Shown here piece by piece: positions 1 to 64,000 of a DNA stretch of 64,000 nt. The notes below the pieces were generated by a model. The model was given only the letters and a program-made list of their open reading frames with translations, was not told the DNA's origin and did not search any database. This DNA comes from Synechococcus sp. (lineage in GTDB: Bacteria > Cyanobacteriota > Cyanobacteriia > PCC-6307 > Cyanobiaceae). The stretch's first letter is position 1, and each line of letters opens with the position of its first letter. The stretch spans positions 187,798-251,797 of the forward strand of contig JBJBCN010000002.1 in the NCBI GenBank assembly GCA_047285805.1, in the 5' to 3' direction. The position numbers and the translations under genes were made by a program.

Positions 1-209
1 GGGTCGTCGGGGGGGAAGTACTTGCCGATGTCCCCAAGGGACAAAGCCCCGAGCAGGGCATCCATGATCGCGTGCACAAGCACGTCGGCATCGCTGTGGC
101 CATCGAGCCCCAGGCCGGCGGGGTGCTCCAACCGTTTGCCCCCCAGGATCAGCGGCCGACCCGGCACCAGCCGGTGAATGTCGTATCCGTTGCCGATCCG
201 AAGCTGCAT
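1..209 (-). CDS. ispF: 2-C-methyl-D-erythritol 2,4-cyclodiphosphate synthase (5' part, runs off window)
   Basis: Manual translation from ATG at 209: [14 protein letters not shown]...[26 protein letters not shown], the canonical IspF motifs. Confidence 0.95.
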
Positions 210-237
210 GGGTGCCGGTTGCACTTGGTTTTGGAAC

Positions 238-663
238 CTAGGCGCTCGGCAGCACCTGCAGGTTGGTGCCGTCCCGGCCAGTCACCAGGACCTGGCTGCC
301 GGGTTGAAGGGCTTGGCCGGGCTCCAGATTCTCCGCTGCCCAGCTTTGGCCGTGCCAGAGCACCCGCCCCTGGTCGCTCCCTGTCTCAAAGCCACTGATC
401 ACCTCGGCGTACTGGGCCGCGTCGCTTTGGCGGATGGCCCGCTCTCGTTTGCGCGCGGACCAGCGCTGCAGCAGCACAAGCAGGGCGAGCGAGCCGGCGG
501 GAAAGAGCAGCAGCTGCAGCCCCAGGTTCAGGGGCAACCAGGCGCACAGCAACGAGACCAGTAGGGCGGAGAGGGCCGCGGCGAGCAGACCGTCGAATTC
601 CGCTCCGAGCCACTCCAGGGCCAAGAGGGCCAAGGCAACCAGAAACCAGAGCAGCGCAGTCAC
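238..663 (-). CDS. NfeD family membrane protein
   Basis: Hydrophobic N-terminus plus C-terminal OB fold ([13 protein letters not shown]...V.V.G.DG..L.V); likely start GTG at 663; adjacent to an SPFH gene. Confidence 0.8.
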
Positions 664-719
664 GGGGTTGCGATCAGGCAGCTGCTGCCTAGCTTGAAGC
701 CGACTGAGCGATTGGGCCA

Positions 720-1631
720 ATGGAAGCGCTGTTTGGCTTGCCGGCCCTCCTGGTGATGGCCTTTCTGGGGCTAAACAGCATCAAGGTCACCAGCGGCGGC
801 CAGTCCCGACTGGTGGAACGGCTCGGCAAGTACGACCGGCAACTACAGCCCGGCCTCTCCCTGGTGCTCCCGATGGTGGAGCGTGTGGTCAGCCATGAGT
901 CCCTGAAGGAGCGGGTGCTCGACATTCCGCCCCAGCAGTGCATCACCCGCGACAACGTCGCCATTGAGGTGGATGCGGTCGTCTACTGGCAGCTGCTGGA
1001 GCACGAGCGGGCCTATTACTCCGTCGACAACCTGCAGGCGGCGATGGTGAATCTGGTGCTGACCCAGATCCGCGCCGAGATGGGCAAGCTCGACCTCGAT
1101 CAAACCTTCACGACCCGCCAGGAGGTTAATGAGGCGCTGTTGCGGGAGTTGGATTCCGCCACCGATCCCTGGGGCGTGAAGGTGACCCGGGTGGAACTGC
1201 GCGACATTCAACCCTCCCGCGGGGTGCAGCAGGCGATGGAGCAGCAGATGACCGCGGAACGGGAGAAGCGCGCCGCGATCCTGCGCTCAGAGGGCGAAAA
1301 GGAGTCCCAGCTCAACGCGGCCCGGGGCCGCGCCGAAGCCCTCGTGCTCGATGCGAAGGCCAAGCAGGAAGCCTTGGTGTTGGAGGCGGAAGCCCAGGCC
1401 AAGCAGCAGGCCCTCTTGGCCCAGGCCCGCGCCGATGCGGCCAGCCGTTTGGCCGTGGCGATTCAGGAGAATCCCGAGGCGGCTGAGGCGATGCGCTTGC
1501 TGCTGGCAGGCGATTGGATGGCGATGGGCGAGCAGATGGCCCAGGCTCCTGGAGGCAGCGTCTTGATGGTGGACCCCCAAAGCCCGGCGGCCTTGATCTC
1601 GGCGCTCAAGGGGTTCCAGCTGCAGGATTAG
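720..1631 (+). CDS. SPFH/band 7 (stomatin-like) protein
   Basis: VERLGKY, DIPPQQCITRDNV.I.VDAVVY, DPWGVKVTRVELRDI, AERE.RA motifs. Confidence 0.92.
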   Translation: MEALFGLPALLVMAFLGLNSIKVTSGGQSRLVERLGKYDRQLQPGLSLVLPMVERVVSHESLKERVLDIPPQQCITRDNVAIEVDAVVYWQLLEHERAYYSVDNLQAAMVNLVLTQIRAEMGKLDLDQTFTTRQEVNEALLRELDSATDPWGVKVTRVELRDIQPSRGVQQAMEQQMTAEREKRAAILRSEGEKESQLNAARGRAEALVLDAKAKQEALVLEAEAQAKQQALLAQARADAASRLAVAIQENPEAAEAMRLLLAGDWMAMGEQMAQAPGGSVLMVDPQSPAALISALKGFQLQD

Positions 1632-2323
1632 CTCTGCTGCTTATCTTGCCAGCGGGCGTAAAGGTCCGGCCGGCGCTCGCGGGTGCGCTCCTCTTGCTGT
1701 TCAGCACGCCAGCGGGCAATGGCGCCGTGGTCGCCGCTGCGCAGAACAGCCGGGACGCTCATGCCACGAAAGTCCGCCGGGCGGGTGTAGTGGGGATGCT
1801 CCAGCAGCAGCGCGCTGTGGCTCTCCTCCTCCAGGCAGGCCTCGGTGCCGACGGTGCCGGGCAGCAGGCGAACCACCCCATTGATGATCGTCATCGCCGG
1901 CAGTTCGCCTCCGGTCAGCACGAAGTCGCCGATTGAGACCTCCTCGTCGGCCAAGGAGCGAATGCGCTCATCGAATCCTTCGTAGTGACCGCAGAGGAAG
2001 ACCAGCTGGTTGTAGTCCGCCGCCCAGCGGCTCAGGTTTACCTGACGCAAGGGTTGCCCCTGGGGGGACATCAACAGGGTGCGCCGGCGCGGTTGCACCG
2101 GGATCGACTCGAAGGCCGCAAAGACCGGCTCCGGCTTGAGCACCATGCCGGCACCGCCGCCATAGGGCTCATCGTCCACCTTGCGGTAGCGATCTGTGGC
2201 GAAGTCCCGCGGGTTGTGAACGTGAAGTTCAGCGCGTCCGGCGGCGAAGGCGCGGCCGATTACCCCCAGACCCTGCAGTGGCGCAAAGGCCTCCGGGGTC
2301 AGGCTGACCACATCGAGACGCAT
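1628..2323 (-). CDS. trmD: tRNA (guanine-N1)-methyltransferase
   Basis: VDDEPYGGGAGMVLKPEP, CGHYEGFDER, SIGDFVLTGGE, YTRP motifs. Confidence 0.97.
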   Translation of the reverse strand: MRLDVVSLTPEAFAPLQGLGVIGRAFAAGRAELHVHNPRDFATDRYRKVDDEPYGGGAGMVLKPEPVFAAFESIPVQPRRRTLLMSPQGQPLRQVNLSRWAADYNQLVFLCGHYEGFDERIRSLADEEVSIGDFVLTGGELPAMTIINGVVRLLPGTVGTEACLEEESHSALLLEHPHYTRPADFRGMSVPAVLRSGDHGAIARWRAEQQEERTRERRPDLYARWQDKQQS

Positions 2324-2326
2324 CGC

Positions 2327-2794
2327 TTAGGCGGCGGGCCGGCTGACCCGGCGGATTTCAGAGCTGAAGCTGGCGCGGCCCGGGGTGCCATCGGCGGGCT
2401 GCTCGATGGTGGAGCGCAGGCGCAGGTTTGGTTTGTTGAACCAGATCCGCTCACGGATTTCGCTGTCGTCCTGCTTGACGATCAGCTCGAGGCTGCTGTC
2501 GGGCCAGAGGGTCCAGCGGCCCTGCTGCTCTCCGGCTTGGAACTGGCCATCGGCCTGGAACTGCAGTTGTCTCGGGGCCTGGTCCTTGGGGCCGACGCTC
2601 AGGCCGCCGGGGTTGCCTTCGAGGTGGCGCACCACCAGTTCCCCGCGTTCGCTGCTATGCCATTCATCGCCCTCACCTCCCTCGCTTTCGTCGCCAAGGA
2701 CAAAGCGGGATCGAAGGCACATCCATTCGCCTTCGCAGAGCTGCAGGAAGGCTTCGATCGAGTCCGGGGGAAAGGAGGCGGTGTCGCTCATCAA
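2327..2794 (-). CDS. CpcS/CpeS-family phycobiliprotein lyase
   Basis: F.....GEW..LRS N-terminus and ERIWF.KPNLRLRS....SF.SEIRR C-terminus typical of S/U-type lyases. Confidence 0.8.
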   Translation of the reverse strand: MMSDTASFPPDSIEAFLQLCEGEWMCLRSRFVLGDESEGGEGDEWHSSERGELVVRHLEGNPGGLSVGPKDQAPRQLQFQADGQFQAGEQQGRWTLWPDSSLELIVKQDDSEIRERIWFNKPNLRLRSTIEQPADGTPGRASFSSEIRRVSRPAA

Positions 2795-2803
2795 TGGATT
2801 CTC

Positions 2804-3787
2804 TCAGCTGTCGCCGCGGTACCCGAGTTCCGCGAGCCGCGATGAGCTGCGGCGCCAGTTGGGAACGACCTTGACGAAGAGCTCCAGGTATACCGGGCCG
2901 GAGATCAGCTTCTGCATCTGTTGGCGAGCGCCCGTGCCGATCTGGCGAAGCATCCGTCCGCCTTTGCCGATCAGGATTCCTTTCTGACTGGTGCGCTCCA
3001 CGAGCACGGTGGCAAGGACCGCGGTGCGCTCCTTGTCATCGACGATCCGCTCGATTTGCACGGCGACTGAGTGGGGGATCTCTTCGCGGGTGTGCTGGAG
3101 GACCTGCTCGCGAATCAGCTCCGCCAGCAGCAGCTGCTCCGGTTGGTCGCTGACCGCATCGGGGGGGTAGAGGTGCGGCCCCTCCGGCAGCTCAGCCGCC
3201 AGGGCATTGACGAGCGCATCGGTGCCATCGCCATTGAGGGCGCTGACGGGGTGGAGGGGCCAACTAGGTACGAGTTCGCGGTAGCTGGTCTCCAGCTCGG
3301 CGGCCTGGTCGGGATCCACGAGATCGCATTTGTTTAGGGCGACCTGGACTGGCACTTTGGTGCGCTCGAGCAGCTCGACGATGAAGCCATCCCCGCGGCC
3401 GGCGGCCTGGCTGCCATCCACAAGCAGCAGCACCTGATCGACTTCACCGATCGCGCCACGGGCGGTCTGTACGAGCCGCTCCCCCAGCAGGTGATGGGGC
3501 TTGTGGATCCCGGGGGTGTCCACGAGCACCAGCTGGGCCGTGGGCGTGGTGAGGATCGCCCGCAGCCGGTTGCGGGTGGTTTGGGCCACCGGGGAGGTGA
3601 TTGCCACCTTCTCGCCGACCAATTGATTCATCAGGGTGGACTTGCCCACGTTGGGCCGTCCCACTAGGGCGACAAAGCCTGAACGAAAGCCTTCGGGGCT
3701 CTGCCCCAGGGTGAAGCCACCGGCTACGGCCTTGGCCGGCAGATCGCTGAGATCTGGGAAAGGCAGCAACTGGTCGTGTGACTCCAT
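2804..3787 (-). CDS. era: GTPase Era
   Basis: GRPNVGKS, QTTR, DTPG, NKCD, KH domain (REEIPHSVAV, GILIGKGG); start uncertain (ATG 3787 or TTG 3808). Confidence 0.97.
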   Translation of the reverse strand: MESHDQLLPFPDLSDLPAKAVAGGFTLGQSPEGFRSGFVALVGRPNVGKSTLMNQLVGEKVAITSPVAQTTRNRLRAILTTPTAQLVLVDTPGIHKPHHLLGERLVQTARGAIGEVDQVLLLVDGSQAAGRGDGFIVELLERTKVPVQVALNKCDLVDPDQAAELETSYRELVPSWPLHPVSALNGDGTDALVNALAAELPEGPHLYPPDAVSDQPEQLLLAELIREQVLQHTREEIPHSVAVQIERIVDDKERTAVLATVLVERTSQKGILIGKGGRMLRQIGTGARQQMQKLISGPVYLELFVKVVPNWRRSSSRLAELGYRGDS

Positions 3788-3905
3788 AGTCTCAACAAAT
3801 GTGTTCAAGCGTTGCTATTACTGAGATCACAGGCGTGCACTGACCTCTGGACAGACACTAAGCACAGACATTTGACCTCTTTCACGCATCGTTCCACTCA
3901 ACTCC

Positions 3906-5054
3906 ATGGCCCGGCCTGTCTCTGGTCCAAGACGCATCGACAACAGCGGTACGTGGTTCGCCGTGAAGATCATTGGCGGCCGCAAATTCATGAAGTCCCT
4001 CGGGACGAAGAACAAGGTTGAGGCACTGAGGCGCTGGCCCGCTGCTCTCGAAGATCTCGAGCGTCGAGCAAACCCTGAGAAGCCAAGACCTACTGATGTC
4101 CTGGACGTCAGCCACCTCGATCCGACCACTGGGAAGCAGTGGGAGGAGCGGGAACGTGCCATCGACTTGCTCCCTGCCTCAGCCATCGACTGGTCCGAGA
4201 ATGAGGAAGACGACGGAAAGATCTCATGGACCGAGGCGGCAACCATCGCGGAGCAGCGTTGGAAGCGAAAGAACGGAGGGGAGGGCTACAGCCGCACGTG
4301 GTGGGAGGCGACACGTCGTGCCATCACCTTCTGCCCAGTGGGACCGGAGGAGCTTCAGCCTCGGCATATCCGCCAGATGATCATCGAGATGGAGGCCGCC
4401 GGCATGAGGCCTCAGTCCGCCTCTCAACGATGCAGCTGCCTCTCTAGTCTGCTAACTGCACTCATCAAGTCCGGTGCTGCTGACCACCTGACCAACCCAT
4501 TCAGCAAGGTCGATTACTCGGTCAAGAGCAGGATCCATTACAGAACCCCATCAACTCAGGAGTACAAGGCGGTGTGGCAAAGGAGGCACGAGATGCCCGA
4601 AGGCTGCGCTGAGGTGCTCGAGATCCTGATCTTCAGTGGTGCTCGCATCGAAGAGGTGCTGCAAGCGAGGTACAGCGATGGGTGGATGACCATGGAGAAG
4701 ACCCCTGATTGGTCACCGAAGAACGCAACCTCCTATCGACGACTGCCATTGCCTGAGGGCATGGCCCTCTCTCGTTTCAGCACGCCAAGCGCTCAGGTGT
4801 TCAGGAAGAAGATGAAGCGGATTGCCCCAGCAGTGGAGGAAGCGGCGTCCATGCCGCTTACTCCGCATTGCTTCAGGCACGGATGGAGAACAGCAGCCCG
4901 GATGGGTGGAGCTGACGATTACCTCAGCGAACGACTGCTGGGTCACCGGGCAGGGTTAGCCATGTCGATGACGTACGGCGAGTACCCGGATGAGCTGCTG
5001 CAGCGAGAGGCCGAGAAGGTCTGGGCTGTGCTGCGTCAGTGGCTCGACAGCTGA
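3906..5054 (+). CDS. Tyrosine recombinase/integrase
   Basis: Full catalytic set: SGARIEE (R), PKN (K), HCFRH (HxxR), LGH (H), MTYG (Y); N-terminal KSLGTKN..EA arm-binding-like motif. Confidence 0.92.
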   Translation: MARPVSGPRRIDNSGTWFAVKIIGGRKFMKSLGTKNKVEALRRWPAALEDLERRANPEKPRPTDVLDVSHLDPTTGKQWEERERAIDLLPASAIDWSENEEDDGKISWTEAATIAEQRWKRKNGGEGYSRTWWEATRRAITFCPVGPEELQPRHIRQMIIEMEAAGMRPQSASQRCSCLSSLLTALIKSGAADHLTNPFSKVDYSVKSRIHYRTPSTQEYKAVWQRRHEMPEGCAEVLEILIFSGARIEEVLQARYSDGWMTMEKTPDWSPKNATSYRRLPLPEGMALSRFSTPSAQVFRKKMKRIAPAVEEAASMPLTPHCFRHGWRTAARMGGADDYLSERLLGHRAGLAMSMTYGEYPDELLQREAEKVWAVLRQWLDS

Positions 5055-5230
5055 ATCGAGCAACAGTCGATTTGGCTGTCGGGGGTAAATCTCCTCAACA
5101 GTTGATTTAGTTGCCCCATCAATCCTTTGTTGTGAAAGGTCAACACGCCTCGAGTAAATCGTCAGGACACACAAGTTGACAAACTCAGAATCTGAAGCAA
5201 ATCAGCAGGAGCTTTTTGCTCTCGCTGAGA

Positions 5231-6445
5231 TTAAGTATTTGCTCCTGCCGATTTCAACTTCTTAAGCACCTGCATGCAGGTCCATTTCAGTGGTACCCAC
5301 TGCGCCTTTGTCGCGAGTTGCTCCAGCAGCCCTGCTTGATCATCCAGGCCCATTGCAAGGCAGCCCCAGGCAGCGGCAATCCTGGATTTGGTGTACTGAG
5401 GAATAGTTTCAGCCAGTGCCAGCCGCACCAGTTCGCTTCTAGTTTCAATCCTTTGAAGGCTGACCACGGCAGTGAGGTAGTAGTGCGTGACGTAATCACT
5501 CCATAACTTGTCTTTGATTCGGTCAATCAGGACGAGTTTCTCCTCTTCTTCCATCGACATCAGGCTTGCAGCGCCACCGTATTGACGTGCTTCATCCCTG
5601 TGTTGAAGATTGTTTTCGATTTCATCGGCGTTAACGTCACAGACCCATTCCGTTCTCAGCTTTAAATTTTGTGGATTGTCCTGCAGTAATTGAGTGATCA
5701 ATCCTTCGTACTCTTGAGGGACAACACAGGTTTTCCCTGGATCAACCAGTTGAAAGGCACTTCTCGCTCGTAGGGACATTGAGACCGGAGCCGTCGCTAG
5801 TGACTCGAGTCGACTGACGTCCCCTGCATCGCCAAGATCAATGACTGCAGAACGGCGTCGACCCGCGATTGGGTCCACCAGTTGGGGAACCAAGGTATCT
5901 AAGGCTGTTGTCCTGCCATGAACCTTTGAGCCATAGGCTCTGGCTGCTCCCGACACCAGTGGATTTGGGTCTTCGTCAAAGGGCTTGATGGCATGGTCTG
6001 CGCCTTCAATTCCAAGCCGGGTATGAGCTTGGATCACGGCGCGTTTTTGGATGTCCTCTCCTCCCAGGGCCTGAAGTAGCTGATTTTGCTGCTCGGTATC
6101 CAGCTCGGAGCTGATTTTTGTGATCGAGTCCACTGCGTTGATCACAGCTGATTCATCGCTGCAGCTCAATGCTGCAAACAGAACAGGCAGTGCTTTGGGG
6201 TTGCGCCGCCGTCCCAAGGCGTCTAGGGCTTTTCTTATCGTAATCCGATCAAACAGGTTGTCAGGACTGAGTTGCGCGGCTTCGATCAGTGTGTTCAGGG
6301 ACTCTTCGCTGTCACTGGCACCTAGCCTCGTTGCTGCCATGTACTTATCAACTGGTCGCTCCAGCGAGTCCGGGGCAGCCAGAATGATGCTGATCGCACG
6401 TTCCTCAGTAAGGCCTTCTACAAGATTGTCAAAACGTTCAGGCAT
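5231..6445 (-). CDS. mpeZ: Phycoerythrin-II bilin lyase-isomerase, MpeZ-like (E/F clan, MpeQWYZ family)
   Basis: [81 protein letters not shown] match my recollection of MpeZ; Y318-V319-T320 by my count. Confidence 0.82.
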
Positions 6446-6529
6446 TGATGAGCCTTTTGATTAATAGTTCCAATTAGCGATTGACTCGCCAGAGGTCAAA
6501 ATCTTGGGTCGACGCGGGCTGAGATTTGC

Positions 6530-6599
6530 GCCAAGAGCCGTTGGCTGACCTTATAGCCAGATATTATCATGCCATTGCTGTGCCAAGAGGTCTTGGCTG
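6530..6599. promoter_or_regulatory. Two GCCAA-N6-TTGGC palindromes upstream of the mpeZ-like gene
   Basis: gccaagagccgttggctg (6530-6547) and gccaagaggtcttggctg (6582-6599), 52 bp apart, flanking AT-rich -10-like sequence on the minus strand. Confidence 0.4.
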
Positions 6600-7247
6600 C
6601 CGCAGTCAGTAGTCTTCATCCTTGTTTCTGTATGTCTCTGATTGTTTTTTTATTAATCATTTGAGCTTTAGATGTTATGAGGGGGTATTAGTCCAGGTAT
6701 GTCCCCCTGCTTTGCCAAGAAGAGGGGGTGGGGTACTTCGTTTTTCTTGGGGAGGGGGCACCCCTCATGGTTCGACCTGCTCCGAAACGCAAGTCGGGGT
6801 TGCAATGTGGCGAAATCCTGGCCAATCCAGTGGTATCACTCGGTTCCGACTACTAACCGAATCTGGTTGACGTCCAAGAGTTTTTTATGCATACGGTCAG
6901 TGACCGAGGATGAGAACCATTCGCCTCGCTCGCGTTCTTAATGCCTGCGCGGCTGCGCGCGTCTTTCTTTGGTTGTCTGTTGCGCACAAATTTATACCTA
7001 GGTAGAACACTGAATATATTGCAGGAGGCCTCTGTAAGGGTCCGCAAGGGGCCTCTCGGCTTCCCTGGCGTTGGCCTGCCGTCCAACGACTACAAGCCCT
7101 TCCAGGCGTTTTTGGGCAGACCTAGTCACAGGTGCCATCTCTTGTCACTGCAGACACTAAGCGCATAAGCCCTTGCTGAGAACCCGCATCAGCACTGAAG
7201 TTCTGTGACTAGACTTGCAAGCTAACCTTGGCAGTCCAACCTCCCCC

Positions 7248-7775
7248 ATGACTGAAGCCGCCCCGCTGGAGCCCACGTTTCAACAGGCGATGGAGATCAC
7301 GGCCCAGTGGCTGGCGCTCTGGGAAAACGGCGAACTCAGCGATGAGGTGATCGGCGATCGGGTTTCCGAGTTGGTGGCCAGTCGTGATGGAGCCCGGGGG
7401 TTCTTTGTGGTGTCCTTGGCTGGGGATTGTCCGTTGATGGATCGCCTGCCGGATCCGGTCGTCTTTGCCCTGCGCCAGGCCGGCGACGGGGTGGTGGACC
7501 TCAGTGCTCGCAACCTGGCCATGAGCACGGCGATGGCGCTGCACCACGAGCGCAACGCCGATGCAGTTCAGCAGGCGGGATCGGAGCGGGTTCAATCCCG
7601 CTGCACCGAACTCCTGCGGCTCATGGAGCAGGAAGCAGTGAAAGGGCGACTGGAAACCCTGCTGGAGGCCACCGAGGGCCGGGGTGAGGACGTGGCCTTC
7701 CTGAAACGCTGGGGCTACGACGCCGGTCAGACCGCTGCAATTGCTGAGGCGGTGTTGGCCGTGGCCCAAGGCTGA
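7248..7775 (+). CDS. Conserved cyanobacterial hypothetical protein
   Basis: Host-like codon usage; V..RDGARGFFV and L.V.NLAMSTAM motifs. Confidence 0.75.
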   Translation: MTEAAPLEPTFQQAMEITAQWLALWENGELSDEVIGDRVSELVASRDGARGFFVVSLAGDCPLMDRLPDPVVFALRQAGDGVVDLSARNLAMSTAMALHHERNADAVQQAGSERVQSRCTELLRLMEQEAVKGRLETLLEATEGRGEDVAFLKRWGYDAGQTAAIAEAVLAVAQG

Positions 7776-7796
7776 GTTGTTTCGAGATTGGCCAAC

Positions 7797-7822
7797 AAAA
7801 AAGCGCCCTCGAGGGGCGCTTT
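7797..7822. terminator. Probable bidirectional intrinsic terminator
   Basis: Stem aaagcgccc/gggcgcttt, loop tcgag, A-tract on the left; lies between convergent genes. Confidence 0.7.
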
Positions 7823-7846
7823 GCTGTCTGAAGGGGTTGATCTGGA

Positions 7847-8581
7847 TCAGTCACGCCGACCGCCACCGTTGAGGGCGATCACCAGGCGCAGGATGAAGAT
7901 GAACAGGTTGATGTAGGTCAGGTACATGCTCAGCGCGCCGGCCAGGTACTGGTCGTCGCTGTAGGTGCGGGGCATCGTGTAAAAGTCCACGAAGGCTGCG
8001 CCCACGAAGATCACGGTGCCGAAGCCGGCGATCAGCAGCTCCATGCCGCCCATGCCGAAGCCGGGCACGAAGATGCCGCCGACGATCTGGACGACCATGG
8101 CGATCACCAGGCCGAGTATGCCCAGGCCGACCACGCCGCTGAGGGCTTGACCGACGCTGTCGCTCATGCGACGGCCCATGACGGAGGCAGCCACGAAGGT
8201 GACGCCAGTAGCCAGGGCGGCGGTGCCGATGGCGCCGATGCCCGCGGTGCCGATGGCCAGGGCCACGATGCCGCTCAGGGTAAAGCCGGTGATCAGGCTG
8301 TAGGCCGCCATGAGCGGCAGGGCGGTGCTGTTGTTCCCCTTCAGGGCCACGTTCTGGGCCACGAAGAAGAGGATGAAGTTTCCGATCAGGGCCACCCAGA
8401 ACAGAGGCATGAACCCGGTGGGGTTGCTGGCCAACAGGGCAAGGCCGCCCATGACGCCACCGGCGGTGAGCACCATGCCGCCGCCCACGTAGGGCAGCGC
8501 TTTATTGACCACGTTGGGCCCCACGAGGGCGCTGGATTGCGCCTCGCGGATGGCCTCCTGGAAATTGCTGCTGGCCGGCAT
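7847..8581 (-). CDS. Bax inhibitor-1/YccA family membrane protein
   Basis: About 7 hydrophobic segments; C-terminal ALSMYLTYINLFIFILRL. Confidence 0.85.
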   Translation of the reverse strand: MPASSNFQEAIREAQSSALVGPNVVNKALPYVGGGMVLTAGGVMGGLALLASNPTGFMPLFWVALIGNFILFFVAQNVALKGNNSTALPLMAAYSLITGFTLSGIVALAIGTAGIGAIGTAALATGVTFVAASVMGRRMSDSVGQALSGVVGLGILGLVIAMVVQIVGGIFVPGFGMGGMELLIAGFGTVIFVGAAFVDFYTMPRTYSDDQYLAGALSMYLTYINLFIFILRLVIALNGGGRRD

Positions 8582-8656
8582 GGCACAGAGAATGACTGGC
8601 TTCATCCTGCCAGCGATCTCCGGGTTGTGTGCCCTTTGGGGGTGTGGATCCCCCGA

Positions 8657-9640
8657 CTAACGTCGGGTCTTGGCAGCATCCCGGGCGGCGTAGGCGGTGA
8701 CCAGGCGCTGCACTAGGGGATGGCGCACCACGTCAGCGGCACTGAGCCGGCAGACCGCGATGCCCTCGACCCCCTCCAGCACCTGTGCGGCCTCGATTAA
8801 GCCGCTCAGTTGACCCTGGGGCAGATCGATCTGGGTTGGGTCCCCGGTGACGACCATCTTTGAGCCCTCACCCAGGCGGGTCAGCACCATTCGCATTTGC
8901 GCCGGGGTGGTGTTCTGGGCCTCATCAAGGATCACGAAGGCCTCGGCCAGGGTGCGTCCTCGCATGTAGGCCAGCGGGGCCACCTCGATCACGTTCTTCT
9001 CGATCAGGGCCGCCGTGCGCTCCTGTCCGAGCAGAGTGTGCAGTGCGTCGTAGAGGGGGCGCAGGAAGGGGTCGACCTTCTGCTGAAGATCACCGGGCAG
9101 AAAGCCAAGGCGCTCTCCGGCTTCCACGGCGGGGCGGGTCAGGATCAGCCGCTCGACCTTGCGCTCCTGCAGCGCGCGCACGGCTTGAACGGCCGCCAGG
9201 AATGTCTTGCCGGTGCCAGCGGGACCTAAGGCAAAGGTGAGGTCGTGGCGCTCGATCGCCTCGACGTAGGTCTTTTGCTTGAGGGTGCGAGGGCGCAGCA
9301 GCTTGCCGTTTTGGCTGCGGGCCAGAACCTGCTTGCTCAGTTGTTGGTGCTCCTCCCCGCGGCCTGTATCCAGGGCGGAGAGGGCGGTTTGCAAATCCAC
9401 CTGGGTGACGCTCTGCCCCTCTTGCCAGAGGGGACGCAGCAGTTCAACCAGGCCGGCGGCCCGCTCCAGCTGGGTGGGGCGGCCTCGCAGTTGCAGCGAA
9501 AGACCCCGCAAGACCAGCGAAGCACCAGTCAGGGCTTCGAGGCGATGCAGGGTCGATTCAGCTTCACCGGCCAAGGCCATTGCGGCGTCCTGGTCGGGAA
9601 GATCGATGGTGAAGGCCGTGAGGCTTTCAGCCCCGGGCAT
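8657..9640 (-). CDS. phoH: PhoH family ATPase
   Basis: GPAGTGKT, LTRPAVEAGERLGFLPGDL, LAYMRGRTL, ILDEAQN, VVRHPLV. Confidence 0.93.
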   Translation of the reverse strand: MPGAESLTAFTIDLPDQDAAMALAGEAESTLHRLEALTGASLVLRGLSLQLRGRPTQLERAAGLVELLRPLWQEGQSVTQVDLQTALSALDTGRGEEHQQLSKQVLARSQNGKLLRPRTLKQKTYVEAIERHDLTFALGPAGTGKTFLAAVQAVRALQERKVERLILTRPAVEAGERLGFLPGDLQQKVDPFLRPLYDALHTLLGQERTAALIEKNVIEVAPLAYMRGRTLAEAFVILDEAQNTTPAQMRMVLTRLGEGSKMVVTGDPTQIDLPQGQLSGLIEAAQVLEGVEGIAVCRLSAADVVRHPLVQRLVTAYAARDAAKTRR

Positions 9641-9651
9641 GGGGGAAGGCC

Positions 9652-10044
9652 TCAGGCTTCGGTGGCTTCTTCAGCGGGAGCCTCTTCGGCGGCAGCGGCG
9701 GCTTCAGCAGCCTTGGCTTCTGCAGCTTCCTTGGCGGCCTGCTTGGCAGCAGCCTCGCGGATGGCGGCTTGCTTCTTCTGGCCGACGACCACGGAGGGAC
9801 GCACTTTCTTCTCGATCAGACCGCCGCGCTCAAGAAGGGTTTGCACAACCTCGGTGGGCTGGGCGCCCTGGGCGAGACGGGCACGGATGGCCTCGGTGTC
9901 AAGACGGGTCTCCTTGGTGCGGGGGTTGTAGAAGCCCAGCTCCTCGAGGGGACGACCGTCGCGGCGTGAGGTGCTGTTGCAGGCCACCAGGCGGAAGCTC
10001 GCTTCCCGCTTCTTACCGAACCGCTTCAGGCGGAGCTTGATCAT
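9652..10044 (-). CDS. rpsP: 30S ribosomal protein S16
   Basis: [12 protein letters not shown]...[15 protein letters not shown]; Ala/Glu/Lys-rich tail; the true start is ATG 10044, inside the longer track ORF. Confidence 0.97.
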
Positions 10045-10135
10045 TGTGGCCTTGCCTTGCTGACTGGATAAACGCGCGGTGACTCCCCAGGGAATCGCGC
10101 GCAAACGACAACAATACTCTCTGGGGTGACGCCCC

Positions 10136-11611
10136 TCAGAGCTCGCCGAAGCCTTTGCGCTTCTTGGCGGGTTTGGCGGCTTTGGGCATGCCGCCGCCAC
10201 GGCCACCACGGCCGGCGGGAGCGCCGCCCGTGCCAGGCATTCCCCCCATCCCAGGCATCCCACCCATCCCGGGGAATCCGCCCATGCCCGGCATTCCGGG
10301 CATGCCTCCACCGCGTGTCATTTGCTGCATGAACCCCCGCATCTGCTGGAAGTTCTGCAGAACCTTGTCAACATCGGCTGGGGTGTGGCCACTGCCGCTG
10401 GCGATGCGCCGCCGCCGGGAGGGATTGGCGGCGAGCAGGTCCGGGTCGCTGCGCTCCGCCTCGGTCATGGAGCCAATCATTGCTTCGATCTTCTTGAGCT
10501 GCTCTTCGCCCTGCTTGAGCATGCCGTCGTCGATCTTGTTCATCCCCGGGATCATTTTCATGAGACCGCCCAGGGAGCCCATGCGCTTGATCAGGCGCAT
10601 CTGCTTAACGAAGTCCGAGAAGTCGAAGGTGGCTTCTTGGAGCTTCTGCTGCATCTTGGCTACATCGGCCAGCTCGACCTCCTTCTGGGCCTTCTCCACC
10701 AGGGTCAGGACGTCGCCCATGCCGAGGATCCGGCTGGCCATCCGTTCGGGGTGGAAGGGCTGCAGCGCCTCCACTTTTTCCCCCGTACCGATGAATTTGA
10801 TCGGTGCCCCGCTGACCTTGCGGATAGAGAGCGCCGCACCGCCGCGGGAGTCACCGTCTAGCTTGGTGAGGACCGCACCGGTGATGCCCACCTGATCGTG
10901 GAAGGTGCGGGTGAGTTCAGCGGCCTCCTGACCGATCATTGAGTCAACCACCAGCAGCACTTCATCGGGCTGGACGGCTTCTCGGATCCGGACCATCTCG
11001 TCCATCATCGAGGTGTCGATCTGGAGGCGACCGGCGGTGTCCACCAGCACGGTGTCGAAGCCCTCAGCCTTGGCCTTTTCAATGCCCGCGGCGGCGATGG
11101 CTTCCGGCTTGGCTTCGGTGCCCAGGCTGAAGACCTCAACGTCGATCTGGCTGCCGAGGGTTTTCAGCTGGTCGATGGCCGCCGGGCGGTAGACGTCAGC
11201 GCCCACCAGCAGGGCCTTGCGTCCTTTCTCCTTGAGGTGAAGGCCGAGCTTGGCGGTGGCGGTGGTCTTACCAGCGCCCTGCAGGCCCGCCATCAAGACG
11301 ACGGCTGGGGCCCCTTCTTTGCCGGCAGCAGCCAGAGGAGCGTTTTCGCCGCCCATGGTCTCCACGAGCTGCTCGTGGACCACCTGGATGAATTTCTGGT
11401 CAGGGCTGATGCCCCGCACCACCTCTTCACCTAGTGCCTTCTTGCGGACCTCTTCCACGAAGTCCTTGACCACCGGAAGGCTGACATCGGCCTCGAGCAG
11501 GGCCCGGCGCACGTCCTTAAGTGCCCCCTCGATATTGCCTTCGCTGATGGCCCCCTGACCACGCAGGTTCTTGACGGCATCTTCAAACCGTTGGGAGAGC
11601 TCGTCGAACAT
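10136..11611 (-). CDS. ffh: Signal recognition particle protein
   Basis: [42 protein letters not shown] domain. Confidence 0.98.
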
Positions 11612-11671
11612 GGGGACGCCTGTGATGAACCGATCGTAAAAAGCGACCGTCTCTTGGGGGCGTCCGAGGGC

Positions 11672-13645
11672 TCAGTTCTTGGCGGTGGGCGTGTAGGCGA
11701 CCAGCTGCCAGCTGCCGTTTTGGCGGCCAAAGATATAGGTGTTGCGCAGCGTTATCTCTGGGGTGCGGCTAAGGATCTTGCCGCCACTGGTCTTGAGTTC
11801 GTCGCTATAGGTCATCGCTACCTGGGCGGCGATGCGCACCGGTGAGCGAGCGCTGATCTTGAAGCCGGTGATGCTGGTGGTCACCGTTTCCGTGGCGTCG
11901 CGCTGGCGGTTGGCCTGGCTCTGGCGCTGCAGCCGCTGGATCTGATTGGGACGGGCCAGATCCGACAGGCTCTCGCTCGGTGCACCGCCGGCGAGGACCG
12001 CGGCTTTTTCCTTGAGCCAGACCTCGAGCAGGTCCTGCAATTGCGTGGCGCTGGGGTCGGGATTGGTCAGGGGGAAGGGGGCCGCCTGGACAGGAGCAGC
12101 CGGAGCGGCAGCTTTTGGTTGGACGAGGGCCGCGACCTTTTCGCTGCTGGCGGCTTCAGGATCGCCACCGCGGGGCTTGAGAGCCATTAAGCCTCCAAGA
12201 CCAATCACGCCGATGGCGACGGCTGCACCAACGGGCATGCCCCAGCTGGGGAGCTCTTGGATTTGCTCCTGCAGGTTGCCCAGCAGCTCGGCCAGTCGCC
12301 CGCGGGAGCCATCCCACACCTCGTCGTCGTCCTCTTGGTCCTCACTGATCTCGAGGCTGGTTGGCGGCTCATTGCTGCCCGGCAGGTCGAAGTTCGGCCA
12401 GTCGCCAAAGCCCGTGCTGGTGTCCGTCGCCGCCGGCACCTCGAAACTGGGTTTGGCATTGAACTGGCGGCCGCGGATGCGGTCCTGTTGGTCGATGTAG
12501 GCCTGGACATCCCGGTCGGCGAACCAGGCATCGAGGTTCGCGTCGACATCGATGTCGCGGAAGCCCTCCAGCACCTCGCGGGTCAACCAGTCGCGGCAGT
12601 AGGCGCAGAGGCGAGCCAAGGGGTCATCTCCCTGCTCCATCGCCCATTGCTTCAGGGCGGCGTCGGCGCCCTCATCAAAGAAGCGCTCTGCTTCATCGAC
12701 CTGACCGAGCAGAAGTTGCTGACAGGAGAGGAAGACCTCGATCCCGGGCTGTCCGCTGATCTTGAGGCGTTCGTAGGCCTCGAGGATCCGTTCGGGTTTG
12801 CGCTGGGAGAAGCCCGAGGCCGTCAGGGCAAAGCTCGCGAGGAAGTCGGCGGTGGCGGAACCTCTATCGCCCCATCGGCTGAAGAGCTCGACTTGCTCTT
12901 GGGCCGTCAGGAACTGGCGGATCTGCTTGAAGAACGACTGGAACTCGCTTTGGGGGAAGGTCAGATCGGTGTGGCCCTCGAGGCCACCGCGCTGCTGCAC
13001 CAGTTGCTCCAGCAGGGCGATGCCCTGTTGTCGGGAGCTGCTGGCGGAGAGGTCGCGGCTGATCAGATCGAGCACGCGATAGGGAAGCAGTTCCTTGAGG
13101 TCCTGCTCGAGCTTGCGCCGTTGCTCGGCCTGTTGGCCCATGCGTTGCAGCAGCTGCAGGCCCTGTTGCAGGGTCAGGGCGGCCGCTTCATAGCGGCGTT
13201 GGTCGCGGTAATCCCGGGCGGTGCTCTGGCAGGCCAGTCCGGCGAGCAGGGTCAGGTCGGCTTCGCGGCTGCTGCCCAGGGCGGGGGCTTGGGGCGGCTG
13301 CAGTCCGCGGGAGGCGCTATCGAAGGCTTCCTGGGATTGGCCGGCCTCCATTAAGAGCAGAAGACCACCGACTTCCCGGGACGGGGGGATCTCCAGGGCG
13401 GCGATGGAGCCGTTGGCGTTGTCTGCGATAGCCGTCAGTTCCCGCTCGTAGGCCTGGCGGCGAGTCTCATCGCTCAGCAGGTCGGCGCTGGCTTCGAGCA
13501 GTTCGCCTCGGGCCTGGAGGGTGTCTTGGGTAAAGCCTTGGTCTGGAACGCGATCAAGCCGATGCTGCAAAGTCCGCAGCACGCTCTGCCGGTCGGAGCT
13601 GGCATTCACGCCGAGCAGGCGGAAGTGGTCGATCGGCAGTTCCAA
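11672..13645 (-). CDS. ftn2: Cell division protein Ftn2/ARC6
   Basis: MELPIDHFRLLGV J-like N-terminus, LPYRVLDL, TM segment, C-terminal IMS-like domain. Confidence 0.88.
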   Translation of the reverse strand: MELPIDHFRLLGVNASSDRQSVLRTLQHRLDRVPDQGFTQDTLQARGELLEASADLLSDETRRQAYERELTAIADNANGSIAALEIPPSREVGGLLLLMEAGQSQEAFDSASRGLQPPQAPALGSSREADLTLLAGLACQSTARDYRDQRRYEAAALTLQQGLQLLQRMGQQAEQRRKLEQDLKELLPYRVLDLISRDLSASSSRQQGIALLEQLVQQRGGLEGHTDLTFPQSEFQSFFKQIRQFLTAQEQVELFSRWGDRGSATADFLASFALTASGFSQRKPERILEAYERLKISGQPGIEVFLSCQQLLLGQVDEAERFFDEGADAALKQWAMEQGDDPLARLCAYCRDWLTREVLEGFRDIDVDANLDAWFADRDVQAYIDQQDRIRGRQFNAKPSFEVPAATDTSTGFGDWPNFDLPGSNEPPTSLEISEDQEDDDEVWDGSRGRLAELLGNLQEQIQELPSWGMPVGAAVAIGVIGLGGLMALKPRGGDPEAASSEKVAALVQPKAAAPAAPVQAAPFPLTNPDPSATQLQDLLEVWLKEKAAVLAGGAPSESLSDLARPNQIQRLQRQSQANRQRDATETVTTSITGFKISARSPVRIAAQVAMTYSDELKTSGGKILSRTPEITLRNTYIFGRQNGSWQLVAYTPTAKN

Positions 13646-13786
13646 ATTGAGCTCGGATTGGCGGGAGCTAATCGGACGTGACTGTAGGCAGAGTCTTCGG
13701 TTTTGGCCGTCCTTCGTGCACCTTTTGGAGATGGACCCCGTACAGTCAGGCCAGCACCAGAGTCCCCGGAGAGCAGGACCTCAGCA

Positions 13787-14896
13787 ATGACACAGGCCGA
13801 TCTTGGACAGGGCGTGGCCACCAGTGGTGCTCCCTCCTGCTCCGCCGATGTCAATCAGGTCGGCTTGCACGCTGAGCGGCTGATGAGCCTCTATCCCTCT
13901 ACTCCGGCAACGGTGACGCGGGATGAGGGCCTAATGCTTTACCGCGACATGACCCTTGGCCGGCGCTTTGAAGATAAGTGCGCCGAGATGTACTACCGCG
14001 GAAAGATGTTCGGCTTTGTTCATCTCTACAACGGCCAAGAGGCCGTGAGTACGGGGGTGATCAAGGCGATGAAGATGCAGCACGACTGGTTCTGCAGCAC
14101 CTACCGCGATCACGTTCACGCCCTGAGCTGCGGCGTGACGGCCCGGGAGGTTATGAGCGAGCTGTTCGGTAAGGAGACCGGCTGCAGCAAGGGCCGTGGC
14201 GGCTCCATGCACCTCTTCTCCAAGGAGCACCACCTTTTGGGTGGTTATGCCTTCATCGGTGAGGGCATTCCCGTGGCCCTGGGTGCGGCCTTCACCAGCC
14301 GCTACAAGCGCGATGCCCTCGGCGACTCCAGCAGCGACGCCGTGACCGCGGCCTTCTTCGGCGACGGCACCTGCAACATTGGTCAATTCTACGAGTGCCT
14401 GAACATGGCGGCGCTCTGGAAGCTGCCGATCATTTTCGTGGTCGAGAACAACAAGTGGGCCATCGGCATGGACCACAACCGCGCCACCAGTGACCCGGAG
14501 ATCTGGCGTAAGGCGGCCGCCTTCGGGATGGCCGGCGAAGAAGTCGACGGCATGGATGTTTTGGCGGTACGGGGTGCAGCCCAGCGCGCGATCGAGCGGG
14601 CCCGCTCTGGTGAAGGTCCCACGGTGCTCGAGTGCCTGACCTACCGCTTCCGCGGCCACTCCCTGGCGGACCCCGACGAACTACGGGCGGAGGCCGAGAA
14701 GGAGTTCTGGGCCCAGCGTGATCCGATCAAGCGCCTGGCGGCTCACCTGATCGAGCACAACCTGGCGACGGTTGAGGAACTGAAGGCGATCGAGAAGGAG
14801 ATTGACGCCGAGGTGGCCGATTGCGTCGAGTTCGCCCTGGCGGCTCCCGAGCCCAAGCCGGAAGAGCTCACCCGCTACATCTGGGCTGAGGACTGA
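13787..14896 (+). CDS. pdhA: Pyruvate dehydrogenase E1 alpha subunit
   Basis: [23 protein letters not shown]...NN TPP motif, [13 protein letters not shown]. Confidence 0.96.
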
Positions 14897-14906
14897 TCTC
14901 CCGTTG

Positions 14907-15821
14907 TTAAAGCCCGTGTAAACGGGCTTGCTCGTTGGCGGCCCGGAAGACCAGGCCGTGGCGCCGCACGAGGGGTTTGAGTTCGTCGTAGCCACCGCCA
15001 ATCACCGTGGCGATTGGAATGTTGCGCCGCAGGCAGCTGTCCAGCACCAACCGGTCCCGGTTGAGCAGGCCGTGGTTGCTGAGTTGGAGTCGGCCGAGCC
15101 GGTCCTCACGGTGGGGGTCAACGCCGGCGTTGTAGAGCACTAAATCAGGTTGCTCTTGATCGAGCAGGGTTGGAATCAGATCGCCAATCGCCTCCAGATA
15201 GGCGTCGTCTCCGAGGCCATCGTCTAAGGCCAGGTCGACATCGCTTTGTTTTTTGCGCAGCGGAAAGTTACTGCCGCAGTGCACCGAGAGGGTGAAGACC
15301 CTGGGCTCGTCGGCAAAGATCACGGCGGTGGCATCCCCCTGGTGCACATCCAGGTCGATCACCATCAGTCGCTGCACCTGCCCTTCGGCCAGCAGGACCT
15401 GGGCGGTAACCGCGCAGTCGTTGAAGATGCAGAAGCCGCTGCCGTGGTCGGGGTAGGCGTGGTGGGTGCCTCCGGCCAGGTGGCAGGATACACCGTGCTC
15501 CAGGGCCAGCCTGGCCGTCAGCAGGGATCCGCCCACCGCCAGCCAGGTGCGTTGCACCAAGGGGGTCGTGGCCGGTAGGCCTATGCGGCGCTGCTCAGCT
15601 GGCAGCAGCTCACCGCGGGCGAAGGCCTGGTGGTACCGGCGGTTATGGGTGAGCTCAAGCCAGCGCCTGGGTACTGGCAGCGGGCGATGGATTTGCTCGT
15701 CCCGCGCAATCCCCTGTTCCTCCAGCAGGGTGCGGAGGAGTTTGAACTTCGCCATCGGGAATCGATGGCTACTGGGCAAGGGGGCCGAGTAGGCCGGGTG
15801 GTATACGAGCGGCAGGCGCAC
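14907..15821 (-). CDS. Histone deacetylase family protein
   Basis: HRFPM.K, GGTHHA, GFCIFND, DLDVHQGD, GGGY. Confidence 0.92.
   Translation of the reverse strand: MRLPLVYHPAYSAPLPSSHRFPMAKFKLLRTLLEEQGIARDEQIHRPLPVPRRWLELTHNRRYHQAFARGELLPAEQRRIGLPATTPLVQRTWLAVGGSLLTARLALEHGVSCHLAGGTHHAYPDHGSGFCIFNDCAVTAQVLLAEGQVQRLMVIDLDVHQGDATAVIFADEPRVFTLSVHCGSNFPLRKKQSDVDLALDDGLGDDAYLEAIGDLIPTLLDQEQPDLVLYNAGVDPHREDRLGRLQLSNHGLLNRDRLVLDSCLRRNIPIATVIGGGYDELKPLVRRHGLVFRAANEQARLHGL
14910..14929. terminator. Hairpin at the pdhA/HDAC convergence
   Basis: aagcccgt-gtaa-acgggctt. Confidence 0.45.
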
Positions 15822-15830
15822 CGGGCGTGA

Positions 15831-16001
15831 TCAGTCCTCGTCGCCGTCGAACTCTTCGTCGAAGAGGGTGTCCCGCAGCAGACGGTCGACGAGCAGCCCC
15901 ATGTCATCGAGCTGGAGTTGCTGCATCAGCAGCTCGAGTTCTTTGATCACCGGCTCCGAGAGCCGCAGGGTGATCGGAAGGGTGTCTTCTCCGCCGAGCA
16001 T
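15831..16001 (-). CDS. 56-aa acidic small protein, ribbon-helix-helix-like
   Basis: Manual translation MLGGEDTLPITLRLSEPVIKELELLMQQLQLDDMGLLVDRLLRDTLFDEEFDGDED; GC-rich third positions; below the ORF-track cutoff. Confidence 0.6.
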   Translation of the reverse strand: MLGGEDTLPITLRLSEPVIKELELLMQQLQLDDMGLLVDRLLRDTLFDEEFDGDED

Positions 16002-16072
16002 TGCGGGTGAGCGCTAAGTCAACCAAGTCTGGCGGAAACGGGGCTACAAAGGAGTGCAATCAAGGGATCGCG

Positions 16073-16297
16073 ATGGCTCCGGTTTGGCTGGTGATTTTGT
16101 TTTGGTCCGGGTCCGTCCATGGCGGCACCGCCATGCAAACGCTGCCGATGAAGACCTTCGCCGACTGCCAGAAGTCCCGCGACATGCTGATGGCCCAGCT
16201 CAAGACGAGCCGGGTAAGCAAGAGCAAGGCCCTCAATAGTTTCTGCATTTCTGGATCCGAGCTGCCAGTGGCGGCAGCCTCGGTTCCCGAGTCCTAG
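16073..16297 (+). CDS. Small hypothetical protein with hydrophobic N-terminus and two Cys
   Basis: MAPVWLVILFWSG...ADCQK...FCISG; host-like codons. Confidence 0.55.
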   Translation: MAPVWLVILFWSGSVHGGTAMQTLPMKTFADCQKSRDMLMAQLKTSRVSKSKALNSFCISGSELPVAAASVPES

Positions 16298-17226
16298 ATC
16301 GCGGTCGGCACTCGCCGGGTGAGGTGGCGCAGCTTGCGCAGGGCCTTGAGCTCCACCTGGCGCACTCGCTCGCGGGAGACCTCGAGCATGCGGCCGATTT
16401 CAGCGAGGGTGTGGCGATCCTCGCCTTCGAGGCCAAAGCGCAGTTCCAGTACCTGACGCTCTTGGTCGGTCAGGTGCGTGAGCCAGCGGCCGAGCTGCTC
16501 CTGATGGATGCCGCGCTCCACCTGATCGAGGGGTTCGCTGTTGGTCTGATCGGCAATCAGCTCTCCCAGGAAACTGCGGCCCTCTTCGCCATTGACCGGG
16601 GCATCCAGGCTGGAGGTGGTGAGGGCCTGGCGCAGTAGCGAGTCGAGCTCGTCGAGGGGCATGTCCATCTCTTCCGCAATCTCCTTGCGGCTGGGCATGG
16701 CGCCGAGTTTGTGGGCAAGCTCGAGGCTGACCTTGCGGATCGCGGTCAGTCGTTCGGAGAGATGGACCGGCAGGCGGATGGTGCGGGACTGACAGGCGAT
16801 GGCCCGCGTCATGCTCTGGCGGATCCACCAGAAGGCATAGGTCGAGAACTTGTAGCCGCGGGTCGGATCAAATTTCTCGACCGCGCGCTCGAGGCCTAGG
16901 GAACCCTCCTGGATTAGATCGAGGAGCTCTAGGCCTTTGCCTTGGTATTTCTTGGCGACGCTGACGACGAGTCGCAGGTTGGCCTTCATCATCCGCTCTT
17001 TGGAGCGGCGGCCGACCCGCATGATCTTTTTCTCGTGAGTTGTATAACTGTCGCCTTTGTCTTCTTCGGCAAGCCGCATCATGGTCTGCACTTGATTACC
17101 CAGTTCAATCTCTTCGGCGGGAGTCAACAGAGGAACCCGGCCAATTGTCGAGAGGTACCAACTAATTGGATCGCTACTGCGGCGACGACTAGCGCTGTTG
17201 GCGTTGGAGCTGGCGGCGGGTGCCAT
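16294..17226 (-). CDS. Group 2 RNA polymerase sigma-70 factor
   Basis: ANLRLVVSVAKKY, DLIQEG..GL.RAVEKFD..RGYKFSTYA.WWIRQ, region 4 TL.EIG....VSRERVRQ. Confidence 0.95.
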   Translation of the reverse strand: MAPAASSNANSASRRRSSDPISWYLSTIGRVPLLTPAEEIELGNQVQTMMRLAEEDKGDSYTTHEKKIMRVGRRSKERMMKANLRLVVSVAKKYQGKGLELLDLIQEGSLGLERAVEKFDPTRGYKFSTYAFWWIRQSMTRAIACQSRTIRLPVHLSERLTAIRKVSLELAHKLGAMPSRKEIAEEMDMPLDELDSLLRQALTTSSLDAPVNGEEGRSFLGELIADQTNSEPLDQVERGIHQEQLGRWLTHLTDQERQVLELRFGLEGEDRHTLAEIGRMLEVSRERVRQVELKALRKLRHLTRRVPTAI

Positions 17227-17356
17227 GGGCTCCTCCTGAAAGGTGGGAAAAATCTCTTACGGGTTTTTTTGAAACCCTTGGGATTTCAGTAACGCTTCAG
17301 CTTTGAGATACGAAAGATCACATCACTTTTGAGACTCGTTTCCACCACTGGGCTGT

Positions 17357-18949
17357 TCAGATTCTGTTAATAACTGTGTATTGTGTTTTTCTCACAACCG
17401 CGGCCAACATTTCGGCAACCCGGCTTGGTGTGGCCCCTCCTGGGCCGTGCTGTTCGCTGGCCTTTTGACCGGCCGTGGCATGGGCGAGGGCGGCGAGCGC
17501 CAGCAAGGATCCATCGGCGGGGAGTCCGCTCGCTTGGGCCAGGGCGCCGAGCCCTCCGGCGTATCCCGCCAGGACATCCCCAAGTCCTGCCCGGGCGGCA
17601 TCGGGGCAGGCGCTGCTGAGCTGCCAGCGCGCGCCCGCTGGATCAGCGATCACGCTGCGGGCCCCTTTGAGCAGTACGGCGCAACCGCTCTGCTCGGCGG
17701 CCGCGGCGCAGGCCTCCAGGGGAGCTCGCCCGGAGAGATCCGGGAAGAGCCGTTGGAATTCGCCGCTATGGGGGGTCAGCCAGGTGGGGCCGCGCCGGCT
17801 CGTTAGCCAAGGCAAGGCGGGCCGCTGGGCGAGGCGATTGAGGCCATCGGCATCGAGCACCAGCAGGCCCGGGAAGGTCTGGAGCTGCCCCCAGATCCCG
17901 TCGTCTTCAGGGTGTTGGCCGATGCCCGGGCCGAGGACCACCGCATCGACTCGCTCCAGGGCTGAGGGTGGCAGCGGACGGAGATCAAGTGATCCATCGC
18001 TGTGGCTGGGGAGCTTGGCCGCGAGAACGGCGTGGGGCAGTTGGTTCCAGAGCTGATCGGCCACCGCCTCGGGCAGGGCCGCTCGAAGGCTTCCGAGGCC
18101 ACTGGCGCTGGCCCCCAATAGGCTAAGCAGGGCCGCGCCACGGTAGGCATCGCTGCCGGCCAGCAGCAGCAGGCGCCCCCGCTGATACTTCGTCGCCGCG
18201 GCGGCTCTCGTTGGCCAAGGGGCCGTGCTTAGGTCCGCTGCCCTCAGCCGCCTGGGCTGACTCGGGGGCAGGGCCTCGAGGAGCGGGGCAGGAAGCCCAA
18301 GTTCGATGCGCTCCAGCTCCCCCACCCAGGCCAGGGCCCGGTCCTGCAAGAAGCCCTGTTTGATAAGGCCGATGCTAAAGGTCCTTTGGGCGGTGGCGGC
18401 GACGTGCCCCAAGGGCTCGCCGCGATCGGCGCAGAGTCCTGTGGGGCCGTCGATGGCGATCAGGCGATGCGGTTGCTGCCGCTCGCGCTCCAGGAGAAGT
18501 GGCTCGAGCTCACCCTCCGGCGGCCGGCTTTGGCCGATGCCAAAGAGGGCATCGATCCAGAGGGCTGGATCCCCGGGCTCGGGCGGTGCCTTCAGTTGGG
18601 GGATCCTCAGCCAGAGGGCCTGGCGCAGGTGGCTTTCTGTGAGGGGTTTGCGCCGCTCAAAGGGGCACCAGATCCGCACGGCGATGCCGGCCAGGTGTAG
18701 CTCACGGGCGATCACGAGGCCATCGCCGCCGTTGTGGCCGGGGCCTACCAGCACGATCGCCCCATCCGCCTGGAGTGGCGACCAGCAGTCCGGCTCCTGC
18801 AGCCGCCGGCTGACGGCCAACGCGGCCTTTTCCATCAGCGCCTCCACGGGCATGCCGTTGGCGAAGAGCACCTGCTCGAGCTCGGCCATCTGCGCGCCGC
18901 TCACTAAGAGGTGGTCGGCGTCGCGGGGGGGCCAACAGGGCGGGGCCAA
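17357..18949 (-). CDS. nnr: Bifunctional NAD(P)H-hydrate epimerase/dehydratase
   Basis: GPGHNGGDG, DALFGIG, GPGIG, LDADGL, LTPH.GEF, G.GDVLAG; start approximate. Confidence 0.9.
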   Translation of the reverse strand: MAPPCWPPRDADHLLVSGAQMAELEQVLFANGMPVEALMEKAALAVSRRLQEPDCWSPLQADGAIVLVGPGHNGGDGLVIARELHLAGIAVRIWCPFERRKPLTESHLRQALWLRIPQLKAPPEPGDPALWIDALFGIGQSRPPEGELEPLLLERERQQPHRLIAIDGPTGLCADRGEPLGHVAATAQRTFSIGLIKQGFLQDRALAWVGELERIELGLPAPLLEALPPSQPRRLRAADLSTAPWPTRAAAATKYQRGRLLLLAGSDAYRGAALLSLLGASASGLGSLRAALPEAVADQLWNQLPHAVLAAKLPSHSDGSLDLRPLPPSALERVDAVVLGPGIGQHPEDDGIWGQLQTFPGLLVLDADGLNRLAQRPALPWLTSRRGPTWLTPHSGEFQRLFPDLSGRAPLEACAAAAEQSGCAVLLKGARSVIADPAGARWQLSSACPDAARAGLGDVLAGYAGGLGALAQASGLPADGSLLALAALAHATAGQKASEQHGPGGATPSRVAEMLAAVVRKTQYTVINRI

Positions 18950-18995
18950 AACGGCACTGGCGGCTGCAGTTCCATGATGGAGAGAACAGCCACTG

Positions 18996-20195
18996 TTGGC
19001 ATTGGCGCGCTTCTCCGCTGTTCCCGTTGTATCTGAGGCCTCCGTGGCGGCAACGGAGGCGGGTGCCTTGGCGATCGAGCGCCTGCGCCAGTGGCCCGGC
19101 GAACACCGGGTGGCGGTCGGTCTCTCCGGTGGTGTCGATAGCTCCTTGACCGCGGCCCTCTTGGTGGAGGCCGGTTGGGAGGTGGAGGGTCTGACCCTCT
19201 GGTTGATGAGCGGCAAGGGGGCCTGCTGCGCCGAAGGTCTCGTCGACGCCGCCGGGGTCTGCGAGCAGCTCGAGGTGCCGCACCACGTGGTGGATTTCCG
19301 CGAGCACTTCAAGGAGCAGATCGTTGATTTCTTGGTGCAGGGGTACGAGGCCGGCGTCACACCGCTGCCTTGCTCCCGCTGCAACCGCGAAGTGAAGTTT
19401 GGGCCGATGCTCCAGTGGGCCAAAGAGGAGCGCGGCATTGAGCGGATCGCGACCGGCCACTACGCCCGGGTACGCCATGGGGACCAGAGCGAGAACGGCC
19501 GCCACCAGTTGCTGCGGGGCCTCGATCAACATAAAGACCAGAGCTATTTCCTCTATGACCTGCCCCAGCAGGCCTTGAGTCGTCTGGTCTTTCCCCTGGG
19601 GGAGCTGACCAAGCCCAACACACGCCTAGAGGCCGATCGCCACGGGCTGCGGACGGCGCAGAAGCCAGAAAGCCAGGACCTCTGCCTGGCGGATCACCAC
19701 GGCTCGATGAAGGCCTTCCTGGACGCCTACCTGCCGCCGCGCCCCGGGCAGATCGTGCTAGCCGATGGCCAGGTGGTGGGCGAGCACGACGGCATTGAGC
19801 ACTTCACGATTGGCCAGCGCAAGGGGCTGGGGGTGGCCTGGAGTGAGCCGCTGCATGTCGTGCGTCTGGATGGGGCGATGAACCAGGTGGTGGTGGCCCC
19901 CCGCCGGGATGCGGCTCGCGGCGACGCGGTAGTGGGGGCGGTGAATTGGGTTTCCATCGCGCCACCCACCGAGCCGCTCGAGGTGGAGGTGCAGGTGCGC
20001 TACCGCAGCTGCCCCCAGAAGGCCCGGCTGATTCCCCTGCCGGAAACCGAGGCCGATCGGGCGGCGGATCGCCCGCATCGCTGCCGCCTGAAGTTCGCCG
20101 AGGAGCAGTTCTCGATCACCCCGGGCCAGGCGGCGGTCTTCTACGCCGATGAGATGGTCCTGGGCGGCGGCTTAATTCAGCGCGATCACCAGTAG
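18996..20195 (+). CDS. mnmA: tRNA 2-thiouridine(34) synthase
   Basis: [43 protein letters not shown]; real start probably near 19044. Confidence 0.96.
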
Positions 20196-20425
20196 GGGTC
20201 GCTGGAGAGTTCCACCTCGATCGCTCCGCTCTTGCTGGTGGGCACGGTGGCGATGCAGGCGCGCACGGTGTTGCCGTTGACCTCGATCTCGCAGGCGCCG
20301 CAACTTCCGCCGAGGCAGCCGGTGGGAATCGAGAAGCCAGCCTGCCGCGCGGCCTCCAGCCAGTCGGACCCCACGACCGCCTGGGTGCTGGAGCCGTTCG
20401 ACCATTGGATCTGTACCTGTTTCAT
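20186..20425 (-). CDS. 2Fe-2S ferredoxin-like protein
   Basis: [10 protein letters not shown]...RAC motif. Confidence 0.85.
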
Positions 20426-21879
20426 CGCAGCAGGGGCTCCAGGTTGACGTGCTGCTCGAAGGCATCGGCGAGGCGAGCGAGCAGGGCTTCCCGCTGACGG
20501 CTGTGGTGGGGTTGTCGTTCGCTGAGTAGTGGCAACCCTTTGCGCGCTCTGAGCTGGTTGAGCCAGCGCCGACGCCAAACGCCGCTCTCGAAGACCCCGT
20601 GCAGGTAGGTCCCAACAACGTTCCCCGCGACCCAGCCCAGGCCCGGTTCGGCGGCGAGGGCCGTGCAGGGCTCGAGTTCCGAGGTCGCCCCGCGGTGAAG
20701 CTCAAAGCCCTCTAGCAGGGCGGCCTCAGCAGCGTGTGGCCAGAGGGTCGGGCTGCTGCATTGGCGTAGGGCCTTGGCGTCTCCAAAGGTGGTGCGCAGT
20801 GGTAGCAGGTTGAGGCCGGCGTGGCTGGAGCCGGCACCACCTTCGAGGCCCTGTGGGTCGTGGAGTTCGCGCCCCAGCAGTTGCATGCCGCCGCAGATGC
20901 CCAGGACCGCTCCGCCCCGCTGGGCGTAAGCCGAGAGCTGCTCCCCCAGACCGCTGCTCTGCAGCGCGCCGAGGTCCCGCAGGGTTTGCTTACTGCCTGG
21001 CACCACCACCGCGTCGGGGCTGCCGAGGTCCTGGCCAGGGGCAATCCAGTTCAGCTGGATCGTGGGCTCGGCCTCGAGGGGATCGAGGTCGGAGAAGTTG
21101 CTCAGGGAGGGGAGCTTGAGCACGGTGATTTCGAGCTCGGCTTCGCGTTTGCGGCCGCGGCGCTCGAGCAGATCGAGGGAGTCCTCCGGCGGAAAGAGTT
21201 CATCAAGCCAGGGCATAACCCCGAGCACGGGGATGCCGGTGTTGGCCTCGAGCCAGCGGCGGCCCTCATCGAAGAGCTCGCGGCGACCGCGGAAGCGGTT
21301 GATCAGCAGGCCGCGGATCAGGGGGCGCTCCACGGGACGGAGCAGGGCCAGGGTCCCGACTAACTGGGCAAAGACGCCGCCCCGCTCGATGTCAGCCACG
21401 AGGATGCAGCGGGCCCGCAGGTACTGCGCCAGGCGGAGGTTGGTGAGGTCTCGGGATTGCAGGTTGACCTCGACAGGACTGCCGGCCCCTTCCAACACGA
21501 GCCGACCGCCGGGATGACTTGCCTGCAGATCGCCCAGGCCCTGGCGGATGGCGGCCCAGCCCGGCCGGAACCAATCGCGGTAATAGTTCTCGGCGCGGCA
21601 GCTGCCGACCGACTGCCCGAGGTGAATGACTTCACTGGTGCTGTCCCCTTGGGGTTTGAGCAGCACCGGGTTCATCGCGCAGGCGGGCTCAAGTCCCGCC
21701 GCCCATGACTGCAGCGCCTGGGAGTAGGCCATCTCGCCGCCGGCCTGGTCCACCCAGGCGTTGTTGCTCATGTTCTGCCCCTTGAAGGGCAGGGGCGTCT
21801 CACCCCGGCGCCGCAACACCCGGCAGATGGCGGCCGTCATCAGGGACTTGCCGGCACCGCTGCTGGTGCCGAGCACCAT
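20422..21879 (-). CDS. cobQ: Cobyric acid synthase
   Basis: [47 protein letters not shown]. Confidence 0.95.
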
Positions 21880-21896
21880 CAAGGGGTTGGGGTTGC

Positions 21897-22274
21897 TCAA
21901 AGCCTCGGCCAGTGCTGCTTGACCCAGTGGCGCAGGCGGGAGGGGAGGCTGGCGCGGGGGATCTCCCCGGACCACTCCGAGAGGACGACTCGGCCCAGGG
22001 GTGTGAGGCGGACCCGTTCGGTCAGGCCCTGGCCATCGACCTCACGGCGGAGCACGCCGAGCTGGATGAGCCAGATGAGCAGGTCTTCGCAGTGGTTGGT
22101 GGAGAGGCGCTTTTGGCTGAGAACCGACCAATCCGCGCGGGCGGCGAGCTGGGTGCTGCTGAGGGCCTCCTGCTCGAGTTCCTCGTAAAAGCGGCGCAGA
22201 AGGGGGAGGCAGCGCACGGCCCGCTTAGCCCGGACCAAGGCCCGTTGCTCCTGCTGGCTAAGGCGGGGCTGCAT
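21897..22274 (-). CDS. Conserved cyanobacterial protein (Npun_F0494-like)
   Basis: [27 protein letters not shown] motif. Confidence 0.75.
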
Positions 22275-22367
22275 CAACAGGTGCGCTGGGATTTGATCAT
22301 TCTGGTCATCGGCCGGGCCGGGCAGCCGCGCACCGTTGCCAGAGTGGTCCCAGCTCAAGGACTAGCT

Positions 22368-22928
22368 GTGCTGCTGTTGGCCTCTGCCTCCCCCGCCCGC
22401 CGGCGATTGCTGGAGCAGGCCGCGATTCCGCACCGCGTGCAGGTCAGCGGGGTCGATGAGGAGGTCATCCACAACCTCGACCCGGCGCAGTTGGTGCAGC
22501 TCTTGGCCCAGGCCAAGGCGGGCGCGGTGCTTCAGGGCGGGATCTCTGCTGAGATTTCAGCGGTTCTGGGCTGCGATTCGGTACTGGCCTTTGAGGGGGA
22601 GGTCTTTGGTAAACCGGATGGTCCGCAGGAAGCTATCGCCCGCTGGCAGCGGATGCGAGGGGCCTGGGGTGAGCTCCACACCGGCCACGCCTTGCTTAAT
22701 CCAGCCGGGGGAGAGCGGCTGACAACGGTGACCACGCGCGTCCTCTTTGCTGAGCTGAGCGACGCCGAAATCGAGGCCTATGTGGCCACCGGTGAACCGC
22801 TGCAGTGCGCCGGTGGTTTTGCCCTTGAGGGCCGCGGCGGCAGCCTGGTGGAGCGCCTCGATGGGTGTTTCTCCAACGTCATTGGTCTGAGCCTGCCCCT
22901 GCTGAGGCAGTGGTTGTGGGCGGCCTGA
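22368..22928 (+). CDS. maf: Maf family nucleoside triphosphate pyrophosphatase
   Basis: [38 protein letters not shown]. Confidence 0.92.
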
Positions 22929-22990
22929 AGCCTTGCCGAAACCCACTGTTGCCATTTTTCTTTCGCCGTAACTATCGCGAAGACAAGGCC

Positions 22991-23266
22991 CTCCTTACAC
23001 CCCAGGCCATTAAGACCTTCGCGCTTGCAGCTGCATACAGCCTCCTCGTTGGTAGCGCGCTGATGCTGAATGCCAACGCGATGGTGCCGATCCAGCTCTC
23101 GATGGCTCTGCCGACCGCTGACCACGGACTCCTGGATGAGTAGGCCTCCATGGAGGACGCCTCGGCCCGTTACAGCCTGGAAGTGGCTGATCATGAGTCT
23201 CTGCCCCTGGAGTTCAAGAAGCCCTCGGGTCCCAAGGGCTACAACCTCCTCAACCTGAGCTTCTGA
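22991..23266 (+). pseudogene. Small hypothetical gene interrupted by an in-frame TAG
   Basis: Frame reads ...AAAYSLLVGSALMLN...LLDE*ASMEDASARYSLEV...GYNLLNLSF*; TAG at 23141-23143; no clear start. Confidence 0.45.
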
Positions 23267-23328
23267 GGCGCTCAGGGATGGCAGTTCGCTCAGACCCCAG
23301 CAGAATTAAGGGATCTTCCCCTCGGCTG

Positions 23329-23745
23329 ATGGCTCGACGTTTAAGCCTCAGCTTGGCTCTGCTCGCCGCGGCGTCCCTGGCCTCGGGGACAGCCTATGCT
23401 GAGAGCCAGCCCTGCGCAAACGCCAACAGCACCGTTGAGATGTCGCTCTGCATCGCCAAGGTGCTTGAGCAGAAGGACCGTGAGCTTGCGATTGCCATGC
23501 AGAAGGTCGCGGCCGAGGTCTCAGAGATGCCAGGCGGTCAGTTCCATACCCTTTGGAAGGACAATCTGACCGGCTTTTTCAAGACGAGCGCTGATCACGA
23601 GGATCAACTGGCGGCCTTTCAGCAGGCCCGCCGCAACGCCTGCGTTTTTATAAACTCGATCGCGTTCCAAAGCACGGGATTCGGCATCTTCGTCAGTAAA
23701 TGCGAGATTCGCATGACGGATGCCTTGATGCAGTCGCAGAACTAA
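23329..23745 (+). CDS. Lysozyme inhibitor LprI (DUF1311)-like exported protein
   Basis: Signal peptide, C..A.STVEM..C..., QQA..AR...C, C-terminal C. Confidence 0.6.
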   Translation: MARRLSLSLALLAAASLASGTAYAESQPCANANSTVEMSLCIAKVLEQKDRELAIAMQKVAAEVSEMPGGQFHTLWKDNLTGFFKTSADHEDQLAAFQQARRNACVFINSIAFQSTGFGIFVSKCEIRMTDALMQSQN

Positions 23746-23749
23746 CGGT

Positions 23750-24340
23750 TCTTCGGCTCCTTGTCGAGGGCATTCATGCCCAAGAGCAGCTGCACATCTG
23801 TGGCTCATCGTGCTGAGATACTGCACTCTTTCGGGGTGCTCAGCACGAGCGAAGCGTTTCTACGAGGACCTGATTGGCCTAATCGGATGTCGCCTCGGCA
23901 GTGGTTCAGGTTGCAGTTACCTGTTTCAAGGTTTCGCGCAGTGAGGGCGCGGTTGCTTTGGTCTCCTCTTGATTGTTGAGCCCCAGATCGTGCATGCCTG
24001 AAACGGCCTTGCGGACCTCTGCGAGTGTGTCGGGAACATCCTCGGCGATTATTTCGTCGTGTTGTTCAAGGTGGCCTGCAGGGCCTTCTGCGTTTGATCC
24101 AGATCCACCATCAAGCTGCTGATAGCCGGCGGCTGCTCGTAGGACATCGCCATCAGTGAGGCCATGAGTGGTACCACCAACTGCAGTACCAGCAGGGTGA
24201 GTAGTTCCAGGCTGGAGCGGCTGTTTTTCCCTAGCGGACCAGCACTGAGTTCAACCAGCCCAGCCTCGACCACCATTCCTGAGAGCAGGACGGGGCTGCC
24301 GAAGCGTTGACCGTTGCGTTCGGCGGTGTTCCAGTACCCG
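23750..24340 (-). pseudogene. MlaD/MCE-family remnant
   Basis: GSPVLLSGMVV, SYEQPPAISSL..DLDQTQ, then coiled-coil frames broken by stops (AEDVPDTLAEVRKAV...). Confidence 0.45.
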
Positions 24341-24469
24341 CCAGATCCGATCGCGACTGACCAGGCTTTGCACCGGAGATGGTGAATGGCTCCATCCAGG
24401 TTGCTGCCGCCGTGAACACCGTCTACCGCTGCATCCTCACCTGATAAACAGTGCCACAAAGCACCAACA

Positions 24470-24842
24470 CTTAACTCGGATCAACCAGAACGTATTTGAC
24501 AAATCGCAAGACGGCCTTGGCGGCCTCTTGGGCATTTCGGAGTTGTTCGAATCGAAGCAATCGATGTGTTCCTCCTCGTCTCTTTGATAGCGGGTTTTGC
24601 TATTCATCCGACTCAACGCTTTGAGGTGCAGCGCCTCAAACGCGGTTGTATCGCCCCCCTGATCACGAATGGTTCTAGCGGGGCAGTGTCCCCATGGAAA
24701 TCAGCAGCCCCTTGAGGGCTTTCTCGGCGGCTTGGCCGTAGTGCTCGCACGCCTGGCTGTAAAAATGCTTGGCCTGGGTAGACGCTTCAACGGCAAAGTC
24801 GCTCTGGGCTTGTCGCATCCAGGTATTTCGTCGCTGGCTCAT
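24470..24842 (-). pseudogene. HEPN-domain toxin pseudogene
   Basis: WMRQAQSD...GQAAEKALKG then stops; LHLKALSRMNS.TRY and AAKAVLRFV follow in shifted frames. Confidence 0.7.
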
Positions 24843-25172
24843 GCTTCCGCTACGCAGAGGGTTCCTCTGGCGATAGCCCTCCCGTAAGGGGCATCTGTTC
24901 TCGCCAGTTGCAGCCAGTCCACTGCGTAGTGCGCCATAGGGTTGGCCAAGACAGCCTCTGCAAGGTGATCGGCTGTTGCTTGATACTTTTCCCGCCAAGA
25001 CGTCCACGGGGTCTCAGTCCCCTTGCGCTAGTCGATCCGAACAGCTAATTCTCCGCGCCGTGATACTGCTCAGAGCAGAGGCGGTTGATGCTTGAAGTTG
25101 ACCGAGCTGTTCTGCTCGTTTTCGTTCGCGGATCAGCGCGACGCTGGCGGACTTGGCGGCTGGACCGACCAT
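24839..25172 (-). pseudogene. Minimal nucleotidyltransferase (MNT) antitoxin pseudogene
   Basis: Frameshifted LFGS / LAQGD*D..DV motif; final TGA overlaps the HEPN ATG (ATGA). Confidence 0.6.
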
Positions 25173-25292
25173 GGGACACGGATATGGATGGGGACAGGCT
25201 TTTGCCTAAGGACGCTTACTGAGATGAATCCGTTGAAGTCAGATATGACGACCAGACGCTCAGACTGACGCTTGGTGCTCTGCGCCCCCCCT

Positions 25293-25640
25293 ATGCCGAT
25301 TCCTATGACGGTCTCTGCCCTGCGTCGGTTGCTGCTCGCCGTGGTGTTGCTGCTGGGTTTGAGCCTGCCGCAGCCAGCCTGGGCGGATGGTGACCAGCTG
25401 TTTGAGCTGCACTGCGCGGGGTGCCATCTCAATGGAGGCAACATCATTCGCCGCGGAAAAACCTTGAAACTGGCGGCTTTGGAACGTCAGGGTGTGGCCT
25501 CCAAGGAGGCCATTGCGGCGATCGCGGCCCAGGGCCAGGGGCAGATGAGTGGCTATGCGGAGATCCTGGGGGAGGACGGTGTCCAGCAGGTGGCCGAGTG
25601 GGTCTGGCAGCAGAGCCAGGACGGTTGGCCGAGGTCATGA
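25293..25640 (+). CDS. Cytochrome c6-like protein
   Basis: Signal peptide, CAGCH heme motif, GGNII...KTL, G.GQMSGY. Confidence 0.88.
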   Translation: MPIPMTVSALRRLLLAVVLLLGLSLPQPAWADGDQLFELHCAGCHLNGGNIIRRGKTLKLAALERQGVASKEAIAAIAAQGQGQMSGYAEILGEDGVQQVAEWVWQQSQDGWPRS

Positions 25641-25641
25641 C

Positions 25642-25908
25642 CTAGAAGGCCTGTATCCAGGGGTAGACCTCGAGTGCCGTCCAGATCCCCTTGCGCCAGT
25701 AGACGTCGTTGCAGAGCAGCTCTTCCACCTGCTGCTTGGACTCAGCCTCGTAGATCCCGAAGACGTGGCTGCTGGTCTCGGTGGGCCCTAGGGTGATCAG
25801 CACGCCGGCGTCCTTTTGCTGTTGCAGACCGGCGAGGTGCTCTTCTCGGTAGGGGGTGCGCTTCTCGAGCGCGTTCTCGCAGTATGTCCCCCAGAGAACA
25901 AAGCGCAC
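25642..25908 (-). CDS. YciI family protein
   Basis: KR.PYREEHL, LGPT, DVYW..GIW. Confidence 0.85.
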   Translation of the reverse strand: MRFVLWGTYCENALEKRTPYREEHLAGLQQQKDAGVLITLGPTETSSHVFGIYEAESKQQVEELLCNDVYWRKGIWTALEVYPWIQAF

Positions 25909-25933
25909 GGATCAGCTGGCGTGTGCGAGCAAG

Positions 25934-26227
25934 TTACAGCCAGCCACCGGCGAAGATCGGCTGGAGGATCTTGGCGGGAAGCAGCACGGGCAGGTTGCTC
26001 GGCTCTGCGCCGGCCTTGTCGCTCCAGCGCACCTTGCAGCGGAAGGTCCCGTTCTTGACCTTGAGGACGTATTGCTGCGGGACGGCCTGCTCGGGCATCA
26101 GGTATTGAGCCTGGTTGCAGGCGTCCACCTCGGAGATATTGGAGGTGTAATCACTCCAGCCGGCCTGGGTGGCGGTGGGGGCGAGGAGCAAGGCCGCGCC
26201 GAGGAGGATCCGGGTGCGCAGCGCCAT
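25934..26227 (-). CDS. Small exported hypothetical protein
   Basis: Signal-peptide-like MALRTRILLGAALLLAPTATQA; two Cys. Confidence 0.6.
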   Translation of the reverse strand: MALRTRILLGAALLLAPTATQAGWSDYTSNISEVDACNQAQYLMPEQAVPQQYVLKVKNGTFRCKVRWSDKAGAEPSNLPVLLPAKILQPIFAGGWL

Positions 26228-26268
26228 GGGCAATCGTCCCCAGCGGGATTGAACTCCAGAGATTCTGC

Positions 26269-27081
26269 CTAGTGATCGAGGGCTTGGCGCAGTTGGCCGC
26301 AGAACTGACCGGCCGCCGCGGCTATGTCCCCCTGTTGGCTGTGGCTCTCGGCCATGACTTTGACCAGGGCGCTGCCGACGATGGCGCCATCGGCGCCCCA
26401 ATCGCGGACCTGGCGGGCCTGCTCGGGGCTGGAGATGCCAAAGCCAACGGCCACCGGAGTTGGCCCCATTCCTTTGAGCTGCTGCACCAGCGTGGCCACG
26501 CGGTTTTCCAGGGTGGTGCGGACGCCGGTGACGCCGGTGACGCTGACCAGATAGGTGAAGCCGCGGCTGACCTGGGCGATCCGGCCCATGCGATCGCTGG
26601 GCGTGGTGGGAGCCACCAGCAGCACAAGATCCAGTCCAGCGGCTTCGGCGATGGCCGAGAGTTTTTCGGCTTCCTCGAGGGGCAGGTCGGGCACCACGAG
26701 ACTGGCGGCCCCGGCGGCGGCGGCATCCCGGCAGAAGTTCTCCATCCCGCGGTTCAGCAGCGGGTTGCTGTAGGTGAAGAGGATTACCGGAATCAAGAGC
26801 TCGCCCTTCAGGCTCTGCAGCATCTCGAGGACGCGACCCGGGGTGGTCCCGGAGCCGAGCGCGCGGCTGGCGGCGGCCTGAATGACAGGCCCGTCAGCGA
26901 GGGGATCGCTGTAGGGAATGCCCAGCTCGATCATGTCTGCACCGGCGGCCTCCAGGGCAAGGAGGGTCGAGCGGGTTTGGGTCAGATCGGGGTCGCCGGC
27001 CATCAGGAATGGCATCAAGGCGCAGCGCCCTTCCGACTGAAGCTTCTGAAACCGCTGCTGGATAGGAGTGCTGGTGGTCAC
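26269..27081 (-). CDS. trpA: Tryptophan synthase alpha subunit
   Basis: [47 protein letters not shown]. Confidence 0.97.
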
Positions 27082-27114
27082 GGCAGCGTGAGATCTGCAG
27101 CTGAGCCTATGGCC

Positions 27115-27453
27115 TCAGCCTTTACTCTCCTGGGCGAGCTCCTTCATGAGCTTTTCTTGCTCTTCGGTGCTGAGGGCGTCAAAACGCTTCAGCAGCTCTT
27201 CGTCAGTGGCCGCGTCATAACCCGAGCGGTAGCGCCGGCGCTGCTCCATATAGGTCATGTTTCCGGTCACGACCCGGAACAAATACGACCCCGTCCAGAC
27301 CAGGACGATGACCACCAAGAGCGCTTGGGCGGCGATGCCAGCACTGAAGCCTTCGAAACCGGCCGCCTGGAAGCCCCAGTAGCCGATTCCGCCGATGCCA
27401 AAGATGGCCAAGCCGGCCAGGAGGGCCTTGCCCCGCGTGATCCCCGATCCCAT
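27115..27453 (-). CDS. DUF3007 family membrane protein
   Basis: TRGKALL, WTGSYLFRVV.G.MTYMEQRRRYR; located behind ndhL. Confidence 0.8.
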   Translation of the reverse strand: MGSGITRGKALLAGLAIFGIGGIGYWGFQAAGFEGFSAGIAAQALLVVIVLVWTGSYLFRVVTGNMTYMEQRRRYRSGYDAATDEELLKRFDALSTEEQEKLMKELAQESKG

Positions 27454-27704
27454 TACTGGTTGCCCTGGCCCTGCAGACGCAGATTCACGAAGGGAGCGAA
27501 GACGATCAGTCCAGGGAAGAAGAGGAAGACCAGCCCGTAGACCACGGTGCGCTCGATCTTGCCCATGAGGGTCCAGCGCTTGGTCATCCAAGCCATAAGG
27601 GCCAGGGGCACCGCCACTAAGTAGGCCCCGGCCAGGGCCCCATAGGCGGCCAGCACCAGCAGGGTCTCATTTGTGAGGGAGCTGAGGAACCCGGGCAGTG
27701 GCAC
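27453..27704 (-). CDS. ndhL: NDH-1 subunit L
   Basis: Y..L.GAYL..VP..L..W...[18 protein letters not shown]. Confidence 0.9.
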
Positions 27705-27747
27705 GGCGATGGTGCGATGTCACAACGAATCTAAGATGGTTGGCGCC

Positions 27748-27831
27748 GGGACCATGGCGGAATTGGTAGACGCAGCGGACTTAAAATCCGCAGACGGCAA
27801 CGTTGTGAGGGTTCAAGTCCCTCTGGTCCCA
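27748..27831 (+). tRNA. trnL: tRNA-Leu (anticodon TAA), intronless
   Basis: Acceptor gggacca/tggtccc+a, D arm ggcggaattggtagacgc, anticodon arm gcgga-ctTAAaa-tccgc, long variable arm, T loop gttcaag. Confidence 0.95.
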
Positions 27832-27832
27832 C

Positions 27833-28570
27833 TCAACGGGCTTCGCCGTTCATCCAGCTGATCCAGTCCGCTGAGATCTCTTTTGGGCAGACGGCTTCGC
27901 ACTCGAGGTTGCTGCTGCAACGGCCAAACCCCTCGGCCTCCATCGCTGCCTGCATGGCCAGAGCCCTAGAACGCCGTTCCGGTTGCCCTTGCGGCAGTTG
28001 ACCCAAGTGCGCGAGCTTGGCGGCCGTGAAGAGGCTCGCTGAAGCATTGCGGCAGCTAGCGACGCAGGCCCCGCAGCCGATGCACATGGCGGTTTCAAAG
28101 GCTGCAAGGGCCTGGTCTTGCCCGATCAACATCGCGTTGCCACTCGTAGCCTGGCCGGTGTTGACCGAGCAGTAGCCCCCGGCGGCGATGATCCGATCGA
28201 AAGCCGAGCGCTCCACTCCGAGGTCTTGGATGAGGGGGAAAGCCGCTGCGCGCCACGGCTCCAACGTCACCGTCTCTCCGTTCTGGAACTGCCGGACATA
28301 GAGCTGACAGACGGTCGTCGCTCTTTGAGAGCCATGGGCCTGACCATTGACAAGAAAACCGCAACTGCCGCAGATCCCCTCTCTGCAGTCGTGCTCGAAA
28401 TAGATCGGCCTCTCGCCGCGGCGGATCAGCTGATCGTTAAGCTTATCCAATACCTCAAGTAGTGAAAGATCCGGACTGAGTCCTTGGACGGGGTAGGAGC
28501 AAAAGGCGCCCCTGGTTTGACCGTTCTCTTGTCGCCAGACCCGCAGCGTGAGGGAGAGAGTTGTGGTCAT
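27833..28570 (-). CDS. sdhB: Succinate dehydrogenase/fumarate reductase Fe-S subunit
   Basis: CREGICGSC, CIGCGACVASC, C.....CEAVCP. Confidence 0.93.
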   Translation of the reverse strand: MTTTLSLTLRVWRQENGQTRGAFCSYPVQGLSPDLSLLEVLDKLNDQLIRRGERPIYFEHDCREGICGSCGFLVNGQAHGSQRATTVCQLYVRQFQNGETVTLEPWRAAAFPLIQDLGVERSAFDRIIAAGGYCSVNTGQATSGNAMLIGQDQALAAFETAMCIGCGACVASCRNASASLFTAAKLAHLGQLPQGQPERRSRALAMQAAMEAEGFGRCSSNLECEAVCPKEISADWISWMNGEAR

Positions 28571-30489
28571 CGGTAACTGCGGGTGCTTGGTTGAAGAGCC
28601 GAGAACAAAAGCGGTTCTTGATGGCGAATCGGCTCGGCACCGTCCTGGTGTTCCCAGGCGGCAATGTGGGCGAAGTGTTCATCTTTCCTGAGGGCTTCTC
28701 CCTCAGGGGTTTGGTGTTCTTCGCGGAAATGGGCTCCACAAGATTCCTCTCGGGCTAGCGCGTCCCGCAGCATGAGTTGGGCGAGGCCAAAGAAGTCACT
28801 CAATCGCAGCCCCTTCTCCAATTCGACATTGGGACCCGTGGCAGTCCCAGGGATTCGCACCTGGCCTCGAAAGGCTTGCTCGAGTTGATGAACCTCTTGG
28901 ATCCCCTTCTCTAATCCGCTCGCATCACGACTAATGCCGCAGCGCTGAATCATCGTCAGGCCGAGTTGACGGTGAAAGTTGTCAACGGGAATGTCGCCGT
29001 TGGTGTTCAGAAGGCTTTGGATTCGAGTTTCTGCGGCGGCCTTGGCTGCGCGGCAGGACGGATGCTCCTCGTTCACGGCAGGTGTGGGGTGACCGGCAAG
29101 CCATGCCGTCACGGTCGCCGGGGCGATGAAATAGCCGTCTGCAAGGCCCTGCATGAGAGCACTGGCTCCGAGGCGGTTGGCACCGTGTTCTGAGAAGTTG
29201 GCTTCTCCGAGTACAAAGAGTCCTGGGATTGAACTCATCAGGTGGTAGTCCACCCAGAGTCCGCCCATGGTGTAGTGCGGAGCGGGGTAAATCTTGAGCG
29301 GTTTGGCATAGGGGTCTTCACCGCTGATGTGCTCATACATCTCCAGCAAGTTGCCGTAGCGCTTGGCAATGACATCTCTGCCGTTGTGTTGTATCGCATC
29401 GCGGAGATCGAGGTAGATCGAGCGGCCGGCTGGGCCAACGCCTTTGCCCGCATTGCAGAGTTCCCTCGCCCTGCGGGAGGCCACATCCCGCGGCACCATG
29501 TTCCCGTAGCTGGGGTATTGGCGCTCGAGGAAATAATCCCGTTCCGATTCCGGAATGGACTCCGGATCTCTGGTGTCATGGCTCTCTTGCGGAAGCCAGA
29601 CGCGACCGTCATTGCGCAGGCTCTCGCTCATGAGCGTCAGCTTGCTTTGGTAAGGGTCGCCGCTTGGAATGCAGGTTGGGTGGATCTGCGTGAAGCAGGG
29701 GTTGGCAAACAAGGCCCCTTGCTCATGGGCCCTCCAGATCGCACTGGCGTTGGACTTCAGGGCATTGGTGGAGAGGAAGTAGACGTTGCTGTAGCCCCCG
29801 CTGGCCAGCACAACGGCGTGGCCGGTGTGGGTTTCGAGAGCACCGCTTAGCAGGTTGCGGCAGATGACCCCACGGGCGACGCCATCAATGCGGATCAGTT
29901 CGACGAGATCGCGGCGAGGAAGCAGTTCAATCCGTCCAAGCTGCACTTGGCGCATCAAGGCCTGGTAGGCGCCGTAGAGAAGTTGTTGACCGGTTTGCCC
30001 CCTGGCGTAAAAGGTGCGGCTCACCAAGGATCCCCCGAAATTGCGGGTGGCCAGAGTGCCGCCGTATTCCCGGGCGAAGGGAACCCCCTGGGCCACGCAT
30101 TGGTCAATGATTGAGCTGCTGATCTCAGCCAGACGGTGACAGCCGGCCTCACGTGCGCGGAAGTCTCCGCCGCGGACGGTATCCCTGAACAGTCGGCTCA
30201 CACTGTCTCCGTCAACGGCGAGGGGACGGGCGGCGTTGATTCCGCCCTGGGCTGCGACCGAGTGAGCCCGGCGTGGACTGTCGTGAAAGGTGATCACTTT
30301 CACGCGGTACCCCTGCTCCGCCAGGGTTGCCGCCGCCGAGGATCCCGCTAATCCAGTCCCGACCACGAGGACTGTCAGCTCGCGCTTGCGCAGCGGGCTG
30401 ATGAGGGGGAGTTCCTCTTTGGTGCGTCTCCAGGCGTCGCTGACGGGACCCCCCGGCAGGTGGGGATTCGGCGTGTTCATCGGGATCAA
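28567..30489 (-). CDS. sdhA: Succinate dehydrogenase/fumarate reductase flavoprotein
   Basis: GTGLAG, AHSVAAQGGINA, QIHPT, ESLRNDG, HYTMGG, HGANRLGASAL, REESCGAH. Confidence 0.95.
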   Translation of the reverse strand: MIPMNTPNPHLPGGPVSDAWRRTKEELPLISPLRKRELTVLVVGTGLAGSSAAATLAEQGYRVKVITFHDSPRRAHSVAAQGGINAARPLAVDGDSVSRLFRDTVRGGDFRAREAGCHRLAEISSSIIDQCVAQGVPFAREYGGTLATRNFGGSLVSRTFYARGQTGQQLLYGAYQALMRQVQLGRIELLPRRDLVELIRIDGVARGVICRNLLSGALETHTGHAVVLASGGYSNVYFLSTNALKSNASAIWRAHEQGALFANPCFTQIHPTCIPSGDPYQSKLTLMSESLRNDGRVWLPQESHDTRDPESIPESERDYFLERQYPSYGNMVPRDVASRRARELCNAGKGVGPAGRSIYLDLRDAIQHNGRDVIAKRYGNLLEMYEHISGEDPYAKPLKIYPAPHYTMGGLWVDYHLMSSIPGLFVLGEANFSEHGANRLGASALMQGLADGYFIAPATVTAWLAGHPTPAVNEEHPSCRAAKAAAETRIQSLLNTNGDIPVDNFHRQLGLTMIQRCGISRDASGLEKGIQEVHQLEQAFRGQVRIPGTATGPNVELEKGLRLSDFFGLAQLMLRDALAREESCGAHFREEHQTPEGEALRKDEHFAHIAAWEHQDGAEPIRHQEPLLFSALQPSTRSYR

Positions 30490-31103
30490 CCCAGCAGAGC
30501 CAGCCAGCTGGCTGATCCGGTGAAACCAAGGCCGAGGAGGACTCCCGCCGCTCGGGCGATTTGGCGGATGACTGCAGCGTTCTGTGGTGTGAGCAACCCC
30601 AAGCTGCGCTGCGCCGATTCCCCGCCTTGGATGATGTGCAGGCTGAGGGCCAGACAGGCCACTGCGTAGAGCAACAGCGTGAGAGGAGCGTGGAGGCTTG
30701 CGCTCAACTGCATGAGTTCAAATCCAGGGGCAGGTCGCGGCAGCCTCAGTTGTTTGAGGTGGACGGCGAGGAAGAGCAGCAGGGTGATTCCTCCGATCGG
30801 TTGTAACCGAGCGCTCCAGCTCCCTAGCGGGTCCTTGCGTCGGCTCTTGAGTTGGGCGTGGTTGCCCGCTTTCCAGTTCTTCAGAGCCTTGCTCAGGCTG
30901 AGGCTGGCATGCGTGATCGCGGCAAAGAGCAACAGCCCTTCGAGCAGGGGAAGCCACCAGCTCTGGTGGAGGACGCTGGCGTAGCACTCGAACTGCAGCG
31001 GCGCGACGGGCGCCAGGCCGACGCCGATGAGATGAGCAACCAGAAAGGCCATCAGCACCAGTCCGGACCCAGCAAGGAGGATGCGGCGGACCATGGCGAC
31101 CAT
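30486..31103 (-). CDS. sdhC: Succinate dehydrogenase cytochrome b subunit
   Basis: Five hydrophobic segments with His heme ligands; overlaps the sdhA start. Confidence 0.85.
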   Translation of the reverse strand: MVAMVRRILLAGSGLVLMAFLVAHLIGVGLAPVAPLQFECYASVLHQSWWLPLLEGLLLFAAITHASLSLSKALKNWKAGNHAQLKSRRKDPLGSWSARLQPIGGITLLLFLAVHLKQLRLPRPAPGFELMQLSASLHAPLTLLLYAVACLALSLHIIQGGESAQRSLGLLTPQNAAVIRQIARAAGVLLGLGFTGSASWLALLG

Positions 31104-31426
31104 TGATTACCAATGAACGCTAGGCCGGTGGCCTCCGCTTCATGACAAACCTGCTGACAGCTTGAAAAGTCCTGGCCAGGCTGACCAGTGTTGAGCTATG
31201 GCTGTTGTTGATGCTTGAGCTGCTCCCGCCGCTCAACGATCACAACCTCCCTTGGATCGACATGATTCACCAATCGTGGTCCACTTCGTGATCGCCAATG
31301 CCCTGCGGATTGGCAATGGTTTGGTGAAGTCCCTCTAAGCCTCGGCCAAGGTCTCACGTTAACCACTTCTGAGGGTGATTTCAAATCAGCTCGGCGGCAT
31401 CATGGGCTCGCTTTGAGAACACGGCA

Positions 31427-32734
31427 GTGGTTCTGCGCACCCGCGACTTGATCCGCAACCTGTTGCAGTTGTCCCTGCTGGGTGTGCTGGTCGGTGTGGC
31501 CTGCTGGCCGTTCAACATGCTCGATCGCTGGCAGGACCAGCTGCTCAACTTGCTGCCCGCCTTCAGCGGAGACGAGTGGACGCCGGCGGCGTTGGCGTTG
31601 GCTTGCTCACCGCTCGTGGTCGTGCCGATGTTGCTGCTGCTGCAACGGGGGATTTGGTCGCGTGGAGCCGGCTCCGGCATTCCGCAGACGATGACCAGCA
31701 TCGATCATCCTGCTCAGGCTTCCGCCCTGCTCGGGTGGGCGCCCAGTTGGCAGCGCCTGGCCCTTTGGGGGATCGCCAGCTTGGCCCTGTTGCCGATTGG
31801 CCGGGAGGGACCCGTGGTGCAGGTCGGCGCCTCCGCGGCTCACTTTCTGCGCAAGCGTTTTCCCAATTGGTTCTACGGCTTGGGGCAGGCCGAGCTGTTG
31901 GCGGTGGCCGGTGGTGCTGGCTTAGCGGGGGGGTTCGACACGCCGCTTCTCGGGGTGGTGTTTGTGGTCGAGGAGTTCATCAGTGCCTTCTCCTCGAACT
32001 TGATCTGGCCGGCTTTGGTGGTCAGTGGCATGGCGGCCTCCTTCAGCAACCTGGCCGGTCAGCCCATGTTTGCCTTGGGCACCGTCGGTGTTGAGCCGAT
32101 GGAATTGGCCCAGGTGCTTTGGGCCCTTCCGGTTGGATTGGTCGGCGGTCTGGTGGGGGCGGCCTTTGCAAGCTTGCTGCTGGCCGGGACACGCCGGGGT
32201 GTGGGCTTGGCGCGCCGTTATCCGCTGCGTCTTGGTCTTGGGGTCGGTGCCTTCCTCAGCCTGTTCCTGTTGGTGAGCGGCGGAACCGGTGGCGGAGACG
32301 GGGAATTGCTGATGGGCAGCCTGCTGTTTGGCTCATCTAATGGTGTGGAGTTGCCCCACGGGTTGTGGACTGATCTCCTCACCCTCATCTTTCGAATCAT
32401 TGGCCCAGTTCTCGCTCTCTCCACAGGGATTCCCGGTGGATTGATTGATCCCTCCTTCACCTTTGGTGCTGCGATGGGCCAGGTGATTGCGGATCTTGCC
32501 GGTTTGCCGCAACTGTTTTTGGCCTTGGGGATGGTCGCGGGACTCTCCGGCGCGACCCAGCTACCGGTGATGTCGGTGCTTTTTGGAATCCGCCTGGCGG
32601 GTGACCAGCAACTGTTGCCGGGACTGTTGGCGGCTTCCGTCCTGGCGGCCTATGTGAGCCGTCAGTTCGTGGCCAAGCCTATATATCACGCCCTCCATGT
32701 CCTCTACGGGGAAGCTACGAAGACGTCTCTGTAA
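31427..32734 (+). CDS. ClC family chloride channel/transporter
   Basis: GSGIPQ, GREGP, GIPGG signature motifs; start uncertain. Confidence 0.88.
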   Translation: MVLRTRDLIRNLLQLSLLGVLVGVACWPFNMLDRWQDQLLNLLPAFSGDEWTPAALALACSPLVVVPMLLLLQRGIWSRGAGSGIPQTMTSIDHPAQASALLGWAPSWQRLALWGIASLALLPIGREGPVVQVGASAAHFLRKRFPNWFYGLGQAELLAVAGGAGLAGGFDTPLLGVVFVVEEFISAFSSNLIWPALVVSGMAASFSNLAGQPMFALGTVGVEPMELAQVLWALPVGLVGGLVGAAFASLLLAGTRRGVGLARRYPLRLGLGVGAFLSLFLLVSGGTGGGDGELLMGSLLFGSSNGVELPHGLWTDLLTLIFRIIGPVLALSTGIPGGLIDPSFTFGAAMGQVIADLAGLPQLFLALGMVAGLSGATQLPVMSVLFGIRLAGDQQLLPGLLAASVLAAYVSRQFVAKPIYHALHVLYGEATKTSL

Positions 32735-34037
32735 TCACCAGTGCTGAGCGTTCCCGGGTGGCAATCATCCAGAGCCATTTGGTCAGCAACGTCAACCGGC
32801 TTTCGTTCGCGGGCATGAAGGCCAAATGGGCCAAGCCCCAGAAGATCCAGCCTAAGCTTCCGCTGAGCTTCAGGCCGCGCAGGTTTGCCACCGCAAAGAG
32901 GGGGCCGACCACGGCCATGCTGCCGAAGTCGGTGAATTGAAAGGCGGGGTTGGCCTGGCTTTGGCACTTCGCCAGGATGTCCTTTGCCACCCAGCCCCCC
33001 ATCTGCACCGCCGGGCCGGCCATTCCGGGCAGGGGCTTACCATCACGGGTGTGGCCGTAGCAGCAGAGGTCCCCGATCACGCGGATCTCACTGTGCCCCT
33101 TGATCGAGAAATCGGGTTCGACGACGACGCGTCCGCCCCGGTCCACCTCGCATCCGGTGCCTTCAGCCAGCATCTTCCCGAGGGGGGAGGCGGCGACACC
33201 GGCGGTCCAACAGATCGTGCTTGCCTCCAGGCTGGCTTCGCCATTGGGCGTCGTGACGACGACCTTGCCGTCGCTGATGTCTTTGACACGGCATCCCAAA
33301 AGGAGCTCCACTCCTTTGGATTTGAGGTGGTCCCCAGCGGACTTTGAGAGCTGGGGATCCATGGCCCGCAGGACGCGATCTCCGGGATCCACCAGGGTCA
33401 CCTTGCAGTGGGTGGGATCGATCTGCATGAAGTCCCGCTCGAGGGTGTGCCGCATCAGATCGTTCAGGGAAGCCGCGAGTTCACAGCCCGTCGGCCCCCC
33501 GCCGATGACGACGACGGACTGCAGCCACTTGCGCCTTTCCAGGTCAGGGGTCTGCTCGGCTTCCTCCAGAGACTTGAGGATCTGGCCCCGGATGGTGTAG
33601 GCATCCTCGAGGGTCTTCATGGGAATGGCTTCACTTCGCCATTCGTCATGGCCGAAGTAGCTGCTGGTGGCCCCGGCAGCCAGGACGAGATGGTCGTATT
33701 TGAAGCGGCGGTTGTTGAAGACCACCTCCTTCTCATCGGTATTGATGTCATCCACTTCCCCCATCAGAATTTGGATGTTTTCGGACTCACCCAACATCAC
33801 GCGCAGGGGGGAGGCGACATCGGTCTGGGAGACCAACCCCGAGGCCACTTGATAGAGCAGCGGCTGGAAGAGGTTGAAGTTGCGTCGATCAATCAGGGTG
33901 ACGCGAACGGTTTTTCCCGCCAGCACATTGGCTGCACGTAGACCAGCGAACCCTCCCCCGACGATCACCACATGGGGTGCACTTTTGAGCAGGTCAGAGG
34001 GTGGGGTCAGCTCGAGAAAGAAACGTTCGGGAGCCAT
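32715..34037 (-). CDS. Type II NAD(P)H dehydrogenase family flavoprotein
   Basis: GGGFAG, FQPLLYQVASG, GGGPTGCE, WTAGV, GD; C-terminus looks short. Confidence 0.9.
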   Translation of the reverse strand: MAPERFFLELTPPSDLLKSAPHVVIVGGGFAGLRAANVLAGKTVRVTLIDRRNFNLFQPLLYQVASGLVSQTDVASPLRVMLGESENIQILMGEVDDINTDEKEVVFNNRRFKYDHLVLAAGATSSYFGHDEWRSEAIPMKTLEDAYTIRGQILKSLEEAEQTPDLERRKWLQSVVVIGGGPTGCELAASLNDLMRHTLERDFMQIDPTHCKVTLVDPGDRVLRAMDPQLSKSAGDHLKSKGVELLLGCRVKDISDGKVVVTTPNGEASLEASTICWTAGVAASPLGKMLAEGTGCEVDRGGRVVVEPDFSIKGHSEIRVIGDLCCYGHTRDGKPLPGMAGPAVQMGGWVAKDILAKCQSQANPAFQFTDFGSMAVVGPLFAVANLRGLKLSGSLGWIFWGLAHLAFMPANESRLTLLTKWLWMIATRERSALVITETSS

Positions 34038-34377
34038 GGACCAGCGGGTGCTGGTTTCAAGCTATCTACGGTTCCCAAAGTTGGCCTAGAGCGCAAGTTT
34101 CACTTCCGGAAGCCTTTGGGTTTGTCCCTCGCTTCAGGGGTCAACGGCGTCCCAATAAGTCATCCCAGCTTGGGGCATTGCTGGGGGATGTAGGAGAAAT
34201 GGGTCGTTTCGGATGCAGGACCCGTTCGCCTTTTTGGTGGTGCTGGTTGGCCTGTTGCGGGGCGGTTGTTGGTTTTTTCAGTTGGGGCATGGAATCAACT
34301 CGCAATGGAATATCAATTCACGCAGCAGTTGCTGTGGACTCAAGATAGATCGAATTCCTTGGTGCGACCAACTACTG

Positions 34378-35055
34378 ATGACAAGCCAGCCCGTCGTAAT
34401 CCTTGGTGGCTTTCTGATTGGTGTTGAGGCCTATGAGCCGATGCGCTTATGGCTTGAGGATTCCCTCAATCAGCCCGTTGTTGTCGTCCCCGCTACGCGG
34501 CTGGATTGGTTGTTGACGTCGACGGCCTGGGGTTGGCGTCGTCTGCTGGATCGCACGGCGGAGCTGTTGGAGACCGCGGCTGGGCAATCCACCACAGGGA
34601 AGGTGACCTTGGTAGGTCACAGCTCGGGCGGAGTGATGTTGCGTCTGCTGCTAAGCGCAGATCCCTGGATGGGGCGCTGCTATGGCGCCCAGCATTGCGT
34701 TGATCGGCTTTACACCTTGGGTAGTCCCCACATGGCACTTCGGGCCACGGCGATGCGCGCCTTTGTCGATCAGCGCTGGCCGGGAGCCTTTTTTGCTCCG
34801 GCCGTTGACTACGTCGCCGTGGCGGGGGAGTTGGACTTGGCGGAGGGTTTTGACTTGAGCCGCCGGGTGGCTAAGCGCTCCTACTCCGCTATCAGCGGAG
34901 ATCCGGAGGCTGCCGGCGATGGTTTGGTGCCCGTGGGTTCGGCGTTGTTGGCTGGGGCTCAGCCGTTAGTTCTGGCGGGGGTGGCCCACGGCGGAGCCTT
35001 TGGACCGCGCTGGTACGGCACGCCGGAGGTGGTGCAGCGCTGGTGGAGGGGTTGA
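34378..35055 (+). CDS. Alpha/beta hydrolase (esterase/lipase-like)
   Basis: GHSSGG nucleophile elbow, TLGSPH, GDGLVP, H near C-terminus. Confidence 0.85.
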   Translation: MTSQPVVILGGFLIGVEAYEPMRLWLEDSLNQPVVVVPATRLDWLLTSTAWGWRRLLDRTAELLETAAGQSTTGKVTLVGHSSGGVMLRLLLSADPWMGRCYGAQHCVDRLYTLGSPHMALRATAMRAFVDQRWPGAFFAPAVDYVAVAGELDLAEGFDLSRRVAKRSYSAISGDPEAAGDGLVPVGSALLAGAQPLVLAGVAHGGAFGPRWYGTPEVVQRWWRG

Positions 35056-35283
35056 TCCAGCTGGATCAGTTCATAGGACCAGTGGCAACTCAGGGCGGCC
35101 AAGAGGCTTTGGCGATCTCCAAAGATCCGGAGCATGTTCGTTGCGTCGCTCCGCCAAGGCTGGGCCCAGCCGAGGAAGGCGCTGCGGCAAAGGATGCGAC
35201 CGGGTGCGGCAAAAAGCACAGCCGGCGGTAGCAGCAGGCGGCCTGATTGCGTCAACCTGGGTGGCCCTCGCCTGATTCCAGCC

Positions 35284-36144
35284 ATGCACCGTCGCGCGCT
35301 GCTGCTGCTCATGGGTGGAGCGGCTACGTCCGCTGTTGCGGTTGGAACCAGTTGGGCCCAGATGGCGACGCCACCCCCCCTGAGCACGACCCGCTTTTTA
35401 GCGGTGGGTGATGTCGGCAGTGGCAATGTCCACCAGCGGGCCGTGGGGACTCAGATGGCGGCGGTCCATCGTCGTAAGCCTGTCGACCTGGTGCTGCTGG
35501 CCGGGGACAACATCTACCCATCAGGGGACATTCGCAAGGTTCAGTCCACCTTCCTGCGCCCCTATGCCGCGTTGCTTGAGGCCAAGGTGCCATTCCATGC
35601 AGTCCTGGGAAACCACGACATCCGCACCGCCAATGGCAATCCCCAGCTGGCCTACAAGCCCTACGGCATGAAGGGGCGTTTTTACAGCGTCCGTCGCCGC
35701 GAGGTCGAATTTTTCATGCTGGACACCAACGGCAACGCCCCCTGGACGTCCCAGTTGTCCTGGTTGCGTTCGGCCTTAGCCAAGAGCCAGGCCTCCTGGA
35801 AAGTCGTGGTGGGTCACCACCCGATTTACTCCTCAGGCCTCTATGGCAATAGCCCAGGACTGCGGGGCAAGTTGAGCTCCTTGATGCAGCGCCATGGGGT
35901 GCAGCTCTACATCAATGGCCATGAACACCACTACGAGCGCAGCAAGCCGATCGATGGCATCACCTATTTGATCGTCGGGGGTGGCGGCGCCTATCTCCGC
36001 CCGGTGATCGCCACCGCCCAATCCGCGAAGGCGGTCAGTGTTTACAGCTTCGCGGAGTTGGAGGCGGGGTCCGACAGCTTGACCATCCGGGGCTGGGATC
36101 GCGACGGCAAGCTGATTGACAAGGGCGTGATTGCCCGGCGTTAA
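35284..36144 (+). CDS. Tat-exported metallophosphoesterase
   Basis: RR signal; GD, GDNIY, GNHD, GHH, GHEH motifs. Confidence 0.88.
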   Translation: MHRRALLLLMGGAATSAVAVGTSWAQMATPPPLSTTRFLAVGDVGSGNVHQRAVGTQMAAVHRRKPVDLVLLAGDNIYPSGDIRKVQSTFLRPYAALLEAKVPFHAVLGNHDIRTANGNPQLAYKPYGMKGRFYSVRRREVEFFMLDTNGNAPWTSQLSWLRSALAKSQASWKVVVGHHPIYSSGLYGNSPGLRGKLSSLMQRHGVQLYINGHEHHYERSKPIDGITYLIVGGGGAYLRPVIATAQSAKAVSVYSFAELEAGSDSLTIRGWDRDGKLIDKGVIARR

Positions 36145-37664
36145 CGCTGCTCCAGTCGCTCCAAACTGGGGATCAAAGCTGCTGAGGCCAAAAGCCCCAG
36201 GCTCAAGATCAGTAGGGCCGGGATCAGGGCGGCGCCCACCCGTTCATCACTGGCGTACTGATAAACCCGCACCGCCAGGGTGTCGAAGTCAAACGGCCGC
36301 AGAGCGAAGGTAAGGGGGAGTTCCTTCACTGTGTCGACAAAGACCAGCAGGCTGCCCATGAGTAAGGGGCCCCGTAGCAGTGGCAGATGAATGCGTTGCA
36401 GCACTCCTCCCCAGCTCTGGCCGAGGGAGGTCGCGGCTTCATCAATGCTTGGCGGGATCCGCTCGAGAGCCGCGTCCAGGCCGCCTTTGGAGACCGCGAG
36501 GAAGCGATCGACGTAGCCCCAAACCAGCAGCAATAACGGCGCCAGGGCCAGGGGGCCGCCGATGAGCATTAGCGCGAGGGCCAGCACGGTGCCGGGGATC
36601 GCGTAGCCCAGCCCCGCCACAAAGGTCAGTCGGCGCAGGCCGGCGTTGGGGATCCAGCGTTTGGCGATGGAGAGCACGAGGCTGACGATTACCGTCAAGA
36701 CGGCCGCGACAATGGCCAGGCCAAAGGAGCGCAGTCCGAGTTCCAGCAGTTCGGCGCTGTCTTCGCCTTGGAGTTGGTCCCAACTGAAGGCCGCCCAGAC
36801 CAAGGGAAGCCCCAGGCTCAAGAGGGGTGGCGTCAGGCAAAAGACTTGGCTCAGCCAGCGTTGAGGCCCGCGCAGGCTCCAGCGCTGTTCTGGCTCACCA
36901 GAGCCGCTGATGTTCCAGCAGCGGCTCCGGCGCCGCAGGGTCCGCTCGGCGCCCACCAGTAGGCCGACGATGACCAGGGCCATCAAGGCCAGGGCAACCG
37001 CGGCTTGCGGATCCCCCTCCTGCTGCCAGCGCATCAGGATTCCCGAGGACAGGGTTGGGATTCCGAGCAGTTGCACCGCCCCGAGTTCATTCACGACCTC
37101 CATGCCGGTGAGGGCGACCCCTGCCCCAATCGAAGGCAGGGCCATCGGCAGGGCTACTCGCCAAAAGCTTCCCCAGGGACCGACGCCGAGGCTGCGGCAG
37201 GCTTCGAGTTGGCGCTTGCCGCTGAACGAAAAGCTCTCCGTGGAGAGCAGAAAGACATAGCTGTAGGTGCTGAGCACCATCACTGCCAGCGTTGGCCCAA
37301 AGCCGTAGATGCGCTGGCCGAAGCGACTCCCAAGGTCGATCAAGGTGGCCGCCAGCAGATAGCTGGGCGTAGCCAGGGGCAGGAGTTGAGCGATCCGCAG
37401 TAGGCGGCGTCCGGGGAACTCACAGCGAGCCGTCAGCCAGCCCGTTCCCGTTCCGAGGCCCGCGGCGAGAGCCCCAACCAGCGCAACCAAGCCCAGAGTA
37501 TTGCCCACCTGGAGGGAGCCTTCATCACCAAGGTTCAGGCTCTCGAGCCCCGCGCCTCCCAGGGCAAACCAGCTCAGCCAGGCCACAGGGGCCATGGCTG
37601 CTGCACAGACCAGAAGCACCCCGACGCTGAGCAGGCTGCGCTGCGGCAGTGGTCCCCGTGCCAA
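36141..37664 (-). CDS. futB: Fe(III) ABC transporter permease
   Basis: P.YLLA, EA.RSLG, IPGTVLA, KELPLTFALRPFDFDTLAVRVYQYASDE; start approximate. Confidence 0.88.
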   Translation of the reverse strand: MARGPLPQRSLLSVGVLLVCAAAMAPVAWLSWFALGGAGLESLNLGDEGSLQVGNTLGLVALVGALAAGLGTGTGWLTARCEFPGRRLLRIAQLLPLATPSYLLAATLIDLGSRFGQRIYGFGPTLAVMVLSTYSYVFLLSTESFSFSGKRQLEACRSLGVGPWGSFWRVALPMALPSIGAGVALTGMEVVNELGAVQLLGIPTLSSGILMRWQQEGDPQAAVALALMALVIVGLLVGAERTLRRRSRCWNISGSGEPEQRWSLRGPQRWLSQVFCLTPPLLSLGLPLVWAAFSWDQLQGEDSAELLELGLRSFGLAIVAAVLTVIVSLVLSIAKRWIPNAGLRRLTFVAGLGYAIPGTVLALALMLIGGPLALAPLLLLVWGYVDRFLAVSKGGLDAALERIPPSIDEAATSLGQSWGGVLQRIHLPLLRGPLLMGSLLVFVDTVKELPLTFALRPFDFDTLAVRVYQYASDERVGAALIPALLILSLGLLASAALIPSLERLEQR

Positions 37665-37803
37665 TCCTTTGCCTGAGGCTGCGGCGCAAAGCCTAGGGGG
37701 CAGGCATGTAATGAATGTCACAGCCGCAGGTGGCGAATGATGGCCTCCGCTCCGAGAGGCGTCCGGCCTGGGCATAGTTCGAAGACTGCGATTCGATTTG
37801 GCC

Positions 37804-38846
37804 TTGACGTTTCGTCCTTCCATCGCACCCGAGCGTCTGGCGCTCGCTGCCCTGCTGGGCGTCACGGCCGGGGCTGCGGTGCTCACCTCCTTGGCCAGGG
37901 CCAACAGCCAAGAAATCGGGGTGTACGCGGGGCGGCTCTATAACACCGGCAAGGCCCTCTACAAGTAGTTCACCCAGAAGACCGGCATCAAGCTGAAGTT
38001 GCTCGAGGCGAAGGATGACGCCTTGATCGACCGGATCAAACGGAAGGGCGCCAACAGCCTGGCTGATTTCTTGGTGCTGGCGGATGTGGCTCGCCTGGAC
38101 AAGGCTGCCGATGCCGGGCTGTTTCGTCCCAGACGCTCCGCCTCCCTCAACCGGGATGTCCCCGCGAACTTGCAGGAGTCCAAGGTGCTTTGATTTTGCT
38201 CTTTCCCGTCTGGTCCGCGTGGTGGTGGTGAACCCCAAGGTGGTCAATCCCAGCAGCATTAGCAGCTACGCCGACCTGGCGAACCCGGCCTTGAAAGGAC
38301 AGCTCTGCCTGTGCAATCGCAAGAGCGTCTTCAACCAATCCCTGGTGGCCGACCAGATGATCCTCCGGGGTGACAAGGCGGCCTCCGCTTGGGTGAAGGG
38401 CATGAGTGCCAACTTCATCCAGCCCTATTTCAGTTCGGATACGCCTTGATCCGAGAGGTCGCCAATGGCCATTGCGGGTTCGGCTTGGTCAATTCCTGTT
38501 AAGTGGCGCGGACGCTGGCCGGCGGCAACGGTGCCTCAGACCAGACGTTGGCGAATCGGGTCAAGGTTCGCTTCCCGGATCCCGCCCACGTGAACATCAC
38601 CGGTGCCGGGGTGGTCAAAACCGCGAAGAATCCATAGCCGGCTCTGCGCTTGATCGAGTTCTTGGCGTAGCCCAGTGGTGGTAGCGGTTTCGCGGAAGCC
38701 AACTATGAATTCCCGCTGCGGCGCTTTGGCATCAACGCGGGCCTGAAGCTCTTGGGAACGTTCAAGGCTGATCGGGTGTCGGCCCAGCAGAGGGTTCCAA
38801 GAACAAGGCCGCCGTGGCTTTGTTCTTGGCCGGCGATTGGCGCTGA
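37804..38846 (+). pseudogene. futA: Fe(III)-binding protein FutA/IdiA pseudogene
   Basis: VY.GR.YN, FTQKTGIK, DLANPALKG.LCL, HVNITGAGV, ANYEFP motifs; stops at 37966, 38191, 38447, 38500, 38635, 38668 plus frameshifts. Confidence 0.88.
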
Positions 38847-38875
38847 GTCGCTCGCCCGACAACCTGAATCCACGC

Positions 38876-38905
38876 AGCCAGCCGCCCTGCGCGGCTGGCT
38901 TTTTT
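38876..38905 (+). terminator. Intrinsic terminator after the futA pseudogene
   Basis: agccagccgc-cctgc-gcggctggct followed by a T run. Confidence 0.8.
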
Positions 38906-38947
38906 GTGGTGGCGCACACACAGCGTTTGCAGTTGACAGCTGCTATT

Positions 38948-39001
38948 GAGAATCGCTTGCAAAAGTCCTTGTTTCTTGTTTATCTTGCGACGCATTCGCA
39001 A
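38948..39001. promoter_or_regulatory. Fur-box-like sites upstream of the crp-type regulator
   Basis: gagaatcgcttgcaa (38948-38962) and palindrome ttgcga-cgcat-tcgcaa (38985-39001). Confidence 0.5.
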
Positions 39002-39021
39002 CTAGCCCGTTTTCGGGTGTT

Positions 39022-39621
39022 ATGTCCTTCCGCTTCCTCCCTGATGTCCCCGCCAGTGCCGTGCGGATGCCGGTGGGTCAAACCGTCCTGCTGGATCCCC
39101 CACGCCATGCCGGCGCGAGCTGCATCGAGGTGCTCGAGGGGATGGCCCGCGTCTACTGTCCCTGCGAGGAGACAGAGGGGATGACCTTGGCCTTTCTGCA
39201 GCCCGGCGATCAGCTGCGCACGGATCGGATCTGCACTGAGGGGGTGTGCGTGGAGGCGTTAACTCCACTGGTCTTCAGCAGTGACGCTGAGGCGGTCGGC
39301 TACAACGGCTTCGATCCTGTCAATGAGTGGACCCTGCAGTTGCTGCGCATCCGCCACCTGGGTTCGACTGAGCAGCGCTTGCATGCTCTGTTGAGTCTGT
39401 TAGTGCATCGCCTGGGGCGCCGTTGTGGTGACTGGTGCGACCTGCCCTTCCGCCTCACCCATGACCGCATTGGTGAGTTGATCGGCGCCACGCGGGTGAC
39501 GACGACTCGGATGATCTCTAAGTTCCGTCAGGCCCAGTTGCTGGAGACCCCGGTGGGTCAGGGTGGTCTGCGCTTGGCGCCCGCCTTGGTGGATTCGGCC
39601 CCCCTGGCGGCGGGGTTCTGA
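39022..39621 (+). CDS. Crp/Fnr family transcriptional regulator
   Basis: cNMP-like domain (GM.RVY...LAFLQPGD) and HTH LTH..IGELIGATRVTTTR. Confidence 0.88.
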   Translation: MSFRFLPDVPASAVRMPVGQTVLLDPPRHAGASCIEVLEGMARVYCPCEETEGMTLAFLQPGDQLRTDRICTEGVCVEALTPLVFSSDAEAVGYNGFDPVNEWTLQLLRIRHLGSTEQRLHALLSLLVHRLGRRCGDWCDLPFRLTHDRIGELIGATRVTTTRMISKFRQAQLLETPVGQGGLRLAPALVDSAPLAAGF

Positions 39622-39624
39622 TCG

Positions 39625-39900
39625 ATGCGCTCCATGCAGGCTTCAACTAGTGCGATCGGCTCTCTCTGCGGAGAAGCCCATGCCTTGCGTGTGCGTCTCG
39701 TCCAGATCGACGCGGATCAGCGGCGCTGCCAGGCCCCTGCCCTCTGCAGACGCCTGCGGCGGGAGTCTGAGCAGCTCATCGTGCGCTTGGCGGAGCTGGG
39801 GCGCATCGCCAGCTGGCTGCAATCGGCGCCCGTGGTAGTCGATCGCCTGAGCTTGGCGCTGTTTCAGGAGTTGTGCGGGCGGCCCTTGCCCTGCTCTTAG
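39625..39900 (+). CDS. Hypothetical protein
   Basis: 91-aa ORF directly behind the crp-type gene, host-like codons. Confidence 0.55.
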   Translation: MRSMQASTSAIGSLCGEAHALRVRLVQIDADQRRCQAPALCRRLRRESEQLIVRLAELGRIASWLQSAPVVVDRLSLALFQELCGRPLPCS

Positions 39901-40481
39901 GCGACCGAGGTTGGTGCGTTCTGGCCAGCGGCCAGCTCCCCGTCGATCACGAGCAAGGCGGCGGAGTCGGAGTGGCTGAAGGCGATGCGATCGAGCAGGT
40001 GAGCGGCTTGGTTTTCCGCGTCGATCTGCCCCTGGACGATCGGATCTAGGAAGACCGTGGTGCGCACGTCACCACTGCGTTCGGCCATGGCATAGAGCTG
40101 ATGCAAAGAGGCGGTCACCTCCGCTTCCATCTGGAAGATGCCACGGAAGATCTCCTCAACGCTGCTCCAGCTTTGCCGAGGGGCGAGTAGCGGTTCGAGG
40201 GCAACGGACTGGCCCCGGGCAATCAGGTAGTCGGCAAATAGTCCGGCGTGGTGCTGTTCTTCGCTCGATTCCTGTTTCAAGAACGCGCTGAAGCCCCGCA
40301 GGCCGCGCTCGGTAAACCAGATCGCCAGGGCCCAGTAGGCGGCGCTGGACTGGCGCTCCATCGTTAGGTGCTCCTTAAGGCATTCGAGCAGGTCGGCGGC
40401 CATGGGTTGGGCCATGGCGCGCCCGGCGGGTCCCCGGGCGATGGCTTGGTCGCTGTCTCCGCGAACGATGGATTGGGTCAT
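39897..40481 (-). CDS. ftn: Ferritin
   Basis: ME..SS..Y, E..EE..HA, E..VT, F.DP....Q..AE ferroxidase pattern. Confidence 0.9.
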   Translation of the reverse strand: MTQSIVRGDSDQAIARGPAGRAMAQPMAADLLECLKEHLTMERQSSAAYWALAIWFTERGLRGFSAFLKQESSEEQHHAGLFADYLIARGQSVALEPLLAPRQSWSSVEEIFRGIFQMEAEVTASLHQLYAMAERSGDVRTTVFLDPIVQGQIDAENQAAHLLDRIAFSHSDSAALLVIDGELAAGQNAPTSVA

Positions 40482-40568
40482 AGCTTGCCGCGCAGAGCTG
40501 GCTTCAAGCTAAGGAATCTGCAGGGGTGTTGCAATCCGGCCCCCACAAGCGACTTGACTTGCGCAAAA

Positions 40569-40583
40569 GAGAATCGATTGCAA
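40569..40583. promoter_or_regulatory. Fur-box-like site between ferritin and the small ORF
   Basis: gagaatcgattgcaa, 14/15 identical to 38948-38962. Confidence 0.5.
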
Positions 40584-40622
40584 TAAGATGAACGCATTGA
40601 GATCGAGCCCGATTCGCCCCTG

Positions 40623-40763
40623 ATGGCCCAATCCATTGGTCCTGCTTCTGATCTCCCGCTGCAGCCCCAGGGCAGGGTTCAGGCCTGCGCCAAGAAGAAG
40701 GGCTGCAAGGAGAAGAAGTGCTCGAAGTGGAAGGGCGGTAAGTGCCGCTGCGGTCGGGACTGA
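40623..40763 (+). CDS. 46-aa Cys/Lys-rich peptide
   Basis: MAQSIGPASDLPLQPQGRVQACAKKKGCKEKKCSKWKGGKCRCGRD; strong GC3 bias in the Cys/Lys half; not in the ORF track. Confidence 0.65.
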   Translation: MAQSIGPASDLPLQPQGRVQACAKKKGCKEKKCSKWKGGKCRCGRD

Positions 40764-40789
40764 TACCTTGCGTTCCGCTGGCTGAGTGC

Positions 40790-41560
40790 AGCGGCGCTGC
40801 GGTCTTCAGGCGGGGCTTGCTGTTTCCAGGCTTCGACGCCGGTGAGCAGGTCCGAGGCCCTTATTAATTCCGAGGCCCTTATTAATAAGGAGAAGCCGCG
40901 CTGTGGGTGGCGATCGCTCAGATGCGGGGCGAGCCGTTGTCACGCAACGGCACCCACGGCTCCCCCCAGCAGTAAGGGCACGAGCAGGAGCAGGCTCGCC
41001 TGCGGCCAGTAGCCGAGGGCTGCCAGGGCGACCAGGGCATTGACGGCAATCAGCAACAGGCTGGTGCCGCCAGCCAGGGCCATGGGCAGCCCCGCGAGAA
41101 GGACAAGGGCCGGCACGTTGGCAAAGCCGCCGCCGACACCGGTAATGCCGGTCAGGAGGCCCACCAGCAGGCCCTACAGCTCAGCGGCCCGGCGGGGACC
41201 TGGGGTCGCGCTGGCCTGACGCAGCAGCAGCAGCCAGGAGGTCAAGAGTGCCGCGGACGCAAAGACGCTGAGTTGGACGGCCTCAGGAATTAGCCCGGCT
41301 TTGACCCAGCTGCCGCATAGGGCCGGCAGGCTCAGGAGCAGGGCTGGTCTTGGGGCGAATTGGCTGCGGTGCAGGTAGGGCCCCATGTTCGTTAGGGCCA
41401 GGAGCATGACGACGATGAGCGAGAGCGAAACGGCCTCCACGGTGGGCAGGGCGGCACCGCTCAACAACAGAGGCAGCAGCAGGATTGAGCCTCCGGCCCC
41501 GAGGACGGAGAGCAAAAAGCCGATCAGGCCGCCCCCCGGTCCCAGCAGCAGGCTGATCAC
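40790..41560 (-). pseudogene. Sulfite exporter TauE/SafE pseudogene
   Basis: LGAGGSILLLP and G..GVGGGF..VP motifs; in-frame stops at 41174-41176 and 40940-40942; end approximate. Confidence 0.8.
40851..40886. repeat. Perfect 18-bp tandem duplication
   Basis: tccgaggcccttattaat x2. Confidence 0.9.
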
Positions 41561-42079
41561 ATGGAGATCCGGTTCCAGGACATGACGGTAAGCAGCCGGG
41601 CCATCCCGCTGAAGCCGCTGACGCCAGCGAAGGTCAGGCCGGCACCCACGAACCAGGTGAGGGCAATCCAGCCAGGGGCGACGGTGTTGCTCAGGATCAG
41701 CCCCAGCAGGATCAGCGATCCCGCCGCGATTTGCACCTGGCGCATCAGGGGGAGAGGGGCTTTTTTGAGCTTGCGGATGGGGACGCCAGCCCCCTGCTAG
41801 GTGGGTAGGCCTCCTTGAAGTTCGCTGAAGGGATGGGGATGGCTTTGGGCCGATCAGTTGTCCTAGGGCGCGACGGCTGCGGTTGCGGCTCTGGCAGGCC
41901 AGCACTAGGGGGGCCTGAGGAAGGTCGGCCCGTAGCAGGCGATTCAGTGGAATGTTGAGGCTGCCGGCGATGTGGCCGCTGGCTTACTCCATTGGCTCGC
42001 GCACGTTGATCACGCTGACGCGTTTGGCGGAGAGTTGATCGGCCAAGTCGCGGGCGCTGATCGGTTGGGAGTGGGTCAT
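41557..42079 (-). pseudogene. Rhodanese + DUF2892 (YgaP-like) pseudogene
   Basis: VREPME*ASGHIAGS.NIPL, then LACQS..RS in a shifted frame, then [14 protein letters not shown]. Confidence 0.8.
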
Positions 42080-42123
42080 CGGTTGGCTGGCAGTGGAAGG
42101 ACGGGTGTGAAAGCCGAGGGGAA

Positions 42124-43245
42124 TCAGGTGTTAAGGGAGCCGACGAGTGGGTAGCCCTCATCGCTCCAGCGCAGAAGACCGCCGCGGAGATTGGCGACGC
42201 GCTCGAAGCCGGCCTTGAGGAGCTTTTGGGTCGCGAGGGCCGAGCGACTTCCCGCGTGGCAGACCACGACAAGGGGGCGGTCGCTCGGGAGTTCCCCCTG
42301 GCGTTGCTCGAGTTCCGGCAGCGGGATGTTCACGCTGGTTTCGATACGGCCATCCGGGCCCTCCACTTCGTCCTCTGAGCGGACGTCGAGAACTGTGACC
42401 GCGCTGCGGTGCTCCGCCAGCCAGCTGGGGGGTAGCTCGGGCAGCCCGGCGAAGCTGCGCTGAATGGGGGCCCAGTACTGGGCGGGTTGCTCCTCGCGGG
42501 GTTGGCCCGAGCGGAGATTCCCGGGGAGGGCGATCGAGATCTTGCCCGGGTGGGGGAGCTTCATGTTGGTCATGTGTCCCACGAAGTCGCGTTCATTGGC
42601 GCCTCCCCCGAGGCGCGCGTTGAAGGCTTTTTCTTCGGCGACCGAGGAGAGCGTGCGACCGGTGTAGTCGTGGCCGGGGTAGAGCAGGCAGCTGTTGGGC
42701 AGGCTGAAGATCTGCTCGGTGATCGAGCGCCACAGGGTGTGGGGGTCTCCCTGTTGGAAGTCGCAGCGGCCGCAGCCGCGAACCAGCATGGCGTCGCCGG
42801 TGAAGGCGGCGGACTGATCGTCCAGGACATAGGTGACGCAGCCGTCGGTGTGTCCGGGGGTGCTGCGCACCCCGAGATGACGTCCGCCAAAACGCACCTG
42901 ATCGCCGTGCTCGAGGGGCAGGCTGACGTTTTTGGCGCGGGCCGCTTTGGCCAGGCCGATGACACAGCCGGTCGCTTGCTGAATGAGCCAGCTGCCGGTG
43001 ACGTGGTCAGCGTGGGCATGCGTGTCCAAGGTGGCCACAAGGGTGATGCCCAGCTCACGAATCAAGGAGAGATCCCGCTCGTGTTGCTCAAACACCGGAT
43101 CGATCAGTACCCCTTCGCTAGAGGCGACTTCGGCAAGCAAATAGGTGTAGGTCCCGGTTGTTGCATCGAAGAGTTGGCGATGCAGCAGGGGCTGACCGCC
43201 TGCTGCATCCCGGAGCGCGATCGGGGATGGCGCGGTGGAGACCAT
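42124..43245 (-). CDS. Persulfide dioxygenase (ETHE1-like MBL)-rhodanese fusion
   Basis: T.TYTYLL, DTHAHADH, TPGHT.GC, GRCDF, YPGHDY; rhodanese CHAGSRS. Confidence 0.88.
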   Translation of the reverse strand: MVSTAPSPIALRDAAGGQPLLHRQLFDATTGTYTYLLAEVASSEGVLIDPVFEQHERDLSLIRELGITLVATLDTHAHADHVTGSWLIQQATGCVIGLAKAARAKNVSLPLEHGDQVRFGGRHLGVRSTPGHTDGCVTYVLDDQSAAFTGDAMLVRGCGRCDFQQGDPHTLWRSITEQIFSLPNSCLLYPGHDYTGRTLSSVAEEKAFNARLGGGANERDFVGHMTNMKLPHPGKISIALPGNLRSGQPREEQPAQYWAPIQRSFAGLPELPPSWLAEHRSAVTVLDVRSEDEVEGPDGRIETSVNIPLPELEQRQGELPSDRPLVVVCHAGSRSALATQKLLKAGFERVANLRGGLLRWSDEGYPLVGSLNT

Positions 43246-43262
43246 GAACTCCGCTTCAGGCT

Positions 43263-43281
43263 TGTATGACTATATACGCAT
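43263..43281. promoter_or_regulatory. Operator-like 19-mer upstream of pdo
   Basis: Reverse complement atgcgtatatagtcataca; 17/19 identical to 43918-43936. Confidence 0.5.
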
Positions 43282-43294
43282 AAAGCCTTTGGTC

Positions 43295-43900
43295 TTACGT
43301 GTCCTTCTTTTGCCCGAATGCTTGAACGACGGCGCTCTTGCCCTGGTGGAGGGGACCTTCTTCAATCCAGCGCTCGGTTTCCTGCAGTTCCAGCCAGGTC
43401 ATGCCCTCGAGTTCCTCCTGGAGTTGCTTGGCTGTGATCAGGAGTTCCGGGTTCGGCGGGCCGCCGGTTGCATGGCGCAGCTGCTCCGGGGTGTAGGCCT
43501 CAAGAATCAGATGGCCGCCGGGCCTTAATGCGGCAACGGTGAGCCGGTGCACCAGGGCCCGCAGCTCTGGCTCCAGGTGCATCCAGATGGCGACGACAAG
43601 GTCGACACTTTCGGGTTCGGGCTTGAACTCCCGCAGGTCTCCGCAGACGCAGGTCAGGTTGACCCCCTGGTCTTGGGCCAGTTGCTTGGCTTTCTCAAGG
43701 CCGACCGGGCTGAGGTCCTGGGCGGTGACGCGATGGCCCTTTTGGGCCAAGTGCACAGCGTTGCGTCCGCCTCCTTCCGCGAGGCAGAGCGCGTCGCCAG
43801 GGGGGAGCTTGGCCACTGATGCCCGCAGGAAGTCATTGGGTTCGGTTCCGTAGGCGTGCCCGCTCTCGCGGAAGCGCTGATCCCAGAACTCCTGATTCAT
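43295..43900 (-). CDS. Class I SAM-dependent methyltransferase (TehB/TPMT-like)
   Basis: FWD.RF...YG.EPN.FL, CLAEGGGRNA, L.PGG..ILE. Confidence 0.85.
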   Translation of the reverse strand: MNQEFWDQRFRESGHAYGTEPNDFLRASVAKLPPGDALCLAEGGGRNAVHLAQKGHRVTAQDLSPVGLEKAKQLAQDQGVNLTCVCGDLREFKPEPESVDLVVAIWMHLEPELRALVHRLTVAALRPGGHLILEAYTPEQLRHATGGPPNPELLITAKQLQEELEGMTWLELQETERWIEEGPLHQGKSAVVQAFGQKKDT

Positions 43901-43917
43901 GGCCGAGGCCAGGCATA

Positions 43918-43936
43918 ATGCGTCTATCGTCATACA
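43918..43936. promoter_or_regulatory. Operator-like 19-mer in the methyltransferase/arsR divergent promoter
   Basis: atgcgtctatcgtcataca. Confidence 0.5.
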
Positions 43937-43962
43937 GTATTGCAATGGGCGCCGCAGGTGCA

Positions 43963-44283
43963 ATGCCCTCCCACGAGTTGCTGGAGGAGTACAGCCAGTT
44001 TTTTCGTCTGCTGAGCGAGCCGGCCCGGCTGCAGCTGCTTTGTCACCTAAAGCAGGGGCCGACCGATGTCGCCTCCTTGATTGAGGCGACGGGGTTTTCC
44101 CAATCCCACATCAGTCGTCAGCTCGGTCAGCTCCAGCGGGCTGGGCTGGTGCGCTGCGAGCGCGAGGGCACGCGCACGATCTGGCAAGCGGATGGTGACT
44201 TGGTGGATGACCTTTGTGCGTTAGTTCAGAACCGGCTCAGGCAGAGGCTTCAGGCGCAGCTGGATCAGCTCCAGTCGGTGTAA
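43963..44283 (+). CDS. ArsR/SmtB family regulator
   Basis: F..LSEPARL.LL..L, SQS.ISRQL..L..AGLV; three Cys; alternative ATG at 43945. Confidence 0.9.
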   Translation: MPSHELLEEYSQFFRLLSEPARLQLLCHLKQGPTDVASLIEATGFSQSHISRQLGQLQRAGLVRCEREGTRTIWQADGDLVDDLCALVQNRLRQRLQAQLDQLQSV

Positions 44284-44379
44284 ACGGTCCGTTTTCTGTT
44301 CGCAATGCTTAAGCGCCCCTTGATTTCTGTTTGATCAGCGGTAATCGACGTAGGTTGGACGCCTTCGGTAAAGGGGGCG

Positions 44380-44640
44380 ATGCAGGTCACGCACCGGTCT
44401 GAGGACAAGGTCCAGATCACGATGAGCCGCGAAGAAGTCGCGATGCTCGTCGATCTCTGCCATGCAGCAGCCTTCTCCGACCTTCTTCCTCAGCGCCGCG
44501 AGTCTCAGGTGCGGGTGCAGCGCTTCGTCTGGGATGTGCAGAACACCCTCTTTGATGCGGCCCAGTCCGTCTGGCAGTCCAAGCGTCACCTGACAATGCC
44601 GGTGGCTTCCGTTTGCCGCCGCTCCTCCGCGGCCGCCTGA
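44380..44640 (+). CDS. Hypothetical protein
   Basis: 86-aa ORF, host-like codons. Confidence 0.6.
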   Translation: MQVTHRSEDKVQITMSREEVAMLVDLCHAAAFSDLLPQRRESQVRVQRFVWDVQNTLFDAAQSVWQSKRHLTMPVASVCRRSSAAA

Positions 44641-44643
44641 GAT

Positions 44644-45867
44644 CTAAAGCCGCGCAATCAGCAGTTCAGCGAGTGATTCCGCGCTGCTCAGCGCGCCCTC
44701 GATGCGCCCAGAGCCGTCCCCAGCCAGGCTGTCGCCGCAGAAGCCGATGGCGCTCCCCGGGCAGAGGCGATGGCTCGGGTCTAGTCCGGGAGGGGTTGGG
44801 AAGGCGGCCCCCCAGCGCATCAGTTGTGTTTGCGCTCCCGCCAGTGGCAGCCCCGTGAGATCGATGAGGGCGTCGTGCAGGGCATCGAGCACCTGGGCCT
44901 CAGCGGCGGGCGCGGGTTTGGCCCCCAGCAGTTGGGCGGCTGAGGAGCGTGAGCCGTAGACATCGAGATGGGCCGCGGCAAAGGCCAGGCTGGATTCCGC
45001 CACCACGACACATCGTCCATCCGCGAGTGGTTGCACGCCGATGCGGCGCAATCCCCAACGCTCCTGTGCCGTAGGGGTGCATTGCAGAAGATCCCAGGGC
45101 ATGGCCAGCCAAGACCGGGCAGTCTCTTGGGGAAGGGTCGCCAGAAGGTTGCAGCTGGCTTGAGCGTCGATCGAGGCCAGCTGCGCCTGGGCGGTGCTCA
45201 GTTGGGGGTCCGCGAGCTGCTGAGCGGCATGCGCCAGCGGGATCTCTGTCCAGCCAAAGACCTGCTGCCCGCGGGGATGGGCCAGAAGAGTTCCGCTCAG
45301 TACAAGCCAGCGGGCCTCGACAACCGCTGCCCCCGAGGCGTCCTGCAGGGTCCAGGTCACACCTGCCTTGGATCGCTCCGGCTGCAGATGGCGCACGAGT
45401 GTCCCAAAGCGTCGGTTCAGTGCTCCTACCTGTTCGGCGGCCAGATCAAGCAGCCCTGCGCAAAGCCGGTCCATTCCCCCATCGCCCTGCCAGAGGCTTC
45501 CGTCACTGAAGCCATCTGCAATGGCCGGGCCGAGGCTGCGCTGCGCATCCAGGCTCTGAATGGATCCGGTAAAGGGGCGGATTGCCCCGCGTTGCTCGAG
45601 GGCCTTGACCAGGGCCGGCAGTGTCTGGGCGCGAATGTTGAAGAGCGGTGCTCCGTGGTTGATGCGTAGGCCGTCGTCCTGCCTGGAATAGCGGGTGGCG
45701 GCCCGTCCGCCGGGTCCCCGGCCGATCTCCAGCAGGTCGATGGACCCCGGCCAGCCGCGCTGACGCAGGCTGGCGGCGAGGGCGCAACCGGATACCCCAG
45801 CGCCAACGATGGCGAGATCAACGCGCGGGGTGGGTGAGGCCAACGGGAGCGACCAGGGCATGACCAT
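44644..45867 (-). CDS. Renalase-like FAD-dependent oxidoreductase
   Basis: IVGAGVSG, E.GRGPGGR.ATR, NHGAP, RWG.A.P, CGD, IEGA..S. Confidence 0.85.
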   Translation of the reverse strand: MVMPWSLPLASPTPRVDLAIVGAGVSGCALAASLRQRGWPGSIDLLEIGRGPGGRAATRYSRQDDGLRINHGAPLFNIRAQTLPALVKALEQRGAIRPFTGSIQSLDAQRSLGPAIADGFSDGSLWQGDGGMDRLCAGLLDLAAEQVGALNRRFGTLVRHLQPERSKAGVTWTLQDASGAAVVEARWLVLSGTLLAHPRGQQVFGWTEIPLAHAAQQLADPQLSTAQAQLASIDAQASCNLLATLPQETARSWLAMPWDLLQCTPTAQERWGLRRIGVQPLADGRCVVVAESSLAFAAAHLDVYGSRSSAAQLLGAKPAPAAEAQVLDALHDALIDLTGLPLAGAQTQLMRWGAAFPTPPGLDPSHRLCPGSAIGFCGDSLAGDGSGRIEGALSSAESLAELLIARL

Positions 45868-45902
45868 GCTGGGTCTTTGCTTGGGCTGTCGTGGTGGCAG
45901 GA

Positions 45903-46391
45903 ATGGATCTATCGATCACGGCCGCGGCGTTGCTGGAAGAAGAGGGGCGCGTTCGGGCGGCAGGGACCGGGATTCAGCCGACGGATCTGCTGGGGTGCTG
46001 GCAGTTGGAGCAGGTCTGGCCGAAGGGGGAGCGCCAGGCGGCCCAGTTCTCCGGTGTCCTGCTGCGGGGGCTGGCGGCGCAATTGGAAATCCAGATGCAG
46101 GACGGGGCGCTGCAATTGCGCAACAGCGTTCGCCTTGGCGGGGTGGAGCTGTTTTTTGAGGGCCCGGGAGCACTGAAGGGGCGTCGCCCCCTGCTGCAAT
46201 TCCAGTTCCTGCGCATGGGGTTGCGTGTCGCCAGCCGGCAGTGGTGGGGCCGTGCCCTACCCGCTCCGGCTCCCCAACGGATGCCCTTCTTTGCCTTGAT
46301 TCAGCGTGATCCATCCGGTTGGCTGACGGCCCGAGGCCGGGGGGGTGGCCTCGCCCAATGGCGGCTGGCTCGCCAAGATGGGCCCAGTTGA
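45903..46391 (+). CDS. Hypothetical protein (fibrillin/lipocalin-like barrel)
   Basis: L.G.WQL..VW, NSV.LG..EL.F.G, L.ARGRGGGLA.W. Confidence 0.55.
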   Translation: MDLSITAAALLEEEGRVRAAGTGIQPTDLLGCWQLEQVWPKGERQAAQFSGVLLRGLAAQLEIQMQDGALQLRNSVRLGGVELFFEGPGALKGRRPLLQFQFLRMGLRVASRQWWGRALPAPAPQRMPFFALIQRDPSGWLTARGRGGGLAQWRLARQDGPS

Positions 46392-46405
46392 GCGCTGGAT
46401 GGGCG

Positions 46406-46669
46406 ATGGGGTGCCCCCGCTGCGGGAGCTGGTCGGTGAAATCCGACCGAAGCCTGGGAGGCCGAATGGTTTGTGGTCGCTGCGGGACACCGCTTGATGG
46501 TGTCGCCCAGCGGGGCCGTGGTCCGATGCCGAGGTTGTCGGGCATGTCCCGTCAGCCTTGGCGGCTTGGCTTGATCGTCCTGGTGGTGTTCGCCGCACTG
46601 TTCGCCGCCTGGAATCCCCGCCAGCCGGTGCCCTCCCAACGCACCCCGGCCTCCCAGGGCTTCCTCTGA
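46406..46669 (+). CDS. Small zinc-ribbon membrane protein
   Basis: CPRC-x16-CGRC plus a C-terminal TM helix. Confidence 0.6.
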   Translation: MGCPRCGSWSVKSDRSLGGRMVCGRCGTPLDGVAQRGRGPMPRLSGMSRQPWRLGLIVLVVFAALFAAWNPRQPVPSQRTPASQGFL

Positions 46670-46706
46670 TCGGTCAGGGTGGGGCCGCTGCTGCGCCCGC
46701 TGATCG

Positions 46707-47096
46707 ATGGCCGATGCCCCTTATTTGATCGTTCTGGCTTTGCTGGAGCAGGGAGGGGAGCTGGCGATGCCCCTGCAGGGCAAGTCCTTGCGCGAGGCCC
46801 TGCCGGCAGGCGCGGACCCCGGCGAGGTGGGGCGTCAGCAGGCCTTGGATCTCCTGGTTCGGGTCTGGCAGCGCAGCGACCAGGGCGCCTTGCGTCGTGC
46901 CGCCGCGGAGCGGAGTTTGTTGCTGGTCACGGTTCCCATTGAGTCCTTGCAGGAGCAGCTCCCCGCCCTGAAGGCCCAATGGCTGAGTGACGGCGATACC
47001 GCGTCGTTGATCGCTGCCTTGAAAGAGCTTGGAGGTGGACTCTGGTCGCTGACCATGGACCATCGCCAGCCGCTGGTGTATCAGACGCTTGGGTAG
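46707..47096 (+). CDS. Conserved hypothetical protein
   Basis: ALDLLVRVWQRSD.G motif, host-like codons. Confidence 0.65.
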   Translation: MADAPYLIVLALLEQGGELAMPLQGKSLREALPAGADPGEVGRQQALDLLVRVWQRSDQGALRRAAAERSLLLVTVPIESLQEQLPALKAQWLSDGDTASLIAALKELGGGLWSLTMDHRQPLVYQTLG

Positions 47097-47100
47097 ACGT

Positions 47101-47316
47101 TCAGTTGTATTCGCCGGGCACGTCGTTCTTATGGACGGTCACCCGGTCGAATTTCTTGCCTGAGACCCGTAGCAGTTCATCGCCGGAGAACTCGAAGCCC
47201 AGCTTCAGTCCGATCTGGGCGACGTCATCAGCGGTCGCGGCGGCCAGCACTTGCTGCTTTAGGGGATCATCGGCTTGCAGCCGGGCCAGGAACGCCTTGA
47301 GTTGATCGAGCGACAT
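47101..47316 (-). CDS. Nif11-like leader domain protein
   Basis: MS.DQLKAFL......L...V.AA...DDVA.I...LGFEFS.DEL. Confidence 0.85.
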   Translation of the reverse strand: MSLDQLKAFLARLQADDPLKQQVLAAATADDVAQIGLKLGFEFSGDELLRVSGKKFDRVTVHKNDVPGEYN

Positions 47317-47351
47317 GGCAGCGCCGATGGGCGCCACAGTCTCCCAGAGCC

Positions 47352-47857
47352 TCAGAGCCAGTGATGCGGGTAGTGCTCTTCTCCCGGCTGCGGGCGGCTG
47401 TAGGCCACGGCGACCAGCATCATCACGAGTGAGCCACTGAGCACGGGCATCCAGATGAACCCGGCCTGCGCCTTAAGCAGGACCCCCAGCAAGGCCACCG
47501 CCCCGGCCGGTGGATGCAGGCAACGCAGCACTTGCCCCAGCACAATGTCCACACCCATCACCCAGGGGCCATCGCCGAAAGCCATGACGCAGCTGACGCT
47601 GACCGCGGCGGCCACGCTGTTGCCGAACACCACATTCCGCGGTTGCGCCAAGGGGCTTGATGGGTGGCCGAAGAGCAGCACCGTCGAAGCTCCGAAGGGG
47701 GCCACGACTAGGTGGTAGTTGCTCCAGAGACTGATCAGGCTGAGGGCCCTGATCGCGAGGAGGGGCCAATCCAGGCTCCGATGACTTGCCGCTGCTGGAA
47801 GCGGGGCTGTTAGTCCCGTCCCCGTTGACGCTCCGCCCATATCCTCTTCCAGACCAT
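47352..47857 (-). pseudogene. HPP family transporter, 5' end disrupted
   Basis: APFGAS.VLLFG.P.SPLAQPRN and HPPAGA motifs; from ATG 47857 the frame reads MVWKRIWAERQRGRD*QPRF...WIG, then a frameshift. Confidence 0.65.
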
Positions 47858-47864
47858 CTGCTCC

Positions 47865-48548
47865 TCAGTGCAGATAGGGATCCAGGAAGGCCAGCGGGCG
47901 ATTCATGGTGGCCGAGAAGCCCAGCATCCCTGCGTCGCGGTGCTGATAGAGCAGGGCGTCGTCGGCGTCCAACAGGAAGGTGGCGCCCCGTTGGGTGATG
48001 AAGTCATCACGGGGCACGTAGGTGCGCCATTTCCCAAGCACCTCGGTCATGTTCCGCAGCCGCACCGTGGCCAGCTCAAAGGGGCGCTGGAATCCATCCC
48101 CACCCGCCAAGCGGAAGAGCGGACTGTCGAAGCGTTGCGGTGCGGAGCGATCGCCGGCGTAACCGCGAAAGACCTCGCTCAGGGTCCCCGGAGAACCAAT
48201 ACCGGCGCACATCAACAGCAAACCAGGCCAAGGGCCGCCTGGGGTTTGCAGGCCGGCATAGAGGCCCAGGGCGCGATGCAGCCTCGGTTCAGCCTCCACC
48301 CTGAGATGCGCCCGGGGGAAGCCCGTGAATTGGCAGAACCGCTCAGCGCCAGCCTCATCGCCGATGCCGATCGCCAGCAGCTGGATGCTGGCTTGCTGCA
48401 GCTTGGGTAGGGCAGGGACAATGGACTGGGCGTATTCCAGTGAATCGAAATCACCGAGCTGGCTCATCAGGATGACCAGCCGTTTCGAGCCGGACTCCAT
48501 CCCGGGGATCAAGCGGAGGTTGTCCAGCAGGACGTCGGGGGCGTTCAT
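47865..48548 (-). CDS. Peroxiredoxin-like (AhpC/TSA-related) protein
   Basis: SQLGDFDSLEYA, QRPFELAT.RL.NM, TQRG.TFL. Confidence 0.75.
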   Translation of the reverse strand: MNAPDVLLDNLRLIPGMESGSKRLVILMSQLGDFDSLEYAQSIVPALPKLQQASIQLLAIGIGDEAGAERFCQFTGFPRAHLRVEAEPRLHRALGLYAGLQTPGGPWPGLLLMCAGIGSPGTLSEVFRGYAGDRSAPQRFDSPLFRLAGGDGFQRPFELATVRLRNMTEVLGKWRTYVPRDDFITQRGATFLLDADDALLYQHRDAGMLGFSATMNRPLAFLDPYLH

Positions 48549-48726
48549 GGGGAGGAGACGTTCGTCTCAACGTCTCCTCAGCCTCGCTGATGGGTGGGGC
48601 GAGATGCACCTCGCCCTTGTTGAGGCGCGTCTGACGGAGAGAGCAGCCTCAATCCAGTGATGCCATCAATCGCGGCGGCTGGCTACGACTTTTTTTGCCG
48701 TCACGAACTGGCGAAGTCCAAAAAAA

Positions 48727-48750
48727 TCCGCTGGTCAGCTGACCGGCGGA
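48727..48750. repeat. 24-bp near-perfect palindrome
   Basis: tccgctggtcagctgaccggcgga, one mismatched pair. Confidence 0.7.
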
Positions 48751-48861
48751 GGTGTGTCTCTTCGTCAAAAGCGCAGAACCTTCCTAGGAACGCGACCTGC
48801 ACGGACGCCATAGGTATTCGCTTCCGCTGCAGACTGGTGCGGAATGGCCCACTCGTCCCTG

Positions 48862-49278
48862 ATGTCTCCAGAACCGGGCCGGGCGAAGCGTGTCTCGATC
48901 ACCCTGCCTCCAGATCTCTACGAGCGCCTCGCGGCCTTGGCGGAGGCGGATCGTCGCTCGGTCGCCAGCTGGGCGGCGGTTCAATTGGAGTTGGCCGTCA
49001 TCGAAGCGGAGGAGAAGCTCCGGCAGGGCTGCAACTTGAAAGAGCGCCTGGCGGATGAGAGCCAGCGCTTTACGGCTTGGTACCGAGATGACTCCCTCGC
49101 CGAGCGGACCGTGAGTTCACCGATTCACCACAATGTCCAACAAACGAGGCCTGGAGATGCGTCGTCAGCGGTGGCTGCTCTTGATCGCAGCACTAGCCTT
49201 GTCTCGGAAGTCTGCTGCTTTGGATCGCTGAGATGGATGTCGGGATCGAAGAGTCCCTACCCCCCCAGGCCCCAGTAG
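48862..49278 (+). CDS. Ribbon-helix-helix (CopG/Arc-like) domain protein
   Basis: KRVSITLPPDLYERLAALAEADRRSVAS; the C-terminal half looks like unconserved read-through. Confidence 0.55.
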   Translation: MSPEPGRAKRVSITLPPDLYERLAALAEADRRSVASWAAVQLELAVIEAEEKLRQGCNLKERLADESQRFTAWYRDDSLAERTVSSPIHHNVQQTRPGDASSAVAALDRSTSLVSEVCCFGSLRWMSGSKSPYPPRPQ

Positions 49279-49294
49279 CTGCTCCCTCCAACCC

Positions 49295-49702
49295 ATGACG
49301 TTTCTCGTCTCCCAGTTCCTCCTGGTCTTCACTCTCGGCCTGTTCCACCTGGTCGGGCCGCTGCCCGCGGATCTGGGGGTTCAAAGCGGTTCGCTTGCCC
49401 CTTGCCCCAGTCCGGCCCATTGTGCACGGGTGGATTGGGAGCAGAACGACCCCCAAGCTGCCTTGGACGCGCTGGTGCCCATCATCGCGGCCACGCCGCG
49501 CACCGAGATCGTGGAGCAGGGCAATGGCTACCTGCACGCGACAGCCAGCAGCGCGCTCTTTGGTTTTGTTGACGATCTGGAGCTTTACGCCGACCCCAGC
49601 CGTGGCGTTCTTCAGGCCCGTTCGGTGTCGCGCCTGGGCGATTCCGACCTCGGGGTGAATGCCCGTCGCCTGCAGGCGCTAGCGGATCAGCTCAAGGATT
49701 GA
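49295..49702 (+). CDS. DUF1499 family protein
   Basis: LAPCPSPAHC, FGFVDDLE, ARS.SRLGDSDLGVN..R. Confidence 0.88.
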   Translation: MTFLVSQFLLVFTLGLFHLVGPLPADLGVQSGSLAPCPSPAHCARVDWEQNDPQAALDALVPIIAATPRTEIVEQGNGYLHATASSALFGFVDDLELYADPSRGVLQARSVSRLGDSDLGVNARRLQALADQLKD

Positions 49703-50258
49703 GGCGTTCCTCGAGCCAGCCCTGCTCCCGCCGCCACCGCTGGCGTTGGTGAGGGTGGCCGGTGAGCTCCAGGAGCTCGACCTGCTCGAGCTCAATCCGC
49801 ACCAGTTCAAAGCTCTCGGGTTGCGGGACCTCATCGCCGAGGGCCTCGGGGAAGTGGCCCGCGGGTTTGAAGGCGGCCCCTGGCTGGGGCCAGCCCCAGA
49901 GGCTGCGCGCTCCGGGCTGGAGTTGTTGCCAGTGGTGGGCGCGGGCGTTCTGATCGCTCGCGGCGTTCAGGCTCAGGCGATGGCCCCGCAGCCGAAATTG
50001 CGATCTCGCCTTGGGCAGCAGCCAGCAGAGCTCAACCCTGGGTTCTCGAATGAGTTCAGCGCTTTTCTCGCTGCGGCGATCCGTCAGCAGATCCAGCTGG
50101 GCCGGGCCGCCCCAGCCACGGAAGACCAGGGTTCGCACTCGCGGCGCTCCATCGCAGCCCAGGGTGGCCAACTGCAGCCAGCGGGACTGGGGGGAACGAC
50201 CCTCCCGCTGGCGGGCGCCGCGCAGCAATTGCCTCCAGGGGGGTAGGGCTTCCGTCAT
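49692..50258 (-). CDS. Pyridoxamine 5'-phosphate oxidase family FMN-binding protein
   Basis: QLAT....PRVRTLVFRG, TD.RS.K, Q.RL.G, LEL.G.PH.R. Confidence 0.85.
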   Translation of the reverse strand: MTEALPPWRQLLRGARQREGRSPQSRWLQLATLGCDGAPRVRTLVFRGWGGPAQLDLLTDRRSEKSAELIREPRVELCWLLPKARSQFRLRGHRLSLNAASDQNARAHHWQQLQPGARSLWGWPQPGAAFKPAGHFPEALGDEVPQPESFELVRIELEQVELLELTGHPHQRQRWRREQGWLEERLNP

Positions 50259-50641
50259 GCTCCTGGTTCGCAGCGGTAGCGGGCGACCTCCCCACCGCCG
50301 CGTTTGCGCTCCGCGAAGTCCGGATGGTCAGGATCGGCGGCCTGCCACCACCAGTGCCCATCCGTGTAGCTCGGGGCGCCGGCGTTGTTGGTGCGGGGCA
50401 GCTGCAGGCTGACGCTGCGCCAGGCGATCACGACAAAGGCACCGGGTACGGTTCCGCCGGCTGTGTTGGGGATCTCGGTGGCGTCCACGGCCCCTTGGTG
50501 CAGCTCCGCCGTCAACGGGTCTCCCTCGCAGACGTACCGCGCCGCATCGGCGGGCAGGGGCAGCAGCACCAGCAGCAGCGCCAATCCCAGGTTCAGCAAT
50601 GCGGTCACGGCAGGGGCAGAGCGGTGTTCAGGATGGCGCAA
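50255..50641 (-). CDS. Exported hypothetical protein
   Basis: Signal-like LLLVLLPLPADA, LPRTNNAG.PSYTDG.WWW, Cys pair. Confidence 0.6.
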   Translation of the reverse strand: MRHPEHRSAPAVTALLNLGLALLLVLLPLPADAARYVCEGDPLTAELHQGAVDATEIPNTAGGTVPGAFVVIAWRSVSLQLPRTNNAGAPSYTDGHWWWQAADPDHPDFAERKRGGGEVARYRCEPGA

Positions 50642-51051
50642 TGAGCCTTACCCTCGTCTACGACGGCGGTTGTCCGTTTTGCCGCCACTTCGCCCTGCGA
50701 AGCGAGCTGGTCGGCGGGCTCCCCGATCTGGTGATCCGCGATGGCCGGGCTGAGGACGGGCTGCGGGCCCAGTTGAAGCAACGGGGCCTGGACCTGGCAC
50801 GGGGTGCCGTCCTGCTCGAGGGAGACCAGGCCTGGCATGGGGCTGAGGCCATCGCCCAACTCTGCGGTCGGCTTCGTCCGAGCGATCCCCTTTTGGCGCT
50901 ACTGCGCCAACTCTTTGCCGCACCGCCCCAGGCCAGGCGCCTCTACCCACTACTGCTTTGGGCCCGTCGTCAAGCCCTGCATTGGCAGGGGCTCTTCGAG
51001 GACCCCGATCAATCTTCCATGGTTGATCGCCGCGGGCCCTACGGTCGTTGA
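50641..51051 (+). CDS. DCC1-like thiol-disulfide oxidoreductase (DUF393)
   Basis: VYDGGCPFC motif. Confidence 0.85.
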   Translation: MSLTLVYDGGCPFCRHFALRSELVGGLPDLVIRDGRAEDGLRAQLKQRGLDLARGAVLLEGDQAWHGAEAIAQLCGRLRPSDPLLALLRQLFAAPPQARRLYPLLLWARRQALHWQGLFEDPDQSSMVDRRGPYGR

Positions 51052-51068
51052 ACGCCCCACGCCCAGGC

Positions 51069-52112
51069 ATGCAAGACGTCGTCCAGGCCTATTACGGCAA
51101 GGAACTCCAGAGCACCGCTGACCTGAAGACCAGTGCCTGCTGCGATGCCGATGCGGTGCCGGATTGGTTGAAGCCCCTGCTCAGTCGGGTCCATCCGGAA
51201 GTCAGCAGTCGCTACTATGGCTGCGGCCTGGTTTGTCCGCTGCTGCTGAAAGGCTGCCGTGTCCTTGACCTAGGCAGCGGCAGTGGTCGCGATGTCTATC
51301 TGCTCTCCCAGTTGGTGGGGGCCGGCGGCGAGGTGGTCGGTGTGGACATGACCCCAGAGCAGCTCGCGGTGGCTCGGGAGTACCTCCCCTTCCACGCCGA
51401 GCAATTCGGTTACGCCAATGTCAGCTTCCTCGAGGGCCAGATCGAGCGTCTCGAGGAGCTCGACCTGGAGCCCGGCAGCTTTGACGTCATCGTCAGCAAC
51501 TGTGTTCTGAATCTCTCCACCGACAAGCCCGCTGTCTTACGCGGCATTCAGCGGCTGCTCAAGCCCGGCGGCGAGTTCTATTTCTCTGACGTCTACGTCG
51601 ATCGACGCCTGCCGGAAGCGGTGCAAAGCCATCCGGTGCTCTATGGCGAATGCCTTGGCGGCGCGCTCTACTGGAATGACTTCCTGCGGATGGCCCGCGG
51701 GGCGGCTTTCACGGATCCGCGTCTGGTGAGCGATCGGCCGCTGGAGATCACCGAGCCCCAACTAGCGGCGTTGGTGGGGGAGGCCCGCTTTTATTCGGCG
51801 ACCTACCGGCTCTTCAACATCCCCGAACTCGAGGACGCCTGTGAAGACCACGGTCAGGCTGTCCTCTACCGGGGCTCCATCGACCAGGCGCCCACCCGCC
51901 TGGCGTTCGACAAACACCACAGCATCGAAGTCGACAAGGTCTTCCCGGTTTGCGGCAACACCTATCGGATGCTGTCCCAGACCCGTTTCGCCCCCCACTT
52001 CCAGTTCATTGGTAATTTCGAGCGTCACTTCGGCCTCTTTGAAGGCTGTGGTTCAGCGATTCCCTTTGATCAGGACCGTGCGGTGCGCGGAGCAGCCGCC
52101 AGCTGCTGCTGA
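51069..52112 (+). CDS. arsM: Arsenite methyltransferase-like (ArsM/AS3MT family)
   Basis: YYGCG, VLDLGSGSGRD, GVDMT..QL, SNCV.NL, GECLGGA, C-terminal CC. Confidence 0.75.
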   Translation: MQDVVQAYYGKELQSTADLKTSACCDADAVPDWLKPLLSRVHPEVSSRYYGCGLVCPLLLKGCRVLDLGSGSGRDVYLLSQLVGAGGEVVGVDMTPEQLAVAREYLPFHAEQFGYANVSFLEGQIERLEELDLEPGSFDVIVSNCVLNLSTDKPAVLRGIQRLLKPGGEFYFSDVYVDRRLPEAVQSHPVLYGECLGGALYWNDFLRMARGAAFTDPRLVSDRPLEITEPQLAALVGEARFYSATYRLFNIPELEDACEDHGQAVLYRGSIDQAPTRLAFDKHHSIEVDKVFPVCGNTYRMLSQTRFAPHFQFIGNFERHFGLFEGCGSAIPFDQDRAVRGAAASCC

Positions 52113-52945
52113 TGGCCGCCGCGCCGGGGCCCTTCAGCGTCAATGAGCGTTGCATTGACTGCGGCACCTGCTGGCAATTCGATCCTCTGCACTTCGCCCC
52201 CACCGGCCGCTGCGCCGAGGTCATTCGCCAGCCCGAGGGGGCGGCGGAAACGCATCAGGCTCTGTTGGCCCTGCAGGCCTGTCCGGTGGCGGCTATCGGC
52301 ACGACAGCGGAGTTGCGGCGGCTGACCCCAAGCGATGGCTTTCCTGCTCTGGTCACCCGCCATGCAGCTGGAGAGGTCTACTACTGCGGCTGGGCGTCAC
52401 GCCGCAGTTTCGGGGCCAGCAGCTGGCTCGTGGTTCGGCCCGAAGGCAACGTCCTGATCGATTCGCCCCGTTGGAGTGCTCCCTTGGCTCGGCGCATCGC
52501 TGCCTTGGGCGGGCTTGCAGCCCTGGTGTTCACCCATCGCGACGACGTGGCCGACCACCAGCGCTGGGCCAAGGCTTTTGGTTGCAGCCGTTGGATTCAC
52601 CAGGCCGACGCCGATGCTGCGCCAGACACGGAGCATCGGGTCCCGGGATCCGATGCGGTCACCCTCGATGGGGCGTTGCAGTTGATTCCCTGCTCTGGCC
52701 ACACGGCTGGGTCGATGTCGGTCCTCTTGGGCGAACACCGCTCGGTGCTCTTCAGTGGTGATCACCTCTGGTGGCGCCCTGAACAAGCGGTGCTGGTGGC
52801 TTCGGAGCGTTATTGCTGGTGGGATTTCCAGGAGCAGCTCCGCTCGGTGGAGCGCTTGCAGGAGCTGGATGTGACCTGGCTGCTCCCCAGCCACGGCCAC
52901 GCCCACGCGTTTGCTCCCGCTGAGTGGCGCGCCGCTGTCCAGTAG
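52112..52945 (+). CDS. Ferredoxin-MBL fold hydrolase fusion
   Basis: CIDCGTC...CPV then THRDDVADH, GHT.GS, GDH, PSHG. Confidence 0.85.
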   Translation: MAAAPGPFSVNERCIDCGTCWQFDPLHFAPTGRCAEVIRQPEGAAETHQALLALQACPVAAIGTTAELRRLTPSDGFPALVTRHAAGEVYYCGWASRRSFGASSWLVVRPEGNVLIDSPRWSAPLARRIAALGGLAALVFTHRDDVADHQRWAKAFGCSRWIHQADADAAPDTEHRVPGSDAVTLDGALQLIPCSGHTAGSMSVLLGEHRSVLFSGDHLWWRPEQAVLVASERYCWWDFQEQLRSVERLQELDVTWLLPSHGHAHAFAPAEWRAAVQ

Positions 52946-52955
52946 ACCTTGGCCT

Positions 52956-53129
52956 TTAACCGAAAAAGCCCTTGCTGTTGAGCCAGAGCCCCAAGCCCAG
53001 CATCGGTACGAAGACAGCTCCAGCGATCTGAAGCTTGATCCGCGTAGCCGAGGGCTCCGCCTGGACCGGCTTGGCGGCTGCTTTGGCTTTGATCTTGGCT
53101 TTGGCCACGGTCTGGTTGCTGCGTTGCAT
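52956..53129 (-). CDS. Small single-TM protein
   Basis: Lys/Ala-rich N-terminus plus IAGAVFVPMLGLGLWLNSKGFFG. Confidence 0.55.
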   Translation of the reverse strand: MQRSNQTVAKAKIKAKAAAKPVQAEPSATRIKLQIAGAVFVPMLGLGLWLNSKGFFG

Positions 53130-53140
53130 TGCGCTCTCTT

Positions 53141-54127
53141 CTACCGGTCCGTGGCTCCTCCCCGGGAACCGATCTCCCCTGTCACCCAATAACGCACCCG
53201 CTCGGGATGGCTCTGGAGGTAGAAATCGACCGCGGTTTGGGCCGTTCCCTGATGGGCTTGCAGGAGGACCGCGGCCAGCTCCGTATCAGGAATCCGGAAG
53301 CGCGTCAGGAAGTCCGTCACCGAAGGGGCGATGGCACTGAGGTCTTGGCGGCCGACGGCGTGGATCCATTCCGTCCCCCCAAAGGCCCGTTTGGGATCCT
53401 CAAGAAAGCGCAGCTTGTAGCGGGCGAACATCCAGTGGGGCGTCCAGCTGGTGACGATCAGCCAACGCTGCTCACGGATGGCCTGGTCCAGCACAGCAGT
53501 CATCGCGGCACTGCTGGAGGCCATGAGGCGCATGTCCCCAAGGCCGTAGTCCTTCAGGGCGACTTGGGAGAGTTGATTGAGGCCTGAGCCGGGATCGATT
53601 CCCTGAACGTGGTTGTTGAAGCGTGCGGCGACCGAGGGTTGGCGCAAGTCGGCGATGCTCCTGAGGACTTGGGGGTCGACATAGTCTGGGACGACCCAGC
53701 CCAAGCGACCGGAGTACATCGGACCGAGGTCCAGGACCCGATCCCGGACCCGCTTCCAGTAGTCCTGATGGGTCAAGGGCAACCAGGCCATCAACATCAA
53801 ATCCAGATCGCCTCGGGCCACGGAGGCGTATTGGATGCCGATGTCGGCCAGCACCCGCTCCACAGGCCAATCGAGGTGGGTCTCAATCAGCTGCTTGGCC
53901 ATCAGGCTGATGACTTCGGCATCCGCCCAGGGCGACCAGCCCAGGCGCAAGGGGCGACGTGAGACTCCCCCTCCCGTTGGCTGCGCTGGAGGACCAGACC
54001 CTGTCTGGCTGGGCTCAGGCGCCCCTGGGCGCCGGCTCAACTGGACCATGCTGGCCAGGGACAGTCCGGCGACCCCCAGTCCTGCGGTGAGTGCCGCACG
54101 CCGCGTCAGCCGTGGTGCGTCACTCAT
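53141..54127 (-). CDS. proX: Glycine betaine ABC transporter substrate-binding protein
   Basis: Tat-like TRR signal, GWSPW, LMAWLP.TH, GIDPGSG, W.PHWMF. Confidence 0.88.
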   Translation of the reverse strand: MSDAPRLTRRAALTAGLGVAGLSLASMVQLSRRPGAPEPSQTGSGPPAQPTGGGVSRRPLRLGWSPWADAEVISLMAKQLIETHLDWPVERVLADIGIQYASVARGDLDLMLMAWLPLTHQDYWKRVRDRVLDLGPMYSGRLGWVVPDYVDPQVLRSIADLRQPSVAARFNNHVQGIDPGSGLNQLSQVALKDYGLGDMRLMASSSAAMTAVLDQAIREQRWLIVTSWTPHWMFARYKLRFLEDPKRAFGGTEWIHAVGRQDLSAIAPSVTDFLTRFRIPDTELAAVLLQAHQGTAQTAVDFYLQSHPERVRYWVTGEIGSRGGATDR

Positions 54128-54996
54128 TGGCCTCTCCTCCAATGGCTGGGGGAAAGTCCTTGGCTTAGGCGGTCCAGGATCACCGCCAAGATCACCACGG
54201 CGATGCCGCCTTCAAAGCCGAGCCCCACATCGAGCTGCTGGATGCCACGCAGCACCACATCACCCAAGCCACCACCGCCAATCATCGAGGTGATCACCAC
54301 CATCGAGAGGGCCAACATGATCGTCTGGTTGATACCGCTCATCACGGTGGGCAAGGCGTTCGGGAGCTGCACCATCCAAAGCAGTTGAAGATCCGTGCAG
54401 CCAAAGGAGCGGCCCGCCTCCACCAAATCAGCCGGCACCTGGCGAATCCCCAGGTGGGTCAGCCGGACGACCGGAGGCATCGCGAAAATCAACGTGGCGA
54501 TGATCGCGGGAACGGCTCCCGTGCTGAAGAGCATCACCGCCGGGATCAAATAGACAAAAGCCGGCATGGTCTGCATGAGGTCCAGCGCCGGGCGTAGCAG
54601 TCGCCAAATCCAGAGCTGACGCGTTCCCAGAACACCGAGGGGAAATCCCAGCAGCAGAGCCAAGAGGGAGGAGGCCAGCACTAGGGCCAGGGTGTCCACC
54701 ATGGGATCCCACAGCCCCAGGGCTAAGACAAGGTTCAAGCCCAGCAGGCTGAAGAGGGCAAAGCCACCGCCGACCAGGCGCCATCCCGCAAGGGCAACCC
54801 CCACGGCAAACAGCCAGGGTGCCGGCAGGGCCAGGCTCCAGCCCAGTGCGCTCGCCAAGGTCTGGATGCCCTGTTGAACAACACCAAACAATCCCTGGCC
54901 ATGGTTGAGCAACCACTCCACCGCGGCATCAACGCTCTGGCCGACGGGCCCGGCCTGCTCAAGGCTTGCGATGAGAGGTGAGAAGGAGCAGCTCAT
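54124..54996 (-). CDS. proW: Glycine betaine ABC transporter permease
   Basis: LD.MQTMPAFVYLIP, EA..SFG, NQTIMLALSMVV. Confidence 0.92.
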   Translation of the reverse strand: MSCSFSPLIASLEQAGPVGQSVDAAVEWLLNHGQGLFGVVQQGIQTLASALGWSLALPAPWLFAVGVALAGWRLVGGGFALFSLLGLNLVLALGLWDPMVDTLALVLASSLLALLLGFPLGVLGTRQLWIWRLLRPALDLMQTMPAFVYLIPAVMLFSTGAVPAIIATLIFAMPPVVRLTHLGIRQVPADLVEAGRSFGCTDLQLLWMVQLPNALPTVMSGINQTIMLALSMVVITSMIGGGGLGDVVLRGIQQLDVGLGFEGGIAVVILAVILDRLSQGLSPSHWRRGQ

Positions 54997-56129
54997 CAGA
55001 CACCCTCCCGCAGGGTCTCCAGCAGCCGCCGGGGCGTGACAACACCCAGCAGCCGCTTCTGGTGATCAAGAACCGGAGTAGGCCATGGGTTCCGAGCGAC
55101 GGCGGGGATGGCGTCGTTGACCAGAGATTTGGACTCAAGCGCGCCTGTGGCTTCGGCCTGGATCCACCCGTCCTGGGGGCTAAGGATCCCCAGGAATTGC
55201 CCCGATGGGTTCAGGGCGAAACACAGCTGCTGATGGCCCCGGTCCGCGGGATCTGCCCCATCGGGCAGGACCAGGGTCTGAGTGCAGGGCTCGCGGATCT
55301 GCTCGAGGTTCAGGACGGAACCCCGGTCGACGCCCTTGAAGAAGGCTCGAACCTCGTGGCTGGCTGGCGCCGTGAGCAGCTCTAGGGGAGTCCCGCATTG
55401 GAGGACCTGCCCCGATTGCATTAGCGCGACGCGATCGCCAATGCGAATGGCCTCATCGAGGTCATGGGAGATGAAGACCACCGTGCGTCGCTGTTCCGCC
55501 TGCAGATCCAGCAGAAGGTCCTGCATGTCCCTGCGGATCAGGGGATCGAGGGCGGAGAAGGCCTCATCCATCAACAGGATGGGGGGATCGAGTGCCAGGG
55601 CCCGGGCCAAGCCCACCCGTTGCTGCATGCCCCCGGAGAGTTGCGCCGGTTTCAGGTGCTGCTGCTGTCCTAGACCTACGCGCTCCAGTGCCCTTTTGGC
55701 CGGAGCCAACCGCTTGGCCCTGGGCAGCCCTGCGACTTCGAGCCCAAAGGCCGCATTGTCGAGAACGCTCCGCTGGGGGAAGAGCGCGAACGATTGGAAC
55801 ACCATGGCCATGGCTTGCCGGCGCAGGCGGTTGAGTTCGCGTTTGGAGAGGTCGGACAGGTTCTGACCGCGGACTGCGACGGATCCCGAGCTGGGTTGGA
55901 TCAGTCCATTAATCATCCGCAACAGGGTCGATTTGCCTGAGCCAGAGAGGCCCATGACTACAAAAACTTCGCCCGGTTCGATCGCTAGGGATACCTGCTG
56001 GACGGCGGCAGCGGATTGGCCTGGGAATTGTTTGGAGAGGGCGTCGAGCGTGATCGCTGAAGACACGGTTCTCCGACCCACTTTTTTAAACGCTAGCCAT
56101 GCATGAGTAGGAGCGCAGGTGTGACCCAT
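54996..56129 (-). CDS. proV: Glycine betaine ABC transporter ATPase
   Basis: VMGLSGSGKS, LSGGMQQRVGLARAL, LMDEAFSALDPLIR. Confidence 0.93.
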   Translation of the reverse strand: MGHTCAPTHAWLAFKKVGRRTVSSAITLDALSKQFPGQSAAAVQQVSLAIEPGEVFVVMGLSGSGKSTLLRMINGLIQPSSGSVAVRGQNLSDLSKRELNRLRRQAMAMVFQSFALFPQRSVLDNAAFGLEVAGLPRAKRLAPAKRALERVGLGQQQHLKPAQLSGGMQQRVGLARALALDPPILLMDEAFSALDPLIRRDMQDLLLDLQAEQRRTVVFISHDLDEAIRIGDRVALMQSGQVLQCGTPLELLTAPASHEVRAFFKGVDRGSVLNLEQIREPCTQTLVLPDGADPADRGHQQLCFALNPSGQFLGILSPQDGWIQAEATGALESKSLVNDAIPAVARNPWPTPVLDHQKRLLGVVTPRRLLETLREGV

Positions 56130-56386
56130 GAACTTAGGTCTTTAGCAAGTTCAAACATTTGCTCGGATGGCCTTTGCTCACTTTGATGTCGGCGACAGCA
56201 GGACACGTGTGTTTTGCAACAGGGCCCGCTTTGCGCTGACAGCCATGGTGCTCATCGATAGGTTGCGGCCATGGCGCACTTCATGGCTTTGTGACGTGTG
56301 TCCGGAGGCCTCTTTTGAGGTGATCCCCCCAGCCCTCTTGCTGAGCTCTGAACGGTCTGCGTCTGTCAGTGGCTCCCCCGGTTTGA

Positions 56387-57259
56387 ATGACGACATCTCA
56401 TCGCACCAAGACCTCGGCGGCCCATCGGCCCAAGTCCGCGGGGGCGAAGGATGAACAGCGTTTCGGTGCGGTCCCCGAAGCCGTTCGGGAGACCGATCAC
56501 TATCAACAGGAATACATCGAGCAATTTGCAGATCGTTGGGACCGGCTGATTGATTGGGAGGCCAGAGCCCAGGCTGAAGGTGATTTTTATATCCGCATCC
56601 TGCGGGAGCATGGTGCGAAATCGGTACTCGATGTCGCCACGGGGACAGGCTTCCACTCGATTCGACTCCTGCAGGAGGGGTTCGATGTGGTCAGCGCCGA
56701 CGGCAGTCCCAACATGTTGGCGCGGGCATTTCGTAATGCTCGCGACCGCAACCAGCTGTTGAGGACGGCCCAGGCCGATTGGCGATTTTTGAACCGTGAT
56801 ATTCACGGAACATTCGATGCGGTGATTTGCCTGGGTAACTCGTTCACCCATCTCTTTCGCGAGAAGGATCGTCGTAAATCCCTGGCTGAGTACTACGCCG
56901 TCTTGAAGCACAATGGTCTTCTGATTCTTGACCACCGCAACTACGACCGCCTCTTAGAAGGTGGTGCCGCGGTGAAGCAAGGCAAGGGAACGGTGTATTG
57001 CGGAGAAGATGTTTCCGTGAGCCCTGATTGTGTCGATGAGGGCTTGGCACGCTTTCGCTACGCCTTCAGTGATGGAAGCACTTTCCACCTGAATATGTTC
57101 CCGCTCCGCTATGGCTATGTGCGCCGACTGATGCGGGAAGTTGGCTTTCAAAAGATCACCAGCTACGGGGACTATCAGCGCAGCAAGGACGATCCCGATT
57201 TCTACGCCCATGTCGCCCATAAGGCCTACGAGACCGATGGCGATACGACGGTGATCTAG
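56387..57259 (+). CDS. gsmt: Glycine/sarcosine N-methyltransferase
   Basis: Y..EY...F..RWD.LIDW, LDVATGTGFHS, CLGNSFTHL, LD.RNYD. Confidence 0.9.
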   Translation: MTTSHRTKTSAAHRPKSAGAKDEQRFGAVPEAVRETDHYQQEYIEQFADRWDRLIDWEARAQAEGDFYIRILREHGAKSVLDVATGTGFHSIRLLQEGFDVVSADGSPNMLARAFRNARDRNQLLRTAQADWRFLNRDIHGTFDAVICLGNSFTHLFREKDRRKSLAEYYAVLKHNGLLILDHRNYDRLLEGGAAVKQGKGTVYCGEDVSVSPDCVDEGLARFRYAFSDGSTFHLNMFPLRYGYVRRLMREVGFQKITSYGDYQRSKDDPDFYAHVAHKAYETDGDTTVI

Positions 57260-57261
57260 TC

Positions 57262-58113
57262 ATGACTCAGACGCACTTCTCCGCCTCAGAGCGCACCGCT
57301 TCGGACTACTACGACAGCGCCGATGCTGATTGTTTCTATGAAGAGATTTGGGGCGGTGAAGACATTCACATCGGCCTTTACGCTTCCGAGACCGAAGCCA
57401 TCGCATCGGCCAGCCAGCGTACGGTCAACGCCTTAATCGCCTTGATTGGCACCCTCCCGCGCGGGGCCACGGTCGTTGATTTGGGTTCGGGATATGGCGG
57501 TGCTGCCCGGCGCCTCGCCAAGGAGTTCGGGGCCCATGTCGAGGCGATCAATATCTCGGCCGTTGAAAACGCCCGGCACCGTCGGCTCAACCAGAGTGCC
57601 GGATTGCAGGACCAAATCCAGGTGCACGATGCCTCCTTTGAGGACGTTCCCCTGCCCTCAGGCTGTGCGGATGTGGTCTGGAGTCAGGACGCGATCCTGC
57701 ACTCCGGCAACCGTCAGCAGGTCCTCCAGGAGGCGGCGCGGTTGTTGAAGCCAGGCGGTGTGATGGTCCTCACGGATCCGATGGCCGCCGATGGGGTGGA
57801 TACAGGTTCCCTGAGCGCGATCCTCGACCGCATTCACCTGCCCGACATGGGATCACCGGATCGCTATCTAGCCTGGGCCAGTCAGGCCGGCTTGGTCCGT
57901 GAGGTCTGGCAGGACCAGACGGCGATGTTGATTCGCCATTACGGCCGCGTCCGCGAGGAGCTTCTGCGCCGAGAGCAGGAGTTGAAGACCAAGATCAGCC
58001 AGGAGTACCTCCAGCGGATGGCCGCTGGCTTGGGTCATTGGATTGATGGTGGACGCCAGGGACGTCTGAGTTGGGGGCTGATGCGCTTCCGCAAGCCTCT
58101 GCAGGAGGCCTAA
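57262..58113 (+). CDS. sdmt: Sarcosine/dimethylglycine N-methyltransferase
   Basis: YY.S.DAD.FY..IWGGEDIHIGLY, DLGSGYGG, WSQDAILHS, TDPM. Confidence 0.9.
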   Translation: MTQTHFSASERTASDYYDSADADCFYEEIWGGEDIHIGLYASETEAIASASQRTVNALIALIGTLPRGATVVDLGSGYGGAARRLAKEFGAHVEAINISAVENARHRRLNQSAGLQDQIQVHDASFEDVPLPSGCADVVWSQDAILHSGNRQQVLQEAARLLKPGGVMVLTDPMAADGVDTGSLSAILDRIHLPDMGSPDRYLAWASQAGLVREVWQDQTAMLIRHYGRVREELLRREQELKTKISQEYLQRMAAGLGHWIDGGRQGRLSWGLMRFRKPLQEA

Positions 58114-58238
58114 TGGAATCCTTCGCCGGTGCGGTTGTGATTTTTGTGGTGGGCGGTGTCGTCACCTTGGCGACCACCGTGATGGTGATTCAGGGCCATC
58201 TCCATTGGCGCGGCCGTGACCCGTGGGGGGAGGGCTAA
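58113..58238 (+). CDS. 41-aa single-TM micro-protein
   Basis: MESFAGAVVIFVVGGVVTLATTVMVIQGHLHWRGRDPWGEG; ATG overlaps the sdmt TAA; stop 3 bp before the symporter. Confidence 0.65.
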   Translation: MESFAGAVVIFVVGGVVTLATTVMVIQGHLHWRGRDPWGEG

Positions 58239-58241
58239 GCC

Positions 58242-59681
58242 ATGGCGTTCGCTCCCATGCTTGCTGTGCAGCCGTTCTTGGCCCCAGGCCTTGCCTGGGC
58301 CCTGGTGGTCATCTTCTCGGTGCTCTGGATCGCACTCGGGGTGTCCTGGGGGCAGCGCGGCTCTGGTGATGCCGATGACTACATGTTGGCCGGCCGCAAC
58401 ATCGGTTTGGCCCTTAGCACCGCAACCTTGATGGCGTCCTGGGTGACCGGCAACACCACTTTGTTGGCGCCGGAGTTTGGTTATCGGAACGGCCTCTGGG
58501 GAATGTTCAGTTACGCCCTGGCCGGTCTGGGCTTGGTCCTGTTTGCGCCATTGGCCCTACGGATCAAACACCTGATGCCCAAGGGGCGCACCAGCGGTGA
58601 CTTCATTCGCCTCCGCTACGGCCGCGCGACCTGGTGGGTCTTCATGGTGATCACCGCCATCTACACCCTCGGTTTCCTGATGACCCAGGCGATGGGAGCG
58701 GGGATCCTGCTGGAGGCCCTTTCGGGTTTTGACTACCGCCTAGGGATGGTCGTAGTGATTGGCGTCTCGACGATCTATACCCTCTATGGCGGGATGCGCG
58801 CCGTTGTGGGAACGGACTTCATTCAGTCCCTCTTGATAATGGGGCTGCTGGTTTTGGTTGCCGTGTTGGCGCTGCAGCAGTTCCCGGTTCCTGAGCTCCA
58901 TCGCGCTTTGGTCGAGGAACATCCGGAGCGGCTGAATTTGCTTTTGCCGGCGGGTTTGTTGATTGCTTGGAACTCCGCCCTCTTCTCTATGGGCGAGGTC
59001 TTCCACAACAACATATGGTGGTCAAGGGTATTCTCCAGTCGTGCCTCCGTCGTCTTTAGCTCGTTCGTGCTCGGCGGCTTGGCATGGATGACGGTGCCTT
59101 TGGTGACTGGCTCCATCGGCCTGGTGGCGTTGGCTCAGTCGGTGGATTTGCCCCAGGTGAACATGCTGTTCCCGGTTGTGGCCTCCCAGTTGCTTGGGGC
59201 GGGGGGTGCGGCCTTGGTCTTTGTGGTCGTCTTTGCCTCGTTGACCTCAACATTGGATTCGCTATTGGCTTCGACGGCGGATTTGGTAGCCGAAGACGTG
59301 GTCTTCAAGCTGCTGAATCCCAATTTGAGTGATGCCCAATTGCGGCAGGCCACGCGCCTTGTGGTTCTGGGGTTGGGGCTTTTGACCTTGCTGCTGTCGT
59401 GGCCGCGCCTGGATTCCTTGGCGTCCGTTCTCTTCTTCACCGGTGCCCTTGTGGCTTCCACGATCTGGCCGGTGGCCTACGGCCTCTATTGGCGCAGTGC
59501 GAACCGGTGGGCCGCCATTGCCGCGATGGTCTCCGGCAGTGCCGTGGGCCTGGCTGCGTATGTCCTGATCGCGCCCTACTGCGCGGCGTTGCTCTCCGCA
59601 GCGGTCTCGGCGGCGGTGATGGCTGTGGGCACTCAGTTTCAGCCCGAGCGCTTCAACTGGCTCACCTTGAAGGAGGGATAA
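58242..59681 (+). CDS. Sodium:solute symporter family transporter
   Basis: About 13 TM segments, YMLAGRN.G, YTL.GG..AVV.TD..Q, S..STLDS.L. Confidence 0.88.
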   Translation: MAFAPMLAVQPFLAPGLAWALVVIFSVLWIALGVSWGQRGSGDADDYMLAGRNIGLALSTATLMASWVTGNTTLLAPEFGYRNGLWGMFSYALAGLGLVLFAPLALRIKHLMPKGRTSGDFIRLRYGRATWWVFMVITAIYTLGFLMTQAMGAGILLEALSGFDYRLGMVVVIGVSTIYTLYGGMRAVVGTDFIQSLLIMGLLVLVAVLALQQFPVPELHRALVEEHPERLNLLLPAGLLIAWNSALFSMGEVFHNNIWWSRVFSSRASVVFSSFVLGGLAWMTVPLVTGSIGLVALAQSVDLPQVNMLFPVVASQLLGAGGAALVFVVVFASLTSTLDSLLASTADLVAEDVVFKLLNPNLSDAQLRQATRLVVLGLGLLTLLLSWPRLDSLASVLFFTGALVASTIWPVAYGLYWRSANRWAAIAAMVSGSAVGLAAYVLIAPYCAALLSAAVSAAVMAVGTQFQPERFNWLTLKEG

Positions 59682-59684
59682 GTC

Positions 59685-59909
59685 ATGGCACGGTTTCGGA
59701 TGACAACCCGCTGGGCCCTCACCCTTGCCCTGTTGGCTGTGCTGATGCCTGTGGCCAGGGCGGGAGAAGCGAGCGCGCCACCGCGCTGGTTGGCAGATCT
59801 TCCATTGCTGCAGGTTTTGATCTACGGAAGCGTTGCGGGCTTGGCTCTTTCGGTGCTGATCCTGTTGATCCTTTGGTGGAAAGAGTGGAGGCGCGGTGAT
59901 GTTTGGTGA
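59685..59909 (+). CDS. Small membrane protein
   Basis: Signal-like N-terminus, one TM, WWKEWRRGDVW tail; 3 bp after the symporter. Confidence 0.65.
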   Translation: MARFRMTTRWALTLALLAVLMPVARAGEASAPPRWLADLPLLQVLIYGSVAGLALSVLILLILWWKEWRRGDVW

Positions 59910-60079
59910 TCTCTAAGACTTTATAAATTCGTTGCTTGCACTTTCTTGAACCTCTGGCTAGTAATCGAGAAGGCAGGAGCAACTGAACCAAGCTTCACCG
60001 CTGTCCTCGCAGAGGCACTTCTTTTGACTGCGCTTATCAGGAGTCCTTCTCCCTGATGTCTCAGGTCTGATTTCCCGAA

Positions 60080-61195
60080 ATGGTCATCTCTTCTCCCTCT
60101 TCTCATCTTGTCTCAGAACGCTCTATGCGTTTCAAGCCGATGGGGCCAGATGTCTACGGGGCGACTTCTCCTAAGGACCTTCTTTTAGCGATTGAAGAAG
60201 ATGGTGATGCACTTCATGACTTGGCCGACCAGCACGTAATATCTGTCCAACCATTCAAGGCGAATACACTGCTTCAATTGTTCCGTCTAGCCGCGAAATA
60301 CGAGAGCAATCCTGAGCGCTATACCTCACATAATACACCCCTAAAAGGCAAGATTCTTATAAATGCTTTTTATGAGCCTAGTACGCGTACAAGGCTGTCG
60401 TTTGATAGCGCTTGGCATCGCCTGGGTGGCGACTCTATTAATATAACAGACCGAAGTACAACTGGCTTGGCCAAGGGTGAGTCTTATGAAGATGTTGCGC
60501 ATATGTTTAATAATTATGGCGACTGTATTGTTCTTAGGGACGGAGACTCGAGCGCTGTCTATTCGATGGCGGATACTCTTCGCATTCCGATTATTAACGC
60601 AGGTAATGGGATTGATGAACACCCCACTCAGGCAATGGCCGACCTCTATACGATTCTAAAGTGGAGGCCTTCTTTGGTTGCTTCTGAGGTCTCTCCTGGA
60701 GAGCGGGTGAGAATCGGAGTCGTTGGAATCCCAAGTCGTATGCGAACTGTCCGCTCGCTTCTGCGGATTCTTGTTAAATTTCCTCAAATTGTTGAGGAGC
60801 TTGTGCTTATACATGACCCTGCCAAAAACGCTGCCGAGGAATTGTTCGACCCCGGGCAATTGGAGGAGTTACAGCAGGTTGGAGTCAATGTGCGTTGCAC
60901 CGGAGATCTTCAGGGTGAAATCCCTGGGCTTGATGTCATCTATATCAATGCAATCGCTTGGGTGGGTGATAGTTATGAGGTGCATGGTCATTCCTTCCGT
61001 CTGACCAGAGATCTGCCGTACAAGCCAAATGCAATTGTTCTGCACCCTCTGGCTCGAGGCCCGGAGCTGAGCACCTGCCTCGATAACACCCCCCACAACT
61101 GGTATTTCAGTCAGGCCCGGGGTGCGGTCTTCCTGCGGATGGCTCTGCTCACCTGCATGGTGGATCGCACCAACCGGGTCATGGATGTGATCTGA
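60080..61195 (+). CDS. ATCase/OTCase-superfamily carbamoyltransferase (PyrB-like paralog)
   Basis: FYEPSTRTRLSF, KGES, INAGNG..EHPTQ, HPL.R; the Asp-binding TRxQ motif is replaced by NAIA. Confidence 0.85.
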   Translation: MVISSPSSHLVSERSMRFKPMGPDVYGATSPKDLLLAIEEDGDALHDLADQHVISVQPFKANTLLQLFRLAAKYESNPERYTSHNTPLKGKILINAFYEPSTRTRLSFDSAWHRLGGDSINITDRSTTGLAKGESYEDVAHMFNNYGDCIVLRDGDSSAVYSMADTLRIPIINAGNGIDEHPTQAMADLYTILKWRPSLVASEVSPGERVRIGVVGIPSRMRTVRSLLRILVKFPQIVEELVLIHDPAKNAAEELFDPGQLEELQQVGVNVRCTGDLQGEIPGLDVIYINAIAWVGDSYEVHGHSFRLTRDLPYKPNAIVLHPLARGPELSTCLDNTPHNWYFSQARGAVFLRMALLTCMVDRTNRVMDVI

Positions 61196-61207
61196 GGAGG
61201 AACGCGT

Positions 61208-63256
61208 ATGTGTGGAATCGGCGGTGTCTTCAGCACCACGGCGGATCAAGCCGTTGATCCCCAGCTTCTGGTCAACATGGCCGCGATCCAGGAGCATCGC
61301 GGTCCCGATGGTTTTGGCTATCGCACAGTCGATGGATGCGGAGTGGGCTTCTGCCATGCCCGCCTGTCGATCATTGACCTCAATGAGACCAGGGCACGCC
61401 AACCGTTCTTAAGCGGAGAGCCGGGGTCGGGTGCGCGGGTCCTGATGGCCCACAACGGCGAGTTCTATGACTTCCAGCGGATTCGCGCCGACCTGACGGC
61501 CCGCGGTGTTCGCTTCAGCAGCAAGAGCGATTCCGAAATCCTGCTGCGCCTCTACCAACAGCAGGGCTTGCAGGCGACCCTGCCGCAACTGCGCGGTGAA
61601 TTCGCCTTCGCGCTTTATGACGAGGCCGGAGATACGTTGCATCTCGTCCGGGATCGTTTCGGTATCAAGCCCCAGTACTGGACGATCACTCCCCAGGGCT
61701 TGGTCTTCGGTTCAGAGCTGAAGGTGTTGTTTGCCCATCCGGCGGTGGAGCGCCGCTTCACCTCGGAAGGGCTCTTCCATCAGTTGATGCAAACCATGGT
61801 CCCCGGAACCACCGCCTTTGAGGGGATCCGTCAGGTGCCGCCCGGTCACGGCATCAGCGTGCGCCGCCGCAACGGCAGCCTGCAGGTCGAGACCTGGAAG
61901 TACTGGGATATGGACTTCCCCCGCCAGGGCGAGCGGGACAGCAGCAAGACCGAGTCCGACCACATCGATGCGATTCGTGCGGCGCTGCTCGAAGCGGTGG
62001 AGCTGCGGATGGTCGCCGATGTGCCCGTGGGTTGTTACCTCTCGGGAGGCATCGACAGTTGCTCCATCCTCGGCCTGGCCGCCGCCGTCAGCCAGAGCCC
62101 GGTCAAGGCGTTCACCATTGGTTTCGATGACGCCCGCTACGACGAGTCGCCGATCGCCAAGGAGATGGCCGACGCCACGGCGGCCGAGCAGGACGTGATG
62201 CGTCTCTCGGGTAGGGAGCTCTACGGCTGGATGGAGCGCACCCTCTGGCACACCGAGCGGACGATCTACAACACCTTGGCGGTGGCGAAATTCCTGATGA
62301 GCCGCCATGTCAACCAGGTCAACTACAAGGTGGTGATGACTGGGGAGGGCTCCGATGAGCTCTTCGGTGGCTATCCGGCCTTCCGACGCGACATGTTCCT
62401 GCACGGTCTCCAGGACCTGCCTGAGCAGGACCGTCAGGCCTGGGAGGACTTGTTGCAGCAGTCCAATGCCCTGGTGCAGGGGGCAATGTTGGCGGCGGAT
62501 CAAGTGGATGATCCGGACCTCGATGCGGTCGTTGGTTTCACCCCCAGTTGTCTCCAGCCCTGGTTGGCCTGCGCGCCGCTGGTGCCGGCCCTGCTCGCGG
62601 ATGCCCATCGCGAGGCCCTCTCGGGCTATTCCCCGGGCAAGGCCATTGCCAAGACCTTGGATGCGGAACAACTCGAGGGACGCCACGCCCTCGATAAGGC
62701 CCAGTACGTCTGGATCAAGACGATGTTGGAGGGCCAAATCCTGACCTGGGGCGGTGACCGGGTCGATATGGCGAATTCCATGGAGGCGCGTCCGGCCTTC
62801 TTGGATCACCATCTGGCCGCGGCGGCGGTTCAGGTGCCGCCGGAGTTGCGGATTAAGGGGAAGACGGAGAAGTACGTCCTGCGGGAGGCCATGGCCGGTC
62901 TGCTGCCGGAGGTGCTCTACAAGCGCGAGAAATTTGCCTTCATGGCCCCGCCGGCCCATACCGAGCTCGAGAAGTGGGAGCAGATGAAGCAGCTGGCGAA
63001 CGACTATCTCAGTGATGAGGCGATCGAAGCCGCGGGACTGCTCAGCGTGGATGGCGTTCGGGCCCTCTTCGCCCGCCATGGCGACCCGGCGACCACCGAT
63101 GCCGATCGGGTGCAGATGGACGCCATGATCAACCATCTTCTCGGCGCGCAGATGCTGCACAGGATGTTCATTGCCGCGGACGTGCCGGCACAGGCCCGGG
63201 CCAAGGCCGATGCCCTGGGTTGGCATCCCGCTCGGGAGGCTGCTGCCGTTTGCTGA
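61208..63256 (+). CDS. asnB: Asparagine synthase (glutamine-hydrolysing)-type amidotransferase
   Basis: MCGI Ntn Cys, HRGPDG, HNGEFY, RDRFGIKP, LSGGIDS, TGEGSDELFGGY, E.RPAFLD. Confidence 0.88.
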   Translation: MCGIGGVFSTTADQAVDPQLLVNMAAIQEHRGPDGFGYRTVDGCGVGFCHARLSIIDLNETRARQPFLSGEPGSGARVLMAHNGEFYDFQRIRADLTARGVRFSSKSDSEILLRLYQQQGLQATLPQLRGEFAFALYDEAGDTLHLVRDRFGIKPQYWTITPQGLVFGSELKVLFAHPAVERRFTSEGLFHQLMQTMVPGTTAFEGIRQVPPGHGISVRRRNGSLQVETWKYWDMDFPRQGERDSSKTESDHIDAIRAALLEAVELRMVADVPVGCYLSGGIDSCSILGLAAAVSQSPVKAFTIGFDDARYDESPIAKEMADATAAEQDVMRLSGRELYGWMERTLWHTERTIYNTLAVAKFLMSRHVNQVNYKVVMTGEGSDELFGGYPAFRRDMFLHGLQDLPEQDRQAWEDLLQQSNALVQGAMLAADQVDDPDLDAVVGFTPSCLQPWLACAPLVPALLADAHREALSGYSPGKAIAKTLDAEQLEGRHALDKAQYVWIKTMLEGQILTWGGDRVDMANSMEARPAFLDHHLAAAAVQVPPELRIKGKTEKYVLREAMAGLLPEVLYKREKFAFMAPPAHTELEKWEQMKQLANDYLSDEAIEAAGLLSVDGVRALFARHGDPATTDADRVQMDAMINHLLGAQMLHRMFIAADVPAQARAKADALGWHPAREAAAVC

Positions 63257-63265
63257 TGTTCAGCC

Positions 63266-63289
63266 CGTAATGGTCACAACCGTTACGGG
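63266..63289 (+). other. Stem-loop between asnB and the M20 hydrolase
   Basis: ccgtaatggt-caca-accgttacgg; no T tract. Confidence 0.35.
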
Positions 63290-63346
63290 AGCTCTGGGAG
63301 CTCTCCTCGATCGTGGGGGTGCTCTGTTAGATGTGAAGGTCTGAGG

Positions 63347-64000
63347 TTGGTTCTCTCTGCCCCGGGCGTTGGTACCCACACCACGACTGCACAGCGTCGG
63401 CCTACTCCTAATGCGATGCGCCTGCTGGCGTCCCTGGAGGCCATGGCCGAGGTGGGACTGCAGCCCGATGGTTCGATCTGTCGCCGGGGCTTCACGGCTG
63501 AAGACCGTCAGGGCCGCGAACGACTGAGTGAATGGATGATTGATGCCGGCCTGAGCCTGCGCATCGATGCCGCTGGCAATTTAATTGGCAGGCTTGAGGG
63601 TTCGGCCCCCAGCCTTCCAGCCCTCGTCACCGGCTCGCATCTCGACACGGTCCCAACGGGGGGGCGCTACGACGGCACCCTCGGTGTCTTGGCGGGCCTG
63701 GAATTGGTTCGCGCGCTTCAGGACGCCTCGCTCCAGCTCCGCCACCCCTTTGAGTTGATCGTCTTTGCCGACGAGGAGTCCACGATGGTGGGCTGCAAGG
63801 GCATGGCCGGCACCGCCAGCGCTGACCCCAGCGACTACACCACCAGCAACGGTGTGCCGATTGAGCGAAACCTGGCGCGTCTCGGGGGGGATTGGGACCG
63901 GCTTGCCAGCGCCGCCCGCAGTGATGACGCAATTGCAGCCTTCATCGAACTGCATGTGGAGCAGGGGGCCGTACTCGAGTGGCGTGGAGACAGCATTGGT
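63347..64000 (+). CDS. M20 Zn-dependent hydrolase, N-carbamoyl-L-amino-acid amidohydrolase family (partial)
   Basis: Manual translation: D.AGNL.GR, TGSHLDTVPTGGRYDG.LGV, F.DEE, FIELHVEQG; runs off window; start TTG 63347 or ATG 63416. Confidence 0.88.
   Translation, partial: MVLSAPGVGTHTTTAQRRPTPNAMRLLASLEAMAEVGLQPDGSICRRGFTAEDRQGRERLSEWMIDAGLSLRIDAAGNLIGRLEGSAPSLPALVTGSHLDTVPTGGRYDGTLGVLAGLELVRALQDASLQLRHPFELIVFADEESTMVGCKGMAGTASADPSDYTTSNGVPIERNLARLGGDWDRLASAARSDDAIAAFIELHVEQGAVLEWRGDSIG

Follow-up and report, generated by a model that had tools for sequence, protein, structure and literature searches.

Pseudo-ATCases were named by Barba, Dutoit, Legrain, and Labedan (2013, BMC Syst Biol 7:99; PMC4016543), who split them from aspartate transcarbamylases (ATCases) by two motifs, HPLA and an AIA, AIS, or SIA that replaces RxQ. 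They have been flagged since 2013 without an assigned substrate. In a marine subgroup, exemplified by Synechococcus WH 8102, Kangiella koreensis, Nitrosococcus oceani, and Rhodopirellula baltica, the pseudo-ATCase gene lies in a synteny block with a Na+ symporter gene, an AsnB-like gene, and a gene for an N-carbamoyl-amino-acid amidohydrolase (PMC4016543); that paper assigns the subgroup no role. Because table rows and subgroup numbers are mismatched in that paper, membership was assigned here by motif and context. The only assayed pseudo-ATCase, the ureidoglycine transcarbamylase (UGTCase) of Rubrobacter xylanophilus (Rxyl_2847), is catabolic (PMC4016543). UGTCase is likewise ATCase derived, and the side chain of its acceptor is uncharged, so this lineage has been able to switch to neutral alpha-amino acids; it has an H[ST]LP motif rather than HPLA, and with carbamate kinase, allantoinase, and uricase as neighbors it belongs to purine breakdown.

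Two osmolytes are also relevant. In the system for the osmolyte N-acetylglutaminylglutamine amide (NAGGN), in which asnO-ngg is accompanied by genes for a MarR regulator and an M42 hydrolase, the amino group of a glutamine-based solute is capped with acetyl, a peptide bond is made by Ngg, and the carboxylate is amidated by an AsnB-type enzyme. Carbamoyl-glutamine amide, which accumulates together with betaine, is an established osmolyte for which no pathway has been described (PMC1224877, PMC7824335). A literature search found no paper on genes for carbamoyl-glutamine amide.

The window analyzed here is a stretch of 64,000 nucleotides from Synechococcus sp. On its motifs and gene context, the transcarbamylase encoded at 60080-61195 is a member of the marine pseudo-ATCase subgroup, and the family is not new. 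The same STRT, HPTQ, HPLA, and AIA/AIS/SIA motifs occur in marine pseudo-ATCases, and nothing essential differs. The marine synteny block was found at 58242-59681, 61208-63256, and 63347 onward, and likewise in sets of 80 and 23 loci. A second hydrolase, small membrane proteins, and links to betaine and MscS genes, all seen here, are absent from the 2013 description. The features are as follows.

56387-58113, + strand: glycine/sarcosine and sarcosine/dimethylglycine N-methyltransferases (glycine betaine synthesis), co-oriented with and abutting the module (NCBIfam)
58071-58238, + strand: 55-aa single-pass membrane ORF just before the symporter, in the same place in 31 cyanobacterial loci (tblastn)
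58242-59681, + strand: sodium:solute symporter (SSF family), 479 aa, putative solute uptake or recapture (Pfam SSF)
59685-59909, + strand: 74-aa membrane ORF just after the symporter, in the same place in 17 cyanobacterial loci
59900-61050, no strand: low-GC recombinant patch that spans the intergenic region plus roughly 320 codons from the start of the transcarbamylase gene (GC3 and identity to sister locus L005)
60080-61195, + strand: pseudo-ATCase (predicted non-aspartate transcarbamylase), 371 aa, with a conserved N-terminal extension of ~45 residues (domain and profile searches, alignment, tree)
60380-60394, + strand: S-T-R-T-R carbamoyl-phosphate motif, residues 101-105 (alignment to E. 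coli PyrB; kept in 200 to 201 of 201 relatives)
60620-60631, + strand: H-P-T-Q carbamoyl-phosphate motif, residues 181-184 (alignment; kept in 200 to 201 of 201 relatives)
60941-60961, + strand: Y-I-N-A-I-A-W in place of ATCase Y-M-T-R229-V-Q231-K (alignments; counts over 201 relatives)
61043-61057, + strand: H-P-L-A-R, residues 322-326, in place of ATCase H-P-L-P-R (alignment; the "HPLA" signature of Barba et al. 2013, PMC4016543, Table 1)
61208-63256, + strand: AsnB-type glutamine-dependent amidotransferase, 682 aa, separated by 12 nt from the transcarbamylase gene upstream, putative carboxylate-amidating partner (Pfam GATase_6/7 and Asn_synthase)
63347-64000, + strand: M20 hydantoinase/carbamoylase-family amidase, 426 aa, running past the window end to about 64627, putative solute decarbamoylase (NCBIfam)

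ORF 60080-61195 matched Pfam OTCace_N (E = 5e-41) and OTCace (E = 3e-10) and was ~33 to 35% identical to solved ATCases (E = 3e-42; E. coli 1d09/1q95 and plant 6yw9); on the sequence, the ATCase fold is certain. The initial annotation held that the carbamoyl-phosphate residues (STRT, HPTQ, the 80s-loop Lys, and HPL) and the alpha-carboxylate Arg (RTVRS) are retained, and alignment to E. coli PyrB bore this out. S52-T-R-T-R56 of PyrB aligned with S101-R105, K84 with K132, R105 with R153, and H134-P-T-Q137 with H181-Q184, and the HPL was found at H322-P-L. R167 (GRTVHS), the alpha-carboxylate-binding Arg of ATCase, aligned with R222 (MRTVRS). Conservation was counted over 201 cluster representatives of at least 340 aa from two top-120 homologue lists, and STRTR, K132, R153, HPTQ, and R222 were each present in 200 to 201 of them.

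The fold, the carbamoyl-phosphate site, and the alpha-carboxylate Arg are thus common to this protein and to E. coli and plant PyrB, whereas R229, Q231, K83, K232, R234, and P268 of PyrB are replaced, the 240s loop is shorter (by six residues relative to E. coli PyrB), an N-terminal extension is present, and pyrI and pyrC do not accompany the gene. In ATCase, Arg229 and Gln231 (the RxQ of the 240s loop) bind the aspartate beta-carboxylate. Y226-M-T228-R229-V-Q231-K232-E-R234 of E. coli PyrB aligned with Y288-I-N290-A291-I-A293-W294-V-G296, with residues 288 to 294 encoded at 60941-60961; this is exactly the change from Y-x-T-R-x-Q to YINAIAW that had been claimed, and both beta-carboxylate ligands are gone. 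The HMMER alignment to plant ATCase 6yw9 gave the same register; the motif follows the D-[VI]-x-Y anchor without a gap, so this register is safe. N290 and W294 were each found in 201/201 relatives, position 291 was Ala in 183, Ser in 16, and Thr in 2, and position 293 was Ala in 177, Ser in 22, Thr in 1, and Val in 1; neither R nor Q occurred at the RxQ positions in any of the 201. HPLA instead of HPLP, with loss of cis-Pro268, was likewise found in all 201. K83 is absent, K232 is replaced by W, and R234 is replaced by G (alignment to E. coli PyrB); all three are positive residues of the Asp site or the domain-closure region in ATCase. Since the motif is conserved across the 201 relatives, the change reflects neither chance nor decay, and the counts show that the predicted loss of the aspartate site is maintained under purifying selection.

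The pseudo-ATCase scored 192.9 bits against TIGR00670 (cutoff, 236.95) and 180.2 bits against NF002032 (cutoff, 263), 93.7 to 108 bits against the OTCase equivalogs (cutoffs, 281 to 306), and 67.7 bits against PTCase (cutoff, 500), and it fell under every ATCase, OTCase, PTCase, and YgeW equivalog cutoff. The alignment revealed neither the D-x-x-x-S-M-G and H-C-L-P motifs of ornithine and putrescine transcarbamylases nor the H-[ST]-L-P motif of UGTCase, which reads HPLA here. No pyrC or pyrI was found beside the gene. A separate pyrB in the same genome scored 280.8 bits, passed the ATCase cutoff, and kept RxQ, and argF is also present; with a true pyrB elsewhere, the pseudo-ATCase would be a paralogue with a different acceptor. 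A phylogeny, one of the checks proposed in the initial annotation, placed the family in its own clade (SH-aLRT support, 100) on a long branch away from canonical ATCases, with OTCase and PTCase in the outgroup. All in silico tests agree in supporting an acceptor other than aspartate, and the missing positive charges would be explained most simply by a neutral acceptor. The earlier prediction of a neutral or different acceptor is therefore supported in silico by the ligands, the cutoffs, the separate pyrB, and the clade, but the idea itself is not new (Barba et al. 2013).

One scan found the module in 490 species-level genomes, of which the best 80 loci were compared. In 77 of these 80 (from cyanobacteria, Gammaproteobacteria, and Alphaproteobacteria), the AsnB-like gene adjoins the transcarbamylase gene; of the other three, one has an AsnB-like gene nearby on the opposite strand, and two are on contigs that end too early. 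The AsnB-like gene was also adjacent in 23 gammaproteobacterial loci from an even sample and in members of the sister clade that are 44% identical. AsnB-family enzymes amidate carboxylates. Cys2, R50, N75-G-E77, D99, SGGxDS, E349, and K450 are kept (compared with E. coli AsnB), and by this alignment the glutaminase and adenylation residues are intact. The protein scored 288.4 bits against the AsnO equivalog TIGR03104 (cutoff, 570.1), and AsnO of the NAGGN pathway is, by analogy, its closest functional precedent. A housekeeping asparagine synthetase role was rejected: a second AsnB-family gene lies elsewhere in the genome, and the module gene is tied to the module. What is new here is the constant pairing with an intact AsnB-type amidotransferase, together with two accompanying hydrolases.

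Of these hydrolases, the M20 protein scored 413.5 bits against NF006771 (cutoff, 399) and 423.9 bits against the ErtE N-carbamoyl-L-glutamate amidohydrolase (cutoff, 520), and among proteins of solved structure it is closest to 3n5f, an L-N-carbamoylase; it most resembles L-N-carbamoylases and N-carbamoyl-L-glutamate amidohydrolase. The next gene, immediately beyond the window end, encodes a DUF1028 Ntn-hydrolase (L004, 7359-8141). This second slot is filled by DUF1028 in cyanobacteria (51 of the best 80 loci) and by an isochorismatase-type hydrolase in Gammaproteobacteria (22/23 loci), two families that are unrelated to each other; the nearest, weak relatives of the latter are triuret/biuret hydrolase, N-carbamoylsarcosine amidase, and RutB. 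The symporter gave only weak matches to PanF and PutP. Loci of the Synechococcus type and proteobacterial loci have its gene upstream of the transcarbamylase gene; Prochlorococcus loci lack it.

In the window, the module is flanked by proVWX and the glycine-betaine methyltransferases (NF051855, 428 bits, cutoff 350; NF041675, 314.6 bits) and by glucosylglycerate-type genes. These proVWX, betaine, and glucosylglycerate neighbors are common only to this locus and its closest relative, L005; an "osmolyte supercluster" as a general rule was therefore rejected, and that context alone is weak, but independent gammaproteobacterial fusions with betaine and MscS genes give it weight. GSMT-SDMT genes lie downstream of the AsnB-like gene in two Gammaproteobacteria (L103 and L106), with proV/proX also in one, so the module and betaine genes came together on at least two occasions and in more than one layout. 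An MscS channel gene directly follows the AsnB-like gene in L092, which has sucrose synthase upstream, and in L102. About 9 of 24 gammaproteobacterial loci have a MarR regulator gene close by, a feature also of NAGGN clusters, and nearly all named hosts of the module come from marine or saline settings. Against an osmotic role, most Synechococcus have no osmolyte genes next to the module, and its neighbors in L016 and L023 are urease genes. No RNA element was found by Rfam in window positions 52000-64000 at E values up to 1. Across eight related loci, Rfam found only a Glutamine-II riboswitch, before a 33-aa peptide in Prochlorococcus L064; its position relative to the module is not conserved, so it was rejected as evidence for glutamine and treated as an incidental island neighbor. 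The promoter and terminator scan did no better than on shuffled sequence. The module genes are not mentioned in a paper on WH8102 osmoregulation (PMC2874817), a Red Sea single-cell paper, or a picocyanobacterial salinity paper.

The module was present in 71/401 sampled species of the picocyanobacterial family, a patchy, accessory distribution, and in 24/400 evenly sampled Gammaproteobacteria. Within the recombinant patch, GC3 was 0.50, compared with 0.79 to 0.80 in flanking genes, and DNA identity to L005 fell from 90 to 98% outside to 41 to 75% inside. To our knowledge, the only producer of carbamoyl-glutamine amide is Ectothiorhodospira marismortui. The name Ectothiorhodospira did not appear among the 240 best homologues listed in two protein searches, and a photosynthetic reaction-center screen of 23 module-bearing Gammaproteobacteria gave one pufLM-positive genome (G150).

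From the intact catalytic motifs, the gene set, and the linkage to osmoadaptation genes, we infer a pathway whose substrate, product, step order, and osmotic role would be as follows. The transcarbamylase would bind carbamoyl phosphate as ATCase does, through STRTR, K132, R153, HPTQ, and HPL, and R222 would hold an L-amino acid by its alpha-carboxylate. The side chain of this acceptor would be uncharged and probably longer, in a pocket enlarged and neutralized by R229A, Q231A, K232W, and the loss of K83. The resulting N-alpha-carbamoyl amino acid would pass to the adjacent AsnB-type enzyme, which would adenylate the free carboxylate and amidate it with ammonia from glutamine, and the end product would be an uncharged N-carbamoyl amino-acid amide. 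The symporter would import or recapture this solute, and breakdown to amino acid, NH3, and CO2 would proceed through an amide hydrolase (DUF1028 or isochorismatase type) and the M20 L-carbamoylase. We assign a probability of roughly 0.55 to the proposal that a neutral L-amino acid is N-carbamoylated and then amidated by the AsnB-like enzyme to give an N-carbamoyl amino-acid amide as a compatible solute. The logic would match that of the NAGGN system, a capped amino group and AsnB-type amidation of the carboxylate, but there the cap is acetyl, with an Ngg-made peptide bond, whereas here it would be carbamoyl from carbamoyl phosphate. No Ngg homologue, GNAT, or ATP-grasp gene was found in the module, which by analogy would work like the NAGGN system and is not a member of it.

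L-Glutamine is the leading candidate and probably the acceptor, from arguments of charge and size and from what a single known solute looks like chemically; the acceptor may instead be Asn, Ser, Ala, Gly, homoserine, or glutamate. That the transcarbamylase is a glutamine N-alpha-carbamoyltransferase that makes carbamoyl-glutamine amide, a new enzyme specificity, is put forward tentatively. A four-nitrogen solute would be odd for high-light Prochlorococcus, which live where nitrogen is scarce and have the module but not the symporter, and an operon that encodes both synthesis and hydrolysis would have to be regulated to prevent a futile cycle. The catabolic role of UGTCase also argues against an osmolyte.

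The module could instead be catabolic, with the symporter importing a ureido compound (allantoate-like or an N-carbamoyl amino acid) for nitrogen scavenging, a phosphorolytic transcarbamylase supplying carbamoyl phosphate for arginine and pyrimidine synthesis, and the hydrolases releasing ammonia. The cleavage of allantoate with phosphate by Rxyl_2847 (PMC4016543) is a precedent; the M20 genes pass the NCBIfam "allantoate amidohydrolase" subfamily cutoff, urease genes lie beside the module in L016 and L023, and nitrogen-starved Prochlorococcus carry it. We consider this explanation unlikely: the amidotransferase, which is the most constant partner and has its active site intact, consumes ATP and glutamine and has no degradative role, phosphorolysis by the transcarbamylase and hydrolysis by the carbamoylase would duplicate each other, Prochlorococcus lacks the importer, and carbamate kinase and other purine-catabolic neighbors, including allantoinase, are absent from the window and the loci, as is the H[ST]LP motif from the alignment. 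The repeated linkage to betaine synthesis and MscS would also be left unexplained. The same is true of osmoadaptation links if carbamoyl is a transient protecting group, added before amidation and removed by the M20 enzyme to leave a free amino-acid amide or other non-osmolyte metabolite (for example, a signal, antimetabolite, or precursor), much as arginine synthesis uses N-acetylation and ArgE. The genes for the transcarbamylase, the AsnB-like protein, and the M20 enzyme share one orientation and rarely occur apart, M20 deacylases do such jobs in other pathways, and an actinobacterial sister-clade pair in an apparent nucleoside natural-product cluster indicates that the pair can serve secondary metabolism. 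L-Carbamoylases of this family (best relative, 3n5f), however, need a free alpha-carboxylate, and an amidated intermediate would not have one; neither the second hydrolase nor the symporter would have a role, and no such free amide is known as an abundant metabolite, making this quite improbable.

A guanidino product, formed if an amine were carbamoylated and the AsnB-like enzyme activated the ureido oxygen and swapped in ammonia, as argininosuccinate synthetase does with citrulline, would be economical chemistry, and argininosuccinate synthetase has its PP-loop ATP-pyrophosphatase fold in common with AsnB. Action on a ureido group is not known for any member of the AsnB family, the hydrolases of the module look like carbamoylases and ureido-amide hydrolases rather than ureohydrolases, and Rfam found neither a guanidine riboswitch nor any other element in the module (window and eight related loci), so we regard this route as very unlikely. 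The least probable explanation, to which we give almost no credence, is a second ATCase isozyme that binds aspartate in another way. The best database matches are indeed ATCases, and the public annotation is aspartate carbamoyltransferase. Against this stand the loss of both beta-carboxylate ligands and of three other positive residues, scores below all ATCase cutoffs, the canonical pyrB in the genome, the lack of a pyrC/pyrI context, and the patchy occurrence in 71/401 species. Public databases label hundreds of these genes aspartate carbamoyltransferase, almost certainly wrongly.

If the proposed N-carbamoylation and amidation chemistry is true, these would be the genes for an orphan compatible solute, the transcarbamylase would have a new specificity and the AsnB-type enzyme a previously undescribed task, and globally abundant phototrophs would carry a nitrogen-costly osmolyte together with its importer and breakdown enzymes. 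If glutamine is the acceptor, about one-fifth of picocyanobacterial species, some high-light Prochlorococcus among them, and several percent of marine Gammaproteobacteria would make a solute known since 1991 from a single Dead Sea phototroph. This nitrogen-rich osmolyte would then have been overlooked and would form part of the dissolved organic nitrogen of the sea.

The gene under study is an intact ORF for a predicted transcarbamylase.

60080-61195, + strand: transcarbamylase ORF, intact, 371 codons

This ORF matches the two Pfam domains that make up the aspartate/ornithine carbamoyltransferase fold (OTCace_N, 5e-41; OTCace, 3e-10). Among solved structures, it is closest to the catalytic chains of ATCases (plant 6yw9, E 3e-42; E. 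coli, about 1e-37). Residues were aligned with E. coli PyrB from MG1655. The carbamoyl-phosphate site is complete (S101-T-R-T-R105, K132, R153, H181-P-T-Q184, and L324 within H-P-L), with K132 and R153 equivalent to PyrB K84 of the 80s loop and R105, and the arginine that holds the alpha-carboxylate is retained (PyrB R167, here R222 in MRTVRS). PyrB Y226-M-T-R229-V-Q231-K-E-R234 is replaced by Y288-I-N-A-I-A-W-V-G, right behind an ungapped D-V-I-Y anchor; residues 288 to 294 (YINAIAW, in place of Y-x-T-R-x-Q) are encoded at nt 60941-60961. The initial annotation had made each of these three points, and the alignment bore them out, the last to the exact nucleotide. In addition, K83 is absent, PyrB K232 and R234 are replaced by Trp and Gly, six residues are missing from the 240s loop relative to PyrB, and HPLPR reads HPLAR. 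An N-terminal extension of ∼45 residues is conserved, with F18, D24, G27, P31, L35, and E40 invariant across phyla.

Conservation was counted in 201 cluster representatives of at least 340 aa, drawn from two lists of best homologues. All carbamoyl-phosphate residues are retained across this set, N290 and W294 never vary, position 291 holds A, S, or T, and position 293 holds A, S, T, or V; R or Q occurs at neither. Judged from this pattern, loss of the aspartate motif is neither chance nor decay. Replacement of R229 and Q231 by Ala, with the loss of K83, K232, and R234, would enlarge and neutralize the side chain pocket, and the altered pocket may suit glutamine better than glutamate or aspartate.

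The protein scored under every curated cut-off for ATCase, OTCase, PTCase, AOTCase, and YgeW (best, TIGR00670, 192.9 versus 236.95 bits). The genome also has argF and, at 280.8 bits and with L-R-L-Q-K-E-R, a canonical pyrB; the transcarbamylase is not the housekeeping enzyme. A quick maximum-likelihood tree, with an outgroup of OTCase and YgeW, gave the family as a clade with 100% SH-aLRT support; with two sister groups, the family sat on a long branch (0.76, support 99) within the ATCase radiation. The alignment and phylogeny suggested beforehand as a check set the family apart. Such paralogues were named "pseudo-ATCases" by Barba, Dutoit, Legrain, and Labedan in 2013, who used the same two motifs to tell them apart from ATCases and described, without a substrate, a marine subgroup from Rhodopirellula baltica, Nitrosococcus oceani, Synechococcus WH 8102, and Kangiella koreensis (PMC4016543). 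An assay exists for one other subgroup only: Rxyl_2847 of Rubrobacter, which carries H[ST]LP, proved to be a ureidoglycine transcarbamylase (PMC4016543; 2015 review, PMC4581275), whereas the protein studied here has HPLA. The predicted acceptor other than aspartate, probably neutral, is thus supported by the motif loss, the cut-offs, and the separate pyrB, but its novelty did not hold: since the marine pseudo-ATCases were already published, the earlier observation and inference were right but not new.

The genomic context of the family was then compared. One scan of species-representative genomes gave 490 relatives. Among the best 80, a ∼670-aa AsnB-type gene lies immediately 3' of the transcarbamylase gene in 77 loci; of the remaining three, one has it close by on the other strand and two are cut off by the end of the contig. 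The order in Synechococcus/Cyanobium is small membrane ORF, symporter, small membrane ORF, transcarbamylase, AsnB-like gene, M20 amidase, and DUF1028.

58071-58238: small membrane ORF, 55 aa, before the symporter (same place in 31 cyanobacterial loci)
59685-59909: small membrane ORF, 74 aa, after the symporter (same place in 17 cyanobacterial loci)
L004 (the window's own locus with its flank) 7359-8141, about window 64561-65343, past its end: DUF1028 Ntn-hydrolase gene, overlapping the end of the M20 gene

In high-light Prochlorococcus (MIT 9314 and single cells, those of the Red Sea included), the same four enzymes are encoded after nrdJ, without the symporter. A Glutamine-II riboswitch (69 bits) occurs in MIT 9314 at L064 7275-7336, before a 33-aa peptide and ∼640 nt upstream of the transcarbamylase gene; in two other Prochlorococcus loci it is elsewhere and on the other strand, so its link to the module is probably incidental. 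Gammaproteobacteria were sampled evenly, and 24 of 400 species have the transcarbamylase gene; in 22 of the 23 other gammaproteobacterial loci, the order is (small ORF), M20, isochorismatase-type hydrolase, symporter, transcarbamylase, AsnB-like gene. No symporter was found in L096 or at the locus of G150, a purple phototroph and the one pufLM-positive gammaproteobacterium seen to carry the module. The proteobacterial ORF before the symporter (∼150 to 180 aa) is unrelated to the cyanobacterial ones, with a hydrophobic N terminus and a hydrophobic C-terminal stretch; none of the three small ORFs matched a Pfam family. Of 401 species sampled from the picocyanobacterial family, 71 have the transcarbamylase; among high-quality genomes the count is 63 of 272, and 10 of 64 genera are represented. 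The window's own genus has it in some species and lacks it in many. The module is accessory and mobile.

The same module surrounds a sister-clade protein of 44% identity, and the transcarbamylase/AsnB pair is kept with a second, in an actinobacterial MAG, where it looks like part of a nucleoside-type biosynthetic cluster, either modified-pyrimidine or nucleoside natural product.

L088 (actinobacterial MAG) 7001-15080: 43%-identical transcarbamylase/AsnB-like pair, then JmjC/cupin, TenA-like, two APH-type kinase, dCMP-deaminase-like, and thymidylate-synthase-like genes, with a nucleoside 2-deoxyribosyltransferase-like gene upstream

The N-terminal extension recurs, together with the KWRP and HNxYF motifs, in a sister clade of ∼355-aa ATCase-like proteins (P0130, P0134 to P0149, P0155, and P0170 in alignment A2). 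In this clade, S-T-R-T-R is degenerate and the 80s-loop K-G-E is lost, so carbamoyl phosphate may no longer be bound; no AsnB-like neighbor was present in the one genomic context seen.

Residues that bind glutamine are retained in the AsnB-like protein, as are the N-terminal Cys, the SGGxDS PP-loop, and the adenylation-site Glu and Lys; with these intact, it should be an active glutamine-dependent amidotransferase. To our knowledge, all characterized AsnB-family members activate a carboxylate. AsnO offers a close parallel: it amidates the terminal carboxylate in the osmolyte N-acetylglutaminylglutamine amide (NAGGN). The presumed aspartate-binding segment of E. coli AsnB is unconserved here and carries large insertions, a difference to which we give little weight. 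A second AsnB-family gene lies outside the module (G000:C2:451434-453020, 390.7 bits to TIGR01536). The M20 enzyme belongs to the hydantoinase/carbamoylase family (NF006771, above cut-off) and is nearest to ErtE, an N-carbamoyl-L-glutamate amidohydrolase (424 bits, below the 520 cut-off), and to the solved L-N-carbamoylase 3n5f. Two unrelated folds occupy the second hydrolase slot: DUF1028, an Ntn hydrolase (N terminus M-T-F-S) whose sole solved relative is the uncharacterized 2imh, and, as its gammaproteobacterial counterpart, an isochorismatase-type cysteine hydrolase most similar, though weakly, to triuret and biuret hydrolases, N-carbamoylsarcosine amidase, and RutB. This non-orthologous replacement argues for amide or ureide hydrolysis as a required step. 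In the simplest scheme that uses every module gene, the transcarbamylase would cap an amino group, the AsnB-like enzyme would amidate the carboxylate, the symporter would recapture the product, and the two hydrolases would undo both steps once the compound is no longer needed.

We favor an N-carbamoyl amino-acid amide compatible solute as the product class (probability roughly 0.55). In the window, the module lies between proVWX with two glycine-betaine methyltransferase genes (NF051855, over cut-off) and glucosylglycerate-type genes; this arrangement alone proves little because only the closest relative, L005, shares it. In L103 and L106, the two methyltransferase genes (GSMT-SDMT) directly follow the AsnB-like gene, in L103 with proV and proX behind them, at the opposite module end from the window; the association with betaine genes arose independently in Gammaproteobacteria. 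An MscS mechanosensitive channel gene is directly 3' of the AsnB-like gene in L092 and L102 and nearby in L093 and L069, and sucrose synthase is upstream in L092. A MarR regulator lies within a few kilobases in about 9 of 24 gammaproteobacterial loci, as it does in NAGGN clusters. Hosts among the named matches listed are overwhelmingly marine, saline, or soda-lake. A tentative candidate for the solute itself is carbamoyl-glutamine amide, the osmolyte of Ectothiorhodospira marismortui, which is reported alongside betaine (PMC1224877, PMC7824335); no pathway for it was found described in these papers or in further literature searches. Beyond the window, L004 8138-11972 holds HAD phosphatase and sucrose-phosphorylase-like genes behind the module and, judged by eye, a glucosyl-3-phosphoglycerate-synthase-like gene; with proVWX and the betaine genes, several compatible-solute systems are concentrated here.

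Three points count against an osmolyte. For Prochlorococcus of nitrogen-poor water, a solute with four nitrogens is unexpected; urease genes lie a few kilobases from the module in some marine Synechococcus (L016 and L023); and the sole assayed pseudo-ATCase, that of Rubrobacter, is catabolic (PMC4016543). The last two would fit a module for scavenging ureides, the main alternative, but we consider it improbable, chiefly because it leaves an intact, invariably linked amidotransferase that consumes ATP and glutamine without a role. Antisense to the urease region, the Rfam 5' ureB sRNA family was detected at L016 15252-15538 and L023 15192-15478 (152 to 160 bits).

The transcarbamylase gene in the window is a foreign patch.

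About 59900 to about 61000-61050: low-GC recombinant patch, transcarbamylase gene and upstream spacer

Its GC3 is 0.50, versus 0.79 to 0.80 for the symporter and AsnB-like genes of the same operon, whereas in ten other loci the GC of the transcarbamylase gene and its module neighbor agrees. DNA identity to the sister locus L005 is 90 to 98% in the flanks and 41 to 75% in the patch, which explains a protein identity of 84% for the transcarbamylase versus 94 to 98% for its neighbors. The 3' junction lies near the YINAIAW codons. Together, the drops in GC3 and local identity show that a donor of lower GC replaced the allele in place through homologous recombination; the incoming allele has kept the family motifs. 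To the published pseudo-ATCases, this analysis adds a coherent, testable pathway hypothesis and independent genomic support for an osmoadaptive role.
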